Shown here one piece after another: positions 1 through 64,000 of a DNA stretch of 64,000 bases; position 1 is the first letter of the stretch; each line of letters begins with the position of its first letter. The translations under genes were made by a program, and so were the position numbers. Location: assembly GCA_964505415.1 (NCBI GenBank), contig CAZDHW010000002.1:45226-109225 (forward strand), in the 5' to 3' direction. Below the pieces are notes generated by a model. It saw only the letters and a list, made by a program, of their open reading frames with translations. It had not been told where the DNA came from and did no database searches. The DNA is from an uncultured bacterium (GTDB lineage: Bacteria; Hydrothermota; Tepidihabitantia; Tepidihabitantales; DTDR01).

Positions 1-320
1 GCACAGGAATAATTAAAATCAAAAGGTAATATTTTTTTGGCCAATAAAATATCAGAATTTAAAATCTGATTTTGCAAAACCTTGGTATAAGTACTAATTA
101 CCACTCTTTTGTTATATTTCTTAGCATAAAGAATTGCTGGTAAAAGATAACCAAGAGTTTTGCCAACACCGGTTTCGGCTTCAATGAGTAAAATTTCATT
201 ATTTTCTAAGGCGTTATAGATTGCCCAAGCATAGTCAATCTGTTCTTTTCTTTCTTCGTATTTTTTACCAAAAGAAGTAAAAACTTCGGGAATTTTTTGG
301 AAGATTTCACTAATTTTCAC
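1..320 (-). CDS. DinG/Rad3-family ATP-dependent DNA helicase, N-terminal fragment (gene runs off window start)
   Basis: Minus-strand translation of 1-320 gives ...FGKKYEEREEQIDYAWAIYNALENNEILLIEAETGVGKTLGYLLPAILYAKKYNKRVVISTYTKVLQNQ..., the DEAD_2/DinG Walker-A region. It is absent from the ORF track because the window edge truncates it. Start codon (GTG near 320 or nearby) is uncertain. Confidence 0.5.
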   Translation of the reverse strand, partial: MKISEIFQKIPEVFTSFGKKYEERKEQIDYAWAIYNALENNEILLIEAETGVGKTLGYLLPAILYAKKYNKRVVISTYTKVLQNQILNSDILLAKKILPFDFNYSC

Positions 321-699
321 GAATGTTTTTTTTTATTAACTTTTTTTCTGTAGGAAAGTATTTTTTTACAAACTCTTCTTCAAAGTCAAAGAAATTATGG
401 AAATCCTCTTTTTTATCATTTTCGCGTTTTGATAAGATTTTTGCTTCACAGAGATTAAAAACAATTTCACCGACATCGTCAGTCGATTTTATACCCCAAT
501 ATTCTAAAACCGTCTTTGCCATGATGCCAAATTCTTTTTGTGCCAATTCTTTGAATCCCAAAAGTAATTCTTTACTGGATATATGAGAAGAAACTCTTAA
601 TTTTCTTTTAGTATATTCTAAAGCATCTAAAATAAAAAGATAAGCCGCTTTTTTATATTGAGGGTTTTTTTTAACCAGTTCATCAATTTTATCATTCAT
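310..699 (-). CDS. conserved hypothetical protein (129 aa), family uncertain
   Basis: Intact ORF in the same orientation, immediately upstream of the helicase fragment. No signal peptide. It resembles a widely conserved uncharacterised small protein family from memory only. Confidence 0.45.
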   Translation of the reverse strand: MNDKIDELVKKNPQYKKAAYLFILDALEYTKRKLRVSSHISSKELLLGFKELAQKEFGIMAKTVLEYWGIKSTDDVGEIVFNLCEAKILSKRENDKKEDFHNFFDFEEEFVKKYFPTEKKLIKKNIREN

Positions 700-1871
700 A
701 CTTTTGCTAAAGCTTGCGCCAAATCTTCAATAATATCTTCCGCATCTTCAATTCCTACTGACATCCGAACAAGTCCTTCACTAATTCCTGATTTTTCTAA
801 ATCTTCTTTAGAATAAGCAAAATGGGTCATTGAGGCTGGATGTTCAATTAAAGTCGCTGTATCTCCCAAACTAACGGCACAAACACAAAGTTTGACATTA
901 TTCATCAGTTTTCTGCCAGCTTCCCGACCGCCTTTCAATTCAAAAGCAATCATACTGGAAAAACCGTTCATTTGTTTTTTGGCTATTTCATGTTGGGGGT
1001 GTGTTGGCAAACCCGGATAGGAAACGTATTTTACTTGGGGATGATTACTTAAAAATTGGGCTACCTTTAAACCATTTTCATTATGTTTACTCATTCTTAA
1101 AGCCAAAGTTTTTAAGCCTCTTAATAATAACCAGGCATTAAAAGGACTTATTACCGCCCCAAAATTTCTTATTAGATTTTCTTTAAGAATTTTTATAATT
1201 TCCTTATTGCTAATTACTACTCCCCCGAGCGTATCACCATGTCCAGAAATATATTTGGTTGCCGAATGGAGAGAGATGTCGGCTTTTAATTTTAATGGTT
1301 TTTGATTAAAAGTTGTTGCGAAAGTATTATCTACTACTACCTTAGCATCATACTGATGAGCAATTTCACTGGCTTCTTTGATATCAATAACTTCGATGGT
1401 CGGATTTGTTGGGGTTTCAATAAAGACAATTTTAGTTTTTTTGTTTATCTTGTTTTTCAATTCTTCAATAAAATTTTTTGCCAAAAGCCATTTGACAGTA
1501 ATCCCAAAATTAGGTAGTAAAGCGGTAAAAAGAGAATAGGTGCAGCCATAGATAGGATAAGAAGCTAATATTTCATCACCAGCCTTAGCTAATCCAAAAA
1601 TTACTGCGGTTATAGCCGCCATGCCAGAAGCAAAAGCACAGGCATCTTCGCCTTCTTCTAGAAAAGCCATTTTTTCTTCAAAAGCCCGAATAGTTGGATT
1701 ACCTAAGCGGGTATAAAAATAACCCTCTTTTTCCTTAGCAATAATACTAGCACCTTCTTCGGCCGAAGAAAAAGTAAAAATTGCGGTTTGATAAATTGGC
1801 ACCGACAAAGAGCGGGTCGTTTTTTCACCCAAAATTTCTTTTCCGTGGACATATTTAGTAAATTCTCGCAT
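696..1871 (-). CDS. Cys/Met-metabolism PLP-dependent enzyme (methionine gamma-lyase / O-acetylhomoserine sulfhydrylase family)
   Basis: PLP-lysine motif SATKYISGHGD and overall family similarity. The likely true start is the internal Met of MREFTKYVHG (ORF track extends to 1901). Confidence 0.85.
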   Translation of the reverse strand: MREFTKYVHGKEILGEKTTRSLSVPIYQTAIFTFSSAEEGASIIAKEKEGYFYTRLGNPTIRAFEEKMAFLEEGEDACAFASGMAAITAVIFGLAKAGDEILASYPIYGCTYSLFTALLPNFGITVKWLLAKNFIEELKNKINKKTKIVFIETPTNPTIEVIDIKEASEIAHQYDAKVVVDNTFATTFNQKPLKLKADISLHSATKYISGHGDTLGGVVISNKEIIKILKENLIRNFGAVISPFNAWLLLRGLKTLALRMSKHNENGLKVAQFLSNHPQVKYVSYPGLPTHPQHEIAKKQMNGFSSMIAFELKGGREAGRKLMNNVKLCVCAVSLGDTATLIEHPASMTHFAYSKEDLEKSGISEGLVRMSVGIEDAEDIIEDLAQALAKV

Positions 1872-1939
1872 GTTTTCCCCTTTTTTAAAAAATATTAACA
1901 ATTAACTTTTAAAAATCAATAATTCGGTTATAATATATA

Positions 1940-2533
1940 ATGAAAACCAAAGAAGAGATAAGACAAGAAATTTGGGAATATATGGAAAAAAATAATTTAG
2001 TAATCTTTCCCCGTCCTTGTTATGGTCGAATTCCTAATTTTATTGGAAGCGAAAAAGCAGCTGAAAAGTTATATAAAATAAAAGAATTTCTAAAAGCTAA
2101 AGGAGTCTTCTCGGCTCCCGATAGTGTGTTAAAAGCAGCGCGGAAGATAGTTTTAAAAACCGGAAAAAGTTTAATTGTTGCTTTGCCACATATTGAAGGT
2201 TATTTGGAGATAAAAGGAAAAGAGTTAGCTGATAAGGCAATTACCATTAAAAATTTTAAAAAATATGGAAAAGAACCAAAGACTTTTATTGAAATTTTTC
2301 TTCAAGGAAGTGTGGCAGTAGATTTAAAAGGTAATCGTTTAGGGAAAGGAAAAGGTTACGGTGATAAGGAGTATTACGAACTTAAAAATAAAGGACTTTT
2401 AAAAAATCCTTTAGTAATCACCATTGTTCACGATTGTCAAGTATTGGAAGATTTTTCTTACTTAGCCGAACCTCACGATATTAAAGTGGACATAATTTTA
2501 ACCCCTACGCGAATCATTAAAACGGAAAAGTAA
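1940..2533 (+). CDS. 5-formyltetrahydrofolate cyclo-ligase
   Basis: 197 aa with a YgfA/MTHFS-like N-terminus (KEEIRQEIWEYMEKNNLVIFPRPCYGRIPNF) and the typical ~190 aa size. Confidence 0.75.
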   Translation: MKTKEEIRQEIWEYMEKNNLVIFPRPCYGRIPNFIGSEKAAEKLYKIKEFLKAKGVFSAPDSVLKAARKIVLKTGKSLIVALPHIEGYLEIKGKELADKAITIKNFKKYGKEPKTFIEIFLQGSVAVDLKGNRLGKGKGYGDKEYYELKNKGLLKNPLVITIVHDCQVLEDFSYLAEPHDIKVDIILTPTRIIKTEK

Positions 2534-3058
2534 ATTTTCGATTTCTTTTTTTAAGATTGATAAGAGAAGGTCACGGTTTTGAAAAGTGATTTCATAAATT
2601 TTTGCTCGGGAAAATTTCTCTAATTTTTCAATAAAATCAATTTGGGCGACAGGAATAGTAGCCACAATAATTTTATCTAAATTAAAAATCATTTTAATCT
2701 TTTCTTTAAACTTTTCTGAAAGAAGTTCCATTTTTCCAATTTCGTCAAGTAAAATAATCGGCTTCTCTTTTGCTTTTTCTAATTCAGGAAGCACTATTTT
2801 TTCAAACTCTTCAATGGCTACATAATATTTAGAAATTCGATAAGAGGATTTAAAATTAATGTGAGCCAATATTCCGGAACCACTATGAAAGGTGATAATT
2901 TTAAAACCAACCCGATTTCCCTTTTCTCTTATTTCTTCAGTGTAAAAGCCACCAAGTTTTTTGGAGTCAAAAGCAAGCGTTAGCTTTTTGATCAAAGTTG
3001 TTTTTCCGATACCAGGTTTACCTTTAATTAAAAATATTGATTTATCAGAAATTTTCAT
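2498..3058 (-). CDS. nucleoside-triphosphatase, THEP1/NTPase_1 family
   Basis: N-terminal P-loop MKISDKSIFLIKGKPGIGKTTLIKKL and an LLDEIGKMEL Walker-B-like segment, ~180 aa as for MJ1559-type NTPases. Its 3' end overlaps the convergent 5-FCL gene by 36 nt. Confidence 0.65.
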   Translation of the reverse strand: MKISDKSIFLIKGKPGIGKTTLIKKLTLAFDSKKLGGFYTEEIREKGNRVGFKIITFHSGSGILAHINFKSSYRISKYYVAIEEFEKIVLPELEKAKEKPIILLDEIGKMELLSEKFKEKIKMIFNLDKIIVATIPVAQIDFIEKLEKFSRAKIYEITFQNRDLLLSILKKEIENLLFRFNDSRRG

Positions 3059-3071
3059 TATTATAATTTAT

Positions 3072-3145
3072 GGGCGGTTAGCTCAGTTGGTCAGAGCGTC
3101 GGTCTCACATACCGAAGGTCAGAGGTTCAAATCCTCTACCGCCCA
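3072..3145 (+). tRNA. tRNA-Val (anticodon CAC)
   Basis: Cloverleaf parsed by hand. Acceptor GGGCGGT/ACCGCCC, D-arm GCTCAGTTGGTCAGAGC, anticodon stem TCGGT/ACCGA with loop CTCACAT (U33, anticodon CAC), T-arm AGAGGTTCAAATCCTCT, discriminator A. No encoded CCA. Confidence 0.85.
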
Positions 3146-3171
3146 TTTATTAATTAAAAAATTAATTTCAG

Positions 3172-3492
3172 TTAATTTTGTGGAGGATTAATTTTTACAA
3201 TTTCAATTTCAGTGAGTAAAGGTCGAAATCCCTTTTTGCGGCGATAATTTTCTCGCCGGCGGAATTTAAAGACAATAATTTTTTCACCTTTAAAATGAGA
3301 AAGGATTTTTGCTTCAATAGAAGCACCTACCACTTGGGGAGTTCCTACCCAAACTTTATCATTAGATTTTAAAAATAAAACTTTATCAAATTTTACAATC
3401 TCACCCACCGCTGCTTCAATTCGGGGTACTATTAACTTTTCGCCTTCTTTTACAAAATATTCAAAACCTTTAATTTCAGCAATGGCAAACAT
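3172..3492 (-). CDS. rplU: 50S ribosomal protein L21
   Basis: MFAIAEIKGFEYFVKEGEKL...KGEKIIVFKFRRRENYRRKKGFRP is a typical L21 sequence. Confidence 0.9.
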   Translation of the reverse strand: MFAIAEIKGFEYFVKEGEKLIVPRIEAAVGEIVKFDKVLFLKSNDKVWVGTPQVVGASIEAKILSHFKGEKIIVFKFRRRENYRRKKGFRPLLTEIEIVKINPPQN

Positions 3493-3494
3493 TT

Positions 3495-3770
3495 TTACCT
3501 TCCTTGTTTTTCAACAGGTATTGGTTTTTGTTGTATTTTTTGAATTCTTGGCTGCGAAGCTATTACTAAAGTTATGGAAGTGATTAACATTAAAGCGGCA
3601 ACCACTGAAGTTACTTTAATCATAAAAGGAGAAATTCCGCCGCCACCAAAAATAGACTCACTACCGCCAAAAACTAAAGATATTCCGCCTTTTTGGGGTT
3701 GTTGCAGAAGAATAATAAATATCAGTATTAAACAAATAAAAATATGCAAAATTAATAAAAATGTAAACAT
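3495..3770 (-). CDS. secG: preprotein translocase subunit SecG
   Basis: Hydrophobic N-terminal helix with LILIFIILLQQPQKGG and a glycine-rich FGGSESIFGGGG segment. Sits directly downstream of tpiA as in many bacteria. Confidence 0.7.
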   Translation of the reverse strand: MFTFLLILHIFICLILIFIILLQQPQKGGISLVFGGSESIFGGGGISPFMIKVTSVVAALMLITSITLVIASQPRIQKIQQKPIPVEKQGR

Positions 3771-3794
3771 ATGTTTTATTTTAATAAAAAATTT

Positions 3795-4550
3795 TTATAA
3801 ATCAAGATTAACAATATAGGTGAATTCATCTAATTTAATACTAGCGCTGCCAATAAGAACACCATCAATTGATTCGGTTTTTAATAATTCCCTAATGTTT
3901 TTCTTATTGACACTTCCACCATAAATGATCCGCATGTTTTCACTGGTTTCTTCACCGTAATTATCTTTTATAAAATTGCGAATAAATTGGTGAACTTCAC
4001 TTGCCTCTTCAGGGGTAGCATTTTTGCCAGTCCCGATGGCCCATATGGGTTCATAAGCAATTACCATTCCTTCAATTTTTTTTATATCTTTTAAATCAGC
4101 TTTTAATTGGCTTTCAATAATCGTTAAAGTTTTTCCTGTTTCTCTTTCTTCTAAATTTTCGCCCACACAAAGAATCGGTTTTAAATTAAGACTTAAAACT
4201 TTTTTAATTTTTTTATTTATCATCTCGTCATCTTCGCCAAAATATTTTCTCCTTTCCGAATGACCAATTATCACATACTCACAACCTAAAGCCAAAAGAA
4301 AAAGTGGAGATATTTCACCAGTGAAGGCTCCTTTATCTTCCCAATGGGTATTCTGGGCACCTAATTTTATTCCACTATTTTTAATAATTTCCGAAACTAT
4401 AAAAAGACTAGTAAAAGGCGGGAAAATAACAATTTCTTTGTTTTCAATATTTTTTGCTGCTTTTAATAATTTTTCTATAAATTCTTTACTTTCTAAATGA
4501 TTAAAATTCATTTTCCAATTGCCGCCAATAAAAACTTTCCTTTTTCTCAT
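3795..4550 (-). CDS. tpiA: triosephosphate isomerase
   Basis: MRKRKVFIGGNWKMN... with catalytic-loop motifs (AYEPIWAIGTG, IIYGGSV). Confidence 0.95.
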   Translation of the reverse strand: MRKRKVFIGGNWKMNFNHLESKEFIEKLLKAAKNIENKEIVIFPPFTSLFIVSEIIKNSGIKLGAQNTHWEDKGAFTGEISPLFLLALGCEYVIIGHSERRKYFGEDDEMINKKIKKVLSLNLKPILCVGENLEERETGKTLTIIESQLKADLKDIKKIEGMVIAYEPIWAIGTGKNATPEEASEVHQFIRNFIKDNYGEETSENMRIIYGGSVNKKNIRELLKTESIDGVLIGSASIKLDEFTYIVNLDL

Positions 4551-4554
4551 ATTT

Positions 4555-5721
4555 TCACAAAAGTGCTTTTAGACCCGGTAACTCTTTACCTTCTAAAAAT
4601 TCCAAAGTTGCACCACCAGCCATAGAAAGAAAAGAATATTTATCAGCCAGATTAAATTTATTTATCGCCGAAACAGTATCACCACCACCAGCTAAAGAGA
4701 AAGCTCCTTTGGCGGTTGCCAAAGCAATAGCTTTGGCGACCTCTCGAGTTCCGCACGCAAAAGGTTCAATTTCAAAAATTCCTAAAGGTCCACAAAAAAT
4801 AATAGTTTTTGCTTCAGAAATAATTTTTACATAATGGGCAATTGTTTCTTTGCCGATGTCAACTCCGTAATAATCCTTTCGCATTTCTTTAACCGGAGTA
4901 TTATAATAATGAGCATTTTCTGAAATTTCTGAAGCAATTAAAATATCTGAAGGTAAAACTATTTTTTTTTCTTTAGCTAAAATCTCAGCTTCTTTTAAAA
5001 AGTTTTCTTCATAAAGAGATTTTCCAATTTCGTAATTTAACGCTTTAAAAATAGTGAAAACCACTCCGCCACCTAAAAGGATTTTATCAACCTTAGGCAA
5101 GAGGTTTCTTATTACTCCCAATTTATCTGAGATTTTAGCACCGCCAATTATCAAAACTACTGGTTTTTGAGGTTGTTCAAAAATCTTTTTTAGATTTTCC
5201 ACTTCTTTCAAAAGTTGAAAACCAGCCCCTTTTTCTTTGATAAATTGAGTAATACCCACAATGGAAGCATGAGCTCGATGGCAAGTCGAAAAAGCATCGT
5301 TTACATAAACATCTATCTCTTTAGCTAATTCTTGAGCGAAATTTAAATCGTTTTTTTCTTCTTCATCATAAAATCTTAAATTTTCTAAAAGATAAATCTC
5401 ACCAACTTTTGCTTCCCTTTTGGCCTTTAAAACTTTTTCTCCTATACAATCATCTAAAAAATTTACTTTTTTATTTAAAAGTTTTGTTAAATGAATAGCT
5501 ATAGGTGATAAAGAAAATTCACCTGTTTTTTTTCCTTTTGGACGGCCAAGATGGGAAGCAATAAAAATAGTGCACGGATAATTTAAAAGGTAATTTATAG
5601 TTTCTAAAGAAGCTTTAATCCGAGAATCATCAAGAATTTTCCCTTCTTTTAAAGGGACATTATAATCTACTCGTAAAAATATTTTTTTGTATTTTAAGTC
5701 GATATCTTTTATTGATTTCAT
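4555..5721 (-). CDS. pgk: phosphoglycerate kinase
   Basis: 388 aa with PGK signatures (RVDYNVP, ASHLGRP, GGGDTV). Confidence 0.95.
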   Translation of the reverse strand: MKSIKDIDLKYKKIFLRVDYNVPLKEGKILDDSRIKASLETINYLLNYPCTIFIASHLGRPKGKKTGEFSLSPIAIHLTKLLNKKVNFLDDCIGEKVLKAKREAKVGEIYLLENLRFYDEEEKNDLNFAQELAKEIDVYVNDAFSTCHRAHASIVGITQFIKEKGAGFQLLKEVENLKKIFEQPQKPVVLIIGGAKISDKLGVIRNLLPKVDKILLGGGVVFTIFKALNYEIGKSLYEENFLKEAEILAKEKKIVLPSDILIASEISENAHYYNTPVKEMRKDYYGVDIGKETIAHYVKIISEAKTIIFCGPLGIFEIEPFACGTREVAKAIALATAKGAFSLAGGGDTVSAINKFNLADKYSFLSMAGGATLEFLEGKELPGLKALL

Positions 5722-5729
5722 ATTTTAAG

Positions 5730-6740
5730 TTATTTTAATTTTTGACCAACCAAACAAGCCAGATCCACCACTCGGCAAGAGTAACCCCATTCATTATCGT
5801 ACCAACCATAAACCTTCACAAAATTTCCAGCGATTACTTCGGTTAATGTAGCATCAAAAATACAAGAATAAGGGTTACCAATAAAATCTTGAGAAACTAA
5901 TTCTTCTTCCACATACTGAAGATATTTGTGCAAATAGGTTTCACTTGCTCTTTTAAAAGCTTCGTTTACCTCTTCTTTTGTTGTTTTCTTTTCTACCTCG
6001 CAGGCAAGGTCAACAAGGGAAACGTTAGCTACTGGTACTCGTAAAGCAATGCCCGAAATTTTCCCTTTTAATTCTGGGAAAATAACACCTATCATTTTGG
6101 CGGCACCGGTAGAAGTGGGAATTATTGAGAGAGCACAGGCACGAGCCCGGCGAAGATCTTTATGAGGAGCATCTAAAATTTTTTGGTCATTAGTATAAGC
6201 ATGAACAGTCGTCATATAGCCGCGTTTAATTTTGAAATTTTCGTGAAGGACCTTTATTAATGGCAAAAGACAGTTAGTTGTACAAGAAGCGTTAGAAATG
6301 ATGTGGTCTTTTTCTGGTTCATAATCATTTTCATTAATACCTAAAACGAAAGACTTAATTTCCTTTTCATCCTTGGGTGGAGCGGTTAAAATCACTTTTT
6401 TAGCCCCATTTTTAATATGATATTCTAATTCTTCTTTTTTCCGAAAAACTCCAGTAGCCTCAATAACAATATCAACATTTAAATTACCCCAAGGTAAATT
6501 TTTAAGCTCTTTTTCGTTAAAAACTAAAATCTCTTTACCGTTAATAATTATTCGGTCTTCCAATCCTTTAACTTGGTAAGGAACTTGACGATGAACCGAA
6601 TCATATTTAAAAAGGTGAGCTAAAATTTTTCCATTAGCGATATCATTAATAGCTACAAATTCTAATTCTTTTCTTTCTAAACCAATTCTTAAAACTAATC
6701 GACCGATTCTTCCAAAACCATTTATCGCTACTTTTGCCAT
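5730..6740 (-). CDS. gap: glyceraldehyde-3-phosphate dehydrogenase, type I
   Basis: MAKVAINGFGRIGR Rossmann N-terminus and the ASCTTNCL active-site cysteine motif. It heads the gap-pgk-tpiA-secG-rplU minus-strand operon. Confidence 0.95.
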   Translation of the reverse strand: MAKVAINGFGRIGRLVLRIGLERKELEFVAINDIANGKILAHLFKYDSVHRQVPYQVKGLEDRIIINGKEILVFNEKELKNLPWGNLNVDIVIEATGVFRKKEELEYHIKNGAKKVILTAPPKDEKEIKSFVLGINENDYEPEKDHIISNASCTTNCLLPLIKVLHENFKIKRGYMTTVHAYTNDQKILDAPHKDLRRARACALSIIPTSTGAAKMIGVIFPELKGKISGIALRVPVANVSLVDLACEVEKKTTKEEVNEAFKRASETYLHKYLQYVEEELVSQDFIGNPYSCIFDATLTEVIAGNFVKVYGWYDNEWGYSCRVVDLACLVGQKLK

Positions 6741-6817
6741 ATTTACCCCTCCCTTATAATAATCTTTTATTATAAAGAAACTTGAAAAAAAATCAAGTTT
6801 TAGTATTCTATTTAACT

Positions 6818-8206
6818 ATGAAGGTAATTCTTGCAGGTTATAATGTAGATATTAAGATTCTGAAAAAGATTTCTGAAAAATATAAAAAATTTTTGACTCC
6901 AGAAACTTTTTCTTGTGCCTATGCCCGTATTAGTCGTTACGATTTATCTGTTGACAAATTGAGAGAAAAAGCTTTAAAAGAGATTAAAGAAGCAAGAGAA
7001 ACAAACAAGAGAATTATTTTTGAAATGGGACATTCTTCGGTTGCTGAGCACGCCGTTTTCAATATCGATATTATTGAAATATCTCGTTTGGCGGTTGAGG
7101 AAGTTGAGCATTTTCGTTTGGCTTCTTATACAGAAAAATCGCAAAGATATGTGAAACTAAAAGAAGGTTTTTTTATCCCACCAGAAATAAAAAATAGTAA
7201 AATAGAAGAAAGATACAAAAAAATTGTAAAAAAATTATTTTTTACTTATGAAAATTTTATAAAAAAGGGAATACCAAAGGAAGATGCTCGTTATCTTTTG
7301 CCTTTAGCTACTTATACTCAATTAGGGATGACAGTAAATGCTCGCACTTTAGAATACATGCTAAGGAAATTTGCTGCTTCTTATCTATTAGAAATAAAAG
7401 AATTGGGGAGAAAAATTTTTAACAAAGTAAAAAGAGTTGCCCCATCCCTTTTGCGTTATTATTTACCAACCGATTATGAAATAAAAACCAAGGAAGAATT
7501 AAAAAATCTTTTGCAAAAATTTTCTTATTTTATTTCTGAAAAAGAAGAAAAGGAAAATGTGAAATTAATTGCTCATTATAATAACGATTTAATCCCTAAA
7601 GCAATTTTGTATCCTTATTTTTCTAATCCTTTTCCTAAAAATTGGCAATTAAAAGAAGAAGAAAAACTTACCATCATTAAAAAAAGTTTAGAGTATTTAG
7701 AATTTTATGATGCAGTTTTGAGAGAATTTGAATTAGGATTTTTAGTTTTTGAAGTTATTCTCAGTGCGGCTGCTTTTGCTCAATTAAAAAGGCATCGTTT
7801 AATAACATTAATAACCCAGCCTTACAATTTGGATTTAAAATTTACTATTCCACCAACAATAATTGAAAAAAATTTAGAAAAGGAATTTAAAGAAGCAGTA
7901 GCTGAAGTTGAAGAATTTTATGTTCTTTTAAGGGATAAATTAGATCCTTATAATGCTCAATACATCCTAACCAATGCCCATCGACGAAGAGTGTTGGTAG
8001 GAGTAAATCCTCGGGAGCTTTATCATTTTTCTCGTTTAAGAGAAGATAAAGACGCCCAATGGGAGATAAAAATAATTGCCCAGAAAATGAGCCAATTGGC
8101 AAAAGAAAAAATGCCGGAAATATTTCTTCTTCTCGGCGGTAAAGATAAATATCCCGAAATATATTTTTCAGTTTATCAAAAATATCCCAAATTTTTTCCT
8201 AAATAA
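6818..8206 (+). CDS. thyX: flavin-dependent thymidylate synthase ThyX, tandem (duplicated) ThyX-domain protein
   Basis: Two ThyX-like halves. Half 1 has GHSSVAEHAVF...EHFRLASYTEKSQRY and half 2 has LKRHRLITLITQPYN...NPRELYHFSRLREDKDAQWEIKIIAQKM. ATG at 6818 (MKVILAGY) is preferred over the TTG at 6782 used by the ORF track. Confidence 0.8.
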   Translation: MKVILAGYNVDIKILKKISEKYKKFLTPETFSCAYARISRYDLSVDKLREKALKEIKEARETNKRIIFEMGHSSVAEHAVFNIDIIEISRLAVEEVEHFRLASYTEKSQRYVKLKEGFFIPPEIKNSKIEERYKKIVKKLFFTYENFIKKGIPKEDARYLLPLATYTQLGMTVNARTLEYMLRKFAASYLLEIKELGRKIFNKVKRVAPSLLRYYLPTDYEIKTKEELKNLLQKFSYFISEKEEKENVKLIAHYNNDLIPKAILYPYFSNPFPKNWQLKEEEKLTIIKKSLEYLEFYDAVLREFELGFLVFEVILSAAAFAQLKRHRLITLITQPYNLDLKFTIPPTIIEKNLEKEFKEAVAEVEEFYVLLRDKLDPYNAQYILTNAHRRRVLVGVNPRELYHFSRLREDKDAQWEIKIIAQKMSQLAKEKMPEIFLLLGGKDKYPEIYFSVYQKYPKFFPK

Positions 8207-8262
8207 TATTTGAGTAAATAAAAACATAATAAAAATTATTTGATTTGTTCCAAATTTTGAAA

Positions 8263-8291
8263 TTGACTAATTTAATTCTTTTGAATATAAT
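8263..8291 (+). promoter_or_regulatory. sigma70-type promoter (TTGACT-N17-TATAAT) ending 5 nt before the ATG; probable leaderless transcript
   Basis: TTGACT at 8263-8268, a 17-nt spacer, TATAAT at 8286-8291, ATG at 8297. No room for a Shine-Dalgarno sequence. Confidence 0.4.
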
Positions 8292-8296
8292 ATAAA

Positions 8297-9454
8297 ATGA
8301 AAATAAAATTAGGGAAGAGATTTCTGATTGTTTATTTTATTCTTATTTTTTTAATATTAACTGCTATATTTTTTATTATTTCTTCTTTCCTTTTTAAGAA
8401 GTTAGAAGAGGAAATAACTTTGCGTTCACGCATTTTTGCTAAGTACATGTCGAAAGTTCAAGAAGAAGATTTGGAAAGTAGCTCCTATGAATTAGACATA
8501 ATTTTTGAAGAGGTGATTAAAAAAATTGATTTTCCTGTTGTTGTCATTGATGATAAAGGTGAAATTATTGCTTATCGGAATGTTGGTAAAAATCTAACTA
8601 AAGAAATATTAAAAAAGAAACTAGAACAATTAAAAAAAGAAAAACCGCCAATTCCTATTTTGGTTAATATTGGTGATACTACCAAATTTTTAGGTGAAAT
8701 TTATTATGGTCTTTCGCCAACAGCTAGATTTGTTCGTTTTTATCCTTATTATCAAATTTTGATTTTAGTTTTATTTATATTTTTGGGAATTTGGGCAATT
8801 TTTATTTATAAAAAAAGAGAAGAAGAAAAATTATGGACTTTTTTAGCAAAAGAAACTGCCCACCAGATGGCAACGCCCCTTTCTTCACTGATTGGATGGC
8901 TTTTGGCGATTAAAGATAAAATTGAAGAAAAATATTACGAAGAGATGATCTTAGATATTCAAAAAATGGAAATGGTTTTGGAAAGATTCTCGCGTATCGG
9001 TTTACCCCCAAAATTGGAGAATTTACCAATAAAAGAAATTATTGAAAAAGTTTGCGAACATTTTAAAAGAAGATTGCCACCAAATATTCAACTGGTTTTA
9101 GATTTAAAAACCAATCCTTTATTACCTTTAGATGAAGTACTTTTTAATTGGAGTTTAGAAAATCTTCTTAAAAATAGTATTGATGCTATTGGTTCTAATC
9201 CGGGTCGGATTGAAATCAAGGAGAATATTAATGATCGAAATTATGAAATTCAGATCATTGACAATGGCGAAGGGATTGACAAAAAAATTAGAGGCAAAAT
9301 TTTCAAAGCTGGTGTTACCAGTAAAAAATATGGTTGGGGTATTGGTTTATCGTTAGCCAAAAGAATTATTGAGGAATATCACTGCGGAAAATTATTATTA
9401 AGGGAATCAAAGAAAGGAAAAACAGTTTTTTCCATTATTTTAAAGAAAAAATGA
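8297..9454 (+). CDS. sensor histidine kinase (two TM helices, HisKA + HATPase_c); PorY-like partner of the downstream regulator
   Basis: H-box TAHQMATPLSSLIGWL, N-box NLLKNSIDA and G-boxes IDNGEGI / GWGIGLSLAK. Two hydrophobic segments near the N-terminus. Stop overlaps the next start (ATGA). Confidence 0.85.
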   Translation: MKIKLGKRFLIVYFILIFLILTAIFFIISSFLFKKLEEEITLRSRIFAKYMSKVQEEDLESSSYELDIIFEEVIKKIDFPVVVIDDKGEIIAYRNVGKNLTKEILKKKLEQLKKEKPPIPILVNIGDTTKFLGEIYYGLSPTARFVRFYPYYQILILVLFIFLGIWAIFIYKKREEEKLWTFLAKETAHQMATPLSSLIGWLLAIKDKIEEKYYEEMILDIQKMEMVLERFSRIGLPPKLENLPIKEIIEKVCEHFKRRLPPNIQLVLDLKTNPLLPLDEVLFNWSLENLLKNSIDAIGSNPGRIEIKENINDRNYEIQIIDNGEGIDKKIRGKIFKAGVTSKKYGWGIGLSLAKRIIEEYHCGKLLLRESKKGKTVFSIILKKK

Positions 9455-10962
9455 AAATCCTTTGGATTGATGATGAAATTGAACTTTTAAAACCTTTTAT
9501 CTATTTTCTTAAAGAAAAAGGGTACGAAATAAAAGAAGTGAATAATGGCATTGAAGGTTTAAATAAAATAAAAGAAGAAAATTTTGATTTAGTCTTTTTA
9601 GACGAGATGATGCCCGGTTTAGATGGTTTGGAAATTGCTCGGAAGATAAAAAATTATGATCCCAATATTTTTGTAGTGATGGTTACAAAAGTAAGTGACG
9701 AAGATTTCATTGATGAAGCCTATGCCAATTTGGTTGATGATTTTATCCTTAAACCTTTAAATCCAGTCCAGATTTTGGCCGTAATTAAAAGGTTATTAGA
9801 AAAAAAAGAAATCTTTAAAGAAAACTTAGTGCGTGAGTATTTAAAAATTCTTTCCGGAACAAAAGATTTTGAAACTTTTGAAGAATGGTGTGATTTTTAT
9901 CAACAATTGATAAAATGGCGAGAATATCTTAATCGATTTTCTTTAAATGATTTAAAAGAAAGTTACGAAGATATTTTAAAAGAGGGTAATGAAAATTTTG
10001 CTACCTTTATTGAGGAGAATTATTGTGATTGGTTAAAAAATAAAAAAGGGCCAATACTTTCTCACCAATTTTTTGAAAATTTTGTTAAGCCCCATTTGGA
10101 TAAATTGCCTTTATACTGGATAATTTTTGATTCGCTCCGGCTTGATCAGTGGTATTTTCTTTATAACATTTTGAAAGAACATTTTTTAATAAAACAGAAT
10201 TTTTATTGTTCGATTCTTCCTTCAGCAACACCTTATGCTCGTAATGCTTTGTTAAGCGGTTTAACACCGAAAAAAATTTTTGAATATTATCCAGAATATT
10301 GGGTATTTACTGATGTTGGACAAAATCGCTACGAAGAACAGCTTTTTCAAAAACTCTTAGCTAGAGAAAGAATTTCTTTAAAATATTTTTATTTAAAAAT
10401 TATAAGGATGGAAGACCTAATTGAGAAATTTGACTATCTTCTAAAGCCTGACGTTGGGATTGTGATAGTCATCATAAATTTTTTAGATTTTCTTATCCAT
10501 TCAGCTCGGGAAACTTTGTTTATTAAAGAAATTGCTGAAAATGAAGATTCTTTGTTAGAATTTACTAAAATCTGGTTTAACTCTTCTTTAATTTTTCAAT
10601 TTTTAAAAAAACTTAAAGAGAACGAGAGAAAAATAATTATTACTTCCGATCACGGATTTATTAAAGTGAAAAGGCCGACAATTATTTATGGAGGGCGAGA
10701 GATTTCGCCTAATCTTCGTTACAAATCAGGCGGTGGAATAACCATTGATAAAAAAGCTGCCTGGCTTTTAGAACCGAAGGAATTAGAATTGCCACAAGAA
10801 TTTTTGGGTGAAAAATACGCCATTTGTAAAAGCGATTATTATTTTATTTATCCTACCAAACCTAAAGAATATGAAAAAATTTATAAATTGACTTATCAAC
10901 ATGGAGGTATTTCACTTCAGGAAATGATTTTACCGGTAGGAATTTTATACCCCCTTGATTAA
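9451..10962 (+). CDS. response regulator with CheY-like receiver fused to a PglZ/alkaline-phosphatase-like effector domain (PorX-like)
   Basis: Receiver region MKILWIDDEIELL...DLVFLDEMMPGLDGLE...VVMVTK. C-terminal AP-superfamily motifs IIFDSLRLDQW, IIITSDHGF and YQHGGISLQEMILP as in PglZ. 503 aa, against roughly 518 aa recalled for PorX of P. gingivalis. Confidence 0.7.
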   Translation: MKILWIDDEIELLKPFIYFLKEKGYEIKEVNNGIEGLNKIKEENFDLVFLDEMMPGLDGLEIARKIKNYDPNIFVVMVTKVSDEDFIDEAYANLVDDFILKPLNPVQILAVIKRLLEKKEIFKENLVREYLKILSGTKDFETFEEWCDFYQQLIKWREYLNRFSLNDLKESYEDILKEGNENFATFIEENYCDWLKNKKGPILSHQFFENFVKPHLDKLPLYWIIFDSLRLDQWYFLYNILKEHFLIKQNFYCSILPSATPYARNALLSGLTPKKIFEYYPEYWVFTDVGQNRYEEQLFQKLLARERISLKYFYLKIIRMEDLIEKFDYLLKPDVGIVIVIINFLDFLIHSARETLFIKEIAENEDSLLEFTKIWFNSSLIFQFLKKLKENERKIIITSDHGFIKVKRPTIIYGGREISPNLRYKSGGGITIDKKAAWLLEPKELELPQEFLGEKYAICKSDYYFIYPTKPKEYEKIYKLTYQHGGISLQEMILPVGILYPLD

Positions 10963-10990
10963 ATTTATAAATTTATTTATAATAAATTTA

Positions 10991-11500
10991 ATGCCTGAAT
11001 TTACTTTTTTAGAAATTTTAAAAAAAGAACATTTTTTGATTGAAAGGGCATTACGAACCATGACTCTTTTGATAGTCAAAGACCAGTATTTAGAAAGAGA
11101 ATTTCAATTGGTTTACCAGATAATAAAAGATTTTGTAGAAGATAATCATTGTGCCAAAGAAGAAGAGATTTTATTTCCATTAATAAGAGAATACGAAATT
11201 GATGCCCAATTGGTGATGGTTAATGAGTCAGAAAAAAGAAAAGAAATTATTGAAACCTTGGAAAAAGGATTAAAAGATTTGGATAAAGAGAAATTTTTGG
11301 TAGGTTTACAAGATTTTATAGAAATTTTTGCTCGTCATATTTTTAAGGAAGAGGGTCTTATTTTTCCTGCCTGCGAAGCTCTTTTACCATCGGATATTAA
11401 TGAAAAAATTGTTAAAGATTTTAAAGAATATGAAAGAGATAACAGGGATTATGATTATTTTCTAAAAATCGTTGAAGATTTAGAAAAGATTATTTTCTAA
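10991..11500 (+). CDS. hemerythrin-like (HHE cation-binding) domain protein
   Basis: Two H..KEE..(L/I)FP motifs ([22 protein letters not shown]). ATG at 10991 is preferred over the upstream TTG, which would overlap the regulator's stop. Confidence 0.6.
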
Positions 11501-11501
11501 A

Positions 11502-14339
11502 ATGACTGAAAACAATTATATTTTTATTAAAGGTGCTCGGGAACATAATTTGAAAAATCTTACTTTGAAAATTCCACGTAACAAAATGGTAGTAATTACA
11601 GGGATTTCTGGTTCAGGTAAGTCTTCTTTGGCTTTCGATACTATTTATGCTGAAGGTCAAAGAAGGTATATTGAATCACTTTCTTCTTACGCTCGGCAGT
11701 TTTTAGGAGTATTAGAAAAACCAGATGTTGATTATATTGAGGGGCTTTCGCCCGCAATTGCCATTGAGCAGCGGACAGCAGCTAAAAATCCTCGTTCAAC
11801 TGTTGGTACCGTAACGGAAATTTATGATTATTTACGGGTTCTTTTTGCTCGTTTAGGAAAACCTTTCTGCCCATATTGTAATAAAGAAATTGCTTCTCAA
11901 ACATTAGACCAAATAATCGACCAAATCTCTTCTTATCCGGAAAATACTAAATTAATAATATTGGCACCTGTTGTTAGGGGAAGAAAAGGTGAATATCAAA
12001 CTCTTTTGGAAAAAATAAAAAAAAGGGGTTTTTTAAGGGTAAGAGTGGATGGAAAAATTTATGAGATTTCGGAAGTTAAAAATTTAGAAAAATATAAAAA
12101 ACATAATATTGAAATTCTTATCGATCGGTTAGTTTTATTAGAAGAAAATAAAAAACGATTGGCTGATTCGATAGAATTAGCATTAAAAGAGGGGCAAGGC
12201 TTATGTGTAGTGATTTTTGATGAGAAAGAGGAAAAAATTTTTTCTGAAAAGTTTGCCTGTGTCGATTGTGGTTTTTCTTATGAAGAAATTTCTCCCCGGC
12301 TTTTCTCTTTTAATTCACCTTACGGTGCTTGTTCAGCATGTCACGGCTTAGGGACAAAAATGGAAATTGATCCTGAAAGATTAATTGTTGACCCAAAGCT
12401 TTCCATTAATGAAGGAGTAATTGAAGTTTGGGGAGAGCCCAAAGGCCGTTGGTTTACTTCGGTTTTAAAAGCTTTGGCAAAAAATTATGGTTTTTCTTTA
12501 AATACTCCGTGGGAAAAACTGCCCAAGAAGGTGAAGGAGATAATTCTGTATGGTAGCAATGAAGAAATTTTGGTGGAGCACGAAAGATGGGACGGTACTC
12601 ACTACAAATTTTATGAAGAGTTTGAAGGGGTTATTCCCCATTTAATGCGAATTTATCAAACTACCGAATCAGAAAGTACCCGGGAATGGATCGAGAGATA
12701 TATGTCAATTTTACCTTGTCCCGAATGCGGTGGAGCACGCCTTAAAAAAGAGGCACTCTCAGTTAAAATTAACGGTTATTCTATTTATGACATTTGTAGA
12801 TTATCTATTAGAGAATGTTATCAATTTTTTGATAATTTAAAATTAAATGAACAAGAAAAAAAGATTGCTCAGGAATTAATTAATGAAATTAAAAAAAGAT
12901 TAAACTTTTTGATTGAAGTAGGTGTTGATTATTTAACTTTAGAAAGAAGAACTGATACCTTAGGAGGTGGTGAAGAACAACGAGTGCGGTTAGCAACGCA
13001 AATTGGCTCAGGTTTAGTTGGCGTAACTTATATTTTAGATGAACCCAGTATTGGCTTACATATGCGAGATAACCATAAGCTAATTCAGACATTATTAAGA
13101 TTAAGAGATTTAGGAAATACAGTTATAGTGGTGGAACATGATCGGGATACAATTTTAGCTAGCGACTATGTAATTGATTTAGGTCCGGGAGCTGGAGAAA
13201 AAGGTGGATATATTGTGGCTACTGGTACACCGGAAGAAATTATGAATAATCCCAACTCCTTAACCGGTGCCTATTTAAGTGGTAAGAGAGAAATTCCTTT
13301 ACCTGAAAAGAGAAGGAAAGGAAACGGTAAGTTTTTAATAGTGAAAGGTTGTTCGGAAAATAATTTAAAAAATATTGATGTTACAATTCCTTTAGGCATG
13401 TTTGTCTGTCTTACTGGTGTTTCCGGTTCGGGAAAAAGTACTTTTATGAATGATATCCTTTACAAAGCCTTAGCCGAAAAATTTTATGGTTCAAGAGAAA
13501 AACCCGGCAAATTTAAAGAAATTATTGGTTGGGAAGAAATTGATAAAGTGGTAAATATCGATCAGTCACCTATTGGTCGAACCCCTCGGTCTAATCCGGC
13601 AACTTATACTAACGTTTTTACACCAATAAGAGAACTTTTTGCTCAAACCAAAGAAGCCAAGATGAGAGGTTATTCTCCAGGAAGATTTTCTTTTAATGTT
13701 CGCGGTGGTCGTTGTGAAAACTGTGGTGGCGATGGAATTAAAAAAATTGAAATGCATTTTTTGCCAGATGTATACGTGACTTGTGAAGTTTGTAAAGGGA
13801 AAAGATATAATCGGGAAACTTTAGAAATAAGATATAAAGGAAAAAATATTTATGATGTTTTGGAAATGACTGTAAATGAGGCTTTAGAATTTTTCTATAA
13901 TATTCCAGCAATAAGAAGAAAATTAGAGATGTTGCGGGACGTAGGATTAGGTTACATAAAATTAGGACAGCCAGCCACTACTTTGTCTGGTGGCGAAGCT
14001 CAAAGGGTTAAATTAGCAAGAGAATTATCAAAAATTGGTACCGGAAAAACTTTATATCTATTAGATGAACCAACTACGGGTCTTCATTTTGAAGATATTC
14101 GATTATTGTTAATTGTTCTTAATCGGTTGGTGGATAAAGGTAACACAGTACTTGTTATTGAGCATAATTTGGATGTGATAAAATGTGCCGATTGGATAAT
14201 TGATTTAGGACCAGAAGGAGGCGAAAATGGTGGTTATATTGTTGCTTGTGGTACGCCCGAGGAAATTGCTCGCTGTGAAAAATCCTATACTGGAAAATTT
14301 TTAAGAGAAGTATTAAGAAGACACGGAATTCAATTCTAA
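11502..14339 (+). CDS. uvrA: excinuclease ABC subunit A
   Basis: 945 aa with two ABC ATPase modules ([19 protein letters not shown]; LSGGE signature twice) and zinc-finger CxxC pairs. Confidence 0.97.
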
Positions 14340-15116
14340 ATTTTTCTCACAAATTCGTTCAATTCTTTTGGCTTTATAAGTAGCGGAATCAATTTCAACA
14401 ATTACTCCCTCTACTTTTAAATTGGTATTTGCTGGGATAAGACGATAATTGATTCCGTAAAGTAATCTTTTTAAAGAGTCTTCGATCTCCATACCTAAAA
14501 TAGAGTCATGGGCACCGCACATTCCAACATCAGTTATATAAGCAGTGCCCTTAGGCAAAATTTGTTCATCGGCCGTAGGGATATGGGTATGGGTTCCTAA
14601 GACGGCGCTTACTTTTCCATCTAAAAAATATCCCATAGCTTTTTTTTCAGCAGTGGCTTCTGCATGAAAATCAACAATAATAATTTTTTTGTTATTAATT
14701 TTGATTAATTCTTCGTCAATTCGGCGAAAAGGACAATCTAGGGGTTTCATAAAAACTCTGCCGATAAGATTTATGATAATAACTAACTGATTATTTTTTT
14801 CTAGAATACATATTCCTTTTCCTGGGGCTTCTGGAGGATAATTGAGCGGTCGAATAATACGGTTTTCTTTTTCTAAATAATTAATAATCTCTTTGCGATC
14901 AAAAGCATGGTCACCTAAAGTAATGCAATCTATCCCCAAAGATAAAAAATCTTCAACAATTTGAGGAGTAATTCCAAAACCTCCCGCAGCATTTTCGCCA
15001 TTCACAATGATAACATCGGGTTTGTATCTTTCTTTTAAAAATTTTACTCCTTTCACCAATGCTTTCCTCCCGGATTCTCCACACACATCACCCAAAAAAA
15101 GAATTTTATAATTCAT
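14313..15116 (-). CDS. ymdB: YmdB-family metallophosphoesterase (2',3'-cyclic-nucleotide phosphodiesterase-like, TIGR00282)
   Basis: [20 protein letters not shown]... with GENAAGG and GTHTH motifs. Lies directly downstream of rny, as in B. subtilis. Confidence 0.85.
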
Positions 15117-16626
15117 AAATTAAATTTATTTTGATTTCTCCTAATAGATTTAGTTCGTTTCTTATTTTTTGCTGTAAATCTTTTATTAAAAATTGACCTT
15201 CTTTTTCATCTAATTTGTTGGTTTTCAGCAACACTCGAATTTCTCTTCCTAATTGAAAAGCATAAGCTTTTTTTACTAATTGGTGCTCTTCGCAAAGTTC
15301 TTCAATTTTAATTAATTTCTTAAAAATTTCATCAAAATCAATTGCTTTACCAGCACCGTAAATATGAGAAATTGAATTAGCTAAGGAAACAACGTAACAT
15401 TCGGGATAAGGAAAATTATCAGTTTGGTGATGATGGGCAATTGCTTCAATCACAATATTATTCTCTTCAAATGTTTTCACAAAATTAGCACCGATTGTCT
15501 GGTGAGGTAAATTCTCTTGATTAGGAAGGATTTTACCAATGTCGTGTAAAATACCAGCCCGGATTACATTGAGAGGATTAATTTCTAAATTAATTGCTAA
15601 ATTTTTTCCAATAATGGCTACTTCTTTAGAGTGAAATAAGAGGTTTTGTCCGTAAGTAACAAAAAAATTCATTTCACCAATAGTTTTTATAAGTTCTTGA
15701 GCAAAATTTTCAATACCTAATTCTTTACACACTGTTAAACCGATTTGAAAACTTTTTTCTTCAAAATCTTTTAATACTTTTTGGTAAGCTTTTTCAATAA
15801 TTTCAGTAGAAATTTCTTTTTCATTTATTATTTCTTTTATCAATAATTCCGCCAGAGCCCTTCTTTTAGGATGAAAAGAAAAGATGCATATTTTTTGGGG
15901 CGTATCATCAATTATTATTTCGGCACCTGTAAGATTTTCAATTAAATGAATATTTCTCCCTTTCCGACCGATCAATTTTCCCTTTAATTCGTCATTGGGT
16001 ATTGTTAAAAAAGATACTGAATGTTCTTTAGCTACCGGTAGAGCTGTTTTTTGGCAGGCTTCCAAAATTATTTTTTGAGCAAGGATCTGAACTTCATTTT
16101 TTGCCTTTTCTTTAATTTTTTTTAATTCTTCAAAGTGTTCGTTCCAAACCTCTTTTTCTAAACTTCTTTTTAACTCTTCTTTTAGTTCTTCAATCTTTAA
16201 ATTAGGGATTTTGGTAATTCGAGTGTGATATTCATTTATTAATTTGTCTAAATAATCAATCTTTATTTTATAAATCTTTTCGGTTGTTAAAAGTTCATTT
16301 TCTTTCTTTTGAAGTTGGGATAAATAAAAATAATATTCTTTTTCTTTTTGTTTATAGGTATCAGCAAGTTTTTCTAATTCTTTGTTTTTCTCTTTGAGTT
16401 TTGCTTCATATTCTTGTAAAATTTTGATTTTCTCTTTTTCCAGCTCTTTTCTTAACTCTTCAATCAATTTTAATTTTTCTTTTTCTTTTTCTTCTTTAAT
16501 TTTTTTTTGGTATTCATTAAACTTTCTAACTTCTTCTTCATATTTTTTTTGCCAAAAATTCTTTGTGATTAAATAAGTGGTTAAAAAACATAAAACCAAT
16601 AATAAAACTCCATAAATAACACCCAT
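15106..16626 (-). CDS. rny: ribonuclease Y
   Basis: N-terminal TM helix, long coiled-coil, KH domain (LIGRKGRNIHLIENLTGAEIIIDD) and HD domain (GILHDIGK). Confidence 0.9.
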   Translation of the reverse strand: MGVIYGVLLLVLCFLTTYLITKNFWQKKYEEEVRKFNEYQKKIKEEKEKEKLKLIEELRKELEKEKIKILQEYEAKLKEKNKELEKLADTYKQKEKEYYFYLSQLQKKENELLTTEKIYKIKIDYLDKLINEYHTRITKIPNLKIEELKEELKRSLEKEVWNEHFEELKKIKEKAKNEVQILAQKIILEACQKTALPVAKEHSVSFLTIPNDELKGKLIGRKGRNIHLIENLTGAEIIIDDTPQKICIFSFHPKRRALAELLIKEIINEKEISTEIIEKAYQKVLKDFEEKSFQIGLTVCKELGIENFAQELIKTIGEMNFFVTYGQNLLFHSKEVAIIGKNLAINLEINPLNVIRAGILHDIGKILPNQENLPHQTIGANFVKTFEENNIVIEAIAHHHQTDNFPYPECYVVSLANSISHIYGAGKAIDFDEIFKKLIKIEELCEEHQLVKKAYAFQLGREIRVLLKTNKLDEKEGQFLIKDLQQKIRNELNLLGEIKINLIYEL

Positions 16627-16649
16627 AGTTTCCCCTTTTTAAAATTGAA

Positions 16650-16823
16650 GGCTCCCCGTAGTATCGTGTTGGCGATGGTCTCTGAACCCTAAAAAAACTA
16701 TGGCGTCCTAAGGTGGGTCCTATCTTTGGAGGTCACCCTCCCGATAGTAAGCACCATCGGACATCCATCATTTAGGTGTTGGCTCAAGACCATTTTTACC
16801 AATCACGAATACTACCGGGAGCC
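16650..16823 (-). ncRNA. structured rod-like ncRNA, best guess 6S RNA (SsrS)-like; SRP RNA is the alternative
   Basis: About 174-nt GC-rich island between zapA and rny with no ORF. The 5' GGCUCCCGGUAGUAUUCGUG pairs with the 3' CACGAUACUACGGGGAGCC. Nested internal stems GGUCUUGAGCC/GGUUCAGAGACC (one G-U, supports the minus strand), CUAUC/GAUAG, and an apical GGGAGG-GUGA-CCUCC GNRA hairpin. Its 5' end overlaps the last 4 codons of zapA. Confidence 0.45.
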
Positions 16824-17087
16824 TTTATTATTTACCAATTTTTCAATGAGCATGTCTAATTTTTCTTTTAAAAAATTTTCTTGTTTTTCTTGACTATCCA
16901 ACAGTTCCTCAATAAGATTAAGAGAACCAAAAAGAATTAATTCGCTAAAATCTAAATAAGGAAATTTTTCTTTAAATTCTTTTACTTTATTCTCTAAAAG
17001 ACCAAACAATTTTTTTAAATATTCTTCATCACGGTCGCTTTTTACTTCATAAGTTCGTTCCAAAAATTTGATTTGGAAGCTTTTCAT
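16812..17087 (-). CDS. zapA: cell division protein ZapA-like
   Basis: 91 aa; N-terminal beta region (FQIKFLERTYEVKSDRDEEYLKKL) followed by a coiled-coil, ZapA-like in size and pattern. Confidence 0.55.
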   Translation of the reverse strand: MKSFQIKFLERTYEVKSDRDEEYLKKLFGLLENKVKEFKEKFPYLDFSELILFGSLNLIEELLDSQEKQENFLKEKLDMLIEKLVNNKGSR

Positions 17088-17281
17088 ATTTTAAGTTTAC
17101 CGAAACTTTTCAATTTTTCAATAAGAAATTTTACTTTTTTCAAACTTTTTTCTATTTTTTCTTGATAATGAGCCAATTCTTTTTTTAAAATGTCGTTTTC
17201 TTCTTTTAAAGATTTATTTTCGTGTAAAATTTTTTCTATTGATTCTTCCAAAATTTTTAACCGCTTTTCAATTTCATTCAT
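17084..17281 (-). CDS. small coiled-coil protein (ZapB-like?), hypothetical
   Basis: 65 aa, entirely heptad-like (LKEENDILKKELAHYQEKIEK). Translationally coupled between pheT and zapA. Confidence 0.4.
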   Translation of the reverse strand: MNEIEKRLKILEESIEKILHENKSLKEENDILKKELAHYQEKIEKSLKKVKFLIEKLKSFGKLKI

Positions 17282-19521
17282 TTTTTTCTTAATTCGGCAG
17301 AGAAATTTTTTTCAACTGCTTTAATGATTTTTAATAATAATTCTTCTATTTCTTCTTTAGTGTAAGGAGAATCTTTAGGCTGAAAGGCAAGGCGGATCCC
17401 TAGATTTCTTTTTCCTTCAGGTAAAGGCTTTCCGGAAAAGGAGTCAAAAATAGTAATCTCTTTTATAAAAGGAGCAAAGCTTTTCTTAATGAAATTGACT
17501 ATATCTTGAACATAAATCTCTTCATTGATGAGAAAGGCTAAATCCCGATAAACTGGTAAAAGCAAAGGCAAAGGTTGGTAAATCTTTTCTTTGGGTAAAC
17601 AATGGTAAATTTCTTCTAAGGCTAATTGGCAATAGAAGACCTCGCCTTCAATTTTGTATAAAGAGAGAAAATCTTCCTTTACTTTTCCTAACCAACCAAG
17701 TTCTTTATTTTGGCAAATAATTGTGGTAGAAGTAAAGGGGGAAAAATAAGGAAAAGCTTTTTGATGATAATTAATTTCAGAAATATTTAAAAAGGTAAAA
17801 AGCTCTTCCACAATACCTTTTAAATCGAAATAATCTACCTTTTGGGGCTTGACATCAAAATTGATTGGTTGATTATTTCCGGTGAGAGCAATTGCCAAAA
17901 CATATTTTTCTTTTCTATAAACTTTGCCAATTTCAAAGATTCTTAGGTCTTTATTGTTAAAAGAGAAATTATAAGCAATAACATTTAAAAAGGAGTGAAT
18001 AAGATTATCTCTCAGTAACGCCAGTCTTTCGTTTAACGGATTTACCAGTCGGATTCCTTCATTTGTAGATTCCGGTAAGAAACTTAAAGTTATAATTTCG
18101 AATAAACCGCGAGAGACTAAAAAATTGCGCAACCGATTTAAAAAAATAGTGAAGGGTTTAAGTTCACCAATCGTTTTTAAACGGAGACAAAAAGGTGAAG
18201 CAAAATTTTCGTAACCATAATAACGAGCAATCTCTTCAACCAAGTCTATTGGTAGTTTTAAGTCGTAACGCCAGCTTGGTGGCTGATAAACAATTTCTCT
18301 TTCATTGACATTAATAATTTCTCCTCCCAATCTCTTAAGAATGTTTATGATATACTCTCTTTTGAAGGTGATGCCTAAAATTCTTCTGGGATAATTTAAG
18401 GGTAAGGCGATCAATTCTTTTTTAATCTCTTTACTGACAATTTTTCTTTCTTTAACAATTTTTCCTTCTCCCCATTGAGCAATAAGGTTAGCGGCATAGT
18501 TAGCAAAAAATTTTAAATTTTCGTAATCAATCCCCAATTCAAACCGCCGGGCGGCTTCGGTTCGTAACTTCAGAAAATTTATACTTTCCCTTATTGCCTC
18601 ACAAGAAAAAAAAGCGCTTTCTAAGAGAACTTCTTGGGTATTTTCAATGATTTCAGTATTTCGTCCACCAATAACTCCGGCAATTGCAATAACTCTTTTG
18701 CTATCGCTAATACAAAGTACCTTTTCGGAGAGTTCTCTTTCTACTCCATCAATAGTTTTCAATTTTTCTCCTCTTTTTCCTTGACGAATATAAATTTTAT
18801 TCCCAAAAATTCTTTTTAAATCAAAAGGGTGAGTAGGCTGGCCAAATTGAATAAGGGTGTAATTAGAACCATCAACGATATTATTTATCGGTCTTAAGCC
18901 GGAAAGAAAAAGTCGCCATTGATAGAAAAGGGGAGAAGGTTTTACTTTTAAATTGATAATTTTGGTGGCAATATAAATCGGGCACTTTGCTTGGTCTTCA
19001 ACGATAATTTCTAATTCATTTTTTTCATCAATTTCTAATTGGTTTTCTAATTTGGGTAAAATTAAATTTCTTTCCGTGAAAAAAGTAACTTCCCGAGCCA
19101 AACCAAATACGGAAAACAAATCAGCACGATTAGGAGTTATTTCTACCTCTAAATAAAGATTATCAAGACAACTAAAAACCTCTTCACCTTCAGCGAATTC
19201 ATCAAAAATTAAACAATCTTCATAAGGAAAATTCAAATCACTGCCTTTTAATACTTTTTTCTGTTCGGGATGGTAACCAATTTTTTGCCCCACAACTGCC
19301 GAAATATTTTCGGTAGTAATAAATTTTTCGTTAGCCAATTTTAAAATTGTTTTCTCTTTTTCTTTTTCAATAATTGTGGCTATTTTAAATCCCGAAAAGT
19401 CTTTTAGATAATCATAATAATTTACAATGCTAATGCCCTTTTTGGTTAACAACTCCAAAAGTTCCTTTTCGTTTATTTTTGGCTCCAAAAATTCATTTAA
19501 CCAATTTATCGTGAGTCTCAT
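17278..19521 (-). CDS. pheT: phenylalanine--tRNA ligase beta subunit
   Basis: 747 aa with PheT N-terminal MRLTINWLNEFLEP and B3/4 and B5 domains. Not adjacent to pheS (41252). Confidence 0.9.
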   Translation of the reverse strand: MRLTINWLNEFLEPKINEKELLELLTKKGISIVNYYDYLKDFSGFKIATIIEKEKEKTILKLANEKFITTENISAVVGQKIGYHPEQKKVLKGSDLNFPYEDCLIFDEFAEGEEVFSCLDNLYLEVEITPNRADLFSVFGLAREVTFFTERNLILPKLENQLEIDEKNELEIIVEDQAKCPIYIATKIINLKVKPSPLFYQWRLFLSGLRPINNIVDGSNYTLIQFGQPTHPFDLKRIFGNKIYIRQGKRGEKLKTIDGVERELSEKVLCISDSKRVIAIAGVIGGRNTEIIENTQEVLLESAFFSCEAIRESINFLKLRTEAARRFELGIDYENLKFFANYAANLIAQWGEGKIVKERKIVSKEIKKELIALPLNYPRRILGITFKREYIINILKRLGGEIINVNEREIVYQPPSWRYDLKLPIDLVEEIARYYGYENFASPFCLRLKTIGELKPFTIFLNRLRNFLVSRGLFEIITLSFLPESTNEGIRLVNPLNERLALLRDNLIHSFLNVIAYNFSFNNKDLRIFEIGKVYRKEKYVLAIALTGNNQPINFDVKPQKVDYFDLKGIVEELFTFLNISEINYHQKAFPYFSPFTSTTIICQNKELGWLGKVKEDFLSLYKIEGEVFYCQLALEEIYHCLPKEKIYQPLPLLLPVYRDLAFLINEEIYVQDIVNFIKKSFAPFIKEITIFDSFSGKPLPEGKRNLGIRLAFQPKDSPYTKEEIEELLLKIIKAVEKNFSAELRKK

Positions 19522-19584
19522 TTCTTAATAAAGATAACGATTTTTAATCAAAAGTCAAGAAAAAAATAAGAAATTTATTTTTTT

Positions 19585-19612
19585 TTGACTTTAATAAATT
19601 TAAGATTATAAT
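19585..19612 (+). promoter_or_regulatory. sigma70-type promoter for metK (TTGACT-N16-TATAAT), leadered with AGGAG RBS
   Basis: TTGACT at 19585-19590 and TATAAT at 19607-19612. AAAGGAG lies ~8 nt upstream of the ATG at 19633. Confidence 0.4.
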
Positions 19613-19632
19613 TTTGAAAAAGGAGTGAAAAA

Positions 19633-22055
<2,423 letters not shown>

Positions 22056-22540
22056 TTATAAAAGTACGGTAAAGGAAAATTTAAGAATTTAAAAAAATTC
22101 CACTTAAGACCCCAAATCATCCAGGGAATGCCTATAGCCCTAACTTTAAATAACCGCTTTTAGCTAAAATATAAAAAGCACATAAAATCAACTAAATTTT
22201 TTCAATCTTTTCGTCATTTATAAACCTATTCTTTCCCACTTTAAAAATTCTATTCTTAGAAGAAGTACTTTTTCTATTCAAAACCAGCCTTTTACTACTA
22301 CTCTTTGGCTCAGTTTTATACCCTCTTCTATATTAGTGATTTTTCTCTAAATGTTATTAAATTATACACTCTTTAGTATAAAAAATCAAGATAAAGTTGA
22401 AAAGAAAGATTACTATTTGTAGCTACTGGTATCACATATTGTTTATCATGATATCTCCATCATTCCCGGGAATGGTAATTTTCCTGTCCTTTAAATTTAA
22501 ATTTCTTATTTAAAATTAGTCTTTTTAGCAAAAAGTCAAA

Positions 22541-23437
22541 CTAAAATTTTACATAAATAGGAATTTGTATAAGGTTATAAATAAATTTCTCTTTAAAATA
22601 GAAAAGCGTTCTGTGGGTTAAAATTTCGATAGTTAAATAATCAATTCCAGTTTTTTCTAATTTTATTTTAAGGAAAAAGAGGTCATTATTTTTGTCAAAA
22701 AGAAATCTTTTATTTTGATAATGAAGCAATATTATTCCTTCTTTTAAGGTATCTTTTAATTTAATTTTGATAGTTATTGAATCATTGATTGAAAAACAAG
22801 GTATTTCTTCGATCAAAAAGGTTTTATTAAAAATACTGGTGTCAAATTGATGTTGGTTAAGATAAATTAAATCAAATTTTGGTGCGCTATCTAAATTGGG
22901 ATAATAAAAATTAGCAAAGGGAATTTGATAAAATTGGTAATTTTGGTCAATTCTTTTTAAAAGAAATTTTTTATGGAGATATATTGGATAAATTTTTTCG
23001 TATTCTTTTTTTTGAAAGATTTTTTTAATACTGTCTACTTTTAAACTTTCGTTAAAAAAAATCTGCCAAAGAGAATCGTATTTAACAAGAGCAATAATAT
23101 GACGAATAGAATCCAAATAATCAACTTGGCAAAAAGTATCTTTGTCTTTTACGAAAAATTTTAAATTAAAAAGGGAAAAGGTATCATAGGTTAATCGGTA
23201 AAAACTGTAAATATGGGCAATCTTTTCAAAGATTTTTTGATTTTTACCTAAAGTATCATAGATAAAAAGAGGAGAGGAATAAGAAAAATCAGTAGGTTTT
23301 CTTTCCAAAAAAGAATGGGCAGCAAAAATATTTTTATTATCTTTTATAAATTGATTAACCAATTCTTTCTCACTTTCCCAAAAATTCCTTTTTTGGCAGA
23401 AAAGAAAAAATATTAAGAAGAATAAATATTTTTTCAT
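22541..23437 (-). CDS. hypothetical secreted protein (signal peptide, Asn/Phe/Tyr-rich)
   Basis: MKKYLFFLIFFLFCQK signal-like N-terminus. No recognisable domain and no T9SS CTD. Confidence 0.45.
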   Translation of the reverse strand: MKKYLFFLIFFLFCQKRNFWESEKELVNQFIKDNKNIFAAHSFLERKPTDFSYSSPLFIYDTLGKNQKIFEKIAHIYSFYRLTYDTFSLFNLKFFVKDKDTFCQVDYLDSIRHIIALVKYDSLWQIFFNESLKVDSIKKIFQKKEYEKIYPIYLHKKFLLKRIDQNYQFYQIPFANFYYPNLDSAPKFDLIYLNQHQFDTSIFNKTFLIEEIPCFSINDSITIKIKLKDTLKEGIILLHYQNKRFLFDKNNDLFFLKIKLEKTGIDYLTIEILTHRTLFYFKEKFIYNLIQIPIYVKF

Positions 23438-23494
23438 AATAAATAAAAAGGGAGGCAGAAAAAATCTGCCCCCCTTTTTCCTTTTGCTTTGAGG

Positions 23495-25225
23495 TTAATT
23501 GGTAATTATCACTTTATATCTCTCACAAGAATTAGCCGTTTTTACAACTAAGAAATAGATGCCGCTTTTTAAATTTTTGGGAATTCCCAATTGATAATGA
23601 TGGGTGCCGGAAGAGAATTCTTTATTAAATATTACCTTTCCAGTGATATCGGAAAGAGAAATATTAAGAGAAGTTTTAGTATTTAAATCTAAGGATAAAT
23701 AGTTTCGGTTTACGATTGGATTGGGATAAATTTTCAGGCTGAATAGTTTATTGGTATTTCCTTCAGCAATTCCGGTTTCTAAATATTGCCTTGGAACTTG
23801 ATGAACAACAACTGGGTTAGTAGTCATTGACCCTTCACCTTGAACATAAAATCCCGCATTTAAGTCTATTAAATAGGTTATCCAACAATAATCATCAACA
23901 ATTGGTGCTAAGAATGGAAATCTTTTTGATGTTTGGTCAGGTTCAGTAATTCTTTTTGGAGGTGCCCAAGTGAGCCCACCATCGGTAGAAGCAGTTCCCC
24001 AAATGTCGGCTCTTAATCTTTCGGTTGTGGGTTCGTAATTAACAGGATCAAATTGTTCCCAAACAACATAAAGGTTTCCGTTTTCCGGATTTTGACCAAT
24101 TGAAGGTCGACAGGCAAAGGTCGCATTGTAACCTACGGTAGCTGCTAATGTTTCGGGCATAATTCGGCAAATCCTTGTTAATTCCGGATTTCTTCCGGGA
24201 ACATAATGCCACATTTCCACAGGAATAATTCTACCGGTATCTCTGATATTTGGTGTAAAACAAAGGACGAAGTTTGGTCGATCATCTCTATCAAAGAAAC
24301 CGCCAACGGAAGGAAGCCAAAGTTCAGGTAAAGTTTCACTACCTGGAGTGAAGATTGGTGGAATTGGGAAGGGGATTACATCACTCCAAGTTTCGCCACC
24401 GTCAGTAGAAATCCGATAAGCACCGCTATCTGGTCCAGTACCATCCCATTCAGTCCAGAAGATAACTACTTTGTCACTCCTTTTGGAAGCAAAAATTCCT
24501 TGGGCATTACCTAAGGGAGCGATGGGCTCACCAGGTTGAGGAGCAATCAATCTGGGCTCCTCAGGATTGCCCCAATCCCTTATTCGAATATAAAAAAGTC
24601 TATCTCGCGCACCGCCCGGGTCATCTTCTACCGCTAATACGTGAATCCAACCGTTGGCAGTTATTGCAATTGGTGGCCAAAGATAACCTTCTTGACAATC
24701 ACAGTAGTCAAATATTCCTTGTCCAGGAGCAACGTCTTTAGCAATTCGCGGAATAAGTCGTTGAGTTCCAGCAACATGACCAACAATATATTCAATTCCG
24801 TCCAACGGATTAACATCCAAATTGCCAAAGCCAGCCCGCGCATTTAAAACATCAATACCATCGTGACCAAACATCCATTGATGGGTAGTTTTGTCGTAAA
24901 AATTATATCTCATATTTCTGTCAGGAAAAGGATTTGCTTGAAGAGAAGTCATACCGGTAACATGAACGCCTCGCATATCATTATAAATCCTTTGCCAACC
25001 ATGGCTATTAAACTGCCAATCGTAGGTAGTAAAGAAAACAGTATCAACCCTGCCTACGAATTGAGAAACTAATACTTCCGCTGGTTTTTTGGTCGGTTGC
25101 AATTGGGCTTTTGATGGGTGACTATTTTTAACTTCTGGAGGCAACGCCTTTATCGGTATAAGATACTCTTTTGGTAAAGCAAATAAAACTAAAAGAGGAA
25201 TTAAAATAACTAATAATTTACGCAT
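23495..25225 (-). CDS. secreted BNR/Asp-box repeat (sialidase-like beta-propeller) protein with T9SS C-terminal sorting domain
   Basis: Signal peptide. Asp-boxes STDGGETWSD and STDGGLTWAP. C-terminal ~80 aa LKIYPNPIVNRNYLSLDL...SGIYFLVVKT is typical of Por-secretion CTDs (TIGR04183-like). Confidence 0.75.
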   Translation of the reverse strand: MRKLLVILIPLLVLFALPKEYLIPIKALPPEVKNSHPSKAQLQPTKKPAEVLVSQFVGRVDTVFFTTYDWQFNSHGWQRIYNDMRGVHVTGMTSLQANPFPDRNMRYNFYDKTTHQWMFGHDGIDVLNARAGFGNLDVNPLDGIEYIVGHVAGTQRLIPRIAKDVAPGQGIFDYCDCQEGYLWPPIAITANGWIHVLAVEDDPGGARDRLFYIRIRDWGNPEEPRLIAPQPGEPIAPLGNAQGIFASKRSDKVVIFWTEWDGTGPDSGAYRISTDGGETWSDVIPFPIPPIFTPGSETLPELWLPSVGGFFDRDDRPNFVLCFTPNIRDTGRIIPVEMWHYVPGRNPELTRICRIMPETLAATVGYNATFACRPSIGQNPENGNLYVVWEQFDPVNYEPTTERLRADIWGTASTDGGLTWAPPKRITEPDQTSKRFPFLAPIVDDYCWITYLIDLNAGFYVQGEGSMTTNPVVVHQVPRQYLETGIAEGNTNKLFSLKIYPNPIVNRNYLSLDLNTKTSLNISLSDITGKVIFNKEFSSGTHHYQLGIPKNLKSGIYFLVVKTANSCERYKVIITN

Positions 25226-25236
25226 TTTTCCTCCTT

Positions 25237-27069
25237 TTAATTAATTATTATTTTTTTCTTGTATGTTTTTTTGCCATTATTAAATAGGCAATAAAAAGTA
25301 CCTTTTTTGCCTTTGACATTCCAGATAACCGAATAATCACCTTTCTCTTTTCTTCCTTCTTCTAAGACTTTTACAATTTGACCGGTGATATCCAAGATAG
25401 AAAGTTTCACAAAAGCTGGTTCGTTTAGTGAATAATTTATCTTTACCTTATCTTTGGTAATTGTAGGATAGACAATTAATTTATTAGCCAAAAGATTTTT
25501 CTTTTGGTTTTCTTCAATTCCAACTTCTACTAATAAAGAGCAAGGAACTTGTAAATAAAGCACTGGATTATTAGTGACCACTCCTTCATTCTGAGGAACT
25601 CCACCGGCATCTTTATCGTTAATATAAGTTATATGTAAATGATTGTTAAAAGCAAATGGTGCTAAGGAGAAATAATCATCATCTTCACACATTCCTGGAG
25701 GCGCTCCGGGACTGGGTGAATTTGTTAAATTCAATACTTGGCCAATCTGTCCTCTTACTCCCCAAGTTCGACCGCCATCGGTAGAAACCGCCGCGTATAA
25801 TTCCCCGTTTATTCTTCTTCCTTGAGAAATATCAGTAGTATCTAAATTTCCAATCCAAACACAATATATATTTCCGTAATTATCAATTGCTAATTGGGGC
25901 CTATCCGCTGGTCTTCGCCAGGCATCGTTTTGGACATTGGGATAAGGCGAATACCACCAAGAATCACCAACAACTGAAAGATGTCCGGGACCAGAAACTA
26001 AAGTAATCCCGGTCTCTTCGCTCCAATGTCTAATCCGAGAAAATCCAGGATAAGTTGCTGGCCCCTGGCTACCTACCATTGAAAGAATTTCTGTCCAAAC
26101 TACATGTAAATTGCCATTTAAATCATAAATTGCATCACAATCAGTATAGGCAAATTCGTGGGGAAGAGTATCAGAAGGGTATTGGTAATTAGTGATTTGT
26201 CTTGGAGGTGTCCAAGTAGCACCACCATCATAAGATTCTCTTATCCAAACATTTTGTAAGACTTGAGAGTGCCTTTCTGGTAAATCAGAAGTATAAGCAA
26301 TAACTACTTTATTTCCATTTGGTTGGGCATAGATATCACCAGAAAGACAGGCCATTACAGTATCATTCATTATTGGCATCCAATTGGTAAAAGTATTTCC
26401 TCCGTCGGTTGAACGAGAATAATAGAAATCTTCAGAGGCACCAGCTGTCGGTGGTCTACCATATCCTAAAACATGAATTATTCCGGTGTTGCCGATTGTT
26501 CCGTGAGGCCAAATAATCTGATTGCCGTAAGGAGAAAAATTTGTGTCTGGTTCTATTGGTTCATTAAATATTCCTGTTCCCGGAGCAATTTCAATGGCTA
26601 AAGCCGAATATAAAGCACTTCCTCGTTGATGGTGAAAGAAACAGCATGCGCGGCCATCAGGAAACATTCCAAAAGTTACATATCCTGCCCGATAACTTCC
26701 ACTTGCCTGAACACCCATTCCTAATTGAACAGTGTCATCGTAATAAGCATTATAGTAGCAATATCTATTAGGATAGTTTGAAGAAGAATCGGGAGAGTGC
26801 ATCCAATCAAATCCCCAAATATTATTAGCATATTCTATTCTTGAACCAAGAGTACCATTCTGTTGATAATCAATAAAAGTTTGGGATAAAAGAATACCCG
26901 GTGATAAAGTAAAAGTTGGCGAAATAATCACGGGCAAAGAAACTTTCTCTAAACCAGTAGAAAAAGAAAGAGGAGAATAAAGTTGCCGATGTTTTAAGGT
27001 TAAAAATTTGGAATTAGGAAGAGAAAATAAAAAAGAGATTAAAAAAATAAAAATAATTGTTTTTTTCAT
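25237..27069 (-). CDS. secreted BNR/Asp-box repeat protein with T9SS C-terminal sorting domain (tandem paralog)
   Basis: Signal peptide. Asp-boxes STDGGNTFTNW, SYDGGATWTPP and STDGGRTWGV. CTD LIVYPTITKDKVKINYSL...GTFYCLF. Confidence 0.75.
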   Translation of the reverse strand: MKKTIIFIFLISFLFSLPNSKFLTLKHRQLYSPLSFSTGLEKVSLPVIISPTFTLSPGILLSQTFIDYQQNGTLGSRIEYANNIWGFDWMHSPDSSSNYPNRYCYYNAYYDDTVQLGMGVQASGSYRAGYVTFGMFPDGRACCFFHHQRGSALYSALAIEIAPGTGIFNEPIEPDTNFSPYGNQIIWPHGTIGNTGIIHVLGYGRPPTAGASEDFYYSRSTDGGNTFTNWMPIMNDTVMACLSGDIYAQPNGNKVVIAYTSDLPERHSQVLQNVWIRESYDGGATWTPPRQITNYQYPSDTLPHEFAYTDCDAIYDLNGNLHVVWTEILSMVGSQGPATYPGFSRIRHWSEETGITLVSGPGHLSVVGDSWWYSPYPNVQNDAWRRPADRPQLAIDNYGNIYCVWIGNLDTTDISQGRRINGELYAAVSTDGGRTWGVRGQIGQVLNLTNSPSPGAPPGMCEDDDYFSLAPFAFNNHLHITYINDKDAGGVPQNEGVVTNNPVLYLQVPCSLLVEVGIEENQKKNLLANKLIVYPTITKDKVKINYSLNEPAFVKLSILDITGQIVKVLEEGRKEKGDYSVIWNVKGKKGTFYCLFNNGKKTYKKKIIIN

Positions 27070-27083
27070 AAATACCTCCTTTT

Positions 27084-27701
27084 TTATCTCAACCTAAATT
27101 TATAAGGAATACTCACCCAAACTCTTACGGGCATATCTCTTTGTTTTGCCGGAGTAAATTTTGCTTGGCGGGCAGCTTCTAAGGCTGCTTTATCCAACTC
27201 GGGATTACCCGAAGATTTTAGAATTCTCACATCAGCAACAGTACCATCTATATCTACTAATGCTTCAACTACTACATCACCTTCGTGACCTAATTGGCGG
27301 GCAATTTCCGGATAGACCGGTTTGGGTAAATAAATTTCTTTTGGTTTTACTTCAACTTTCCAAAAAGGAACAATGGGTATCTCCGTTTCCTCTGTTTTTT
27401 TGTATATTTCAGTAAATTCAGTTTTTCCGATTTTAGAAGCTTCTTCTGCTTCTTCTCCTGTTTGGGCCTCCGAAACTACCGCAATTTTTGGTCTTTCTGC
27501 TGGTGGTGGTTCAGCAATCTGCTCTAATTCTGGGGGTAATTGTTCTAAAACAGTTCCAACTTCTTTCTTTGGGATATAAGGACGATAAAAAAATTCTTTT
27601 GGGAAAATTATAAAAACTAATAGAACAAAAGCCAAGGAAATTACTAATCCTATTCGGAAAACAATAGAATAATATTCATCCCATTCAAAACTTTTATTCA
27701 T
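27084..27701 (-). CDS. tonB: energy transducer TonB
   Basis: N-terminal TM anchor, Pro/Glu-rich linker (PPELEQIAEPPPAERPK) and a TonB C-terminal domain (GDVVVEALVDIDGTVADVRILKSSGNPELD...). Confidence 0.8.
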   Translation of the reverse strand: MNKSFEWDEYYSIVFRIGLVISLAFVLLVFIIFPKEFFYRPYIPKKEVGTVLEQLPPELEQIAEPPPAERPKIAVVSEAQTGEEAEEASKIGKTEFTEIYKKTEETEIPIVPFWKVEVKPKEIYLPKPVYPEIARQLGHEGDVVVEALVDIDGTVADVRILKSSGNPELDKAALEAARQAKFTPAKQRDMPVRVWVSIPYKFRLR

Positions 27702-27703
27702 TA

Positions 27704-28120
27704 TTAGCCCCCTATTCTTTTATACTCAGTAGCGAAGACTACTTTAAAAGCCTGAGCTTCTTTTAAGGCCTCTAAAATATCATTTATTCGACCATAATCA
27801 ACATCACTATCAGCCATAATTTCAGCTACCAATTCAGGATTATCAGCAACTTTTAAAAGCATTACGTTAATAACTCCATTGATATCTAAAACATTGTCAT
27901 CAATAGTTATCTTTCCGGTTTTGTCAACCCAAATATGGCTTACATTTCTTCTTTTTAGTAATCTCTCAGTAGCTTCCGCTTCTGGAAGGTTAACTTTAAG
28001 TCCTATTTCTGTTCTTAAGACAGTTGTAAGCATAAAAAAGATAATTAAAAGAAACGCAATATCACCGGTAGAAGCACTAGGAATTTCTGGCGATTCCCTT
28101 TTGATTAAAAATTTTCTCAT
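27704..28120 (-). CDS. exbD: biopolymer transport protein ExbD/TolR
   Basis: 138 aa with the ASTGDIAFLLIIFFM N-terminal TM helix typical of ExbD. Confidence 0.85.
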   Translation of the reverse strand: MRKFLIKRESPEIPSASTGDIAFLLIIFFMLTTVLRTEIGLKVNLPEAEATERLLKRRNVSHIWVDKTGKITIDDNVLDINGVINVMLLKVADNPELVAEIMADSDVDYGRINDILEALKEAQAFKVVFATEYKRIGG

Positions 28121-28123
28121 TTT

Positions 28124-28525
28124 TTACTCCTCTTTTACTGGTGTTAAACTAATTTTTTCTGCTTTGGCTAATTTTAGTTGATCAAAGGCTTGAATCATTA
28201 TTTTATAGGGAGCTTTTCGAGATACCTTTAGAGCAACAACCAATTCAGGATTTTTACTTAAAGCCTCTTGAACAATCTGTTTTATTTCGGGAATATTTAT
28301 TTTTTTGTCACCAATCATTACTTCTCCGTAAGGATTTACACTTACCGTTAAAATATTTTCTTTTTTTAATTTTACTTCGGCTCCTTTGGGAGGTAAAACA
28401 ATTTTTAGACCCTTTTCCCGGGAGAAAATTGAAGTAACCATAAAGAAGATGATTAACAAAAAAGCAATATCCCCAGTAGAAGCAGTAGGAATAGAAATTT
28501 TTTGAGGTTGTCTTTTTGGAAACAT
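28124..28525 (-). CDS. exbD: biopolymer transport protein ExbD/TolR (second copy)
   Basis: 133 aa with the same ASTGDIAFLLIIFFM motif as the first copy. Confidence 0.85.
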   Translation of the reverse strand: MFPKRQPQKISIPTASTGDIAFLLIIFFMVTSIFSREKGLKIVLPPKGAEVKLKKENILTVSVNPYGEVMIGDKKINIPEIKQIVQEALSKNPELVVALKVSRKAPYKIMIQAFDQLKLAKAEKISLTPVKEE

Positions 28526-28529
28526 AATT

Positions 28530-29138
28530 TCATAACTTTTTGGTCAAATATTCAATTAAACTTGCTGCTGAAGTTTCTAAATCGCGCGTATAACTATTAA
28601 TTTTCATTTGATAAAGAATGTGAATAATTGCCAATGGAGCAGCAATCATTAATCCCCATTTAGTGGTAATGAGAGCTTCGGAAATTCCGGAAGCCACTAC
28701 CGCTGGTTCTACTTCGCCAACCGCCGCTACCGCAGCAAACGCTCGAATCATACCGGTAACAGTGCCTAAGAAGCCAAAAAAGGGAGCCACCATGGTTAAA
28801 CCACCCATTAAATTCATTCCCCGATCAAGAAAACCTAATTCCGCTACTCCGGCTCGAGTTACCGCTTCTTCCATTGCTGTTTTACCTTCTTTTGCTTTTT
28901 CTAAGGCTGCCAAAAGAACTCGAGCTACTGGACTTTTTACCTGTTGACAAAATTTTATTCCGCCTTCAATTCCTTCCTTTTCAATTGTGGAAATAAGTTG
29001 TGAAGTAAATTTTTTAGCATTAAGCGAGGCAACAATAAAAAGAGTAATAAATCGTTCAATAACTAAAGCAATTCCTAAGACAGCGCAAGCTAATAAAAAC
29101 CACATTATACCACCACCTTTAATGAATTCCTGTATCAT
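28530..29138 (-). CDS. exbB: MotA/TolQ/ExbB proton-channel protein
   Basis: GGGIMWFLLACAVLGIALVIERF N-terminus, three TM helices and a conserved GTVTGMIRAF segment. Confidence 0.85.
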   Translation of the reverse strand: MIQEFIKGGGIMWFLLACAVLGIALVIERFITLFIVASLNAKKFTSQLISTIEKEGIEGGIKFCQQVKSPVARVLLAALEKAKEGKTAMEEAVTRAGVAELGFLDRGMNLMGGLTMVAPFFGFLGTVTGMIRAFAAVAAVGEVEPAVVASGISEALITTKWGLMIAAPLAIIHILYQMKINSYTRDLETSAASLIEYLTKKL

Positions 29139-29201
29139 TTCTCCTCCTTATTTTTTAGTTCTTTTAAAATATTAAAAAAATTTTAAAAAAAGTCAATAAG
29201 A

Positions 29202-30692
29202 TTAAATTTCTTCCAAAAATTTGTATTCGTCATATTTAAGTTTAGGATTCATTTTTAGTTCTAAATGAAGATTAATTTTTTTAATAAGTTGTGTCAATTT
29301 TTCATTATATTCATTAATTAAATATTCGTAAAGATAAGGCGAAACTACTAAAAGAATCTTTTTCCCTTTTAACTTTTCGGCTTTATTTGTCAGTTCATTT
29401 TCTATTTTTAAGCAGGTTTCATAGCGATCCAAAATCCTTCCTCTTCCTCGACAAGCCGGACATTCTTCACAAAGGGTAAAAAAAAGGCTAGGACGGATTT
29501 TTTCCCGAGTCATTTCTACTAACCCAAATCGGCTGGGTTTGCCAAAATCAGCTTTAGCACGATCATTAGCAAGACACAGTTTTAATTCTTGATATACTCG
29601 CTCTCGATTTTTAGGTTCACGCATATCAATAAAGTCAATAATAATTAATCCTGATAAATCTCGTAAACGAATCTGGCGCGCAATTTCCGCAGCCGCTTCT
29701 AAGTTAGTTTGAAAAATTAATGTCTCGGGATCTTCCTCAGAGGCAAAGCTTCCGGTGTTAACATCAATAGTTACTAAAGCCTCCGTTTGGTCAATGGTAA
29801 TAAAACCGCCGCTTTTCAGAGGAATTTCTCTTTCTAAAGCTTTATTTAATTCTTCCTCAATTTTAAATTTTTTAAAAATTGGTTCTTTATCTTCATAAAG
29901 GATTATTTTTTCTTTAATAAATAATTCAGGAGTATAATTTTTTATATAATTACATATTTCATAATAAAGGTTGCGATCGTCTACATATACGGCTTCCGTA
30001 TCTAAAGTGTATAAATCCCGAATAATTTTTAAAGCCAATTTAGGTTCTTTATAAAGTAAACGGGGTGCCTTAGCCCTTTGAAATTCCCTTTCAATTTCTT
30101 CCCATATCCCTTCTAAATAATGATAATCCCGAACAATTACTTCTTCAGGCATATTTTCAGCAGCTGTTCTAATTATTAGTCCCCGGTTTGGTTTTTTTAA
30201 TTTCTTAGCAATTTCTTTCAAACGGGCACGTTCCCTTTTGTTAGTAATTCTTTGAGAAACTCCTATTCGTGAGATAGTAGGGAAAAGAACTACATATTTA
30301 CCGGCCAAATGAATAAAAGAAGTTAAACGAGCTCCTTTCTCACCCATTTGTTCTTTTACTACTTGACAGAAAATTTGATCACCCACATTTATAGGTAATT
30401 CCTCTTTATTTCCTTTTTTAACCTTTTCTTCTTCTTCTAAATCAATTCCAAATATCTCTTCCGGTATTTCCGCCAAGGGCAAAAAACCGTTTTTCCTTAA
30501 ACCAATATTGACAAAAGCACCGCGCAATCCTTTTACAATATTCTCTACTCGACCTTTAAAAATTTTGCCTACATTATTTTCAATCCCTTCTCTTTCTACA
30601 TAGAATTCTACCAATCGCCCGTTTTCCAAAATTCCGATACGCGTATCGTTAAACTTGTGAGTGATAACAATTGTGGTTTTAATTTTAATCAT
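29202..30692 (-). CDS. rng: ribonuclease G/E family (Rng/CafA)
   Basis: N-terminal S1 domain (GKIFKGRVENIVKGLRGAFVNIG) followed by an RNase E/G catalytic domain. 496 aa. Confidence 0.85.
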   Translation of the reverse strand: MIKIKTTIVITHKFNDTRIGILENGRLVEFYVEREGIENNVGKIFKGRVENIVKGLRGAFVNIGLRKNGFLPLAEIPEEIFGIDLEEEEKVKKGNKEELPINVGDQIFCQVVKEQMGEKGARLTSFIHLAGKYVVLFPTISRIGVSQRITNKRERARLKEIAKKLKKPNRGLIIRTAAENMPEEVIVRDYHYLEGIWEEIEREFQRAKAPRLLYKEPKLALKIIRDLYTLDTEAVYVDDRNLYYEICNYIKNYTPELFIKEKIILYEDKEPIFKKFKIEEELNKALEREIPLKSGGFITIDQTEALVTIDVNTGSFASEEDPETLIFQTNLEAAAEIARQIRLRDLSGLIIIDFIDMREPKNRERVYQELKLCLANDRAKADFGKPSRFGLVEMTREKIRPSLFFTLCEECPACRGRGRILDRYETCLKIENELTNKAEKLKGKKILLVVSPYLYEYLINEYNEKLTQLIKKINLHLELKMNPKLKYDEYKFLEEI

Positions 30693-33039
30693 CTTCCAGG
30701 GGGGTCATTAATTTGTCGTTTTTTATTAAATAATGCTCAATTCTTTTTATTGAGAATAATTTTACTTCTTCTTCATTTAAATTGGTAATTTTAGATAAAG
30801 TAGGAAAGAGTTTAACCCCAGGTTCAAAAGGTAAAAGGACTTCTAAAATTTGATTCTCTAGCCGAGCGTAATAAATATTAGTTAATTTTATTTTTTTTAA
30901 TTGAGGTTCATCTAAAAGAATTTCATATTTAAGAAATTTAATTGATTTTCCTAGAGTAGGAGCATCGTTTTTTATTTCTTTAAAATCTAAAATTATCAAA
31001 TCTTTAGGCATAAAATCTCCTAAATCCTTTATGAGATTACCATTATAATCAATTTTTAAAAAAATGTCAAGATATTCACTTTCGGAAATAACTCCAACTG
31101 GTAAAGGCGGACCAAAAGCTACTAGGTAGCGAGGGGAAAAACCGGTAGAATAAATGACTGGTAGTCCGGAACGCCTTATTGCCCGGTAAATTGCTCGCAC
31201 GAGATCTAAATGAGAAGCAAAACGAAAATTTTCGCCTACTTTAAATTTAACTCGAAATCTTTTGTAATAATGGGAAAAAGGAGCTGCTGGTTTAAAAAAA
31301 GAAAGCGGCTGAAAATTAGGATTTGTTTTATTTGTTAGTGATAAATAATTATTTGGCTTTTCTTCTTTAAGTGATAATGCTTTTTGATAATTTTGGATTA
31401 ATAAATTTTTTGGTATCCCAATGTCAATAAAATCCCAAGGAAGAGCTTCGTCAACCTTTTTTTCTTTTAAATAAGAAAGATAATCAATCTGATTTTTGTT
31501 AAAACTTTCTACCCAGATATTATATTTAAAATGTTCAGTCCAATCTTGAAAAATTGCTTGCTGGCGATAAGCATTTTCAATTGCCCAAGCTAATTTTTCA
31601 TCTCCGCGGGCTAAAACGGCTTGAATTTCTGCCTGTGCAAAATTTTCATATTTTACTTTTACATTTTTAGATTTCACTTCTCTTTTTATAATTTTAATTT
31701 TTTCTTGAAGAATTTCTTTTTCTTCAAATTGATAGAATTGAAAAGGAGTATGAGGCTTAGGAATGAGAGGGGAGATGGAAACGCGAATTTCCCTTCTTTG
31801 AGCAATTTTACCTAAAAAATTTAAAAAGTAGCCGATTTCTTTCACATCTTCTTCTTTTTCTTGTGGTAAACCAATCATAAAGTAGAATTTAATTCCGGGC
31901 CAATTATGCTTTATTAAAAGTTCTACCGCCTTGATAATTTTTTCATTAGCAATTTCTTTATTTATGACTTTTTTTAACCGATAAGAAACTGTTTCGGGAG
32001 CAAAAGTTATGCCGGTTCGTTTGATAAATTTTAATTGGTTTATAAGTTCTTCATCGAAATCCTCACCGCGCAAAGAAGGAAGAGAAATGGCTACTAAGTA
32101 AGGATGTAGAAGTTCATTTAAAGAACTTAAAAGCTGAGGTAAATGAGGATAGTCACCGGCTGAAAAGGAAAGTAGCGAAATTTCTTCGTAGCCCGTAGCT
32201 TTTATTGCTCGAAACGCCAATTTTTTAATCTCTTCAATTGGACGAATTCTTAAAGGCCGGTTTGTAAATCCTGCCTGACAAAAATAACAACCACGGGCAC
32301 AGCCGCGAGAAATTTCAATGGTCAGGTGGTCGTGGACAATATTACAAATAGGTACTAAAGGTGGAAAAGGAAAATCTTCTTCTTTTAATTCTTTTACATA
32401 TCTCTTTCTGATAATTTTGTTCCGATTATGGATTAAAGGAACATAAACCCCTTCTAAGTTGGCTAAATTTTCTAATAGTTTTTTTTTGTCATTTTTGAAA
32501 TTTCTATAAACATCGACAATTTCTAAGATTACTTCTTCGCCATCGCCTATAACAAAAGCATCAATAAATGGAGACATAGGTAAAGGATTCACACAACAAG
32601 GACCGCCGGCAATTATTAAAGGATAATTACCGTGAATTCTTTCTTCAGTCCGTAGAGGTATTTTGCTTAAGGAAAGACAGTAAAGAACATTGGGATAATT
32701 AAGTTCCGAATGTAAAGAGAAGCCAATTATATCAAACTTAAATAAAGGTAGCTTGTTTTCTAAAGAAAATAGGGGAAGATTATGTTCTTCTAATTTTTTA
32801 CCAAAATCTAAAGCTGGGGCATAGCTTCTTTCACAAATAGTATTTTTATAGGAGTTTAATTTTGAATAAAGAATTTTTAAACCATAATTAGACATGCCGA
32901 TTTCGTAAATTTCTGGAAAAACTAAACAAACCTTTATAGTATTTTTTTTAATCGGTAAGGGAAAAAGATTGAATTCACCACCTGTATATCTTATGGGTTT
33001 AGTTACTAAGGGCAGAAGATTTTGTATTTTTTTTATCAT
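30685..33039 (-). CDS. radical SAM protein with N-terminal B12-binding-like domain fused to a DUF2344 (TIGR03960 + TIGR03936-like) module
   Basis: CxxxCxxC in SRGCARGCYFCQAG. 784 aa, where the C-terminal ~230 aa resemble the rSAM-linked DUF2344 family. Overlaps rng by 8 nt. Confidence 0.7.
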   Translation of the reverse strand: MIKKIQNLLPLVTKPIRYTGGEFNLFPLPIKKNTIKVCLVFPEIYEIGMSNYGLKILYSKLNSYKNTICERSYAPALDFGKKLEEHNLPLFSLENKLPLFKFDIIGFSLHSELNYPNVLYCLSLSKIPLRTEERIHGNYPLIIAGGPCCVNPLPMSPFIDAFVIGDGEEVILEIVDVYRNFKNDKKKLLENLANLEGVYVPLIHNRNKIIRKRYVKELKEEDFPFPPLVPICNIVHDHLTIEISRGCARGCYFCQAGFTNRPLRIRPIEEIKKLAFRAIKATGYEEISLLSFSAGDYPHLPQLLSSLNELLHPYLVAISLPSLRGEDFDEELINQLKFIKRTGITFAPETVSYRLKKVINKEIANEKIIKAVELLIKHNWPGIKFYFMIGLPQEKEEDVKEIGYFLNFLGKIAQRREIRVSISPLIPKPHTPFQFYQFEEKEILQEKIKIIKREVKSKNVKVKYENFAQAEIQAVLARGDEKLAWAIENAYRQQAIFQDWTEHFKYNIWVESFNKNQIDYLSYLKEKKVDEALPWDFIDIGIPKNLLIQNYQKALSLKEEKPNNYLSLTNKTNPNFQPLSFFKPAAPFSHYYKRFRVKFKVGENFRFASHLDLVRAIYRAIRRSGLPVIYSTGFSPRYLVAFGPPLPVGVISESEYLDIFLKIDYNGNLIKDLGDFMPKDLIILDFKEIKNDAPTLGKSIKFLKYEILLDEPQLKKIKLTNIYYARLENQILEVLLPFEPGVKLFPTLSKITNLNEEEVKLFSIKRIEHYLIKNDKLMTPLEDD

Positions 33040-33041
33040 TT

Positions 33042-33395
33042 CTATTCGCCTTCAATGCTTTCTAAGTAATAATCATTACCTTTTTTAAAAATAATTTTTG
33101 AAGAGTTACATCGGGGACAAAGAATATAAAAAAAATCGGCCGTTGGTTTAAGTTCACCACAATAACCACAATTTTTACATTCAATTTCTGGCTGTTCTTC
33201 AATAGTATTTATTTCGTTTTCTTTTGCTAAAATTTCTTTTAAACCCTCTCTTAACCAAAATAGAAGCTGCTCCTTGTTGATTAAAGTTAAAATACCTATT
33301 CTTAAATTTATTTTATAAATTTTATTTATCTGGTATTTTTGGCAGATCTGTTTGATGGTTTTAATCAGAAATTGGGCGCAAGAAAATTCATGCAT
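33042..33395 (-). CDS. hypA: hydrogenase/urease nickel incorporation protein HypA
   Basis: N-terminal MHEFS and a zinc-finger CKNCGY...CPRCNS. 117 aa. Confidence 0.8.
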   Translation of the reverse strand: MHEFSCAQFLIKTIKQICQKYQINKIYKINLRIGILTLINKEQLLFWLREGLKEILAKENEINTIEEQPEIECKNCGYCGELKPTADFFYILCPRCNSSKIIFKKGNDYYLESIEGE

Positions 33396-34059
33396 CAGTT
33401 AAAAACTTTATTATTTTTTCTAGACCTTTACCTTTTTTAGCAATTGTTTCCACAATATGAACAGTGGGTTTAATTTTTTTTATATCGACCTTCAATTTAG
33501 GTAAAGAAACGCCCATCTTTTTAGCTAAATCAATTTTGTTAATTACCACCATATCAGCTTCCTTAAAAATATAAGGATGTTTTATTACTACGTAGGGCCC
33601 CTCAGTACAAGAAAAAATAACAATTCTTTTGTGAGCGCCTAAAGGAAATTCAGCGGGGCAGATGAGATTCCCAACATTTTCAATAAAAAGAAGATTGATT
33701 TTATTTAAAGGTAAATTTTTTATTGCTTCATTTATTAATTTGGCATCTAAATGACATTCTTTACCCGTATTAATCTGAATTACTTTGGCCCCATTTTTTT
33801 TAATCAATTGAGCATCAATTTGAGTAGTTAAATCACCGGCAATTACTGCGAGGGTGTATTTTTTTCTTAATTTTTTAACTAGCTGACATATCAAAGTAGT
33901 TTTGCCACTGCCAATCGATCCTAAAATGTCAATTGCTTTTATACCATAGTAATCAAAAATTTTTTGATTTTCGTCTGCTAATTCTTTATTTTTTCTTAAC
34001 AAACTTTCTTCTAATTCAATATCAAAAATTTCGCCTTTTTGGTGTTTAATAATTTTCAT
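33388..34059 (-). CDS. hypB: nickel-incorporation GTPase HypB
   Basis: P-loop GSIGSGKTTL and CH motif (ECHLDA). 223 aa, of the CobW/HypB/UreG family. Confidence 0.85.
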   Translation of the reverse strand: MKIIKHQKGEIFDIELEESLLRKNKELADENQKIFDYYGIKAIDILGSIGSGKTTLICQLVKKLRKKYTLAVIAGDLTTQIDAQLIKKNGAKVIQINTGKECHLDAKLINEAIKNLPLNKINLLFIENVGNLICPAEFPLGAHKRIVIFSCTEGPYVVIKHPYIFKEADMVVINKIDLAKKMGVSLPKLKVDIKKIKPTVHIVETIAKKGKGLEKIIKFLTDA

Positions 34060-34079
34060 AATTAAATTTTAATAATAAA

Positions 34080-34108
34080 TTGACTTTTTTCAATGATAAA
34101 TTTATAAT
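34080..34108 (+). promoter_or_regulatory. sigma70-type promoter (TTGACT-N17-TATAAT) ending 6 nt before the nnr ATG; probable leaderless transcript
   Basis: TTGACT at 34080-34085, TATAAT at 34103-34108 and ATG at 34115. Confidence 0.4.
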
Positions 34109-34114
34109 TTTTCA

Positions 34115-35692
34115 ATGAAAAGATTAGTGACTCAAGAAGAAATGGCCAGAGTTGACCAACAATCAGCGGAAAAATTTAATCTGCCAACAATAATTTTGAT
34201 GGAAAATGCCGGAAGAAGTGTGATTGAACACCTTCAAAGATATTTTGGTATCCAAGAAAAAGATTTTTCTAAAAAGAATTTTTTGATCTTCTGTGGTAAA
34301 GGAAATAATGGTGGCGATGGTTTTGTAGCTGCTCGCTTCTTACTAAATAAAAAAGCAAAAGTTACAACTTTTTTATTGGGAAAATTGAACGATTTAAAAG
34401 ACGATGCTAAGATAAATGCTGAAAGATATCAGAATTTTGGTGGAAAAATAGTGGAAGTCACAGATAATGATTTTAATTTTTCCTCTTTTATTCCGTTGGA
34501 AAAAAAAGATACTTATATTATTGATGCTATTTTGGGCACCGGGATAAAAGGCGAGATAACCGGGATATATAAAAAGGCAATTGATTTTATTAATCAAACT
34601 AATTTACCGGTTATTGCAGTTGATGTGCCCTCCGGAGTTATGGAAGAGGGCAAAGTTAATAATGTTTGTGTAAAAGCTGATATCACTATAAGTATGGGGT
34701 TTATAAAAAGAAGTTTAGTTTTACCACCAGCAAGAGAGTATGCCGGAAAAATTTTTGTTGGCGATATTGGCACTTGCTATAATTATTTTAATAATCAAGG
34801 TAATACTTATTTGGTAGAAGAAAAGGATATAAAAAACTTTCTTCCTAAAAGAATAAGTTGGGGGCATAAAGGTACTTTTGGAAATTGTTTGGTAATTGCC
34901 GGTTCCCGAGGTTACAGTGGTGCTGCCTGTTTAGCTGCTTTGGGAGCTTTAAAAATTGGTGCTGGTTTAGTATATTTAGCAACACCAAAACCAATTATTG
35001 ATGTGGTGGAGACGAAACTTACGGAAGTGGTGAAGATCCCGTTAAATTGGGAGGAAGGTTTTACTCTAAATAACTTAGAAATACTTCTTTCCTTATTATC
35101 CAAAATAGATGTTATTGCGCTGGGACCTGGTATAGGAGTAAATAATAATAACAAAATTTTTTTAAAAGAAATTCTCACAACCGTCGCTGAAAGAAAAATT
35201 CCGATTGTTATTGATGCTGACGGAATAAATTGTTTAAAAGAAGAAGTTGCTTTTTTTAAAACTTTAACCGAAAATAATCTTTCAATAATTTTAACGCCCC
35301 ATCCTGGAGAATTGAGTCGTTTGATTAAGGTTTCGCCGGATGAAATTAATGATAACCGAATAGAAATTGCTCGTTCCTTTAGTAAGGAATATAAAATTTA
35401 TTTGGTGTTAAAAGGTTCGCCAACGGTAGTGGCTACGCCTGAAGGAGTAGTTTATGTTAATCCAACAGGAAACTCCGGATTAGCAAGCGGTGGCAGTGGT
35501 GATGTTTTAACCGGTTTTATTACCGGTTTATTAGCGCAGGGTTTAAAACCTAAAGAAGCCGCAATAGTAGGTGTTTATCTTCACGGTTTAGCAGCTGACT
35601 TGGCATTAATAGAAAGAACAGAATACGATTTCATCGCTTCAGATATTTTTGCTTATCTTCCCAAAGCCATAAAAAAAGTTCTTGATGCTTAA
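34115..35692 (+). CDS. nnr: bifunctional NAD(P)H-hydrate repair enzyme (epimerase YjeF-N + ADP-dependent dehydratase)
   Basis: N-terminal YjeF-N (CGKGNNGGDGFVAARFL) and a C-terminal carbohydrate-kinase-like domain (GPGIG, GGSGDVLTG). Confidence 0.9.
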   Translation: MKRLVTQEEMARVDQQSAEKFNLPTIILMENAGRSVIEHLQRYFGIQEKDFSKKNFLIFCGKGNNGGDGFVAARFLLNKKAKVTTFLLGKLNDLKDDAKINAERYQNFGGKIVEVTDNDFNFSSFIPLEKKDTYIIDAILGTGIKGEITGIYKKAIDFINQTNLPVIAVDVPSGVMEEGKVNNVCVKADITISMGFIKRSLVLPPAREYAGKIFVGDIGTCYNYFNNQGNTYLVEEKDIKNFLPKRISWGHKGTFGNCLVIAGSRGYSGAACLAALGALKIGAGLVYLATPKPIIDVVETKLTEVVKIPLNWEEGFTLNNLEILLSLLSKIDVIALGPGIGVNNNNKIFLKEILTTVAERKIPIVIDADGINCLKEEVAFFKTLTENNLSIILTPHPGELSRLIKVSPDEINDNRIEIARSFSKEYKIYLVLKGSPTVVATPEGVVYVNPTGNSGLASGGSGDVLTGFITGLLAQGLKPKEAAIVGVYLHGLAADLALIERTEYDFIASDIFAYLPKAIKKVLDA

Positions 35693-37109
35693 TCTTTTTT
35701 TAACATTTCTTTTTTTGATTTACAACGAAAAGTTATGGACAAATTATTTAGCTTGTGATACTTTTTTAAATATTACTGGTGATGAAAGAATGATTTATGT
35801 GGGAATAAAAAATGGAATTTTGCTATTTGATGCAAAGAAAATTGAATATCTTAAAAGTTTAACAAAATTAGACGGTATTTTAGAAAATTTAAAATTGATT
35901 GCTTATGACCGAGAATTAAACTCTCTTTGGTTATTGGATGACTCTTCTAATTTGATGAATTATTCGCCCTTTACTAAGAAAAAAGAAATATTCAAATTAA
36001 ATATTAATCCGCAAGCAATTGGGGTGGGAAAACAATTTTTATATTTCCTCGTTAATGAAGATACTTTTAAATGGGATAAAAAGAAAAGAAAATTATTAAA
36101 AATTGAAAAAACCGATGATACCTCCCTTTTTTGGTACGGTAAAAAAAAGAAATATTTAGTAAAAGATTTTATTTTTCTCACTCCTTATTATTATTTAGAT
36201 GAAAACTTAAATAAATATTATTATCGCGAAGTTTTTGTTAGTAAAAGAAATCTTTGGGTAAGTGCCGATGATTACGGAATTTTAGTTTTTGATTTAACTG
36301 TTAAAAATTTGGTAAAAGTTTTTCCTTTTAATAGTATTTTAGGCAGAATAAAAAAAATCGTTAAATTTCAAAAAAATGTTTGGCTCATTGGTGATGATTA
36401 TTTAATAAAAACTGCGGATAAAATTTGGCAATGGCAGTTTATTCCAATTTCTTTTAGTACCAAAATTTATGAAAAAGAAAATTTATTGAAATATAAATTT
36501 CTAGAATTGTTTTATAAAAAACCAGTTACTCTTTTAACCAATTCTCAGGATTTATTAGCATATATTTCTGAAGATAACATTTATCTTTTCTTGCCAGATT
36601 ATTCAAAACCTATTGAAATTAGAATCCCAACTTTTGTGGAAAATATTAGCTTTCTTAATGATACTTTAGTAATTTTGACTCAAGAAGGTTTTTATTTATT
36701 TGATTATAAAAATAATAATTTTTTAAATTTTTTAAATTATCCTCAGGAGTTAAAATTGGGTGTTTTTTCTTTTATCTCTTTAAAAAATGTTTGGTATTTA
36801 GGAGTTAGAGGAGGTTTCTGGATTTATAATGATAATAAATGGGAAAAAATTATCTTACCGATTAACGATTTATCGGAACCGGTAAAGGAATTGGTAAGTT
36901 TTAACAAATATTTAATTACCAAAATTAAGAATCAAATTATATTCTTTGACACTAAAAGACAATTATTTTTCTTTTTAAAAAAAGAAGATGGGTTGTTAGG
37001 CGATAATATTTATTCTTTAGCAGTTGATAATAATAAATTATGGATAACCCATGAAAAAGGGATTTCGTTTTTTGATTTAACTTCTTTAACAAAAAGAATA
37101 AAAAAATGA
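35682..37109 (+). CDS. hypothetical exported beta-propeller protein (two-component-regulator-propeller / Reg_prop-like repeats)
   Basis: Hydrophobic N-terminus. Repeated G(L/I)xxFD blades (IYVGIKNGILLFD, NLWVSADDYGILVFDL, NKLWITHEKGISFFDL). Overlaps nnr stop and is coupled to the LCP gene. Confidence 0.45.
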   Translation: MMLNLFLTFLFLIYNEKLWTNYLACDTFLNITGDERMIYVGIKNGILLFDAKKIEYLKSLTKLDGILENLKLIAYDRELNSLWLLDDSSNLMNYSPFTKKKEIFKLNINPQAIGVGKQFLYFLVNEDTFKWDKKKRKLLKIEKTDDTSLFWYGKKKKYLVKDFIFLTPYYYLDENLNKYYYREVFVSKRNLWVSADDYGILVFDLTVKNLVKVFPFNSILGRIKKIVKFQKNVWLIGDDYLIKTADKIWQWQFIPISFSTKIYEKENLLKYKFLELFYKKPVTLLTNSQDLLAYISEDNIYLFLPDYSKPIEIRIPTFVENISFLNDTLVILTQEGFYLFDYKNNNFLNFLNYPQELKLGVFSFISLKNVWYLGVRGGFWIYNDNKWEKIILPINDLSEPVKELVSFNKYLITKIKNQIIFFDTKRQLFFFLKKEDGLLGDNIYSLAVDNNKLWITHEKGISFFDLTSLTKRIKK

Positions 37110-38158
37110 GAAAATTAATTTTTTTAATTTTAATACTTTTGATTTTTGTTTCGATAATCTTTATTATTTATCAAAAAAATAACAAAATGATACAAATAAA
37201 GTATCCCCAGACCTCATCCGATTTAAAAAATAAAATCAACATTCTTTTAATTGCTAAAGATGCTTTAATAATCGACAAAAAGAGATTGAGTAATGGAAAA
37301 GAAGAATTGATATTAGAAAAGAAATCAAGGAGTGATATTATCAATATTGTTCACATTGATTTTGATAATGCCCAAATAAAAATTTTAAATATTCCCCGAG
37401 ACATGTTAGTTAGTATTCCTTACTATACTCGCGAAAGTTCTTTGTATGATTTTAATAATTTAGACAAAATAAACCACAGCTATTTTTATGGGGGCGAAAC
37501 ACTTTTAATCAAAACAATTGAAAAAAATTTCAACATTGAAATTGACCGTTATTTGGTTATTGATTTTGTGAGATTTCAAAAAATGATAAAACTTTTGAAG
37601 CCTTTGGTGAAAACTTTTAAAATAAGAGAAGGTATTGAGGCTGACGATCCTTTCACCGTACAAGAACTTTTAAAAAACCGATATCGTTATCCTCATGATG
37701 ATATTGACCGGAGTCGCAATTCTTTATTTTTTATTAAAGATCTTACCCAAAAAATTTATTCCCAAGTAAATTGGTTGAATTATCCCATTTTTAAAAAAAT
37801 CTTTTGGGAAGTTTTTAAAGGAAATACTAATCTTACTGATGATGATATTAATAAGATATTTATTCAATTAAAAGAAAAAAACTTCAACCCGGAGAATATG
37901 AAATTAGGAGTAATGATCGGTTGCCCCAAAATAGTGTATTTAAATCGTTTCTCTCAACATCTTTCTTGTTATTTACCTATTTATGAAGAAATTGAAAAAC
38001 AGATAAAATATTTTATTTATGATTCAGCCAACATTTCTCCTAAATTTTATCTCAGCGATAGTGAAAAATTTTTAATTCCTCCATATGTAACTAAAGATTA
38101 TACTTTAGCGGTGGATACCTTAGACTTAAAAATTGAAATAAAATCTCTAAAGTTTTAA
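37106..38158 (+). CDS. LytR-CpsA-Psr (LCP) family protein
   Basis: N-terminal TM anchor and an LCP core (INIVHIDF..., NIPRDMLV, DKINHSYFYGGETLLIKTIEKNFNIEIDRYLVIDFVRFQKMI). Confidence 0.6.
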   Translation: MRKLIFLILILLIFVSIIFIIYQKNNKMIQIKYPQTSSDLKNKINILLIAKDALIIDKKRLSNGKEELILEKKSRSDIINIVHIDFDNAQIKILNIPRDMLVSIPYYTRESSLYDFNNLDKINHSYFYGGETLLIKTIEKNFNIEIDRYLVIDFVRFQKMIKLLKPLVKTFKIREGIEADDPFTVQELLKNRYRYPHDDIDRSRNSLFFIKDLTQKIYSQVNWLNYPIFKKIFWEVFKGNTNLTDDDINKIFIQLKEKNFNPENMKLGVMIGCPKIVYLNRFSQHLSCYLPIYEEIEKQIKYFIYDSANISPKFYLSDSEKFLIPPYVTKDYTLAVDTLDLKIEIKSLKF

Positions 38159-38251
38159 ATTCTTTAAGTTATTGGAATTTAAACACTTGTAATGTTTTAA
38201 AGCCATTATGGCAGACCTTAAAATAATTTAACCTTTTTTAATTTAAATTTA

Positions 38252-38279
38252 TTGACAATAAAAAATTATTTATTATAAT
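38252..38279 (+). promoter_or_regulatory. sigma70 consensus promoter (TTGACA-N16-TATAAT) ending 6 nt before the thrS ATG; probable leaderless transcript
   Basis: TTGACA at 38252-38257, TATAAT at 38274-38279 and ATG at 38286. No SD. Confidence 0.4.
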
Positions 38280-38285
38280 CATTAT

Positions 38286-40139
38286 ATGAAAATATTGGAT
38301 TTATTTAATGATGAAAGGATAGTTGCTGCTAATCTAAATGGAAAGTTAGTTGATTTGTCTTTGGAAATAGACGAAAAAGATAAAGATAAAGTTAAACCAG
38401 TGTATTTTGATAGTGAAGAAGGAAGGAGTATTTTTTGGCATTCCAGTGCTCACCTTTTAGCTCACGCAGTGAAATTACTTTTCCCCTCCGTAAAATTGGG
38501 AATTGGACCAGCAATTGAGGATGGTTTTTATTATGACTTTTATAAAGAACCGCCTTTTTCTCAAGAAGATTTTTCGTTAATTGAAAAAAAGATGAAAGAA
38601 TTAGTTGATTTAGATTTAACTATTGAACATCTTTATTTATCAAGGGAAGAGGCAATTGAATATTTTAAAAAAAAGGGTGAAGATTTTAAATTGGAGATTT
38701 TAAATGAAATTCCTGACGAAAAAGTTTCAGTATATAAACAAGGAGATTTTATTGATCTCTGTTTAGGTCCCCATTTGCCTCGGACAGGGATGATTAAAGC
38801 TTTTAAACTTTTGAGTGTTGCCGGAGCTTATTGGAAAGGCGATGAGGGAAATCCTATGTTATCAAGAATTTATGGCGTTTCTTTTCCAACGGAAGAGGAA
38901 TTAAAAAATCATTTAAGTTTTTTAGAAGAAGCCAAAAAACGGGATCATCGGAAGTTAGGTACTTTTTTAGAGATTTTTTCTTTTTTCGAAGAAGCTGGAA
39001 GTGGTTTGGTCTATTGGCTTCCTAAGGGAGCAATTTTAAGGAGAATTATTGAAAATTATTGGATTGAAAAACACTTGGAAAAAGGTTATCAATTAGTTTA
39101 CACACCCCACATTGCTCGGGAAGCTTTATGGGATATTTCGGGTCATACTAAATATTATAAAGAAAATATGTATTTTATTTCTGGCGAAAATGAAAATTAT
39201 ATTTTAAAACCAATGAATTGTCCTGGCCACATTTTAATATATAAATCAAAAATTAGAAGTTATAAAGATTTACCTTTAAGAATTTGTGAATTAGGTACGG
39301 TTTATCGCCAAGAAAGGAGTGGAGTTTTATACGGTACTTTAAGAGTAAGAGGATTTACTCAGGATGATGCTCATATTTTTGTTACTCCGGAAACGGTAGA
39401 AGACGAAATTGTGGATATTTTAAAATTTTCTTTAGAAATATTGAAAGACTTTGGTTTTCAGGAGTTTAGCTTTGAACTTTCTTTGCGTTCCTTATCAGAA
39501 AAAGAAAAATATATGGGAAACGAAAAAGAATGGGAAATGGCTGAAAAATCACTGATAAATGCTTTAAGAAGATTAAATCTGGATTATAAAGAAGCTTATG
39601 GAGAAGCTACTTTTTACGGACCCAAGATTGATTTGAAATTACAAGGTTTCTTGAAAAAAGAGCAAGCCACCACAATTCAATTTGATTTCAATCTTCCCAA
39701 AAGGTTCCATGTTACTTATATGGGAAAAGATGGTTTTCGTCACGAAACTATAATTATTCATCGAACAATTCTTGGTTCCTTGGAAAGATTTATTGGGATA
39801 TTGATTGAATATTATGGTGGTGCTTTCCCTGTTTGGCTTTCACCAATACAAGTAATAATAATGACCATCACCGAAAAAGAAATTCCTTATGCCCAAAGGA
39901 TTTGTGAAAAATTAAGAAATGAAAAGTTTAGAGTTGAAAGTGATTTTCGTTCAGAAAAAATCAACTATAAAATTGCTGAAAGTGAAAGGATGAAAATCCC
40001 TTATATGATAATTATTGGAAAAAAAGAAGTTGAAGAAAATTGTATTAGTGTTCGAAAAAGAAGAGAAGGTGATTTGGGAAAGATGGGTTTAGATAATTTG
40101 GTTAAAATGATAAGAGAAGATATTGAAAAAAGGAGGTAA
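38286..40139 (+). CDS. thrS: threonine--tRNA ligase
   Basis: 617 aa with class II aaRS motifs, an editing-domain HxxxH (HSSAHLLAH) and a C-terminal anticodon-binding domain. Confidence 0.95.
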   Translation: MKILDLFNDERIVAANLNGKLVDLSLEIDEKDKDKVKPVYFDSEEGRSIFWHSSAHLLAHAVKLLFPSVKLGIGPAIEDGFYYDFYKEPPFSQEDFSLIEKKMKELVDLDLTIEHLYLSREEAIEYFKKKGEDFKLEILNEIPDEKVSVYKQGDFIDLCLGPHLPRTGMIKAFKLLSVAGAYWKGDEGNPMLSRIYGVSFPTEEELKNHLSFLEEAKKRDHRKLGTFLEIFSFFEEAGSGLVYWLPKGAILRRIIENYWIEKHLEKGYQLVYTPHIAREALWDISGHTKYYKENMYFISGENENYILKPMNCPGHILIYKSKIRSYKDLPLRICELGTVYRQERSGVLYGTLRVRGFTQDDAHIFVTPETVEDEIVDILKFSLEILKDFGFQEFSFELSLRSLSEKEKYMGNEKEWEMAEKSLINALRRLNLDYKEAYGEATFYGPKIDLKLQGFLKKEQATTIQFDFNLPKRFHVTYMGKDGFRHETIIIHRTILGSLERFIGILIEYYGGAFPVWLSPIQVIIMTITEKEIPYAQRICEKLRNEKFRVESDFRSEKINYKIAESERMKIPYMIIIGKKEVEENCISVRKRREGDLGKMGLDNLVKMIREDIEKRR

Positions 40140-40142
40140 TTT

Positions 40143-40712
40143 ATTACCAATAAGCACTGGCGAATTAACGAACAGATAAAAGCACCGATGGTAAGAGTGA
40201 TTGATGAAACTAAAAAAAATTTAGGAATTATGCCGACGAAAGAAGCCTTGCGATTGGCTCGGGAAAAAAATTTAGATTTGGTAGAAGTTGTGCCTTATGC
40301 TTCGCCACCAGTTTGTTATATTGTTGATTATGGTCGATTTAAATATGAACAGCAACAAAAAGAAAAAGAATTAAAAAAGAAACAGCAAACTTCGGTTTTG
40401 AAAGAAATCCGCCTTTCACCCAAAATAAATGAGCATGATTACCAAACAAAGTTAAATCAAATTAAAGAATTTTTAGCAGCTAAACAACGAGTAAGAGTAA
40501 CTTTAATAATGAGGGGCCGAGAGGCTATTCATAAAGAGTTAGCTTTAAATCTAATGGAAAGGATTATTAAAGATATCGAGGATTTTGGTTATTTAGAAGG
40601 TAAACCAAAGTTTTTGGGTGAAAGTAGCAATGCAATTCAATTGACATTTTTACCAGGTAAAAAAACTGTTAAAAAAGAAGAGGAGAACAAAAATGGCGTT
40701 AAAAACCCATAA
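40143..40712 (+). CDS. infC: translation initiation factor IF-3, probable non-canonical AUU start
   Basis: IF3 homology begins upstream of the first ATG (40188): ...RINEQIKAPMVRVIDE... aligns with E. coli RINGEIRAQEVRL. The frame opens right after the thrS TAA. An in-frame ATT at 40143 (or 40140) sits 6-9 nt after an AGGAGG at 40131-40136. Confidence 0.8.
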   Translation: MTNKHWRINEQIKAPMVRVIDETKKNLGIMPTKEALRLAREKNLDLVEVVPYASPPVCYIVDYGRFKYEQQQKEKELKKKQQTSVLKEIRLSPKINEHDYQTKLNQIKEFLAAKQRVRVTLIMRGREAIHKELALNLMERIIKDIEDFGYLEGKPKFLGESSNAIQLTFLPGKKTVKKEEENKNGVKNP

Positions 40713-40887
40713 AGGTTTAAAGAAAAGAATTAAAGTTACTGCTAAAGGTAAGATTTTGCATTGGCGCGCAGGTAAATCTCATTTACTGGCTAAAAAATCC
40801 AAAAAGCGAAAAAGGAGACTCTCTTTGAAAAAAGAGTTTAGTAAAAAAGATGTGAAAAGAATCAAAAAGCTGCTACCTAAAATTTAA
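40693..40887 (+). CDS. rpmI: 50S ribosomal protein L35
   Basis: 64 aa, highly basic (KGLKKRIKVTAKGKILHWRAGKSHLLAKKS). Preceded by AGGAG. Confidence 0.85.
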   Translation: MALKTHKGLKKRIKVTAKGKILHWRAGKSHLLAKKSKKRKRRLSLKKEFSKKDVKRIKKLLPKI

Positions 40888-40898
40888 AGGAGGATTTT

Positions 40899-41255
40899 AT
40901 GCCAAGAGTAAAAACCGGACCTTATACGAGAAAAAGAAGAAAAAAATGGTTAGAATATGCTAAAGGTTACTGGGGAGGAAAACATCGTCTTTATAAGACC
41001 GCTCGGTTACAAGTAATGAAAGCTTGGCTTTCTGCCTATCGGGAAAGAAAAAGAAAAAAGAGAGTTTTTCGTCGTTTATGGATTACTCGTTTAAATGCGG
41101 CTTTAAGACCTTATGGAATAACCTATTCTAAATTTATTAATGGTTTAAAATTAGCTAATATTGTTCTTAATCGTAAAATCCTCTCCGAAATGGCAATTAA
41201 TAACCCGCAAGAGTTTGAGAAGATTGTTGAATTAGTAAAAGCTAAATTGAATTGA
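40899..41255 (+). CDS. rplT: 50S ribosomal protein L20
   Basis: MPRVKTGPYTRKRRKKWLEYAKGYWGGKHRLYKTAR. Preceded by AAGGAGG. Confidence 0.95.
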   Translation: MPRVKTGPYTRKRRKKWLEYAKGYWGGKHRLYKTARLQVMKAWLSAYRERKRKKRVFRRLWITRLNAALRPYGITYSKFINGLKLANIVLNRKILSEMAINNPQEFEKIVELVKAKLN

Positions 41256-42256
41256 TTGAAAAATTAGAAAAAATTATTGAGCAGGCAAAAGCAGAAGCGG
41301 AGTTAATAAAAAATTTAATTGATTTAGAAAATTTTCGAATTAGATATCTTGGTCGAAAGGGAGAATTAACCACTTTTTTAAGAAGTTTAAAAAATTTACC
41401 TTTGGAAGAAAGAAAAATTATCGGCAAGAAAGCTAATGAATTTAAAGAATATTTAGAAAGAATAATTGAAGAGAAGAGGCAGATTTTAAAAGAAGAAAAA
41501 AAAGAAATTTTTTTTGATTATACTCTACCCGGAAGAAAATTTTGGCTCGGTCATAAACATCCTTTAACCCAAGTAATGGAAGAATGTCTTGATATTTTAA
41601 TAAAAATGGGTTTTAAAGAAGAACAGGGACCGGAGATAGAAGATGAATGGCACAATTTTACAGCTTTAAATATTCCTTCTTTACATCCAGCAAGAGATAT
41701 GTTTTCTACTTTTTATTTACCCGATGGTCGGTTACTAAGAAGCCATACTTCACCGGTTCAAATTCGAGTTATGGAAAGAGAAACTCCACCGATAAGAATT
41801 GTTGCTCCGGGAAGAGTGTTTCGTCCTGATGATTTTGACGCTTCCCATTCGCCAGTTTTTCATCAAATTGAAGGTTTGTATGTAGATACTGATGTTACTT
41901 TTTTAGACCTGAAAGCTACTATTGAAGAATTTTGCCGCTTACTTTTTGATAAAAAAGTGATAATAAAATTTACTCCTTCCTATTTCCCCTTTACCGAACC
42001 AAGCGCTGAAGTCGCCATTTCTTGTCTGAAATGTTTAGGAAAAGGATGTGAACGTTGTCGGAATAGAGGATTTTTAGAAATTTTAGGTTGCGGAATGGTT
42101 CATCCTCAAGTTTTGAAAAATGTAAATATTAATCCAGAAATTTATAGCGGCTTTGCCTTCGGTTTAGGTGTTGAAAGATTAGCAATGATAAAATTTCAAA
42201 TAGATGATATTCGACTTTTTTATCAAAATGATATTCGTTTTTTATCTCAGTTTTAA
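41252..42256 (+). CDS. pheS: phenylalanine--tRNA ligase alpha subunit
   Basis: Class II motifs (FRPDDFDASHSPVFHQIEG; GFAFGLGVERLAM). TTG start overlaps the rplT TGA (TTGA). Confidence 0.9.
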   Translation: MIEKLEKIIEQAKAEAELIKNLIDLENFRIRYLGRKGELTTFLRSLKNLPLEERKIIGKKANEFKEYLERIIEEKRQILKEEKKEIFFDYTLPGRKFWLGHKHPLTQVMEECLDILIKMGFKEEQGPEIEDEWHNFTALNIPSLHPARDMFSTFYLPDGRLLRSHTSPVQIRVMERETPPIRIVAPGRVFRPDDFDASHSPVFHQIEGLYVDTDVTFLDLKATIEEFCRLLFDKKVIIKFTPSYFPFTEPSAEVAISCLKCLGKGCERCRNRGFLEILGCGMVHPQVLKNVNINPEIYSGFAFGLGVERLAMIKFQIDDIRLFYQNDIRFLSQF

Positions 42257-43131
42257 AGTCCGTAAATTGTCTTTTTAATAAACTGAGCATCTTTCCGCCA
42301 ATTTTCTTTTACTCTTACCCAAAGTTCTAAATACACTTCTTTTCCTAAAAAAGCCTCAATTCTTTTTCTAGCCATTGTACCCAATTTTTTTAATGCCTTT
42401 CCATCTTTACCGATGATAATCTTTTTTTGTGAAGGCTTTTCGACATAGATAGTGGCGCGGATATAATCTTTGCCGCCTTCTCTTTCCTTAAACTCTTCTA
42501 CTTCTACTGTAGTACAATAAGGTATTTCTTCACCATAAAGATTGAAAATTGCTTCTCTTATAAACTCACTAACAAAAAAACGTTCGTTTTTCTCACTAAT
42601 CATGTCGGTTTCGTAATAAGGATCGCCTTCTTTTAGGTGTTTTACAATTCCTTCTTTTAATTCTTCAATTCCCATGTTTTTTAACGCTGAAATCGGATAA
42701 ATTTCCGAAAATCCCATTTGATTGTAAGTGTCAATTAAAGGTAAAATGAAATCTTTTTTTACTAAATCAATCTTGTTAATGACGATTAATGTGGGTTTAT
42801 TTTTTTCTTTAATTTTACTAATAATTTCATTTTCTAAATCATCAGGTGGGCCAAAAGGTTCGCAGACAAAAAGTACTATATCTGATGACTCTAAACTTTC
42901 ATCAATCTCTTTGGTCATAAATTCATGAAGTAAATATTTGGGTTTTAGAAGCCCCGGAGTATCAAGGAAAATAATTTGGTAATCATTTTCGGAAAGAATT
43001 CCTAGAATTTTATGGCGCGTTGTTTGGGGTTTTGGCGAAACAATTGAGATGGGTGTGTTTAGTAAACGGTTTAATAATAAAGATTTCCCAACATTTGGTT
43101 TTCCCAATATTCCGCAATAGCCAACTTTCAT
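42253..43131 (-). CDS. era: GTPase Era
   Basis: G1 motif GKPNVGKS, G3 DTPG and a C-terminal KH domain. Confidence 0.95.
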
Positions 43132-44069
43132 AAATTAGTTCCCATTTTTCTAAACTTTTCGATTCTTTCTTTTAAAATTGTTTCTTTATCTTTCTTTAAC
43201 AATTCTTCCAAATTTCTCAAAATTGCTTCTTTTAAAATTTTAGCAGCTTCTTCCCAATTTTGATGAGCACCGCCTAACGGTTCTCTAACAATTTCATCAA
43301 TAATTCCAAATTGTAAAAGCTCATAAGCGGTTAATCTTAACATTTCGGCTGCTTTTTCGGCTTTAGAGCCGTCTCGCCACAAAATAGAAGCACAACCTTC
43401 TGGGGAAATAACTGAATAAATAGCATTTTCCATCATTAATACTCGATTGCCAATAGCAATTGCTAAAGCACCTCCTGAACCACCTTCTCCAATGATCACT
43501 ACCACAATAGGAACACTTAACAATGACATTTCTTTAATATTTTCAGCAATTGCCCATGCTTGGCCTCTTTCTTCAGCACCGATGCCAGGAAAAGCTCCTG
43601 GGGTATCGACAAAACTAATTATTGGTAAATTAAATTTTTCAGCTAATTTCATTACTCTTAAGGCTTTCCGGTAGCCCTCAGGATGAGGCATGCCGAAATT
43701 CCTTTTTAATTTTTCTTTTATTTCCCGTCCTTTTTGCTGACCAATGATGACACAATTAATTTCTTCTATTTTTCCTAAACCAGCGACTATCGCTGGGTCA
43801 TCACCATATCGGCGATCACCATGAAGTTCAATAAAATCTTCAGTAATTCTATCGATGTAATCTAAACTATAAGGTCTTTGGGGATGTCGAGCTAAAAGAA
43901 CCCGCTGCCAAGGAGTAAGTTTTTCAAAAATCTTTTTCTTGGTTTTCAATAAAGCAATTTCTAATTTTTTAATCTTATCTTCCTTACCAAGCTTTTTAGC
44001 TTCTTCAATTTTTTCGGTTAATTTCAAGATTGGTTTTTCAAAATCTAAATATTCTTTATATTCTTTCAT
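43128..44069 (-). CDS. accA: acetyl-CoA carboxylase carboxyltransferase subunit alpha
   Basis: 313 aa with [37 protein letters not shown]...[11 protein letters not shown]. Confidence 0.95.
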
Positions 44070-44902
44070 TTTTCCAGTGCTAATCCAAAATGATGAGCCG
44101 GGGGGAGATTTTTAATAATTTGATAATTATAAGAAAATTTTAAAAAACCCTTCGCTAAAGAGAAACCAATATTGAAGGTTTGATTATAGAAATTATAACC
44201 ACTACGAATTTTTAAAAAAGCCTCATAGACTAATTCAATGCCGACCTTAAAATAATTTTCTTTTTCTCTTAAATTTCTGGTGATTTCAAAATAATTATTT
44301 AAAAATTTAATAAAAGATAGTTTAACACCAAAATTAAAATTATTAGGTGGATAAAAATTTTGACGAAGATAATGTAACGGCAAAGAAAGATTAGTAAAAC
44401 TAGTATTCAAAGTTAAAAATTTTATTGGTCGATAATCAAAACCTAGATCAAAACCAACAGTATAATCGCAATAAGTAAACAGAGAAGCGTAATAAAATTT
44501 TGGAGAAAAGCCAATTTTAAGTCCGTCTTTAATTTTTTTTGACAATAAAAATGAAAAAATAAAATCTTGGGGATTATAATAGCCTAAAAAATCATCGGCT
44601 GGTAAATTATCTCGGTTTTCAATATTGCCGTAATTAAAACTTAAAATTTCTATTCCGTAATTAATAAATTTACTTTTACGCCCCAAAAAAATAAAAAATT
44701 GGGTGGCAGAAAGGGGATAGACACTATAATTACTTTCCAAAAAGAAATCTTGATAATCTCCGTATTTTGCTGGATTGTGATTTAAACCTCCTAAAGAAGT
44801 TTCTTCTAAATTTACTCCATTATTTAAAAAAGTAAAGGCAAAAAGAAAATTGAAAGAAAGAATTTTAAATTTCAATAATTTCCACATTGGCTCTCGGAAC
44901 AA
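44066..44902 (-). CDS. putative outer-membrane beta-barrel protein (hypothetical; PorP/SprF- or PorQ-like is speculative)
   Basis: Signal-like N-terminus, alternating aromatic/hydrophilic pattern, Tyr/Phe-rich. Start may be the internal Met (MWKLL). Confidence 0.4.
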
Positions 44903-45992
44903 TTACTCTTCTTTTATCTTCTAACTCTATTTCTACTACCCGAACATAAGATTCAGTCTCAATTTTTTGCAATTCTACTGGCAAAGAAATAACCTTACCA
45001 ATCATTCCAAAATATGGTTCACGAATTATTCTCACAGGAGTACCAATTTCTAATCCTTGAGAATATTTGAAATCACTTTCGAGATTTTTACTCATATTTT
45101 CTTTTCTAACTACAATTACTTCTGGTCTAATAACTCCCGCTCTTATTTGGGTGGCACCATTCATAGAAGCGATTTTCCCTTCCAAAGAAGATAACAAAGA
45201 AAAAGTTCGCTCGGCCATTTTCATTCTGCCGAAGCCTTCAGTAATTACCAAAGTTAAGTTGCAATTTTCTTGGCCGGTAATTGCTACACCGATATCATAA
45301 CCTAAAAAATCTTTAATGGTTTCGTCTTTGATACCCCCAACTACAATTCCTTTAACACCTATTTCTCTCGCTTTATTTAATGCTTCTAAGGTTACTAATG
45401 AACCACCGATTAAAATTTTCCCTTTACAATCGTCATCAATTTCTTTATCAGTTAAAACCTCGTTAGGATTATCACAAACCACCTTAAGAATTCCTCTGGT
45501 TTCGCCGCCGATACCAAATATTCCTTGAACCAAGCTGGCATAAGTTTCAATTATTACCCCTTCTTTTTCAATGATTTCTTTTACTACCCCATCAATGTAG
45601 GCAGTAATCTGTACCGGTTGGGGAGGTTCTCTAATTATTACCTGGCCAGTAATTTCCGAAATACTTTCAATTTTCCCTTTTACCGGGCTTCTCACATACG
45701 ATTTGAAAAGACCAAAGAAACTTTTAGTAAAGGCAATTACTTCATCTTTTTCCACATCTTCGCCTTCTTTTTTTACCATTACTTCCTTAATATCCTCTGG
45801 AGGAATATTTAACAAACCAGCAACATTAACAGTTTGAACATTACCCGGAAGATAAGTTTTAGCAACGATATCTTCACCTTTTACTTCCTCACCAATTTTC
45901 ACTAAAATTTCTCCTGGTAAGGGTAACCTTCTTTCTTTTCTGATTAAGGTATATTCAGTTACCTTTAGTCCCGGGATATAAGCATGCGCCAT
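44865..45992 (-). CDS. conserved hypothetical cytoplasmic protein (375 aa) with N-terminal barrel-sandwich-hybrid-like segment, Gly-rich Rossmann-like core and C-terminal KOW-like motif
   Basis: Intact ORF. Motifs GIFGIGGETRGILKV and GKILIGGSLVTLEALNKAREIGVKGIVVGG. C-terminal GTPVRIIREPYFGMIGKV. I could not assign a family. Confidence 0.5.
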   Translation of the reverse strand: MAHAYIPGLKVTEYTLIRKERRLPLPGEILVKIGEEVKGEDIVAKTYLPGNVQTVNVAGLLNIPPEDIKEVMVKKEGEDVEKDEVIAFTKSFFGLFKSYVRSPVKGKIESISEITGQVIIREPPQPVQITAYIDGVVKEIIEKEGVIIETYASLVQGIFGIGGETRGILKVVCDNPNEVLTDKEIDDDCKGKILIGGSLVTLEALNKAREIGVKGIVVGGIKDETIKDFLGYDIGVAITGQENCNLTLVITEGFGRMKMAERTFSLLSSLEGKIASMNGATQIRAGVIRPEVIVVRKENMSKNLESDFKYSQGLEIGTPVRIIREPYFGMIGKVISLPVELQKIETESYVRVVEIELEDKRRVIVPRANVEIIEI

Positions 45993-46055
45993 ATAATAAA
46001 AATAACAAATTTCTGAAAAAAGTCAAAAAGAAATAAGATAGTTTTAAAACAACTT

Positions 46056-47033
46056 TTAAATTATTTTTACTCCAAAATCTCCTTTAATTGTTTCACCAAT
46101 TATTTTACAATTTTTAATCGCTTCTATTATTTTGCTATTTTTTTTAACAATTAAAACCATGCCGATTCCCATATTAAAAACCCGATACATTTCTTTTTCC
46201 GGAATTTTTCCGTATTTCTGGATTATTTTGAATATCTTTGGTATTTGCCAACTATTTTTTTTAATAATAACTGATATTCCTTTTGGTAAAATCCTTTTTA
46301 TATTTTCATAAAAACCGCCACCAGTAATATGAGCAATACCTTTTATTTCTTTTAAATAGGGAAATATATCTTTTAAATAACTTTTATGAGGTATCAAAAG
46401 TTCGTCGCCAAGTGTTCTTTTTAAACCTTTTATTTTTATATTATATTTTTTGAAAATCTTTCTTACCAAAGAATAACCATTAGTATGAAGTCCTGATGAA
46501 GGAAGTCCCAAAAGGATATCACCTTCTTTTATTTTTTTACCATCAATAATATCTTCCTTTTCACAAACACCGATAATAAAACCAACTAGATCATAGACCC
46601 CTTTCGGGTAAAAATCAGGCATTTGAGCAAGTTCCCCGCCAACTAAAGCTAAATAGTTTTCTTTACAAGCCTTTCTTATGCCGGTAATTACTTCCTTAAT
46701 AACTTTTTCGGGAATGTCACTAAAGGCAATATAATCCAAAAAAAATAAAGGCTTAGCGCCGGTGGTTAAAATATCATTTACACAATGGTTTACTATATCT
46801 TGACCAATACCTTCATGCTTATTCATCTCCTTAGCAATCAAAATTTTTGTTCCCACGCCATCCACACTTCCAACTAATACCGGTTTTTTATAACCTTTTA
46901 ACTCAAAAAGAGAGCCAAAAAGTCCAATATCCGATAGAACAAAATGGGTCTTTGTTTTTTTAGCTTCTTTTTTAATGAATTTTTTTATTAGTGAAAGTCT
47001 ATTAATATCAACGCCGGCTTCTTTATATAACAT
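46056..47033 (-). CDS. purM: phosphoribosylformylglycinamidine cyclo-ligase
   Basis: 325 aa with VLVGSVDGVGTKILIA and the AIR synthase-related N and C domains. Confidence 0.95.
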   Translation of the reverse strand: MLYKEAGVDINRLSLIKKFIKKEAKKTKTHFVLSDIGLFGSLFELKGYKKPVLVGSVDGVGTKILIAKEMNKHEGIGQDIVNHCVNDILTTGAKPLFFLDYIAFSDIPEKVIKEVITGIRKACKENYLALVGGELAQMPDFYPKGVYDLVGFIIGVCEKEDIIDGKKIKEGDILLGLPSSGLHTNGYSLVRKIFKKYNIKIKGLKRTLGDELLIPHKSYLKDIFPYLKEIKGIAHITGGGFYENIKRILPKGISVIIKKNSWQIPKIFKIIQKYGKIPEKEMYRVFNMGIGMVLIVKKNSKIIEAIKNCKIIGETIKGDFGVKII

Positions 47034-48772
47034 CAGCCATTTTTTCTTTCTCTGATACTTTTTAAAAATTTTATAACCTTATTGAAATCCCAAGCATTAA
47101 CCACATCTTCTTTTTCTAACCAACCTCTTCTTGCTATTCCAATACCAAATTTCATCCATTCTAAATCTTTTACTCCGTGGGCGTCAGTATTAATTGCAAT
47201 TTTTATTCCCAAGCTTTTAGCTTTTCTTAAATGGAGTTCGTCTAAATCTAGTCTATCCGGATAGGCATTTAATTCCATTATTTTATTATATTTTTGAGCA
47301 TATTCCAGAACCTTTTCAATATCTACTTCATAACCTTCTCTTTTTGATATTAATCTTCCTTGGGGATGGGCAATAATATGAACATAAGGATTTTTAATAG
47401 CTTCAATTAATCTTTCGGTAACCTTCTTTTTAAATCCTTGATGGACAGCAGCAACTACCACATCGCATTCTTTTAAAATTTCATCAGAAAAATCTAAGCC
47501 GCCATCAGGTAGGATATCCACTTCTATCCCTTTAAGAATTTTTATATCTTTATATTTCTTAGAAAGGCGATCAATTTCTTCCCACTGTTTTTTTAATCTT
47601 TCTTCATCTAACCCGTGAGCATATTTAGCAAATTTTGAATGGTCAGTAATAGCGATATATTGATAACCCAGCTTCCGACAGGCATTTACCATTGTTTCCA
47701 AATCATCTAATCCGTCGGAATAAGTAGTATGAATTTGAAAATCTCCCTTGATATCTTTTAATTCGATTAATTTTGGCAATTCACCTTTTTGAGCAGCTTC
47801 AATTTCTCCTCGGTCTTCTCTTAATTCTGGAGGGATCCAAACCAAGCCAATTGCCTTATATACCTCTTCTTCGGTTCTGCCGGCAATCATTTTTTCTCCT
47901 TTGAAAACACCGTATTCGGATATTTTTAAACCTTTTTCTTTAGCAATGCTTCTTAATTTGATATTATGGGCTTTAGAGCCAGTAAAATATTGTAAAGCTG
48001 CGCCGTAAGACTCTTCCGGAACAATTCGGATATCTACCTGTCGTGCCTCTTTGCCACTGCCAATCATTACTGAGGCTTTCGTATCGCCAGCAGCTAATAC
48101 CCGCGAAACCTTTGGATATTTAGTAAAATATTCAATAATATCTAAACGGTCTTCATCTTTACAAGTAATTAAAATATCAATATCACCAATTGTTTCTTTA
48201 TACCTTCTTAAAGAGCCTGAAGGGCAGATTTCTTTTACTTTCGGATTTTTCTTTAAATATTCAACCACTTCTTCAGCAATTGCTAAAGCTTCATTAAGGG
48301 GAATTCTCGCCTGTGATTGTTCATAAAGTTCAATACCTTTTTTAATATTTTCTACTTTCTTAGGACCCATTCCGAAAAGTCTTGCCAATGAGCCATTTTC
48401 AATAACCCTTTTTAAATCGTCTAAATTTTTGACTCCTAATTCCTTATGAGCAAGCGCCAAGGTTTTGGGTCCAAGATTTTGAATTGATAAAAGTTCTAAA
48501 AGTCCCTCAGGAATTCCAGCTAAAGCCTCTTCATATTTTTTCATCCTGCCGGTCTCTAGATATTCAATAATTTTCTTCTCAATCCCTTCACCAATACCGG
48601 GAATTTCTCTCAATTTTCCTTTTTTATAAAGTTCTTCTACATCCTCAGTCAATTCTTCTAATACTCTCGCTGCTTTGCGATAGGCTATTACTCGATATTG
48701 TAATTCTCCTTTATATTCTAAAGCATCAGCAATGGTATTGAAAATCTTTGCCAATTCTTTATTTTTGCTCAT
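47033..48772 (-). CDS. polX: DNA polymerase X family protein with C-terminal PHP phosphoesterase domain
   Basis: N-terminal pol-beta-like HhH region (IPGIGEGIEKKI, GDIDIL) and a C-terminal PHP domain (QIHTTYSDG...ITDH). Confidence 0.9.
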   Translation of the reverse strand: MSKNKELAKIFNTIADALEYKGELQYRVIAYRKAARVLEELTEDVEELYKKGKLREIPGIGEGIEKKIIEYLETGRMKKYEEALAGIPEGLLELLSIQNLGPKTLALAHKELGVKNLDDLKRVIENGSLARLFGMGPKKVENIKKGIELYEQSQARIPLNEALAIAEEVVEYLKKNPKVKEICPSGSLRRYKETIGDIDILITCKDEDRLDIIEYFTKYPKVSRVLAAGDTKASVMIGSGKEARQVDIRIVPEESYGAALQYFTGSKAHNIKLRSIAKEKGLKISEYGVFKGEKMIAGRTEEEVYKAIGLVWIPPELREDRGEIEAAQKGELPKLIELKDIKGDFQIHTTYSDGLDDLETMVNACRKLGYQYIAITDHSKFAKYAHGLDEERLKKQWEEIDRLSKKYKDIKILKGIEVDILPDGGLDFSDEILKECDVVVAAVHQGFKKKVTERLIEAIKNPYVHIIAHPQGRLISKREGYEVDIEKVLEYAQKYNKIMELNAYPDRLDLDELHLRKAKSLGIKIAINTDAHGVKDLEWMKFGIGIARRGWLEKEDVVNAWDFNKVIKFLKSIRERKNG

Positions 48773-48983
48773 AACATTCCCATTGGTTATTAGGCAATTT
48801 TATTATTTTATAATACTTATTATTACAGAAACAGATAAAAACGGTTTTTCTTTCTCGTGTTTTATAATCTTCCTTAATTTCTTTGTAAAGAATTTTTTCA
48901 ATTAAAAACTCTTTATTATTAATAACGATTGCTCTTGGTCTTTCCTCTCCTTTATAGCCACAATAAATTTTAACTTCCAGCAT
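48759..48983 (-). CDS. small hypothetical protein (74 aa) overlapping polX start
   Basis: ORF only. Cys-containing (CGY...CFC...WEC) with a 14-nt overlap with polX. May be spurious. Confidence 0.3.
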   Translation of the reverse strand: MLEVKIYCGYKGEERPRAIVINNKEFLIEKILYKEIKEDYKTRERKTVFICFCNNKYYKIIKLPNNQWECYEQK

Positions 48984-48996
48984 TAATTGTTATCTT

Positions 48997-51069
48997 TTAT
49001 TTAATGAAAATTACCTTTCTTCCCGACCAAATCTTTTCTTTGGAAATAAGGAAATAGATGCCGGTTTTTAAATTTTTGTTATTAATTTTTTGGCCAAAAG
49101 AATTAAAAATTAAATAATCCTTGTTAAAAAGATTTTCTAAATCTTTTTTAAAATAAATGGTCGGCATTTTTTGAATCCACAAGGAAATAGACTTATTCTC
49201 TTCTATTGCTATCGTCCTTTCACGATAGGAATAAAATTCAAAAGTTTTGTTGCCGCAGATAAAGAAAAATGTTTGAAAATCAGGTACATACACCATTGAG
49301 CTGCCTTTTGTTTTATTGATTGGTAAAGATTCAACCAAATACCAACTATCTCCTAGGGTATATTTCCAAAGTTGGGCTGTACCTCCTTTAAGGCAATAGA
49401 CTTTACCCTCTTTATAAGCAAGGGCAGTTCCATTTTTTGGTTTCTTTTTCTTTCCGCTATTTTCCGGTTTTTCCGGAAGCGAAGAAAGGAAAGTAAAGGA
49501 ATCAGTAAAAATATTATATTTATAAAAATCGCCATATTTCCCTTTCAAAATATACAAAGTAGCTCGACCATCATAAGTTAAGCAACTTCCTTCATCCATT
49601 GGTTTACCACTGGGAGCAATGGGCAATTCTTTTCTTCTTAGCCAAGTATCGCCTTCAATATAATAAGAATAGAAACTATTAGTTTTTGAACCATAAAGAA
49701 GATAGATAAAACTGGAATCAAGTTTTTTAACATAAACTAAATCGCAACCGCTCTTCAATTTTGTTTCCTTTCCTGAAGGATATTTAAAACCGTAAGGAAC
49801 ATCTTTTTTCCTTTCCCATTTTCTTTCGGAAATATCATACCGCCAAAATTCTAAGGTATTACCACCTTTAATAAGATAAATGAAATTGTGGTTATCACTG
49901 GCTAAGGCACAACCCCTTTTTATCTTTCTCTTCTTTTCTCCACCAGGAACAGTTTCTAATCTTTGCCAATTATCGGTCAAAATATCATAAAGAAGAAAAT
50001 TATTGGTTCCGCTACCGGTGATGGCATAAAGATAGCGAGGGGGTATATAAACTAAATCGCTACCGTCTTTTACCGGTTTATCGGCAATTAAATCTTTTCT
50101 TTTTTTCCAACCGGGTTCAGGTAAACTAAGAACAACAATCGTATCATAATATAAAATTGCTGGATTATATTGATTAGTAATAAGGGAACAAATAACCGGA
50201 TGAAAACCAGCAGAAAGTCTTATGTTTTCTAACACTACGGTGTCATAAGTAGGGGAGGCGATTGCTGAAGAAAGATGACCGTTTCTTATAAAATGATTTT
50301 CACCAATCCAAATAGTTAAAAGATAATCTCTTTCAAAGATTGAATCGTTACGAGTAATTATTTTCATATTAAAAGGAACATCAGCAAAAACAGTCTCGGG
50401 TATTAAGTTTTCAATATAAAAACAATAAGGAGTAAAAGTGTCTATTAAATTTATAGTGTCTTTAATTTTTGAAGAAATTGTCCAGATATTAGGTCCAAAA
50501 TAAGAAGTATCCCAAACAGTATTAAAAATTTGAAATTTTAAAAAATCACCGCTTCTTCGCCAAACTTTCACTGTCAAAGTGTCGTAAGGTTGAACTCCCA
50601 AGGGAGTTAAATTTAAAGCATAATAATACCAGAGATTTCCCCGTTGAGAAGTTAATTGACAGGAGTCAATTAAAAATCTATTATTTCTTTTTAAATAAGC
50701 TTTCATATAAGCTACTGGTTCTAAAGGTTCATAAGGTAAAATATCGGAGATAACTAAAGTTACTCCGTTAGGATAAATATCAAAAATTTGAGTTGCTTCA
50801 CTTTTTCGCCAATTCTTAATAAAAAAACTTAAACTTTCCGAAAAATTTGACAAAATTCCTAAGGTTTCCCCTAAGGGGTCGGCAAAAAATTGGTAGCGAG
50901 CAAAACCATTGCCTAACCGAAAAATTTCGGCATAAATAGTGTCAGGAGTATTTTGAGTAAAAACTTTAATAGTTTCAATAGGTATTTCTGGAGAAAGTCT
51001 TATAAACCCGGTCATCAATTGAGCAGAAATAAAAGAGAAGAATAAAAAAGCGGATATAAAATATTTCAT
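48997..51069 (-). CDS. secreted Kelch-like beta-propeller repeat protein with T9SS C-terminal sorting domain
   Basis: Signal peptide. At least five Kelch-like repeats (LYAITGSGTNNFLLYDILTDNWQRL; IYLIKGGNTLEFWRYDISERKWER; ...). C-terminal ...KTGIYFLISKEKIWSGRKVIFIK. Confidence 0.7.
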   Translation of the reverse strand: MKYFISAFLFFSFISAQLMTGFIRLSPEIPIETIKVFTQNTPDTIYAEIFRLGNGFARYQFFADPLGETLGILSNFSESLSFFIKNWRKSEATQIFDIYPNGVTLVISDILPYEPLEPVAYMKAYLKRNNRFLIDSCQLTSQRGNLWYYYALNLTPLGVQPYDTLTVKVWRRSGDFLKFQIFNTVWDTSYFGPNIWTISSKIKDTINLIDTFTPYCFYIENLIPETVFADVPFNMKIITRNDSIFERDYLLTIWIGENHFIRNGHLSSAIASPTYDTVVLENIRLSAGFHPVICSLITNQYNPAILYYDTIVVLSLPEPGWKKRKDLIADKPVKDGSDLVYIPPRYLYAITGSGTNNFLLYDILTDNWQRLETVPGGEKKRKIKRGCALASDNHNFIYLIKGGNTLEFWRYDISERKWERKKDVPYGFKYPSGKETKLKSGCDLVYVKKLDSSFIYLLYGSKTNSFYSYYIEGDTWLRRKELPIAPSGKPMDEGSCLTYDGRATLYILKGKYGDFYKYNIFTDSFTFLSSLPEKPENSGKKKKPKNGTALAYKEGKVYCLKGGTAQLWKYTLGDSWYLVESLPINKTKGSSMVYVPDFQTFFFICGNKTFEFYSYRERTIAIEENKSISLWIQKMPTIYFKKDLENLFNKDYLIFNSFGQKINNKNLKTGIYFLISKEKIWSGRKVIFIK

Positions 51070-51114
51070 TAAAAAATAATAATATGAATTTGAGAAAAAG
51101 TCAATATTTCTAAT

Positions 51115-51836
51115 TTATTTCATTTTAACTATCTTTTTCTTATTGATCTTTCCTTCTTTTGTTTTTAAATAATAAAAATAGACTCCCTTAGGTAATTCTT
51201 TTTCTTTACTGTCAAAGTTTAATCTTTTCATTAATTTTCCAAAAGAATTATAAATCAGAATTTCTACCGGCTTGGTTTTCAATGAATATTGGGAAAAAAT
51301 CTCAGCAATTCCCAATTGCGATGGTAAACTAACAACAATAAAATCAGAAGTGGTATCATTTCCCCAGCTTGAGCCACAAATATAAAGGTTATTGTCAATA
51401 CCAGAAGCAATAGCAGTAGCCCAATCATAATAATTTCCCGGTCCATTATAACGTTAAACCCATCTTTCCCTTCCTTCATTATTTAAACTGATAATAATAA
51501 AATCAGTATCAGAGCCTCTTTCATAAGCTTTTCCACATGCATAAATATTTCCATCCTCTCCATAAATAATGGAATAACCATACCCGTTTCTATATTGATA
51601 TACCCATCTTTCTCTTCCTTCAGGGTTTAAACTAATAACTAAAAAATAAGATAAAGTGTCGTTAATAAAACTACTTCCGCAAATATAAATGTTTCCATCA
51701 AGACCGTAGACAAGAGAGTTAGCATATTCGTAATTTTTTGGTCTATTGTAGCGATAAATCCATTTTTCCGACTGAGCTGAAGAAAATGTGTAAAAAATGG
51801 TAAATAAAATAGAAAAAGATAATTCTTTTTTTCATA
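51115..51836 (-). pseudogene. disrupted gene for a small SBBP (beta-propeller) repeat protein with T9SS CTD
   Basis: Minus-strand frames give signal peptide (M)KKELSFSILFTIFYTFSSA|QSE, then SBBP repeats W(I/V)YRYNxPxNxxDxAxAIA...GNIYxCG x3, then CTD ...KGVYFYYLKTKEGKI. Broken by a +1 frameshift in an A7 run just after the ATG (~51824-51832) and an in-frame TAA where Tyr is expected (WV*RYNGPGN, ~51457). Confidence 0.6.
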
Positions 51837-51840
51837 TTAT

Positions 51841-54800
51841 TTAAGATTTGGCAATAATATCAAGTTTTATAAGGTAAATACCGGTTCCCAATTTTTTAAT
51901 ATCTACTACCAAATGATTGGTATTGTTTTTTGTTTGATAGATAACTTCTCCGAGGGCATTATAAATTGTTAGTTTAACAGAAAATTTAAGAGGTAATGGA
52001 TAATAAATTTTAAGATAACCCTTTACCAATGCGAGTATCGCAGAAAAATCTTTTAAATCTTTTGTTTTCTTATTAATATTAATAATTTCGTCGCTATTAG
52101 GCCACAAAAACTCGTGTTAGGAATATAAAGTCAGAATTCATTAGTATTATTACCCACAAAGGCATAAAGACCACCAGTCCTTTTGGAATAAGTAAGTGCG
52201 CCACCTCCTTTTACTTTTTTGTTGGCGTACCTTCGGGTTTACCAACATCTAATTCAATATTCCATTGGTCGGTTTTTGGGTTGTAAGAAAAGAACTCTAA
52301 GGTATTGCCACCTTTTAAAGCATAAATAAGACCATTATCAGGATTATAAACACCGGCGCTACCTTCTCTTGCTTTCTTTTTTATTACTCCAACTATCGTT
52401 GGTCGTTGTCATATAAAATTCATTCGTCTCGCCACCGACTCTTAAGGCATAAATCTTTAGTGTATCGCTGGGAACACACACAATCCATGAACCTTTTTCC
52501 ATTTGTCAGCTGGTAAAGTTGCCAGATTGCAAATCTCAAAAGAATCAGCAACAATATTAAATTTAATCCATTCATTATTATTAGAACCGCAAATTATATA
52601 AATATAATTAGAACCATCAAAAGCCATTGATGAACCTTTTATCTCTTTGGTGAAAGGAATTATATATTCTTTCCAAGAATCTTTTTCTGGCTTATAGCGC
52701 CAGAACTCTTTAGTGTTATTCCCTTTGATCACATAGATGAGTGAGTCACCATCACCACAAATAGAAGCCCCGTATTTCACATTTTTCTTTTTTAAGGTGA
52801 GATAGGAAAAAGGTACTTCGCTCTTCTTTGTCCAAATATTGGTAGTCACATCGTATTCCATTAAGTCTCTTGTATTATTACCAACAAGGCATAAACTTTA
52901 TCACCAAGCGATGCTAAGGCACCTCCATTTTTAATTGGTGTTGTCGCACCACTAACATTTGGCATCTTATGCCATCCAGGGGTTAAGGAAATTACGCGGA
53001 ACGAATCAACGATTGAATCGTTTGCTGGATTTATGTCACCTGATAAAGCAGTCTTTAAAATAGTTGTAAAATTACCGGTATCCGTACAGAAATAAGGTAT
53101 AAAGCTTAAAGTAACTTCGGTATCCGGAAGTACATTATTATAATTAGAATCAATATACACCAAAAGATTATTTTTATAAATCTTAAAGTAAGTCCAGAAT
53201 GATGATGGATAATCACCATAATTTTTCACTTTACCAGAAACTGGGTACGGTATATTTGAATCTATTAAAATTACACCGCTTGGCGAAACGATTTTAATTG
53301 CTCCCACATCTAAAATTCCTCCTCTATAAGAACTTACTGCCAAATCATTATTAGGATTTAAATCCCTTTCAGTGATTGTTCGGAAATAAGCATAATGACT
53401 TCCCGATGTTACTGTAATGGATTCATCAAAAACAATAATTTCTTCCCAATCTGGTGGTATATAAGAAATTGTTTTTTCTTGAAGATAATTTATTTCCGGA
53501 ATTGAACATTTAACCATAATATTAAATTCATCAAGGGTTCCGTAATTTTTTACCTTACATTTAGGTAGCAATTTTGTGTTGAGAGGATAATTACCATTTG
53601 GGTGAATAATTTGGGAAATGCCCACATCTTTCCAATACACAAAAAAATTCTTTTTTAGGGTGTCATTTCTTCTATTTTCATCGGGTGGCCAATAAACAAT
53701 TGCTACACCAATGTAAGGACCGGCTGTTTCTGGAGACCAAGAAGGATAGATTAATAAGGTATCCCTATTAGGAAGTAAAGAATCAATAAATTTTGCTTCA
53801 CTATAACGAAGAGGCCATTAGTATCGTAAATTTTAAAATAAACAGCAAAATTTTGAGCAATCGTTTTTCCATAATTTTGAATAATTATTTTTGGTTCAAG
53901 GGGTAATTTAGGGATACTATCAAGAGGAGAAATAATCTCTTTTACTCCAATATCACATAATTTAAAATCTTGTATCGTTTATAATAAATCCGATAACAAT
54001 AATTAGTATAATGTCCGAAATCTCGCCGAAAAAGATGAAGATTACCGTCTGGGGTAGCAACAATTTCTGGAAAGTATCGAGAGCCGGTATTAAAATGAAC
54101 AACCGTATCCGGCCCCTCCCAATTTCCTTCTGGAGTTCTTACAAATCTTACAATGTCATAAGAAGGACCTATCTCATTAGTTCTTACTACTACTTGGAGG
54201 TTATTGAATTTATCAACTGCACAAGATGGATTTTCCCGGCGATAACTACTTTGAAGAACTACCACCTCTGACCAACCTCTATTAGTTTTTACTCTGTGGG
54301 CAATATGGGGATAATATTCATTAGCAAGATAAGCTTCCCAAACTACATGGACATTTCCTTCGCTATCAATAGCAACTCGGGGGTTATAATTATGATAACT
54401 ATTAGGAAATACTGATAAAGTTTCTATTGGTCCCCATAAACCATTGGAATTTCTCATTCGATAGAAAATATTATATAAAGCATTACCTATCGGAAGGTAA
54501 GAACTCCATACAATATGAATCCTATTTTGACCATCAACCGCAATAGCCGGTTGTTGAGAAGTATACATCCAGTCCATTGGTGATGCGGTATCAATATCTA
54601 CTATTATTGGAGAACAAGAAGGATATATTTTTGCGTAACCAATTCGATATCGACCACCCCAGGAGGCAGAAAATGTGCAATGTGCAGTATCTCCTTTTCC
54701 TCCGGCAATTTTAGGATAATTAGGGTAATTATTTGATTTTAATGGTAATGAGCATATTTGGGTATAATTTCCGTTCGCTAATTTTGCTCTATAAAAAAGC

Positions 54801-55170
54801 CATCGGGGAGAAGAAATAGAAGGATCGCCACGTCATAAAAAATGAACATTATTGTTGGAATCACCGGCGATACTAGGAGAATAATTATAAAGCAAATTAA
54901 TTCCCCCTCTGGCAGAAACGGTCTCTTCTTGCGACCAAGATCCCTTTGATCCTACCATCTCATAATTATCGGAAAATAAGGACCTTCTCGATACCAGATA
55001 CCATAAACCCGATTGTTAGGTGTGGGAGTTGCTCCATTATCATTATTAGTATCATTCTTAGAGGTTAAGCAAAAATCTTCTTCCCAACCAAGTATTTGTG
55101 GTTCTGAGAAAGATGGTGAGAAAGGTAAACATTATTTTTTTGGTGGAAAGGCAAAAACAAAAGAGATAAA
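51841..55170 (-). pseudogene. decayed gene(s) for a large multidomain T9SS cargo protein (BNR-like propeller + CARDB-like repeats + Kelch repeats + T9SS CTD)
   Basis: ORF-track pieces 53942-54577 (P.IA.D..GN.H.VW blades), 52861-53640 (two DVG...NYG CARDB-like repeats), 52457-52861 (Kelch) and 51841-52107 (CTD) are all homologous segments in different frames. Hand translation finds more CARDB/Kelch segments between them. Breaks sit at A6/A7/T5 runs plus a TGA where Kelch Trp is expected (NEF*LY). Confidence 0.5.
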
Positions 55171-55172
55171 AA

Positions 55173-56297
55173 TTAGGAAAGTGGGTATTGGTAAATACGG
55201 TATTTTTTGTAAAGTTTTACTTTCCAAACTTCTATTGGTTTTATAATATCTATATTATCTTCTAAAATCCAGGAAACTTCTCCCCATTCATAACCAAGTT
55301 TTTTACCTCCTAAAAAGGTTTCGTAATAAAGTAAAGCATCGGCGCCAGTTTTTCTAAATTTCTTTTTTATTCCCAATGCCCAAAGCCGGGCACTTTTTAT
55401 CCTTCTTTGATAATAGAAAAATTTGAAAATTCCAAAGGGAAAGAGTCGGCCATTTAGATGGCATAATACTTCGTTATAATTAGGTAAAGCAATGCTAATG
55501 CCTACCGGTTCATTATCAATTTCCACAATAGGAATAATCTCACTTTTAGCAATTGGTTTTAATTTCCTACCTAAATAGTTAATTTCTTCATCGGTTAATG
55601 GGGTAAAATCCCAGTTTTCTTGCCAGGCATCATTGTAGACTTCTTTAATCTTTGGTAACTCTATATCTAATTTTTTTAAATTAACCTTCCTCACAATAAA
55701 CTTTTCTTTCTTTTTTAATTTTTCTACCACATTTTGAACCTTTTCCGGAACAAATTGGTTTAAATCGATATAATAGGCGTATAAATCTTTTGCTTTACTC
55801 ATTCCGTATTTTTCAACCAGTTCTAAATAATAAGGTGGATTATAAGGCATTTTAATAGTGGGCGGTGAAGAAAATCCTTCGTATAAAAAGGCACATTCAT
55901 CATTTAAAGCCGGATTAGCCGGACCAACCATCAACTCCATTCCTTTTGCTTTTAACCATTCTTTGGCTTTATCAAAGAGAGCAGAGGCGATATCAAAATC
56001 GTTAATACTTTCAAAGAAACCGAAGAAACCAACCTTTTTTTGATGATGGTTTATATAATTATAATCAATAATTGCAGCAATCCGTCCAACAATTTCATCT
56101 TTAAAATAGGCTAAAAAAAGTTCTCGCTCCGCATGATTAAAATAGGGATTTTTCTCTTTGGAAAGAGTTTCTTTTACCTCACTGATAAGGGGAGGCACAA
56201 AATTTTTATCGTTACGGTAAATTTTAAAAGGTAGTTTGACAAATAAATCTAACTCTTTTTTATTTTCTACTTTTTTAACCTTAATAATTTCTTTCAC
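55173..56297 (-). CDS. two-domain GNAT/FemAB-like N-acyltransferase (possible bacterial ceramide-synthase-like or amino-lipid N-acyltransferase)
   Basis: 374 aa. Acyl-CoA N-acyltransferase-like pattern in both halves (…FLAYFKDEIVGRIAAIIDYNY…; …WALGIKKKFRKTGADALLY…). Sits 3 nt downstream of the Spt-like gene. Confidence 0.5.
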   Translation of the reverse strand: MKEIIKVKKVENKKELDLFVKLPFKIYRNDKNFVPPLISEVKETLSKEKNPYFNHAERELFLAYFKDEIVGRIAAIIDYNYINHHQKKVGFFGFFESINDFDIASALFDKAKEWLKAKGMELMVGPANPALNDECAFLYEGFSSPPTIKMPYNPPYYLELVEKYGMSKAKDLYAYYIDLNQFVPEKVQNVVEKLKKKEKFIVRKVNLKKLDIELPKIKEVYNDAWQENWDFTPLTDEEINYLGRKLKPIAKSEIIPIVEIDNEPVGISIALPNYNEVLCHLNGRLFPFGIFKFFYYQRRIKSARLWALGIKKKFRKTGADALLYYETFLGGKKLGYEWGEVSWILEDNIDIIKPIEVWKVKLYKKYRIYQYPLS

Positions 56298-56300
56298 CCT

Positions 56301-57485
56301 TTAGCCTTTATTAAATTTTAATTTTTTAAAAACTTCTAAAGCAAAATCAATATCTTCTTCGGTATGGGTTGCCATGTAACTTGTTCTGATTAATGAACGA
56401 TTTGGCGGTACTGCTGGCGGTATTACGGGGTTAGCAAAGATTTTATTTTTAAATAAAGAAAGCCAAAATTTTAATGTTTTCATATCTTCACCAATAATTA
56501 TCGGAATAATTGGTGTCACACTATTGCCAGTGTCATATCCCAATTCTTTTAATCCCTTTCTCATTTTTTCAGTAATTCGCCAAAGATGTCTTCTTCTTTC
56601 CGGTTCATTTTTTATAATTTCTAAGGCTTTTAAGGCAACGGCTACCGAAGCCGGTGGTAAACTAGCAGAAAAGATTAAGGAACGGGCATTATGGCGAATA
56701 TAAGCGATTACCTTCTTTTCTCCAACAACAAAACCACCAATAGTAGCAAAGGATTTGGAAAAGGTTCCCATTATTAAATCAACTTCCGCTTCTAAACCGA
56801 AATGTTCTGCTGTTCCCCGGCCATTTTCTCCGAGGACACCAATTCCGTGGGCATCATCAACTAAAACTCGGGCATTATATTTCTTTGCCAAATTTATAAT
56901 TTCGGGCAAATTACAAATATCGCCTTCCATACTAAAGACTCCATCAACCACAATCAATTTTCCGGAATTTTTGGGTAAGGATTTTAAAACCCTTTCTAAA
57001 CTCGCCATATTATTGTGTAAAAATCTTTTTACATTGCCAAAAGATAATCGACAACCATCAACAATAGAAGCATGGTCAAGCTTATCAGTAATGACATATT
57101 CATTTTTACCAACTAAAGCAGAGATAATACCTAAATTTGTTTGATAACCAGTAGAAAAGACAATACAATCATCCTTATTAAAAAATTTTGCTAATTTTTC
57201 TTCTAATTCCAGATGCAAATCTAATGTTCCGTTTAAAAATCTTGAACCGGTACAGCCGGTGCCATATTTTCTTATTGCTTCTATTCCGGCTTCTTTTAAT
57301 CTAGGGTCATTAGTTAAACCCAAATAGTTATTAGAACCTAACATCAGATATTTTTCACCCTTGATAGTAACCCAATTGCTCGCTTCCGATTCAATTGGTT
57401 TAAAATAAGGATAATATCCTTGGTTAATAGCTTCTTCTACCTTTTTATAATAACTTTCACATTTATCAAATAAATCCATAATCAA
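56301..57485 (-). CDS. alpha-oxoamine synthase, serine palmitoyltransferase-like (Spt/BioF/Kbl family)
   Basis: PLP-lysine motif [13 protein letters not shown]. Motifs [49 protein letters not shown] and a C-terminal [12 protein letters not shown] resemble bacterial Spt more than BioF, from recalled sequences. Confidence 0.8.
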
Positions 57486-58909
57486 TAAGCCCGAGCATAA
57501 TAAATTATTATTTTTGTTTTTTTATCGCAGACAATACATTTTCCCTTTTCCTTATTTTTATTTTCCAAAGGGATACATCGGGGAGTGGTGTTTGTTTCTT
57601 CCTTAATTTTTTCTTCACATTCTTTTTTTCCGCACCAAAAAATCTTAGCTATTCCTTTCTTTTCCACAATTTCTTTTTTCATCTTTTCTAAATCGTCGTA
57701 AAAAAAGATTCTTTCTTTAAGAGATTTTTCCGCTTTAAGATAGAGTTTTTTTTGAATATCAGCCAAAATGTGTTTTAATTCTTCTTTTAAATTGTTTATT
57801 TTAATGTTTTCCTTTTTTTCGTAATCCCGAGTGACTATTCTTACTTCGTCTTTTTCCACTTCTTTCTTACCGATTTCTATTCTTAAAGGAACACCTTTTA
57901 ATTCCCAATGGTTAAATTTCCAGCCCGGTGTGTACTCTTTACGGGCATCAAAATAGACAGAAAATTCCTTTTTTAATTCTTCTGAGAGGTTTTCGCATCT
58001 TTCAATTATTCTTTGGTCATCTTCTCCGTAAAGAATGGGGATAATAACAATTTGAATAGGAGCAATTTTTGGTGGTAAGAAAAGACCATTGTCATCACCG
58101 TGAATCATAATTAAAGCGCCAATTAATCTGGTTGATACTCCCCAAGAAGAACCCCAAGGATATTTTTCTCGATTATCCTTATCAAGAAATTTAATAGCAA
58201 AAGCTTTAGCAAAATTTTGTCCTAAGTTATGGGTAGTTCCTGATTGGAGCGCTTGACCATCGGGCATTAAAGCTTCAATAGTGTAAGTTCTTAAAGCCCC
58301 AGCAAATCTTTCCGAGGGTGGTTTAAGACCGGCAATTACCGGAAGAGCCAATTCTTCTTTTAAAAAATCAATGTATAAATCTAAAATCATCTTTGCTTCT
58401 TTCTCCGCTTCTTCAAAGGTTTGGTGTAAGGTATGGCCTTCCTGCCATAAAAATTCAGTAGTTCGCAAAAATAATCTGGTGGTCTTTTCCCAGCGAACAA
58501 TATTACACCATTGATTTATTAAGATTGGTAAATCGCGATAAGATTTTACCCATTTGGCATACATACTACAGATAATCGCTTCCGAAGTTGGTCTTACGGC
58601 TAATCTTTCCGAAAGTTCTTCTTCACCGCCCTTTGTTACCCAAGCAACTTGGGGAGCAAAACCTTTCACATGTTCGGCTTCCTTTTTTAAAAAACTTTCG
58701 GGAATAAAAAGAGGAAAATAGGCATTTTGATGGCCGGTTTCTTTAAATCTTTTATCCAAACCTTTTTGAATATTTTCCCAAATACTATAACCATAAGGTC
58801 TAATTACCATACAACCCCTTATTGGTGCGTAGTCAGCTAATTCGGCTTTTAGAATTACTTGGGTATACCATTCGGAGAAATTTTCGCTCTTTTTGATAAG
58901 TTCTTTCAT
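57482..58909 (-). CDS. proS: proline--tRNA ligase, archaeal/eukaryotic-type
   Basis: 475 aa with no bacterial INS editing insertion. C-terminal zinc-binding domain ([22 protein letters not shown]...CIVCDKK) and terminal ...YYARAY tyrosine typical of archaeal-type ProRS. Confidence 0.9.
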
Positions 58910-58912
58910 AAT

Positions 58913-59680
58913 TTAAAAGATATCTAAAATTTTTAAATTGTCAATAAGAAGAATGATAAAGATTAAAAAAAGATAATAACCAAAATAATAAAATCTTCTT
59001 TGATAAACCAATTTTTTTAAAAGATAAAGCGAAAGAAGTCCAAAGATAAAAGAAGCAAAAAATCCTGAAAGATAAACTGAAGAAAAAAGGAGTTCGGCTT
59101 TTTTATGGAATTCCCAAATATTAGCACCGATAATTGTTGGTATTCCTAAAAGAAAAGAGAAATTAAAACTTATTCCTTTTTCTATTCCTAAATATAAAGC
59201 ACCGGCAATAGTTGCTCCCGAACGAGAGATTCCTGGAAAAATACCCAGGGTTTGAAAAATGCCAATAATAAGAGCTTGACCATAATTCAAATCAAAAAAC
59301 TTTTCTCTTTGGTATTTAGTAAAAAATATTAAAAAACTGCTGATAAGAAAAAAATAGGGGAGATAGTTGAAATTTTCAAAAATCATTTCTACTTTTTCTT
59401 TAAAAAAGAAGCTTATAGGAATAATCGGTATCAAAGCAACAACAATTTTTAAAAAGAGGAAGATATTTTTTCTTTTAACCTCTTCTTTAATTAGATTAAA
59501 AAAGAAAAAGATTAAAGCCAAAGTTGTTCCCAAATGGAGATAAAGAAGAAAATCGATATCAAACTTTGATTTTAAAATCCTTTCTAATAATAACAAATGG
59601 CCAGAACTGGAGATAGGTAAAAATTCAGTTAATCCTTGAACCATTCCCAAAATAATTGCTTTTATCACTGTCATTTTCAA
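58913..59680 (-). CDS. uppP: undecaprenyl-diphosphatase
   Basis: VQGLTEFLPISSSGHLLL motif with 7-8 TM helices. 255 aa. Confidence 0.9.
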   Translation of the reverse strand: MKMTVIKAIILGMVQGLTEFLPISSSGHLLLLERILKSKFDIDFLLYLHLGTTLALIFFFFNLIKEEVKRKNIFLFLKIVVALIPIIPISFFFKEKVEMIFENFNYLPYFFLISSFLIFFTKYQREKFFDLNYGQALIIGIFQTLGIFPGISRSGATIAGALYLGIEKGISFNFSFLLGIPTIIGANIWEFHKKAELLFSSVYLSGFFASFIFGLLSLYLLKKLVYQRRFYYFGYYLFLIFIILLIDNLKILDIF

Positions 59681-61293
59681 AATTGGAAAATATAACCCAA
59701 ATAAATCCTGGTGTCAAAAAGATTAAAACCAAAGGGAAAAGCAAAATTAAAATAAAAAATTCCGTTTTTAGTTAAAAAATCAACCCCGCTGCCACAACTT
59801 TTTAAAAAAAACCATTTATCATCTTTACCAATTCCGTAATCAAAAAAAATATAAGGAAAGAAAATATCTTTAAAAAGGTATTTAAGATGATTGCGGAAAA
59901 TTAAAAAAGAAGTAGCCGGATATTTATCTTCGGAAAATCCGCGCACAAACTCCTGACCGCCCAAAGAGAACTTTTCCCAATAATAAAGGGTGTCCAAAAA
60001 ATAAATATTGCCACCCAAAATTTCATTATGAAAAAGCCAATATTTTTTAAAAAGCGGGAATAAAAATTCTAATCGGGTTTCTAAAGTAAATTTTAATTGA
60101 GGGTTTTTCTCTTTTAGCTTTCTTTCTCCCATTAAGGTTTTTAAAGAGAAATAAGTTCCTTTCTGATAATTATTTATTTTGTTATCAAAGATAAACTCTT
60201 GTCCGAAAGAAAAGGTATGGTAAGCTGGGATTTCGGAAATCACTGAATTGTAAAATTCATTTTGGAGGATAAAATTTAAAGAAAGTTCTTCCACTTTAGT
60301 GGGTAAATAAATATGACTGGCAAGGGCGAAAAGGGAAGCGGTGGTATCGAAGCTTTTAAAACTGGCGGTAAAAAAGATTTTTTTGAAGAACAAAAAATAA
60401 GGTTGGTTATAAGCAAAAAGATAGAAATTTCTGTGAAAAAATTTTTCTAAAGCGAGTTCCCACTCTTCCCAATAGTTTAAAAAATTGAAAACTTTTAAGT
60501 TTAAATTAAAATAAAATTTTTTCCCATCCGGCAGATAAGAAAGAAAAAAAAGAAAATTATTTTTTCGTGAAAAAGGAAAGTAAAAATTTAAAAAATATTC
60601 TCCTTCTTCATTCTTACTAAGAAAATAATCGCTACATGTGAGTTTGAGGTTTTTATAAATATTTCTTTTAAATTTTTCCACCAAACTTTTTTGGAAATAA
60701 AAAGGCTTAGTAAAACCACTGCTTTTTTTTAAAATCTGCGGAGGAATTATTATCTCTCCGGCAGCAAAAAGGTCATTAATTTTTACTATTTCTCCTTCAT
60801 CGATAAAAATATCAAAATTTATTTTTTTATCCGTCAACTCAAAATTTTTAGGCTCAATTTTTACAAAGGGAAAGCCAATCTCCCAATAAAAATCAATAAT
60901 TTTTTTTATAATTCTGTTGAGATTTTCTTGAGAATAATCCTTTTCGGTAATTAATTTTAAAAGGTTTTCGGCTTGGATAAACTTTGAATAAATATTAACC
61001 TTTCCTATTTGGTATCTTTCCCCTTCTTCTACTAAATAAAAAAGAATAAGATTTTTTCGTCTTTTCTGCATAGCAATATTTACCTTCACATCGAAGAACC
61101 CTTCTTTTAGATAAAAATCAATTATCTCCCTTTGAAGTTCAAAAATCGCTTCTTCTTTTAAGGGTAGCGAATAAACTATTTTTGGGTTTATATTTTTTGT
61201 TCCTTTAATTTCAATTTTGTTAATAGGAATTTCTTTGTTGTTTAAAAAAAAGCTGAAAAAGATAATTATTTTTGAAAAAGATAGGGACGCCAA
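59677..61293 (-). CDS. Omp85/BamA-family outer membrane protein (POTRA + beta-barrel), short form
   Basis: N-terminal POTRA-like segments (INKIEIKGTKNINPKIVYSLPLKEEAIF...), a long Tyr/Phe-rich beta-barrel and a C-terminal aromatic ...YLGYIFQF. At 538 aa it is shorter than canonical BamA. Confidence 0.5.
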   Translation of the reverse strand: MASLSFSKIIIFFSFFLNNKEIPINKIEIKGTKNINPKIVYSLPLKEEAIFELQREIIDFYLKEGFFDVKVNIAMQKRRKNLILFYLVEEGERYQIGKVNIYSKFIQAENLLKLITEKDYSQENLNRIIKKIIDFYWEIGFPFVKIEPKNFELTDKKINFDIFIDEGEIVKINDLFAAGEIIIPPQILKKSSGFTKPFYFQKSLVEKFKRNIYKNLKLTCSDYFLSKNEEGEYFLNFYFPFSRKNNFLFFLSYLPDGKKFYFNLNLKVFNFLNYWEEWELALEKFFHRNFYLFAYNQPYFLFFKKIFFTASFKSFDTTASLFALASHIYLPTKVEELSLNFILQNEFYNSVISEIPAYHTFSFGQEFIFDNKINNYQKGTYFSLKTLMGERKLKEKNPQLKFTLETRLEFLFPLFKKYWLFHNEILGGNIYFLDTLYYWEKFSLGGQEFVRGFSEDKYPATSFLIFRNHLKYLFKDIFFPYIFFDYGIGKDDKWFFLKSCGSGVDFLTKNGIFYFNFAFPFGFNLFDTRIYLGYIFQF

Positions 61294-61775
61294 TTTTCGG
61301 GTATTTCCGAAAGGGAATTTAACAAAAAGGTGATATAAGTTGGTGCCTTTGGTTTTTTTAACAATCTCAGGTTGGTTTCACTCAATCTTTTATTACCTTT
61401 TAAAGTATTACATTCCACACAGGCACACACCAAGTTTTCCCATTCATCTTTACCGCCATAGGCTTTAGGAATGATGTGGTCAGTGGTTAAAGGAACATTT
61501 TTTCTTCCACAATATTGACAGGTATAATTATCTCTTCTTAAGATATTTTTTTTAGTTAAAGGGATTTCTCTTCTTTTCACTTTTACATAATAGGCAAGCC
61601 GAATAACACTGGGCATTACCAAACTGGTGCTTGGGGTTCTTATTTTTCTGCCGTTTTCCGATTCAACCAACTCCGCTTTCTTCAAAAATAACAATTTAAG
61701 AGCCTTCTTCAATTTACAAATGGTTAAAGGTTCGTAGTTGGCATTTAGAAGTAAAATCTTTTTCTCAAACATCAC
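61266..61775 (-). CDS. HNH endonuclease family protein
   Basis: CQYCGRKNVPLTTDHIIPKAYGGKDEWENLVCACVECNTLKGNK is an HNH/zinc motif. 169 aa. Confidence 0.8.
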   Translation of the reverse strand: MMFEKKILLLNANYEPLTICKLKKALKLLFLKKAELVESENGRKIRTPSTSLVMPSVIRLAYYVKVKRREIPLTKKNILRRDNYTCQYCGRKNVPLTTDHIIPKAYGGKDEWENLVCACVECNTLKGNKRLSETNLRLLKKPKAPTYITFLLNSLSEIPENWRPYLFQK

Positions 61776-62929
61776 TCTTCAATCTTTATTCCTTGGAACC
61801 AAAGTTCTTCTTTAATCTTATCCATAATTATTTTAATTCTTTTTATTTCATTTTTACAATAATCATTATAGGGGCTTTCTTCATTCACTTTATTATAATT
61901 GTTTACTGCTTCTTTATACAAATAATAGGCTTCTTTTAACTGTTTATTTTTTTGGCTTTCTTCGGCTCTTCTTTTTTTGATATCGCCAGCAATCACAAAA
62001 GCCACATCCAAATTGGGAGAGATTGCCAATGCCTTTTTCAATTCCTTTTCCGCTTCGGCAAAATTACCCAATTGTTGATGATAATCGGCTAAATGGATAT
62101 GGGTCATTGGGTCATTGGGAGCTAAATTTAATGCTTTATTAAACATTTGAAGAGCATTCTTATATTTTTTTTGTTTTAAATAAACATCACCAACCTTTAA
62201 AATTATCGCCACATTATTAGGTTCTTTGGAAAGAATAAAATTATATTCATTAAGGGCTTTATCAAATTCATTCAATTCAAAAAGAACATCGCCGTATCTT
62301 TCTCGCAAAGCGAGCTCTTCCGAATAACGGGAAAGACATTTTTCAAACATATTTTTTGCTTCTTTAAATCTTTTTCTTTTTGTTAAAAATTCACCATATT
62401 TATAAAAAATATCAAGCCTATCCGGGCAGCGGTTAGTTAACAAAGAATATAAAGAATCGGCCTTTTTATCTTCTTTTGATTTCTCATAAATTGCGGCTAA
62501 ACCCAGATACAACTCCACATTGGTAGTATCTAAATTTATCCCTTTTTGATAAAGACTCTCCGCTTTTCTTAACTGACCTAATGAGAGATACAAATCACCC
62601 AAGGCTTCATAACCTTTACTATTTTTATTGTCAATCTTTAGGGCTTTTAAAAAGTATTCTTCGGCTTTTTGGGCATCCCGTAATTTTTTATAAGTATTGC
62701 CAATAGCGATATAGGCTTCGTAGTAATTAGAATCATAACTTAAAGCGGTATTAAAATTCTCTAATGCCTTTTCCCAATCACCTTGTTTATAATATTCCGC
62801 ACCAATACTATAATATTTCTCCGCCTCTTTCCTTCTTTCCAATAATTCTTCTTCCGTATATTTTTTTACTGTTGTGGTTGGTGCGCAACCCACAATTAAC
62901 ACTAATAATAATCCTAAATACTTTTTCAT
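61772..62929 (-). CDS. TPR-repeat lipoprotein
   Basis: Lipobox LLVLIVGC followed by at least 8 tetratricopeptide repeats (…AEEYFLKALKIDNKNSKGYEALGDLYL…). Confidence 0.75.
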   Translation of the reverse strand: MKKYLGLLLVLIVGCAPTTTVKKYTEEELLERRKEAEKYYSIGAEYYKQGDWEKALENFNTALSYDSNYYEAYIAIGNTYKKLRDAQKAEEYFLKALKIDNKNSKGYEALGDLYLSLGQLRKAESLYQKGINLDTTNVELYLGLAAIYEKSKEDKKADSLYSLLTNRCPDRLDIFYKYGEFLTKRKRFKEAKNMFEKCLSRYSEELALRERYGDVLFELNEFDKALNEYNFILSKEPNNVAIILKVGDVYLKQKKYKNALQMFNKALNLAPNDPMTHIHLADYHQQLGNFAEAEKELKKALAISPNLDVAFVIAGDIKKRRAEESQKNKQLKEAYYLYKEAVNNYNKVNEESPYNDYCKNEIKRIKIIMDKIKEELWFQGIKIEE

Positions 62930-62964
62930 TTTATTCTCCTTTATTAATTTTTAATTTAAATTAA

Positions 62965-63037
62965 TGGAGCCGACGGGATTCGAACCCGTGACCTTTTGAC
63001 TGCCAGTCAAACGCGCTCCCACTGCGCCACGGCCCCA
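62965..63037 (-). tRNA. tRNA-Ala (anticodon GGC)
   Basis: Minus-strand GGGGCCGTGGCGCAGTGGGAGCGCGTTTGACTGGCAGTCAAAAGGTCACGGGTTCGAATCCCGTCGGCTCCA. G3-U70 Ala identity pair, anticodon loop CUGGCAG (GGC), no encoded CCA. Confidence 0.85.
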
Positions 63038-63134
63038 TTTAGATAAATTTAATAAAAATTTTTAAAAAGTCAAATTAAATTTTGGGGTAAGATAAAAGGG
63101 TGCTTTTTCGTTATTTATATAAAAGGAGAAAATA

Positions 63135-63458
63135 ATGAAAGAGTATAAAGAAAGAATAAATAACTACCAGATGAAAGTAGATAATGAGAAGATGGTAAGG
63201 AATTATGAAATGTGGGCTAAAATCTTTTATCAGATTGATAATCTGATTTCCAAAATTCTCAACGATTATGGTCTTTTTGGCAGTGAAAGGATATTTTACC
63301 ACGCCTATGCCAAGGAGGTTTATCAGCTGAAAAGCAAATATAAAGATAAGGTATTAGCAAGGGAGTTAAAAATAAGGGAAGTTAAATGGCTTTTGCGAGG
63401 TTTAAAGAAGGAAATACTTTTAAAAATTAAAAACCAATTGTTAAAGGCTATTCCCTGA
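63135..63458 (+). CDS. hypothetical protein (107 aa)
   Basis: ORF only. Lys/Glu-rich. Codon usage looks slightly more G/C-ending than its neighbours. Preferred over the overlapping 63-aa minus ORF. Confidence 0.35.
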   Translation: MKEYKERINNYQMKVDNEKMVRNYEMWAKIFYQIDNLISKILNDYGLFGSERIFYHAYAKEVYQLKSKYKDKVLARELKIREVKWLLRGLKKEILLKIKNQLLKAIP

Positions 63459-63482
63459 ATAATTCCCGATACCGTCTCCGGT

Positions 63483-64000
63483 TTAACTGATTGCGGTTTT
63501 CAAAATTTTTAATATTACTTCTTCATAAGAAATACCCATATGAAGAGCCTCTTTTGGTAGGTCCGACAATTCAGTTAGTCCGGGTAAGGTATTGATTTCT
63601 AAAAAATAGGGATTTTTTTTATCTTTCACTATCAGGTCAATTCTTGAATATCCTTTACAACCAATAATTTTGTGGGCTTTTAACGATAATTCTTGAATTT
63701 TTAAAGTTGTTTTTTTATCCAATCTTGCCGGCAGAATAAACTCAGTTTCCCCTTTCGTATATTTCGCTTTATAAGAATAGAATCTTTCTTTCTTAGGAAC
63801 AAGTTCTAAAATTGGTAATGGTTTATCATCTAAGATACCACAGGTGGCAATCATTCCTTCAATATATTCTTCCAAAAATAAATCGCTAAATTCTCTTCTT
63901 AAAGATTTTGTCTTTTTTATCAAATCTTTTTTATTTTCAACAATTTCCACACCAACACTAGAACCTTCGCATCGGGGTTTTATTACCAAAGGAAATCCCA
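63483..64000 (-). CDS. ddl: D-alanine--D-alanine ligase, C-terminal part (gene continues past window end)
   Basis: C-terminal ATP-grasp motifs ...GYSRIDLIVKDKKNPYFLEINTLPGLTELSDLPKEA.... The ORF is still open at the window end. Confidence 0.85.
   Translation of the reverse strand, partial: GFPLVIKPRCEGSSVGVEIVENKKDLIKKTKSLRREFSDLFLEEYIEGMIATCGILDDKPLPILELVPKKERFYSYKAKYTKGETEFILPARLDKKTTLKIQELSLKAHKIIGCKGYSRIDLIVKDKKNPYFLEINTLPGLTELSDLPKEALHMGISYEEVILKILKTAIS

Follow-up and report, generated by a model that had tools for sequence, protein, structure and literature searches.

Why is the minus-strand coding sequence of positions 51115-55175 scattered across all three reading frames? The region lies in the window, a 64,000-nt stretch of DNA from a candidate division WOR-3 hot-spring MAG, and 44% of it falls within ORFs of 100 aa or more, as opposed to 94.6% of the remaining window. 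A profile search of the window identified Kelch repeats and two T9SS type A C-terminal sorting domains (CTDs), with a weak BNR_4 match, while Rfam and tRNA scans of the region found no RNA gene. A preliminary description, made from the letters alone, had recognized pieces of an SBBP-repeat protein and of a large propeller/CARDB/Kelch/CTD protein over three frames, and had offered genuine pseudogenization of T9SS cargo, a slippage-prone contingency region, and an assembly artefact as explanations. Our ORF layout, profile matches, and ortholog alignments agree with its reading of the pieces and with the first of its explanations. The region very probably consists of two adjacent T9SS cargo-protein genes, A and B, recently inactivated in a thermophilic WOR-3 bacterium. 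The grounds for this are threefold: a syntenic pair of orthologs is intact, base-level alignments to these orthologs reveal 15 or more disabling lesions of diverse type across the two genes, and independent assemblies show those lesions again.

Intact counterparts and ancestral architecture

Comparison with orthologous loci, a check that the preliminary description had proposed, identified a sister lineage at ~89% nucleotide identity in which the gene order is the same and both A and B are intact. Two loci, L015 and L016, read GNAT374 - A1134 - B512 - Kelch689 - 74 - PolX and are collinear with the window, and in the gene A ortholog cluster each of the seven members is one ORF, 1101-1134 aa long. 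The remnant is homologous along its length to a gene that is intact at the orthologous position: gene A aligns to P0001 with 83% amino acid identity at 99% coverage and, over 1101 reference-frame codons, is 86% identical to its ortholog in nucleotides and 84% in amino acids.

The ancestral architecture of gene A comprises an N-terminal BNR-like beta-propeller, CARDB/Ig-like domains, a Kelch propeller, and a type A CTD. AlphaFold predicts an all-beta fold for the ortholog (pLDDT 78.7); a fold search returned only generic beta-propeller and Ig-like matches, such as integrin alpha, sialidase, and galactose oxidase, and a PDB sequence search with the ancestral protein gave no match. At a TIGR04183 cutoff of 23 bits, the window remnants score 31.0 and 30.0 and the orthologs 36.4 and 28.1. 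The ortholog N-termini, MFKKFLMLIIFVSFVFL... and MKKKLFFSILFTIFYTFSLAQ..., appear signal-peptide-like by eye, and the corresponding putative signal peptides of the window are partly deleted in gene A and frameshifted in gene B. Gene B starts 5 nt past the gene A stop codon, a spacing that suggests that A and B probably formed one transcription unit. The SBBP gene had been called small, a size that applies to the contracted window remnant (8 blades reduced to 3) and not to the intact ortholog of 512 aa.

The decay is localized, as had been proposed. All 16 of the flanking genes compared align to orthologs over essentially their full length, and indel events number 18 in 3.3 kb of gene A and 6 in 0.7 kb of gene B versus 0 in 7.8 kb and 5 in 7.9 kb of the two flanks. 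The adjoining Kelch gene, previously presented as an intact Kelch/T9SS paralog, is indeed intact (690 aa, compared with 689 aa in the sister species; dN/dS 0.109), but it is only 29% identical to P0001, and no CTD was detected in it by Pfam or NCBIfam at E ≤ 0.01.

Beyond this locus, P0006 and P0002 are paralogs at another locus, and a paralog is polymorphically broken in another sample. Genome and metagenome contig collections scanned with P0001 yielded only distant paralogs (51-63% identity) and no closer alleles. In L025, a distant relative, the gene that follows P0005 encodes a BNR-like/CTD protein rather than an SBBP protein, and therefore the A-B pairing is not conserved there.

Disabling lesions in genes A and B

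Both remnants contain disabling lesions of the kinds expected in pseudogenes, namely start loss, frameshifts, and premature stops (Table 1). Gene A carries a start-region deletion, four nonsense codons, eight frame-shifting indels (six one-base deletions, one +2 insertion, and one 35-bp deletion), and a shortened CTD, whose TIGR04183 match spans profile positions 15-58 of 72 versus 13-72 in the ortholog, leaving approximately the last 14 missing. The start-region deletion, which is flanked on both sides by TAATT microhomology, stripped gene A of an intergenic promoter-like site, its Shine-Dalgarno sequence (GGGAGG), its ATG, and its first 8 codons. The promoter-like site, TTGACT-17-TAAAAT at 9954-9982 of L016, has no counterpart in the window; because promoter-scan matches were no commoner than in shuffled AT-rich sequence, only its position and consensus suggest that a promoter was deleted. 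No single event could undo the lesions of either gene.

Table 1 Features of the decayed locus and its immediate neighbors, in window coordinates
Feature	Position	Strand	Description or basis
Kelch-repeat protein, 690 aa, intact, downstream neighbor	48997..51069	-	Distant paralog of gene A C-terminal half
Gene B pseudogene	51115..51835	-	Remnant of 512-aa, 8-blade SBBP-repeat T9SS cargo protein; now 3 blades + CTD
Nonsense, TAA for Tyr, gene B, at contraction junction	51456-51454	-	Ortholog alignment
Junction of 789-bp in-frame contraction, five SBBP blades removed, gene B	51454..51460	-	Ortholog alignment
+1 frameshift, codon 4, gene B	51825..51832	-	Window A7 then G; ortholog ATG A9 TTG
Gene A pseudogene	51841..55175	-	Remnant of 1134-aa T9SS cargo protein; end-to-end alignment to intact P0001/P0038
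Shortened CTD end, gene A	51844..51862	-	In-frame 27-bp deletion, 9 codons of last strands gone; alignment
1-bp deletion (frameshift) immediately ahead of CTD, gene A	52102..52104	-	Alignment
Nonsense TGG (Trp1034) to TGA (NEF*LY), gene A	52131..52133	-	Ortholog alignment
1-bp deletion (frameshift TPTKK/VKGGG), gene A	52215..52220	-	Ortholog AAAGAAAG vs window A6; alignment
35-bp deletion between AAAAAAGAAA direct repeats, gene A	52373..52383	-	Alignment
1-bp deletion (frameshift) in Kelch blade, gene A	52496..52498	-	Alignment
1-bp deletion GCCCTT/GCTCTT to GCCTT, gene A, polymorphic	52889..52891	-	Alignment
1-bp deletion in CCTCCTCC (frameshift), gene A	53811..53813	-	Alignment
+2 insertion (frameshift), propeller/first CARDB boundary, gene A	53959..53960	-	Alignment; exact placement ambiguous
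Nonsense TGG (Trp121) to TGA (VHFL*RGD), gene A	54833..54835	-	Ortholog alignment
1-bp deletion (frameshift) just after Trp81 nonsense, gene A	~54945	-	Ortholog alignment
Nonsense TGG (Trp81) to TAG, gene A	54952..54954	-	Ortholog alignment
Nonsense CAA (Gln21) to TAA, gene A	55132..55134	-	Ortholog alignment
Start-region deletion junction, gene A	55170..55180	-	93 bp (vs L016) or 109 bp (vs L008) lost; alignments
GNAT-family protein, 374 aa, intact, upstream neighbor	55173..56297	-	Stop codon now abuts gene A remnant

Five breaks had been located by hand in the preliminary description, and the alignments alter the cause of two of them. The surplus base where an A7 run follows the ATG of gene B (run at 51832-51826, G at 51825), the TAA replacing a repeat Tyr (WV*RYNGPGN), and the TGA replacing a Kelch Trp (NEF*LY) were all recovered. 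The frame does break at the A6 run at 52382-52377, but the cause is the 35-bp deletion between repeats rather than a homopolymer slip, and a base is lost at the A6 run said to need A7 (52220-52215), but the ortholog has AAAGAAAG, and no A-run, at 52218. The statement that the genes are broken at homopolymer runs survives only in part: A6 or A7 runs lie at or near three breaks, but most lesions are elsewhere or of other kinds. Breaks in gene A additional to those five are the start deletion, the nonsense codons at 55134-55132, 54954-54952, and 54835-54833, the in-frame CTD deletion, and frameshifts at about 54945, 53960, 53812, 52890, 52497, and 52103.

Some lesions vary among alleles. The deletion at 52889..52891 is absent from allele L014 and from P0061/P0062, in which ORFs of 259 and 134 aa fuse into one of 394 aa, and allele L007 has an extra 1-bp deletion at 52363-52362 that, with the 35-bp loss, amounts to -36. 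Indels at about 52299 and about 52272 are polymorphic as well. Since such private 1-bp indels are superimposed on a shared bulk of lesions, the decay appears to be still under way.

Fragment use, assembly error, and phase variation

Could the fragments still be used, whether by programmed frameshifting, by stop readthrough, or as short independent proteins, the 394-aa CARDB-Kelch ORF of L014 being one candidate? The length of some ORFs (211, 259, and 134 aa), their possible start codons, and a dN/dS that is still low would be compatible with such use, but the orthologs are single uninterrupted ORFs and thus offer no conserved recoding site, the internal fragments have no signal peptide, and the CTD is found only on ORFs of 88 and 66 aa. 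The low dN/dS can be accounted for by recent inactivation, and the other genes of the window are open under code 11, giving no sign of TGA reassignment, which we rejected on this ground. We therefore consider continued use of the fragments very improbable. In annotation, ORFs of 211, 254/259, 134, 88, and 66 aa from this locus are pseudogene fragments and should not be counted as proteins. One pseudogene-fragment ORF carries the UniRef name 'Exo-alpha-sialidase'.

If the genes were intact in cells, their interruption in the window would have to reflect homopolymer miscalls or a consensus in which strains or paralogs were merged into a chimera. Other assemblies do fragment around the locus (L001 at 51484, L007 at 51455, L003 at 55168, and L002 at 55708), and differences among near-identical alleles are mostly 1-bp indels, with indels exceeding substitutions 4 to 1, although two of the indels lie less than 75 bp from a contig end and are possibly errors. 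Against such an artefact, the region is reproduced base for base in two assemblies of different runs, the Logan assemblies of SRR7540196 (6.6 kb, spanning the region) and SRR5468562, both 100% identical to the window. JGI 3300008019 differs from the window by one substitution and one indel and JGI 3300009590 by three single-base indels; in terms of alleles, L005 and L006 are 100% identical to it and L007 and L014 have all lesions in common with it except for 1-3 indels. The lesions are thus reproducible at the level of assemblies, whose independence is incomplete, as the source samples may be from one hot-spring system and some perhaps share libraries. Homopolymer miscalls would not produce five nonsense substitutions or losses of 35, 93-109, and 789 bp, and ~33 kb of flanking sequence contains no indel between assemblies. 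Paralog mixing, the form of artefact that the preliminary description had in mind, is contradicted by these identical assemblies, by the 29% identity of the neighboring paralog, and by the finding that no k-mer of at least 17 bases from the region is repeated in the window; for the last reason, repeats were also rejected as the cause of the contig breaks. An artefact is accordingly very improbable, and the comparison illustrates that independent public assemblies can stand in for reads when a local frameshift cluster in a MAG is checked.

The contingency region of the preliminary description, in which A-run slippage would toggle surface-protein expression, is scarcely credible, although surface proteins are typical targets of phase variation and A7 and A6 runs lie at or near three breaks. 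The independent lesions number at least 15, too many for one slip to bring either gene back, and gene A has also lost its start region. Most of the lesions are nonsense, multi-base, or outside long runs. In the intact orthologs, two of the three A-run sites are occupied by other sequence that has no long run, AAAGAAAG in one case and the 35-bp segment in the other. The A-runs are invariant in all covering alleles (2-4 alleles per tract) while polymorphic indels occur elsewhere, in runs of 2-5 bases, and no single hypermutable tract lies in an otherwise intact ORF, the longest run being A7.

Gene loss and its place among known systems

Given that the sister species has both genes intact and that some of its strains have deleted them, the locus points to ordinary gene loss, a well-documented kind of event, rather than to assembly error or a genetic switch. 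L021, a 1.56-Mb contig with flanks 99.3% identical to those of L016, is without exactly the A-B pair; its deletion is a clean 5027 bp and has created a new GNAT stop codon. The 5-kb A-B cassette assembles as separate contigs in samples that also hold this deletion allele. Three states of one locus, intact, decayed, and deleted, are documented. The population from which the window comes may also contain unseen variants, with intact or deleted alleles among them.

Relative to its ortholog, gene A has a dN/dS of 0.164 at a dS of 0.50, compared with 0.105 for gene B and 0.02-0.17 for the flanking genes. As the value for gene A is only slightly above those of its neighbors, substitutions alone do not demonstrate relaxed constraint, and the case is made by the disabling lesions. 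A dN/dS of 0.16 at a dS of 0.5 suggests that the decay is recent: the excess over the Kelch neighbor implies ~105 neutral substitutions since inactivation, which should yield ~5 nonsense codons; the gene has 4. Inactivation would thus correspond to ~3% neutral divergence, compared with ~50% synonymous divergence from the sister species. GC-to-AT changes show no excess in the pseudogenes versus the flanks, as expected if inactivation is recent, and are hence uninformative.

In the common ancestor of the window lineage and the sister species, gene A (1134 aa) and then gene B (512 aa) lay between the GNAT and Kelch genes, and lesions have since accumulated in both within the window's lineage. Selection on the pair may have relaxed, possibly owing to at least two ~60%-identical paralogs elsewhere in related genomes; alternatively, loss of surface proteins was perhaps favored. 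Neutral mutation and deletion bias would now be erasing the pair. That selection favored loss of the cassette, and did not merely tolerate it, seems to us unlikely. The pair was lost twice independently in related hot-spring WOR-3 lineages, by stepwise decay in the window and by the 5027-bp deletion in samples where intact alleles occur as well. If loss were favored, this twofold loss and the broken paralog would fit recurrent selection against exposed surface proteins in a genome under streamlining; the selected proteins might be phage receptors or costly public goods, and the locus would be a natural system for following surface-protein turnover in an uncultured phylum. As ordinary gene loss, the pair opens no new mechanism and offers a small, clean case of an uncultured thermophile (~1.5 Mb genome) shedding accessory secreted proteins, with intact, decaying, and deleted stages visible.

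The ancestral genes resemble T9SS type A CTD cargo of Bacteroidota and the FCB group (TIGR04183/PF18962), as both end in a CTD above curated cutoffs and the beta-propellers and Ig-like domains typical of such cargo are present in their architecture, but here the host is WOR-3 and the window copies are dead. A search of a literature library found no paper linking WOR-3 with T9SS. Moxon and colleagues are said to have described surface-protein contingency loci that vary in phase by slippage of simple-sequence repeats; these share with our locus secreted or surface products and short A-runs at some breaks, in contrast to its many irreversible lesions, its tracts that are invariant among alleles, and its lack of a single hypermutable tract. 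Flexible ('metagenomic') islands, reportedly described by Rodriguez-Valera and colleagues, encode cell-surface proteins that vary among co-occurring strains, and are comparable in that the 5-kb cassette is present or absent at 99.3% flank identity and contigs break at its edges; the present case differs in involving only two genes, no mobility genes, and loss with no sign of allele replacement. Erosion of pseudogenes by point lesions and deletion bias has been described for many bacterial genomes, reportedly by Mira, Ochman, and Moran in 2001 and by Kuo and Ochman in 2010. The A-B pair shares with such pseudogenes an intact homolog, multiple frameshifts, nonsense codons, microhomology-flanked deletions, an excess of deletions over insertions, and complete deletion in a related lineage, and there is no essential difference, the host in this case being an uncultured thermophilic WOR-3 bacterium with a small genome (1.56-Mb sister contig).

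Layout and domain content of the decayed region

On the minus strand, no long ORF runs from the stop of a GNAT-family gene to the start of a Kelch-repeat gene, and protein pieces lie in all three frames; ORFs of 100 aa or longer account for 44% of this region versus 94.6% of the remaining window. Profile searches matched Kelch repeats, a weak BNR_4 and two T9SS type A C-terminal sorting domains (CTDs; TIGR04183, 31.0 and 30.0 bits, cutoff 23) in the pieces, so the decayed cargo genes of the preliminary description, coordinates included, were correctly recognized. A 208-aa version of one gene A fragment (53942-54577, minus strand) bears the UniRef name 'Exo-alpha-sialidase' (A0A7V3ZVP2), which should not be propagated, as its basis is a weak BNR-like resemblance and the gene is broken.

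A 74-aa ORF (48759-48983, minus strand) separates the Kelch gene from PolX and is probably a genuine small gene; its place and length are kept in the sister species (dN/dS 0.11), and no Pfam hit is recorded for it. A promoter-like TTGACT-17-TATTAT (51104-51076, minus strand), conserved in sister-species loci with and without the cassette (L016 and L021), ends 6 nt before the Kelch gene ATG; an obvious Shine-Dalgarno sequence is absent upstream, and the transcript may be leaderless. The two largest stretches lacking an ORF of at least 100 aa outside the decayed region, 22056-22540 (no ORF above 38 aa) and 16627-17277, gave no Rfam match at the gathering threshold and no tRNA.

Features and lesions of the cassette, with its flanking genes and the domains of the intact ortholog P0001
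Feature	Position	Strand	Detail
GNAT-family gene, 374 aa	55173-56297	minus	one flank of decayed region
Gene A pseudogene	55175-51841	minus	base-level alignment
A, start-region deletion		minus	93 bp vs L016, 109 bp vs L008; between two TAATT motifs
A, nonsense	55134-55132	minus	CAA to TAA
A, nonsense	54954-54952	minus	TGG to TAG
A, nonsense	54835-54833	minus	TGG to TGA
A, nonsense	52133-52131	minus	TGG to TGA
A, one-base deletions	~54945, 53812, 52890, 52497, 52218, 52103	minus	
A, +2 insertion	~53960	minus	
A, 35-bp deletion	52383-52373	minus	between AAAAAAGAAA direct repeats
A, in-frame 27-bp deletion		minus	shortens end of CTD
Gene B pseudogene	51835-51115	minus	base-level alignment
B, one extra base, codon 4		minus	A7 then G; ortholog A9
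B, nonsense	51456-51454	minus	TAA for Tyr
B, in-frame contraction			789 bp; SBBP blades eight to three
B, further in-frame losses			3 bp and 27 bp
Kelch-repeat gene, 690 aa	48997-51069	minus	other flank of decayed region
P0001 N-terminal propeller	residues ~40-410		AlphaFold model
P0001 Ig-like/CARDB domains	residues ~415-735		AlphaFold model
P0001 Kelch propeller	residues ~740-1040		AlphaFold model
P0001 CTD	after Kelch propeller		AlphaFold model

Intact and deleted cassettes in a sister species

With a hand-stitched reconstruction of gene A as the query, the best match was P0001, an intact ortholog of 1134 aa (83% identity, 99% of the query), a length shared by six of the seven members of its cluster. 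The contigs of P0001 and of a further intact ortholog, P0038, are exactly collinear with the window and read ProRS, aminotransferase, GNAT (374 aa), gene A (1134 aa), gene B (512 aa, SBBP repeats and CTD), Kelch (689 aa), a 74-aa gene, PolX and PurM, so that the proposed comparison with relatives did recover an intact syntenic pair. Nucleotide identity between window and reference is 84-93% in the flanking genes (dS ~0.37-0.77), and the reference genome is that of a sister species, from a population other than the window's.

Base-level alignments to intact orthologs, including L016 (part of a 177,775-bp contig), provided the lesion catalogue. The start-region deletion took the intergenic region, a promoter-like TTGACT-17-TAAAAT, the Shine-Dalgarno GGGAGG, the ATG and codons 1-8 of gene A, and the GNAT stop now adjoins codon 9; the profile match of the remnant CTD of gene A ends at position 58 of 72, whereas the ortholog reaches 72. 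All five breaks located in the preliminary description are real, but the cause it gave needs correction for two of them, as the supposed A6 run at 52382 is the 35-bp deletion, and the ortholog sequence at 52218, AAAGAAAG, is not an A-run.

In L021 (Ga0453288_0007, a 1,564,392-bp contig of JGI 3300042910), 37 bp separate the GNAT gene (373 aa) from the Kelch gene, with genes A and B absent. Both flanks are 99.3-99.4% identical to L016, of which exactly 9928-14954 (5027 bp) is missing, and a new GNAT stop is formed at the junction (L021 7930-8040). This absence is a deletion, since in the window lineage, the outgroup, the same two neighbours still enclose a decayed cassette. Genes A and B have thus been lost twice, by different routes. 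The intact cassette was also assembled as separate 5-kb contigs (L008 and L009), and the sample of L009, 3300050342, also yielded L018, a 1.56-Mb contig of this genome; the search that gave the deleted locus L021 reported one further similar place. Coexistence of intact and deleted alleles in that sample is suggested, not proven.

One sample's 1.56-Mb contig carries an intact paralogous CARDB/Kelch/CTD cargo gene of 1419 aa, which a 14-bp and a 1-bp deletion split into 1004 and 391 aa in the near-identical contig of another sample (L018 ~15335 and ~15397 vs locus L017 12369-16628); the net change is -15 bp, yet a stop codon lies inside the shifted stretch. The split is the second case of polymorphic inactivation within this gene family.

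Origin and timing of the lesions

A sequencing or assembly artefact, by homopolymer miscalls or strain heterogeneity among paralogs, had been offered as one explanation, but independent public assemblies carry the same lesions. The Logan contig SRR7540196_33 (6622 bp; 55652-49031) and SRR5468562_7383 (55652-52568) are 100% identical to the window, JGI Ga0105158_1006200 (55290-51455) differs by one substitution and one 1-bp deletion, and JGI Ga0105159_1010002 (54432-52262) by three 1-bp differences; four other contigs, covering ~33 kb of the flanks, show 10 substitutions and 0 indels. Moreover, homopolymer miscalling cannot account for the substitutions and multi-base deletions among the lesions, chimerism with the Kelch 'paralog' is implausible at 29% identity, and no k-mer of at least 17 bases from the decayed region recurs within the window.

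Sample JGI 3300008019 (Ga0105158) carries the same DNA as the window; a contig of this metagenome was placed at Little Hot Creek, a US Great Basin hot spring of 82 °C and pH 6.8 (PMC7689252), and a correction to Zhou et al. names B. P. Hedlund as owner of the IMG dataset (PMC9599585). Four other assemblies have contigs that stop at or close to the edges of the decayed region (51455, 51484, 52568, 55168, 55652-55708 and 55839), and no repeated k-mer within the window accounts for these ends. Two 3300008019 contigs share 123 bp at 55168-55290 yet were left unjoined, suggesting that a strain variant outside the assembled sequence offers another path at the deletion junction.

The alternative of a slippage-prone contingency region, acting as a phase-variable switch, is contradicted by the deleted start region of gene A, by the more than 15 lesions that would have to revert and by A-runs that are the same in every allele covering them. 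The alleles differ elsewhere: the one-base deletion at 52890 is missing from Ga0105159_1010002 and from the ENA protein P0061, where the 259-aa and 134-aa ORFs are fused (394 and 389 aa, respectively), and is therefore younger than the other lesions. The Ga0105158 allele has a private additional deletion at 52363-52362, and the Ga0105159 allele two private insertions (~52299 and ~52272), less certain because both are near its contig end. Such variation is the pattern expected of a pseudogene still gathering indels.

Nei-Gojobori dN/dS against L016 is 0.164 for gene A (dN 0.082, dS 0.499), 0.105 for gene B, 0.109 for the Kelch neighbour and 0.02-0.17 for other flanking genes, indicating that purifying selection acted on the cassette genes through most of the interval since the two lineages diverged. 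If the earlier dN/dS of gene A is taken to be like that of the Kelch neighbour, its excess dN corresponds to ~0.031 neutral substitutions per site, or ~105 substitutions; as a stop would arise from 4.5-5.1% of the point changes possible in the ortholog CDS, ~5 nonsense codons are expected, and four are observed. This count is roughly self-consistent with recent inactivation, without proving it. No AT shift is visible in the pseudogenes, as expected at a young age.

Genuine pseudogenization, the lead reading from the outset, is thus supported by the intact syntenic orthologs, the variety of lesions and their recurrence in independent assemblies. On this comparative evidence, genes A and B appear to be genuine pseudogenes of recent origin, still decaying, from a two-gene T9SS cargo cassette that the organism can do without.

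Ancestral proteins of the cassette

The AlphaFold model of P0001 is all-beta (mean pLDDT 78.7). A fold search returned only generic propeller and Ig-like matches (integrin alpha ectodomains, bacterial sialidase, galactose oxidase and lectin), and a PDB sequence search for the ancestral protein gave no match; the gene A ancestor is a putative secreted or surface-attached binding or glycan-active protein. At least two paralogs, P0006 and P0002, are found at another locus in related genomes (~60% identity over the C-terminal two thirds), making redundancy a plausible reason for relaxed selection on the cassette. Several WOR-3 proteins found here bear CTDs above the curated cutoff, yet no paper in the library searched mentions 'WOR-3' together with 'T9SS' or 'type IX secretion'. 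The decay of a cargo cassette is a known kind of event, here well documented.

Follow-up and report, generated by a model that had tools for sequence, protein, structure and literature searches.

The locus and its setting

The locus consists of two adjacent genes on the minus strand, preceded by a string of further genes that run in the same direction. Throughout, 'the window' is the entire 64-kb stretch of DNA that was analysed. Based on ORF coordinates, and for the upstream string also on Pfam, the features are as follows:

57482..62929, minus strand: co-directional string 5' of spt, encoding a TPR protein, an HNH protein, a POTRA/ShlB-type outer-membrane protein, UppP/BacA and prolyl-tRNA synthetase (ProRS)
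56301..57485, minus strand: spt-like gene, for a 394-aa PLP-dependent alpha-oxoamine synthase (AOS) that groups with the Bacteroidota/'CFB'-type serine palmitoyltransferase (Spt) clade
56298..56300, minus strand: 3-nt spacer, from the spt stop codon to the bcerS start codon
55173..56297, minus strand: bcerS-like gene, for a 374-aa tandem-GNAT N-acyltransferase of the YghO/CC_1154 (bacterial ceramide synthase) family

A preliminary description of this DNA had already reported the two ORFs and the 3-nt gap, and its coordinates turned out to be exactly right. Given such tight spacing, the two genes are presumably translationally coupled.

The genes upstream are packed just as tightly, with 4-nt overlaps or 3-nt gaps according to the ORF coordinates, and the start of the AOS gene overlaps the stop codon of ProRS by 4 nt. 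The string and the spt-bcerS pair probably form one transcription unit. No terminator-like site was found on the minus strand between positions 55173 and 63000, in a promoter and terminator scan that performed no better than chance. The string is not conserved around the pair in related genomes, and the genes from TPR to ProRS are therefore considered to be outside the functional module.

The window has a G+C content of around 31%. The GNAT protein has its nearest homologues in candidate division WOR-3, at 82-90% identity. WOR-3 is an uncultured phylum within the FCB group, known from anaerobic sediments and hot springs. Elsewhere the window also holds T9SS sorting tails, which fit an FCB-group organism.

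Several genes that might be expected near such a pair were looked for. The 64-kb window has no CerR-type reductase and no kinase or head-group gene. AcpR and AasR are missing both from the window and from the related loci described below. There is also no bioA, bioB, bioC, bioD or tdh in the window, which bears out the earlier remark that the AOS gene has no biotin-synthesis neighbours.

The alpha-oxoamine synthase

The preliminary description had placed the AOS closer to Spt than to BioF or Kbl, going by motifs. Model scores, structure database matches and a tree all agree with this.

The AOS has the Pfam domain Aminotran_1_2 (E 7e-57). Its top NCBIfam model is NF047600 (SerpalmtaseCFB), with 562.9 bits, where the equivalog cut-off is 640. 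Second is the betaproteobacterial Spt model NF047599, at 425.6 bits and under its cut-off of 500. These are followed by the models for the BioF/Kbl subfamily (415.7), bioF (TIGR00858, 408.7 with a cut-off of 426.45), Kbl (395.8), ALAS (255.9) and CqsA-type enzymes (242.7). The lead of NF047600 is around 137 bits over the next model, and around 150 over bioF and Kbl. As a positive control, the biochemically validated Spt of E. coli B does clear its own NCBIfam model, scoring 599.9 bits where 500 are required. Because 562.9 bits falls short of 640, NCBI's automatic naming would not label the AOS as Spt, and it is here called Spt-like, a member of the Spt clade but not a proven equivalog. This also sets it somewhat apart from the Bacteroidota 'CFB' Spt that NF047600 describes, as does its host, which is WOR-3-type and not Bacteroidota.

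Compared to all PDB sequences, the ten best matches of the AOS are all Spt structures. The Spt of S. multivorum scores 452 bits and those of Sphingomonas 303-315, with a Thermus BioF/Kbl enzyme at about 297. Lower down are cysteate-C-fatty-acyltransferase (CFAT) at 270 bits, Kbl at about 255 and BioF at about 217. CFAT was considered as an identity for the AOS, and rejected on its 270 bits versus 452 for Spt. Over aligned columns, the AOS shares 54% identity with S. multivorum Spt (PDB 3a2b / 8guh, 378 aligned residues), 42% with S. wittichii Spt and 39.5% with E. coli B Spt. Kbl follows at 36%, and no reference is further away than E. coli BioF, at 31.5%.

Phylogenetic placement came from a neighbour-joining tree with 100 bootstraps, computed on 53 sequences and 393 columns. 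In it, the window AOS, S. multivorum Spt and 45 of 46 GNAT-linked AOS sequences from other loci form a clade with 96% support, the exception being the AOS of locus L073. The sister group is the rhodobacterial Spt clade. All Spt references are together at 88%, with Kbl and BioF on the outside; these two E. coli sequences are the only outgroups, a thin sampling.

When aligned with the Spt references, the AOS has kept the catalytic residues: the His in DHASI, the DxxH motif as VDDAH, and the PLP-binding Lys in GTFSKS. It also has the GTGxxGSRxLNGT block, which in the reference alignment it has in common with the Spt references only. S. multivorum Spt has this block and the same PLP-Lys, His and Asp motifs. 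The C-terminal 'PPxxPP' motif, earlier offered as a sign of Spt, is indeed present (as IPPAVPP), but it does not discriminate, since BioF has RPPTVP in the same place.

The tandem-GNAT acyltransferase

The gene that follows was described earlier as encoding a two-lobed GNAT acyltransferase, and a candidate bacterial ceramide synthase (bCerS). The genetically validated Caulobacter enzyme CC_1154 (= CCNA_01212) goes by the name of CerS or bCerS. The GNAT protein aligns with YghO over practically its full length (aa 4-370 against YghO aa 7-377) at 34% identity (E 1e-74). With a positional orthologue from Roseomonas it shares 31% identity (E 3e-65). Among 264 family members, 45 residues of the GNAT protein are conserved in at least 90%, and 38 of these 45 are identical in both YghO and the Roseomonas protein. 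Examples are W225, N228, W229, E340, S342, W343, E346, N348, Y366 and R367. These results argue for the bCerS assignment.

The gene neighbourhoods of the homologues are informative as well. E. coli yghO was among the matches when annotated plasmid and chromid records were searched with the GNAT protein using tblastn. Its neighbours are a fatty-acyl-AMP ligase, an NAD-dependent epimerase/dehydratase, an ACP, a class I/II aminotransferase (spt) and lptF/lptG paralogues. The Roseomonas homologue, which is annotated as 'dATP pyrophosphohydrolase', is preceded by two LptF/G paralogues and a sterol desaturase and followed by an NTP-transferase. Also encoded in this locus are an ACP, a PLP aminotransferase, a DAG-kinase-family gene and a CDP-alcohol phosphatidyltransferase. 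It mirrors the Caulobacter sphingolipid region CC_1152-CC_1168 as described in PMC11324152.

For some members of the family a function is given by PMC9386255, where 'aca: CC_1154, yghO ECD_02850, Swit_3908 ...' is the acyl-CoA N-acyltransferase needed for dihydroceramide synthesis. The GNAT protein is tied to CC_1154 by way of YghO and this statement. A further homologue is found in a Prevotella record that comes without annotation.

Domain databases have less to say. The sole Pfam match of the GNAT protein is a weak one to Acetyltransf_1 (E 5e-5), and no membrane domain is matched. A search of the PDB by sequence found nothing, and NCBIfam has no model that matches the GNAT protein. NCBIfam has no model that matches YghO either, so this lack of family matches is uninformative. 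The predicted structure is a compact globular tandem GNAT. A globular protein with no Pfam membrane domain is compatible with the peripheral-membrane cytoplasmic enzyme of PMC11087976.

The preliminary description had also named two other families, OlsB/GlsB and FemAB. Neither fits. OlsB-type acyltransferases have a single domain (Pfam Acetyltransf_5) and are about 250-300 aa long; the GNAT protein is a tandem GNAT of 374 aa, and its weak Pfam match is to Acetyltransf_1, not Acetyltransf_5. A FemAB-type aminoacyl-tRNA-dependent peptidyltransferase was rejected in turn, as FemA and FemX are not what the GNAT protein most resembles.

Conservation of the pair

A genome scan with an alignment of the GNAT family delivered at least 599 loci. 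The best 80 of these, from more than 12 phyla, were analysed. In 50 of these best 80 loci an AOS gene is directly upstream of the GNAT gene on the same strand, and its product is 49-68% identical to the window AOS. In L073 a 43%-identical AOS is found downstream instead. About five of the non-paired loci among the best 80 are incomplete upstream of the GNAT gene. Linked loci include those of WOR-3, Zixibacteria, Nitrospirota, Deltaproteobacteria/Myxococcus, Gemmatimonadota, Ignavibacteria, Bacteroidota, Elusimicrobiota and Planctomycetota, and others besides. The gap between spt and bcerS has a median of 29 nt over 45 related loci, and in 15 of these the genes overlap or are at most 10 nt apart.

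Clustering of the neighbours in the best 80 loci shows one more strongly recurrent family, an NAD-dependent epimerase/dehydratase. It shows homology over the full length to the E. coli CerR orthologue (E 1e-41 to 1e-26), and in 28 of the best 80 loci it lies within 400 nt of the AOS gene.

The two enzymes also occur as one protein. Single-chain fusions were found in three independent 50%-identity clusters (representatives P0144, P0181 and P0249), in each of which an Spt-like domain at the N-terminus is followed by a bCerS-like one at the C-terminus. In P0144 the N-terminal half shares 56% identity with the window AOS. Such fusions are seen again in independent assemblies, the longest contig measuring 819 kb. 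With the pair in 50 of the best 80 loci, CerR in 28 and the fusions, the original reading of the two genes as a candidate sphingolipid locus is supported.

Some members of the bCerS family, for example in Aminicenantes, adjoin no AOS gene. Membership of the family is therefore in itself no proof of ceramide synthase activity.

The closest relatives of the window, which are of WOR-3 and Stahlbacteria type (L001, L034, L056 and L057), have no CerR next to the pair. There, spt and bcerS sit amid unrelated housekeeping genes, like purB upstream and leuB/leuC downstream. It follows that within the WOR-3/Stahlbacteria clade the conserved unit is spt-bcerS only. A search with a CerR-type alignment profile is uninformative on WOR-3, since its best 120 matches all carry Zixibacteria and Thermodesulfobacteriota names.

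Proposed function

The locus is best read as a module of two genes that together build the ceramide backbone, and we assign this reading a probability of roughly 0.8. The bacterium very likely makes sphingolipid (ceramide) backbones. While gene identities, homology, linkage and fusions can be read directly from the genomes, what follows on substrates, on whether acylation or reduction comes first and on the final lipid is predicted from the enzymes of Caulobacter, E. coli and Sphingobacterium.

In the proposed pathway, the AOS would act as a soluble PLP-dependent enzyme of Spt type that condenses a long-chain acyl thioester with an amino acid, L-serine being the likeliest, and so forms 3-ketodihydrosphingosine (3-KDS). 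As the surroundings hold no dedicated ACP or acyl-ACP synthetase, the acyl donor is probably acyl-CoA. S. multivorum Spt likewise has no adjacent AcpR or AasR, and this likeness suggests direct use of acyl-CoA. The tandem-GNAT bCerS homologue, itself predicted to use acyl-CoA, would then N-acylate 3-KDS in the cytoplasm, yielding an oxidised (3-keto) dihydroceramide. Finally, a CerR-type or other reductase encoded elsewhere in the genome may turn this into dihydroceramide. Acylation before reduction is the order given in PMC11087976.

It is possible that the same enzymes work with another amino acid, such as alanine, glycine or cysteate, and that the product is a 1-deoxy-ceramide, some other N-acyl amino-lipid or a capnine-type sulfonolipid. 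We hold this to be unlikely, although of all the alternatives it fares best. The AOS does stay under the Spt equivalog cut-off, and amino-acid specificity is not readable from sequence here. The Bacteroides Spt is known to take alanine as well (bioRxiv 2022.08.11.503646), and the supplement to the Black Sea study PMC11334938 has 1-deoxyceramides coming from anaerobes through the same enzyme set, with alanine replacing serine. Against this, the closest enzyme of known structure, with which the AOS shares its 54% identity and its 96% clade, uses serine. The cysteate enzyme CFAT is far lower, at 270 versus 452 bits, and 1-deoxy products would be a side activity of an Spt rather than a separate system.

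Far less probable is a reading in which the GNAT protein acts on small molecules, as an unrelated N-acetyltransferase of the amino-sugar or thiol type, and merely happens to follow an AOS. Its best structural neighbours are of this kind: the tandem-GNAT acetyltransferases MAB_4324, the C. acetobutylicum GlcN N-acetyltransferase, clavulanate ORF14 and MshD. These enzymes move acetyl groups from acetyl-CoA onto small polar acceptors, where the bCerS family is tied to long-chain-base lipids. These neighbours are however only 11-18% identical to the GNAT protein, and the PDB sequence search did not pick them up, in contrast to the full-length 34% identity to YghO, a CerS orthologue. A chance placement is also hard to square with an adjacency kept over more than 12 phyla, with the CerR homologue in 28 of the best 80 loci, or with natural AOS-GNAT fusions.

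A role for the AOS in biotin synthesis, as BioF, or in threonine catabolism, as Kbl, is rejected: the bioF, Kbl and 'BioF/Kbl family' models do score high (396-416 bits), as expected within one superfamily, and AOS and BioF have a C-terminal PPxxP motif in common, but bioF stays under its cut-off of 426.45 and some 150 bits under the Spt model, BioF and Kbl fall outside the 88% Spt clade, bioA/B/C/D and tdh are absent from the window, and a bCerS homologue is found linked to the AOS gene, with fusion of the two in some genomes.

The ceramide-backbone module may also say something about the order of the steps. Fusions usually join consecutive steps in a pathway. The operon and fusion architecture hints that the Spt and bCerS steps are consecutive, and fusions would therefore support an order in which acylation comes first and reduction later. 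Taken further, the WOR-3/Stahlbacteria pathway could have been reduced to a translationally coupled spt-bcerS pair without a linked CerR, the two enzymes being fused in other lineages, and 3-KDS would be passed directly from Spt to bCerS. This would be independent support for the disputed acylate-first order (Spt, bCerS, CerR), with 3-oxo-(dihydro)ceramides accumulating or a non-homologous reductase taking over. We put this forward tentatively, and would not be surprised to see it fail.

Relation to known systems

Ceramide synthesis in bacteria is not new, and this locus extends the known pathway to another lineage without representing a novel type of system. Spt-like, bCerS and CerR homologues co-localise in many uncultured phyla in the 'Spt-like clade B' of the Black Sea metagenomes (PMC11334938), and such sets have already been predicted there for about 40 phyla. 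This triad is reproduced in 28 of the best 80 loci. Unlike those clusters, the window and its four closest relatives have the spt-bcerS pair only. Neither the text nor the supplement of PMC11334938 mentions WOR-3, and among the papers searched none brings up WOR-3 together with Spt.

Like the bCerS of Caulobacter and E. coli, the GNAT protein is encoded next to spt and, in many relatives, next to a CerR homologue. Unlike in those organisms, the window is without LptF2/G2, AcpR, AasR, ceramide kinase and CerR. In Bacteroidota, the three ceramide genes are unlinked according to PMC11334938, whereas here bcerS starts 3 nt after spt.

The arrangement also differs from what is stated in PMC11324152, namely that cerS is always in a different operon from spt. 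In the window bcerS is immediately downstream of spt, in most related loci it is downstream of spt as well, and in some genomes the two are fused. Tight spt-bcerS operons and fusions contradict the generalisation that cerS is always transcribed apart from spt.

Implications

The new points are modest: spt and cerS are not always in separate operons, Spt-bCerS fusions exist, and there is a WOR-3/Stahlbacteria clade without a linked CerR.

The bCerS family is widely unnamed or misnamed, for example as 'hypothetical', 'N-acetyltransferase', 'YghO' or 'dATP pyrophosphohydrolase'. It has no model in Pfam or NCBIfam, and a profile made from the family would improve annotation.

A WOR-3-type lineage is now added to the bacteria that are predicted to make sphingolipids. 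The addition matters for reading sphingolipid and 1-deoxy-ceramide biomarkers from anoxic settings. The spt-bcerS operons and fusions in turn bear on whether bacteria carry out N-acylation before the reduction step. If the acylate-first reading is true, the anaerobes of this clade would accumulate 3-oxo-(dihydro)ceramides, or would use a non-homologous reductase.

Fused and multi-domain forms

The family of the bCerS-like protein (bacterial ceramide synthase, a tandem GNAT) contains single-chain natural fusions. These join an N-terminal Spt-like alpha-oxoamine synthase (AOS) of about 390 aa to a C-terminal bCerS-like tandem GNAT of about 365 aa, and they occur in several independent assemblies. 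Among the representatives of the family's 50%-identity clusters, P0144, P0181 and P0249 have this form; one instance lies at L085:1024-3357.

Other arrangements also exist. The 784-aa representative P0121 is a tandem pair of bCerS-like units, and in P0188, of 494 aa, an N-terminal PilZ domain is joined to one such unit. The PilZ domain points tentatively to regulation by c-di-GMP in certain lineages.

Genes around spt and bcerS in the window

Two genes lie upstream of spt as follows:

57482-58909 (-), prolyl-tRNA synthetase of the type that ends in a ProRS-C_1 domain, immediately upstream of spt
61266-61775 (-), small HNH-nuclease-like protein, called by eye from the translation

A bacterial-type proS is also found one or two genes away from bcerS in five deltaproteobacterial loci (L021, L054, L063, L064 and L068; L numbers denote loci carrying bCerS-family genes, among them the best 80 of at least 599). 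This proximity, there and in the window, may be coincidence or relic synteny. The HNH-like gene has a TPR-protein gene on one side and the gene for a POTRA/ShlB-type outer-membrane protein on the other, and belongs to the run of overlapping genes whose last members are spt-bcerS.

Elsewhere the window contains the following:

6782-8206 (+), ThyX, 474 aa, with two Thy1 domain stretches
8297-11500 (+), gene row of a histidine kinase, a response regulator-PglZ domain fusion and a hemerythrin-domain protein
23495-27069 and 48997-54577 (-), several Kelch/BNR beta-propeller-type ORFs

The ThyX represents a duplicated or tandem form of flavin-dependent thymidylate synthase, and the row that follows it is an unusual signalling trio. 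Pfam assigns Por_Secre_tail (T9SS) sorting domains to both ORFs at 23495-27069; some at 48997-54577 have C-terminal tails that resemble this domain by visual inspection alone. Between 51069 and 54577 the sequence is split into short ORFs, which are possibly decayed or frameshifted genes.

Neighbourhoods across the family

In Roseomonas mucosa plasmid p1-AD2, a bCerS/YghO homologue lies within a Caulobacter-like sphingolipid locus (L081:14935-16092). Its RefSeq name, 'dATP pyrophosphohydrolase', is probably a propagated misannotation.

A gene for a PAP2_3-family membrane protein repeatedly adjoins the bcerS/GNAT gene in Nitrospirota and Deltaproteobacteria (L010, L021, L026, L027, L062-L064, L068, L069 and L073). 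We take PAP2_3 to be the Pfam family of AUR1/IPC-synthase-type enzymes; the neighbour is a candidate head-group transferase.

In Aminicenantes and relatives, the bCerS-family genes adjoin no AOS (L012, L014, L016, L022, L025, L028, L032, L041 and L044). These loci have other conserved surroundings: an approximately 815-aa protein upstream, then small proteins of some 150 aa, a protein of about 506 aa, and ABC-transporter genes. Together, the lack of an AOS neighbour and this different context suggest that part of the family has a different acceptor or role.
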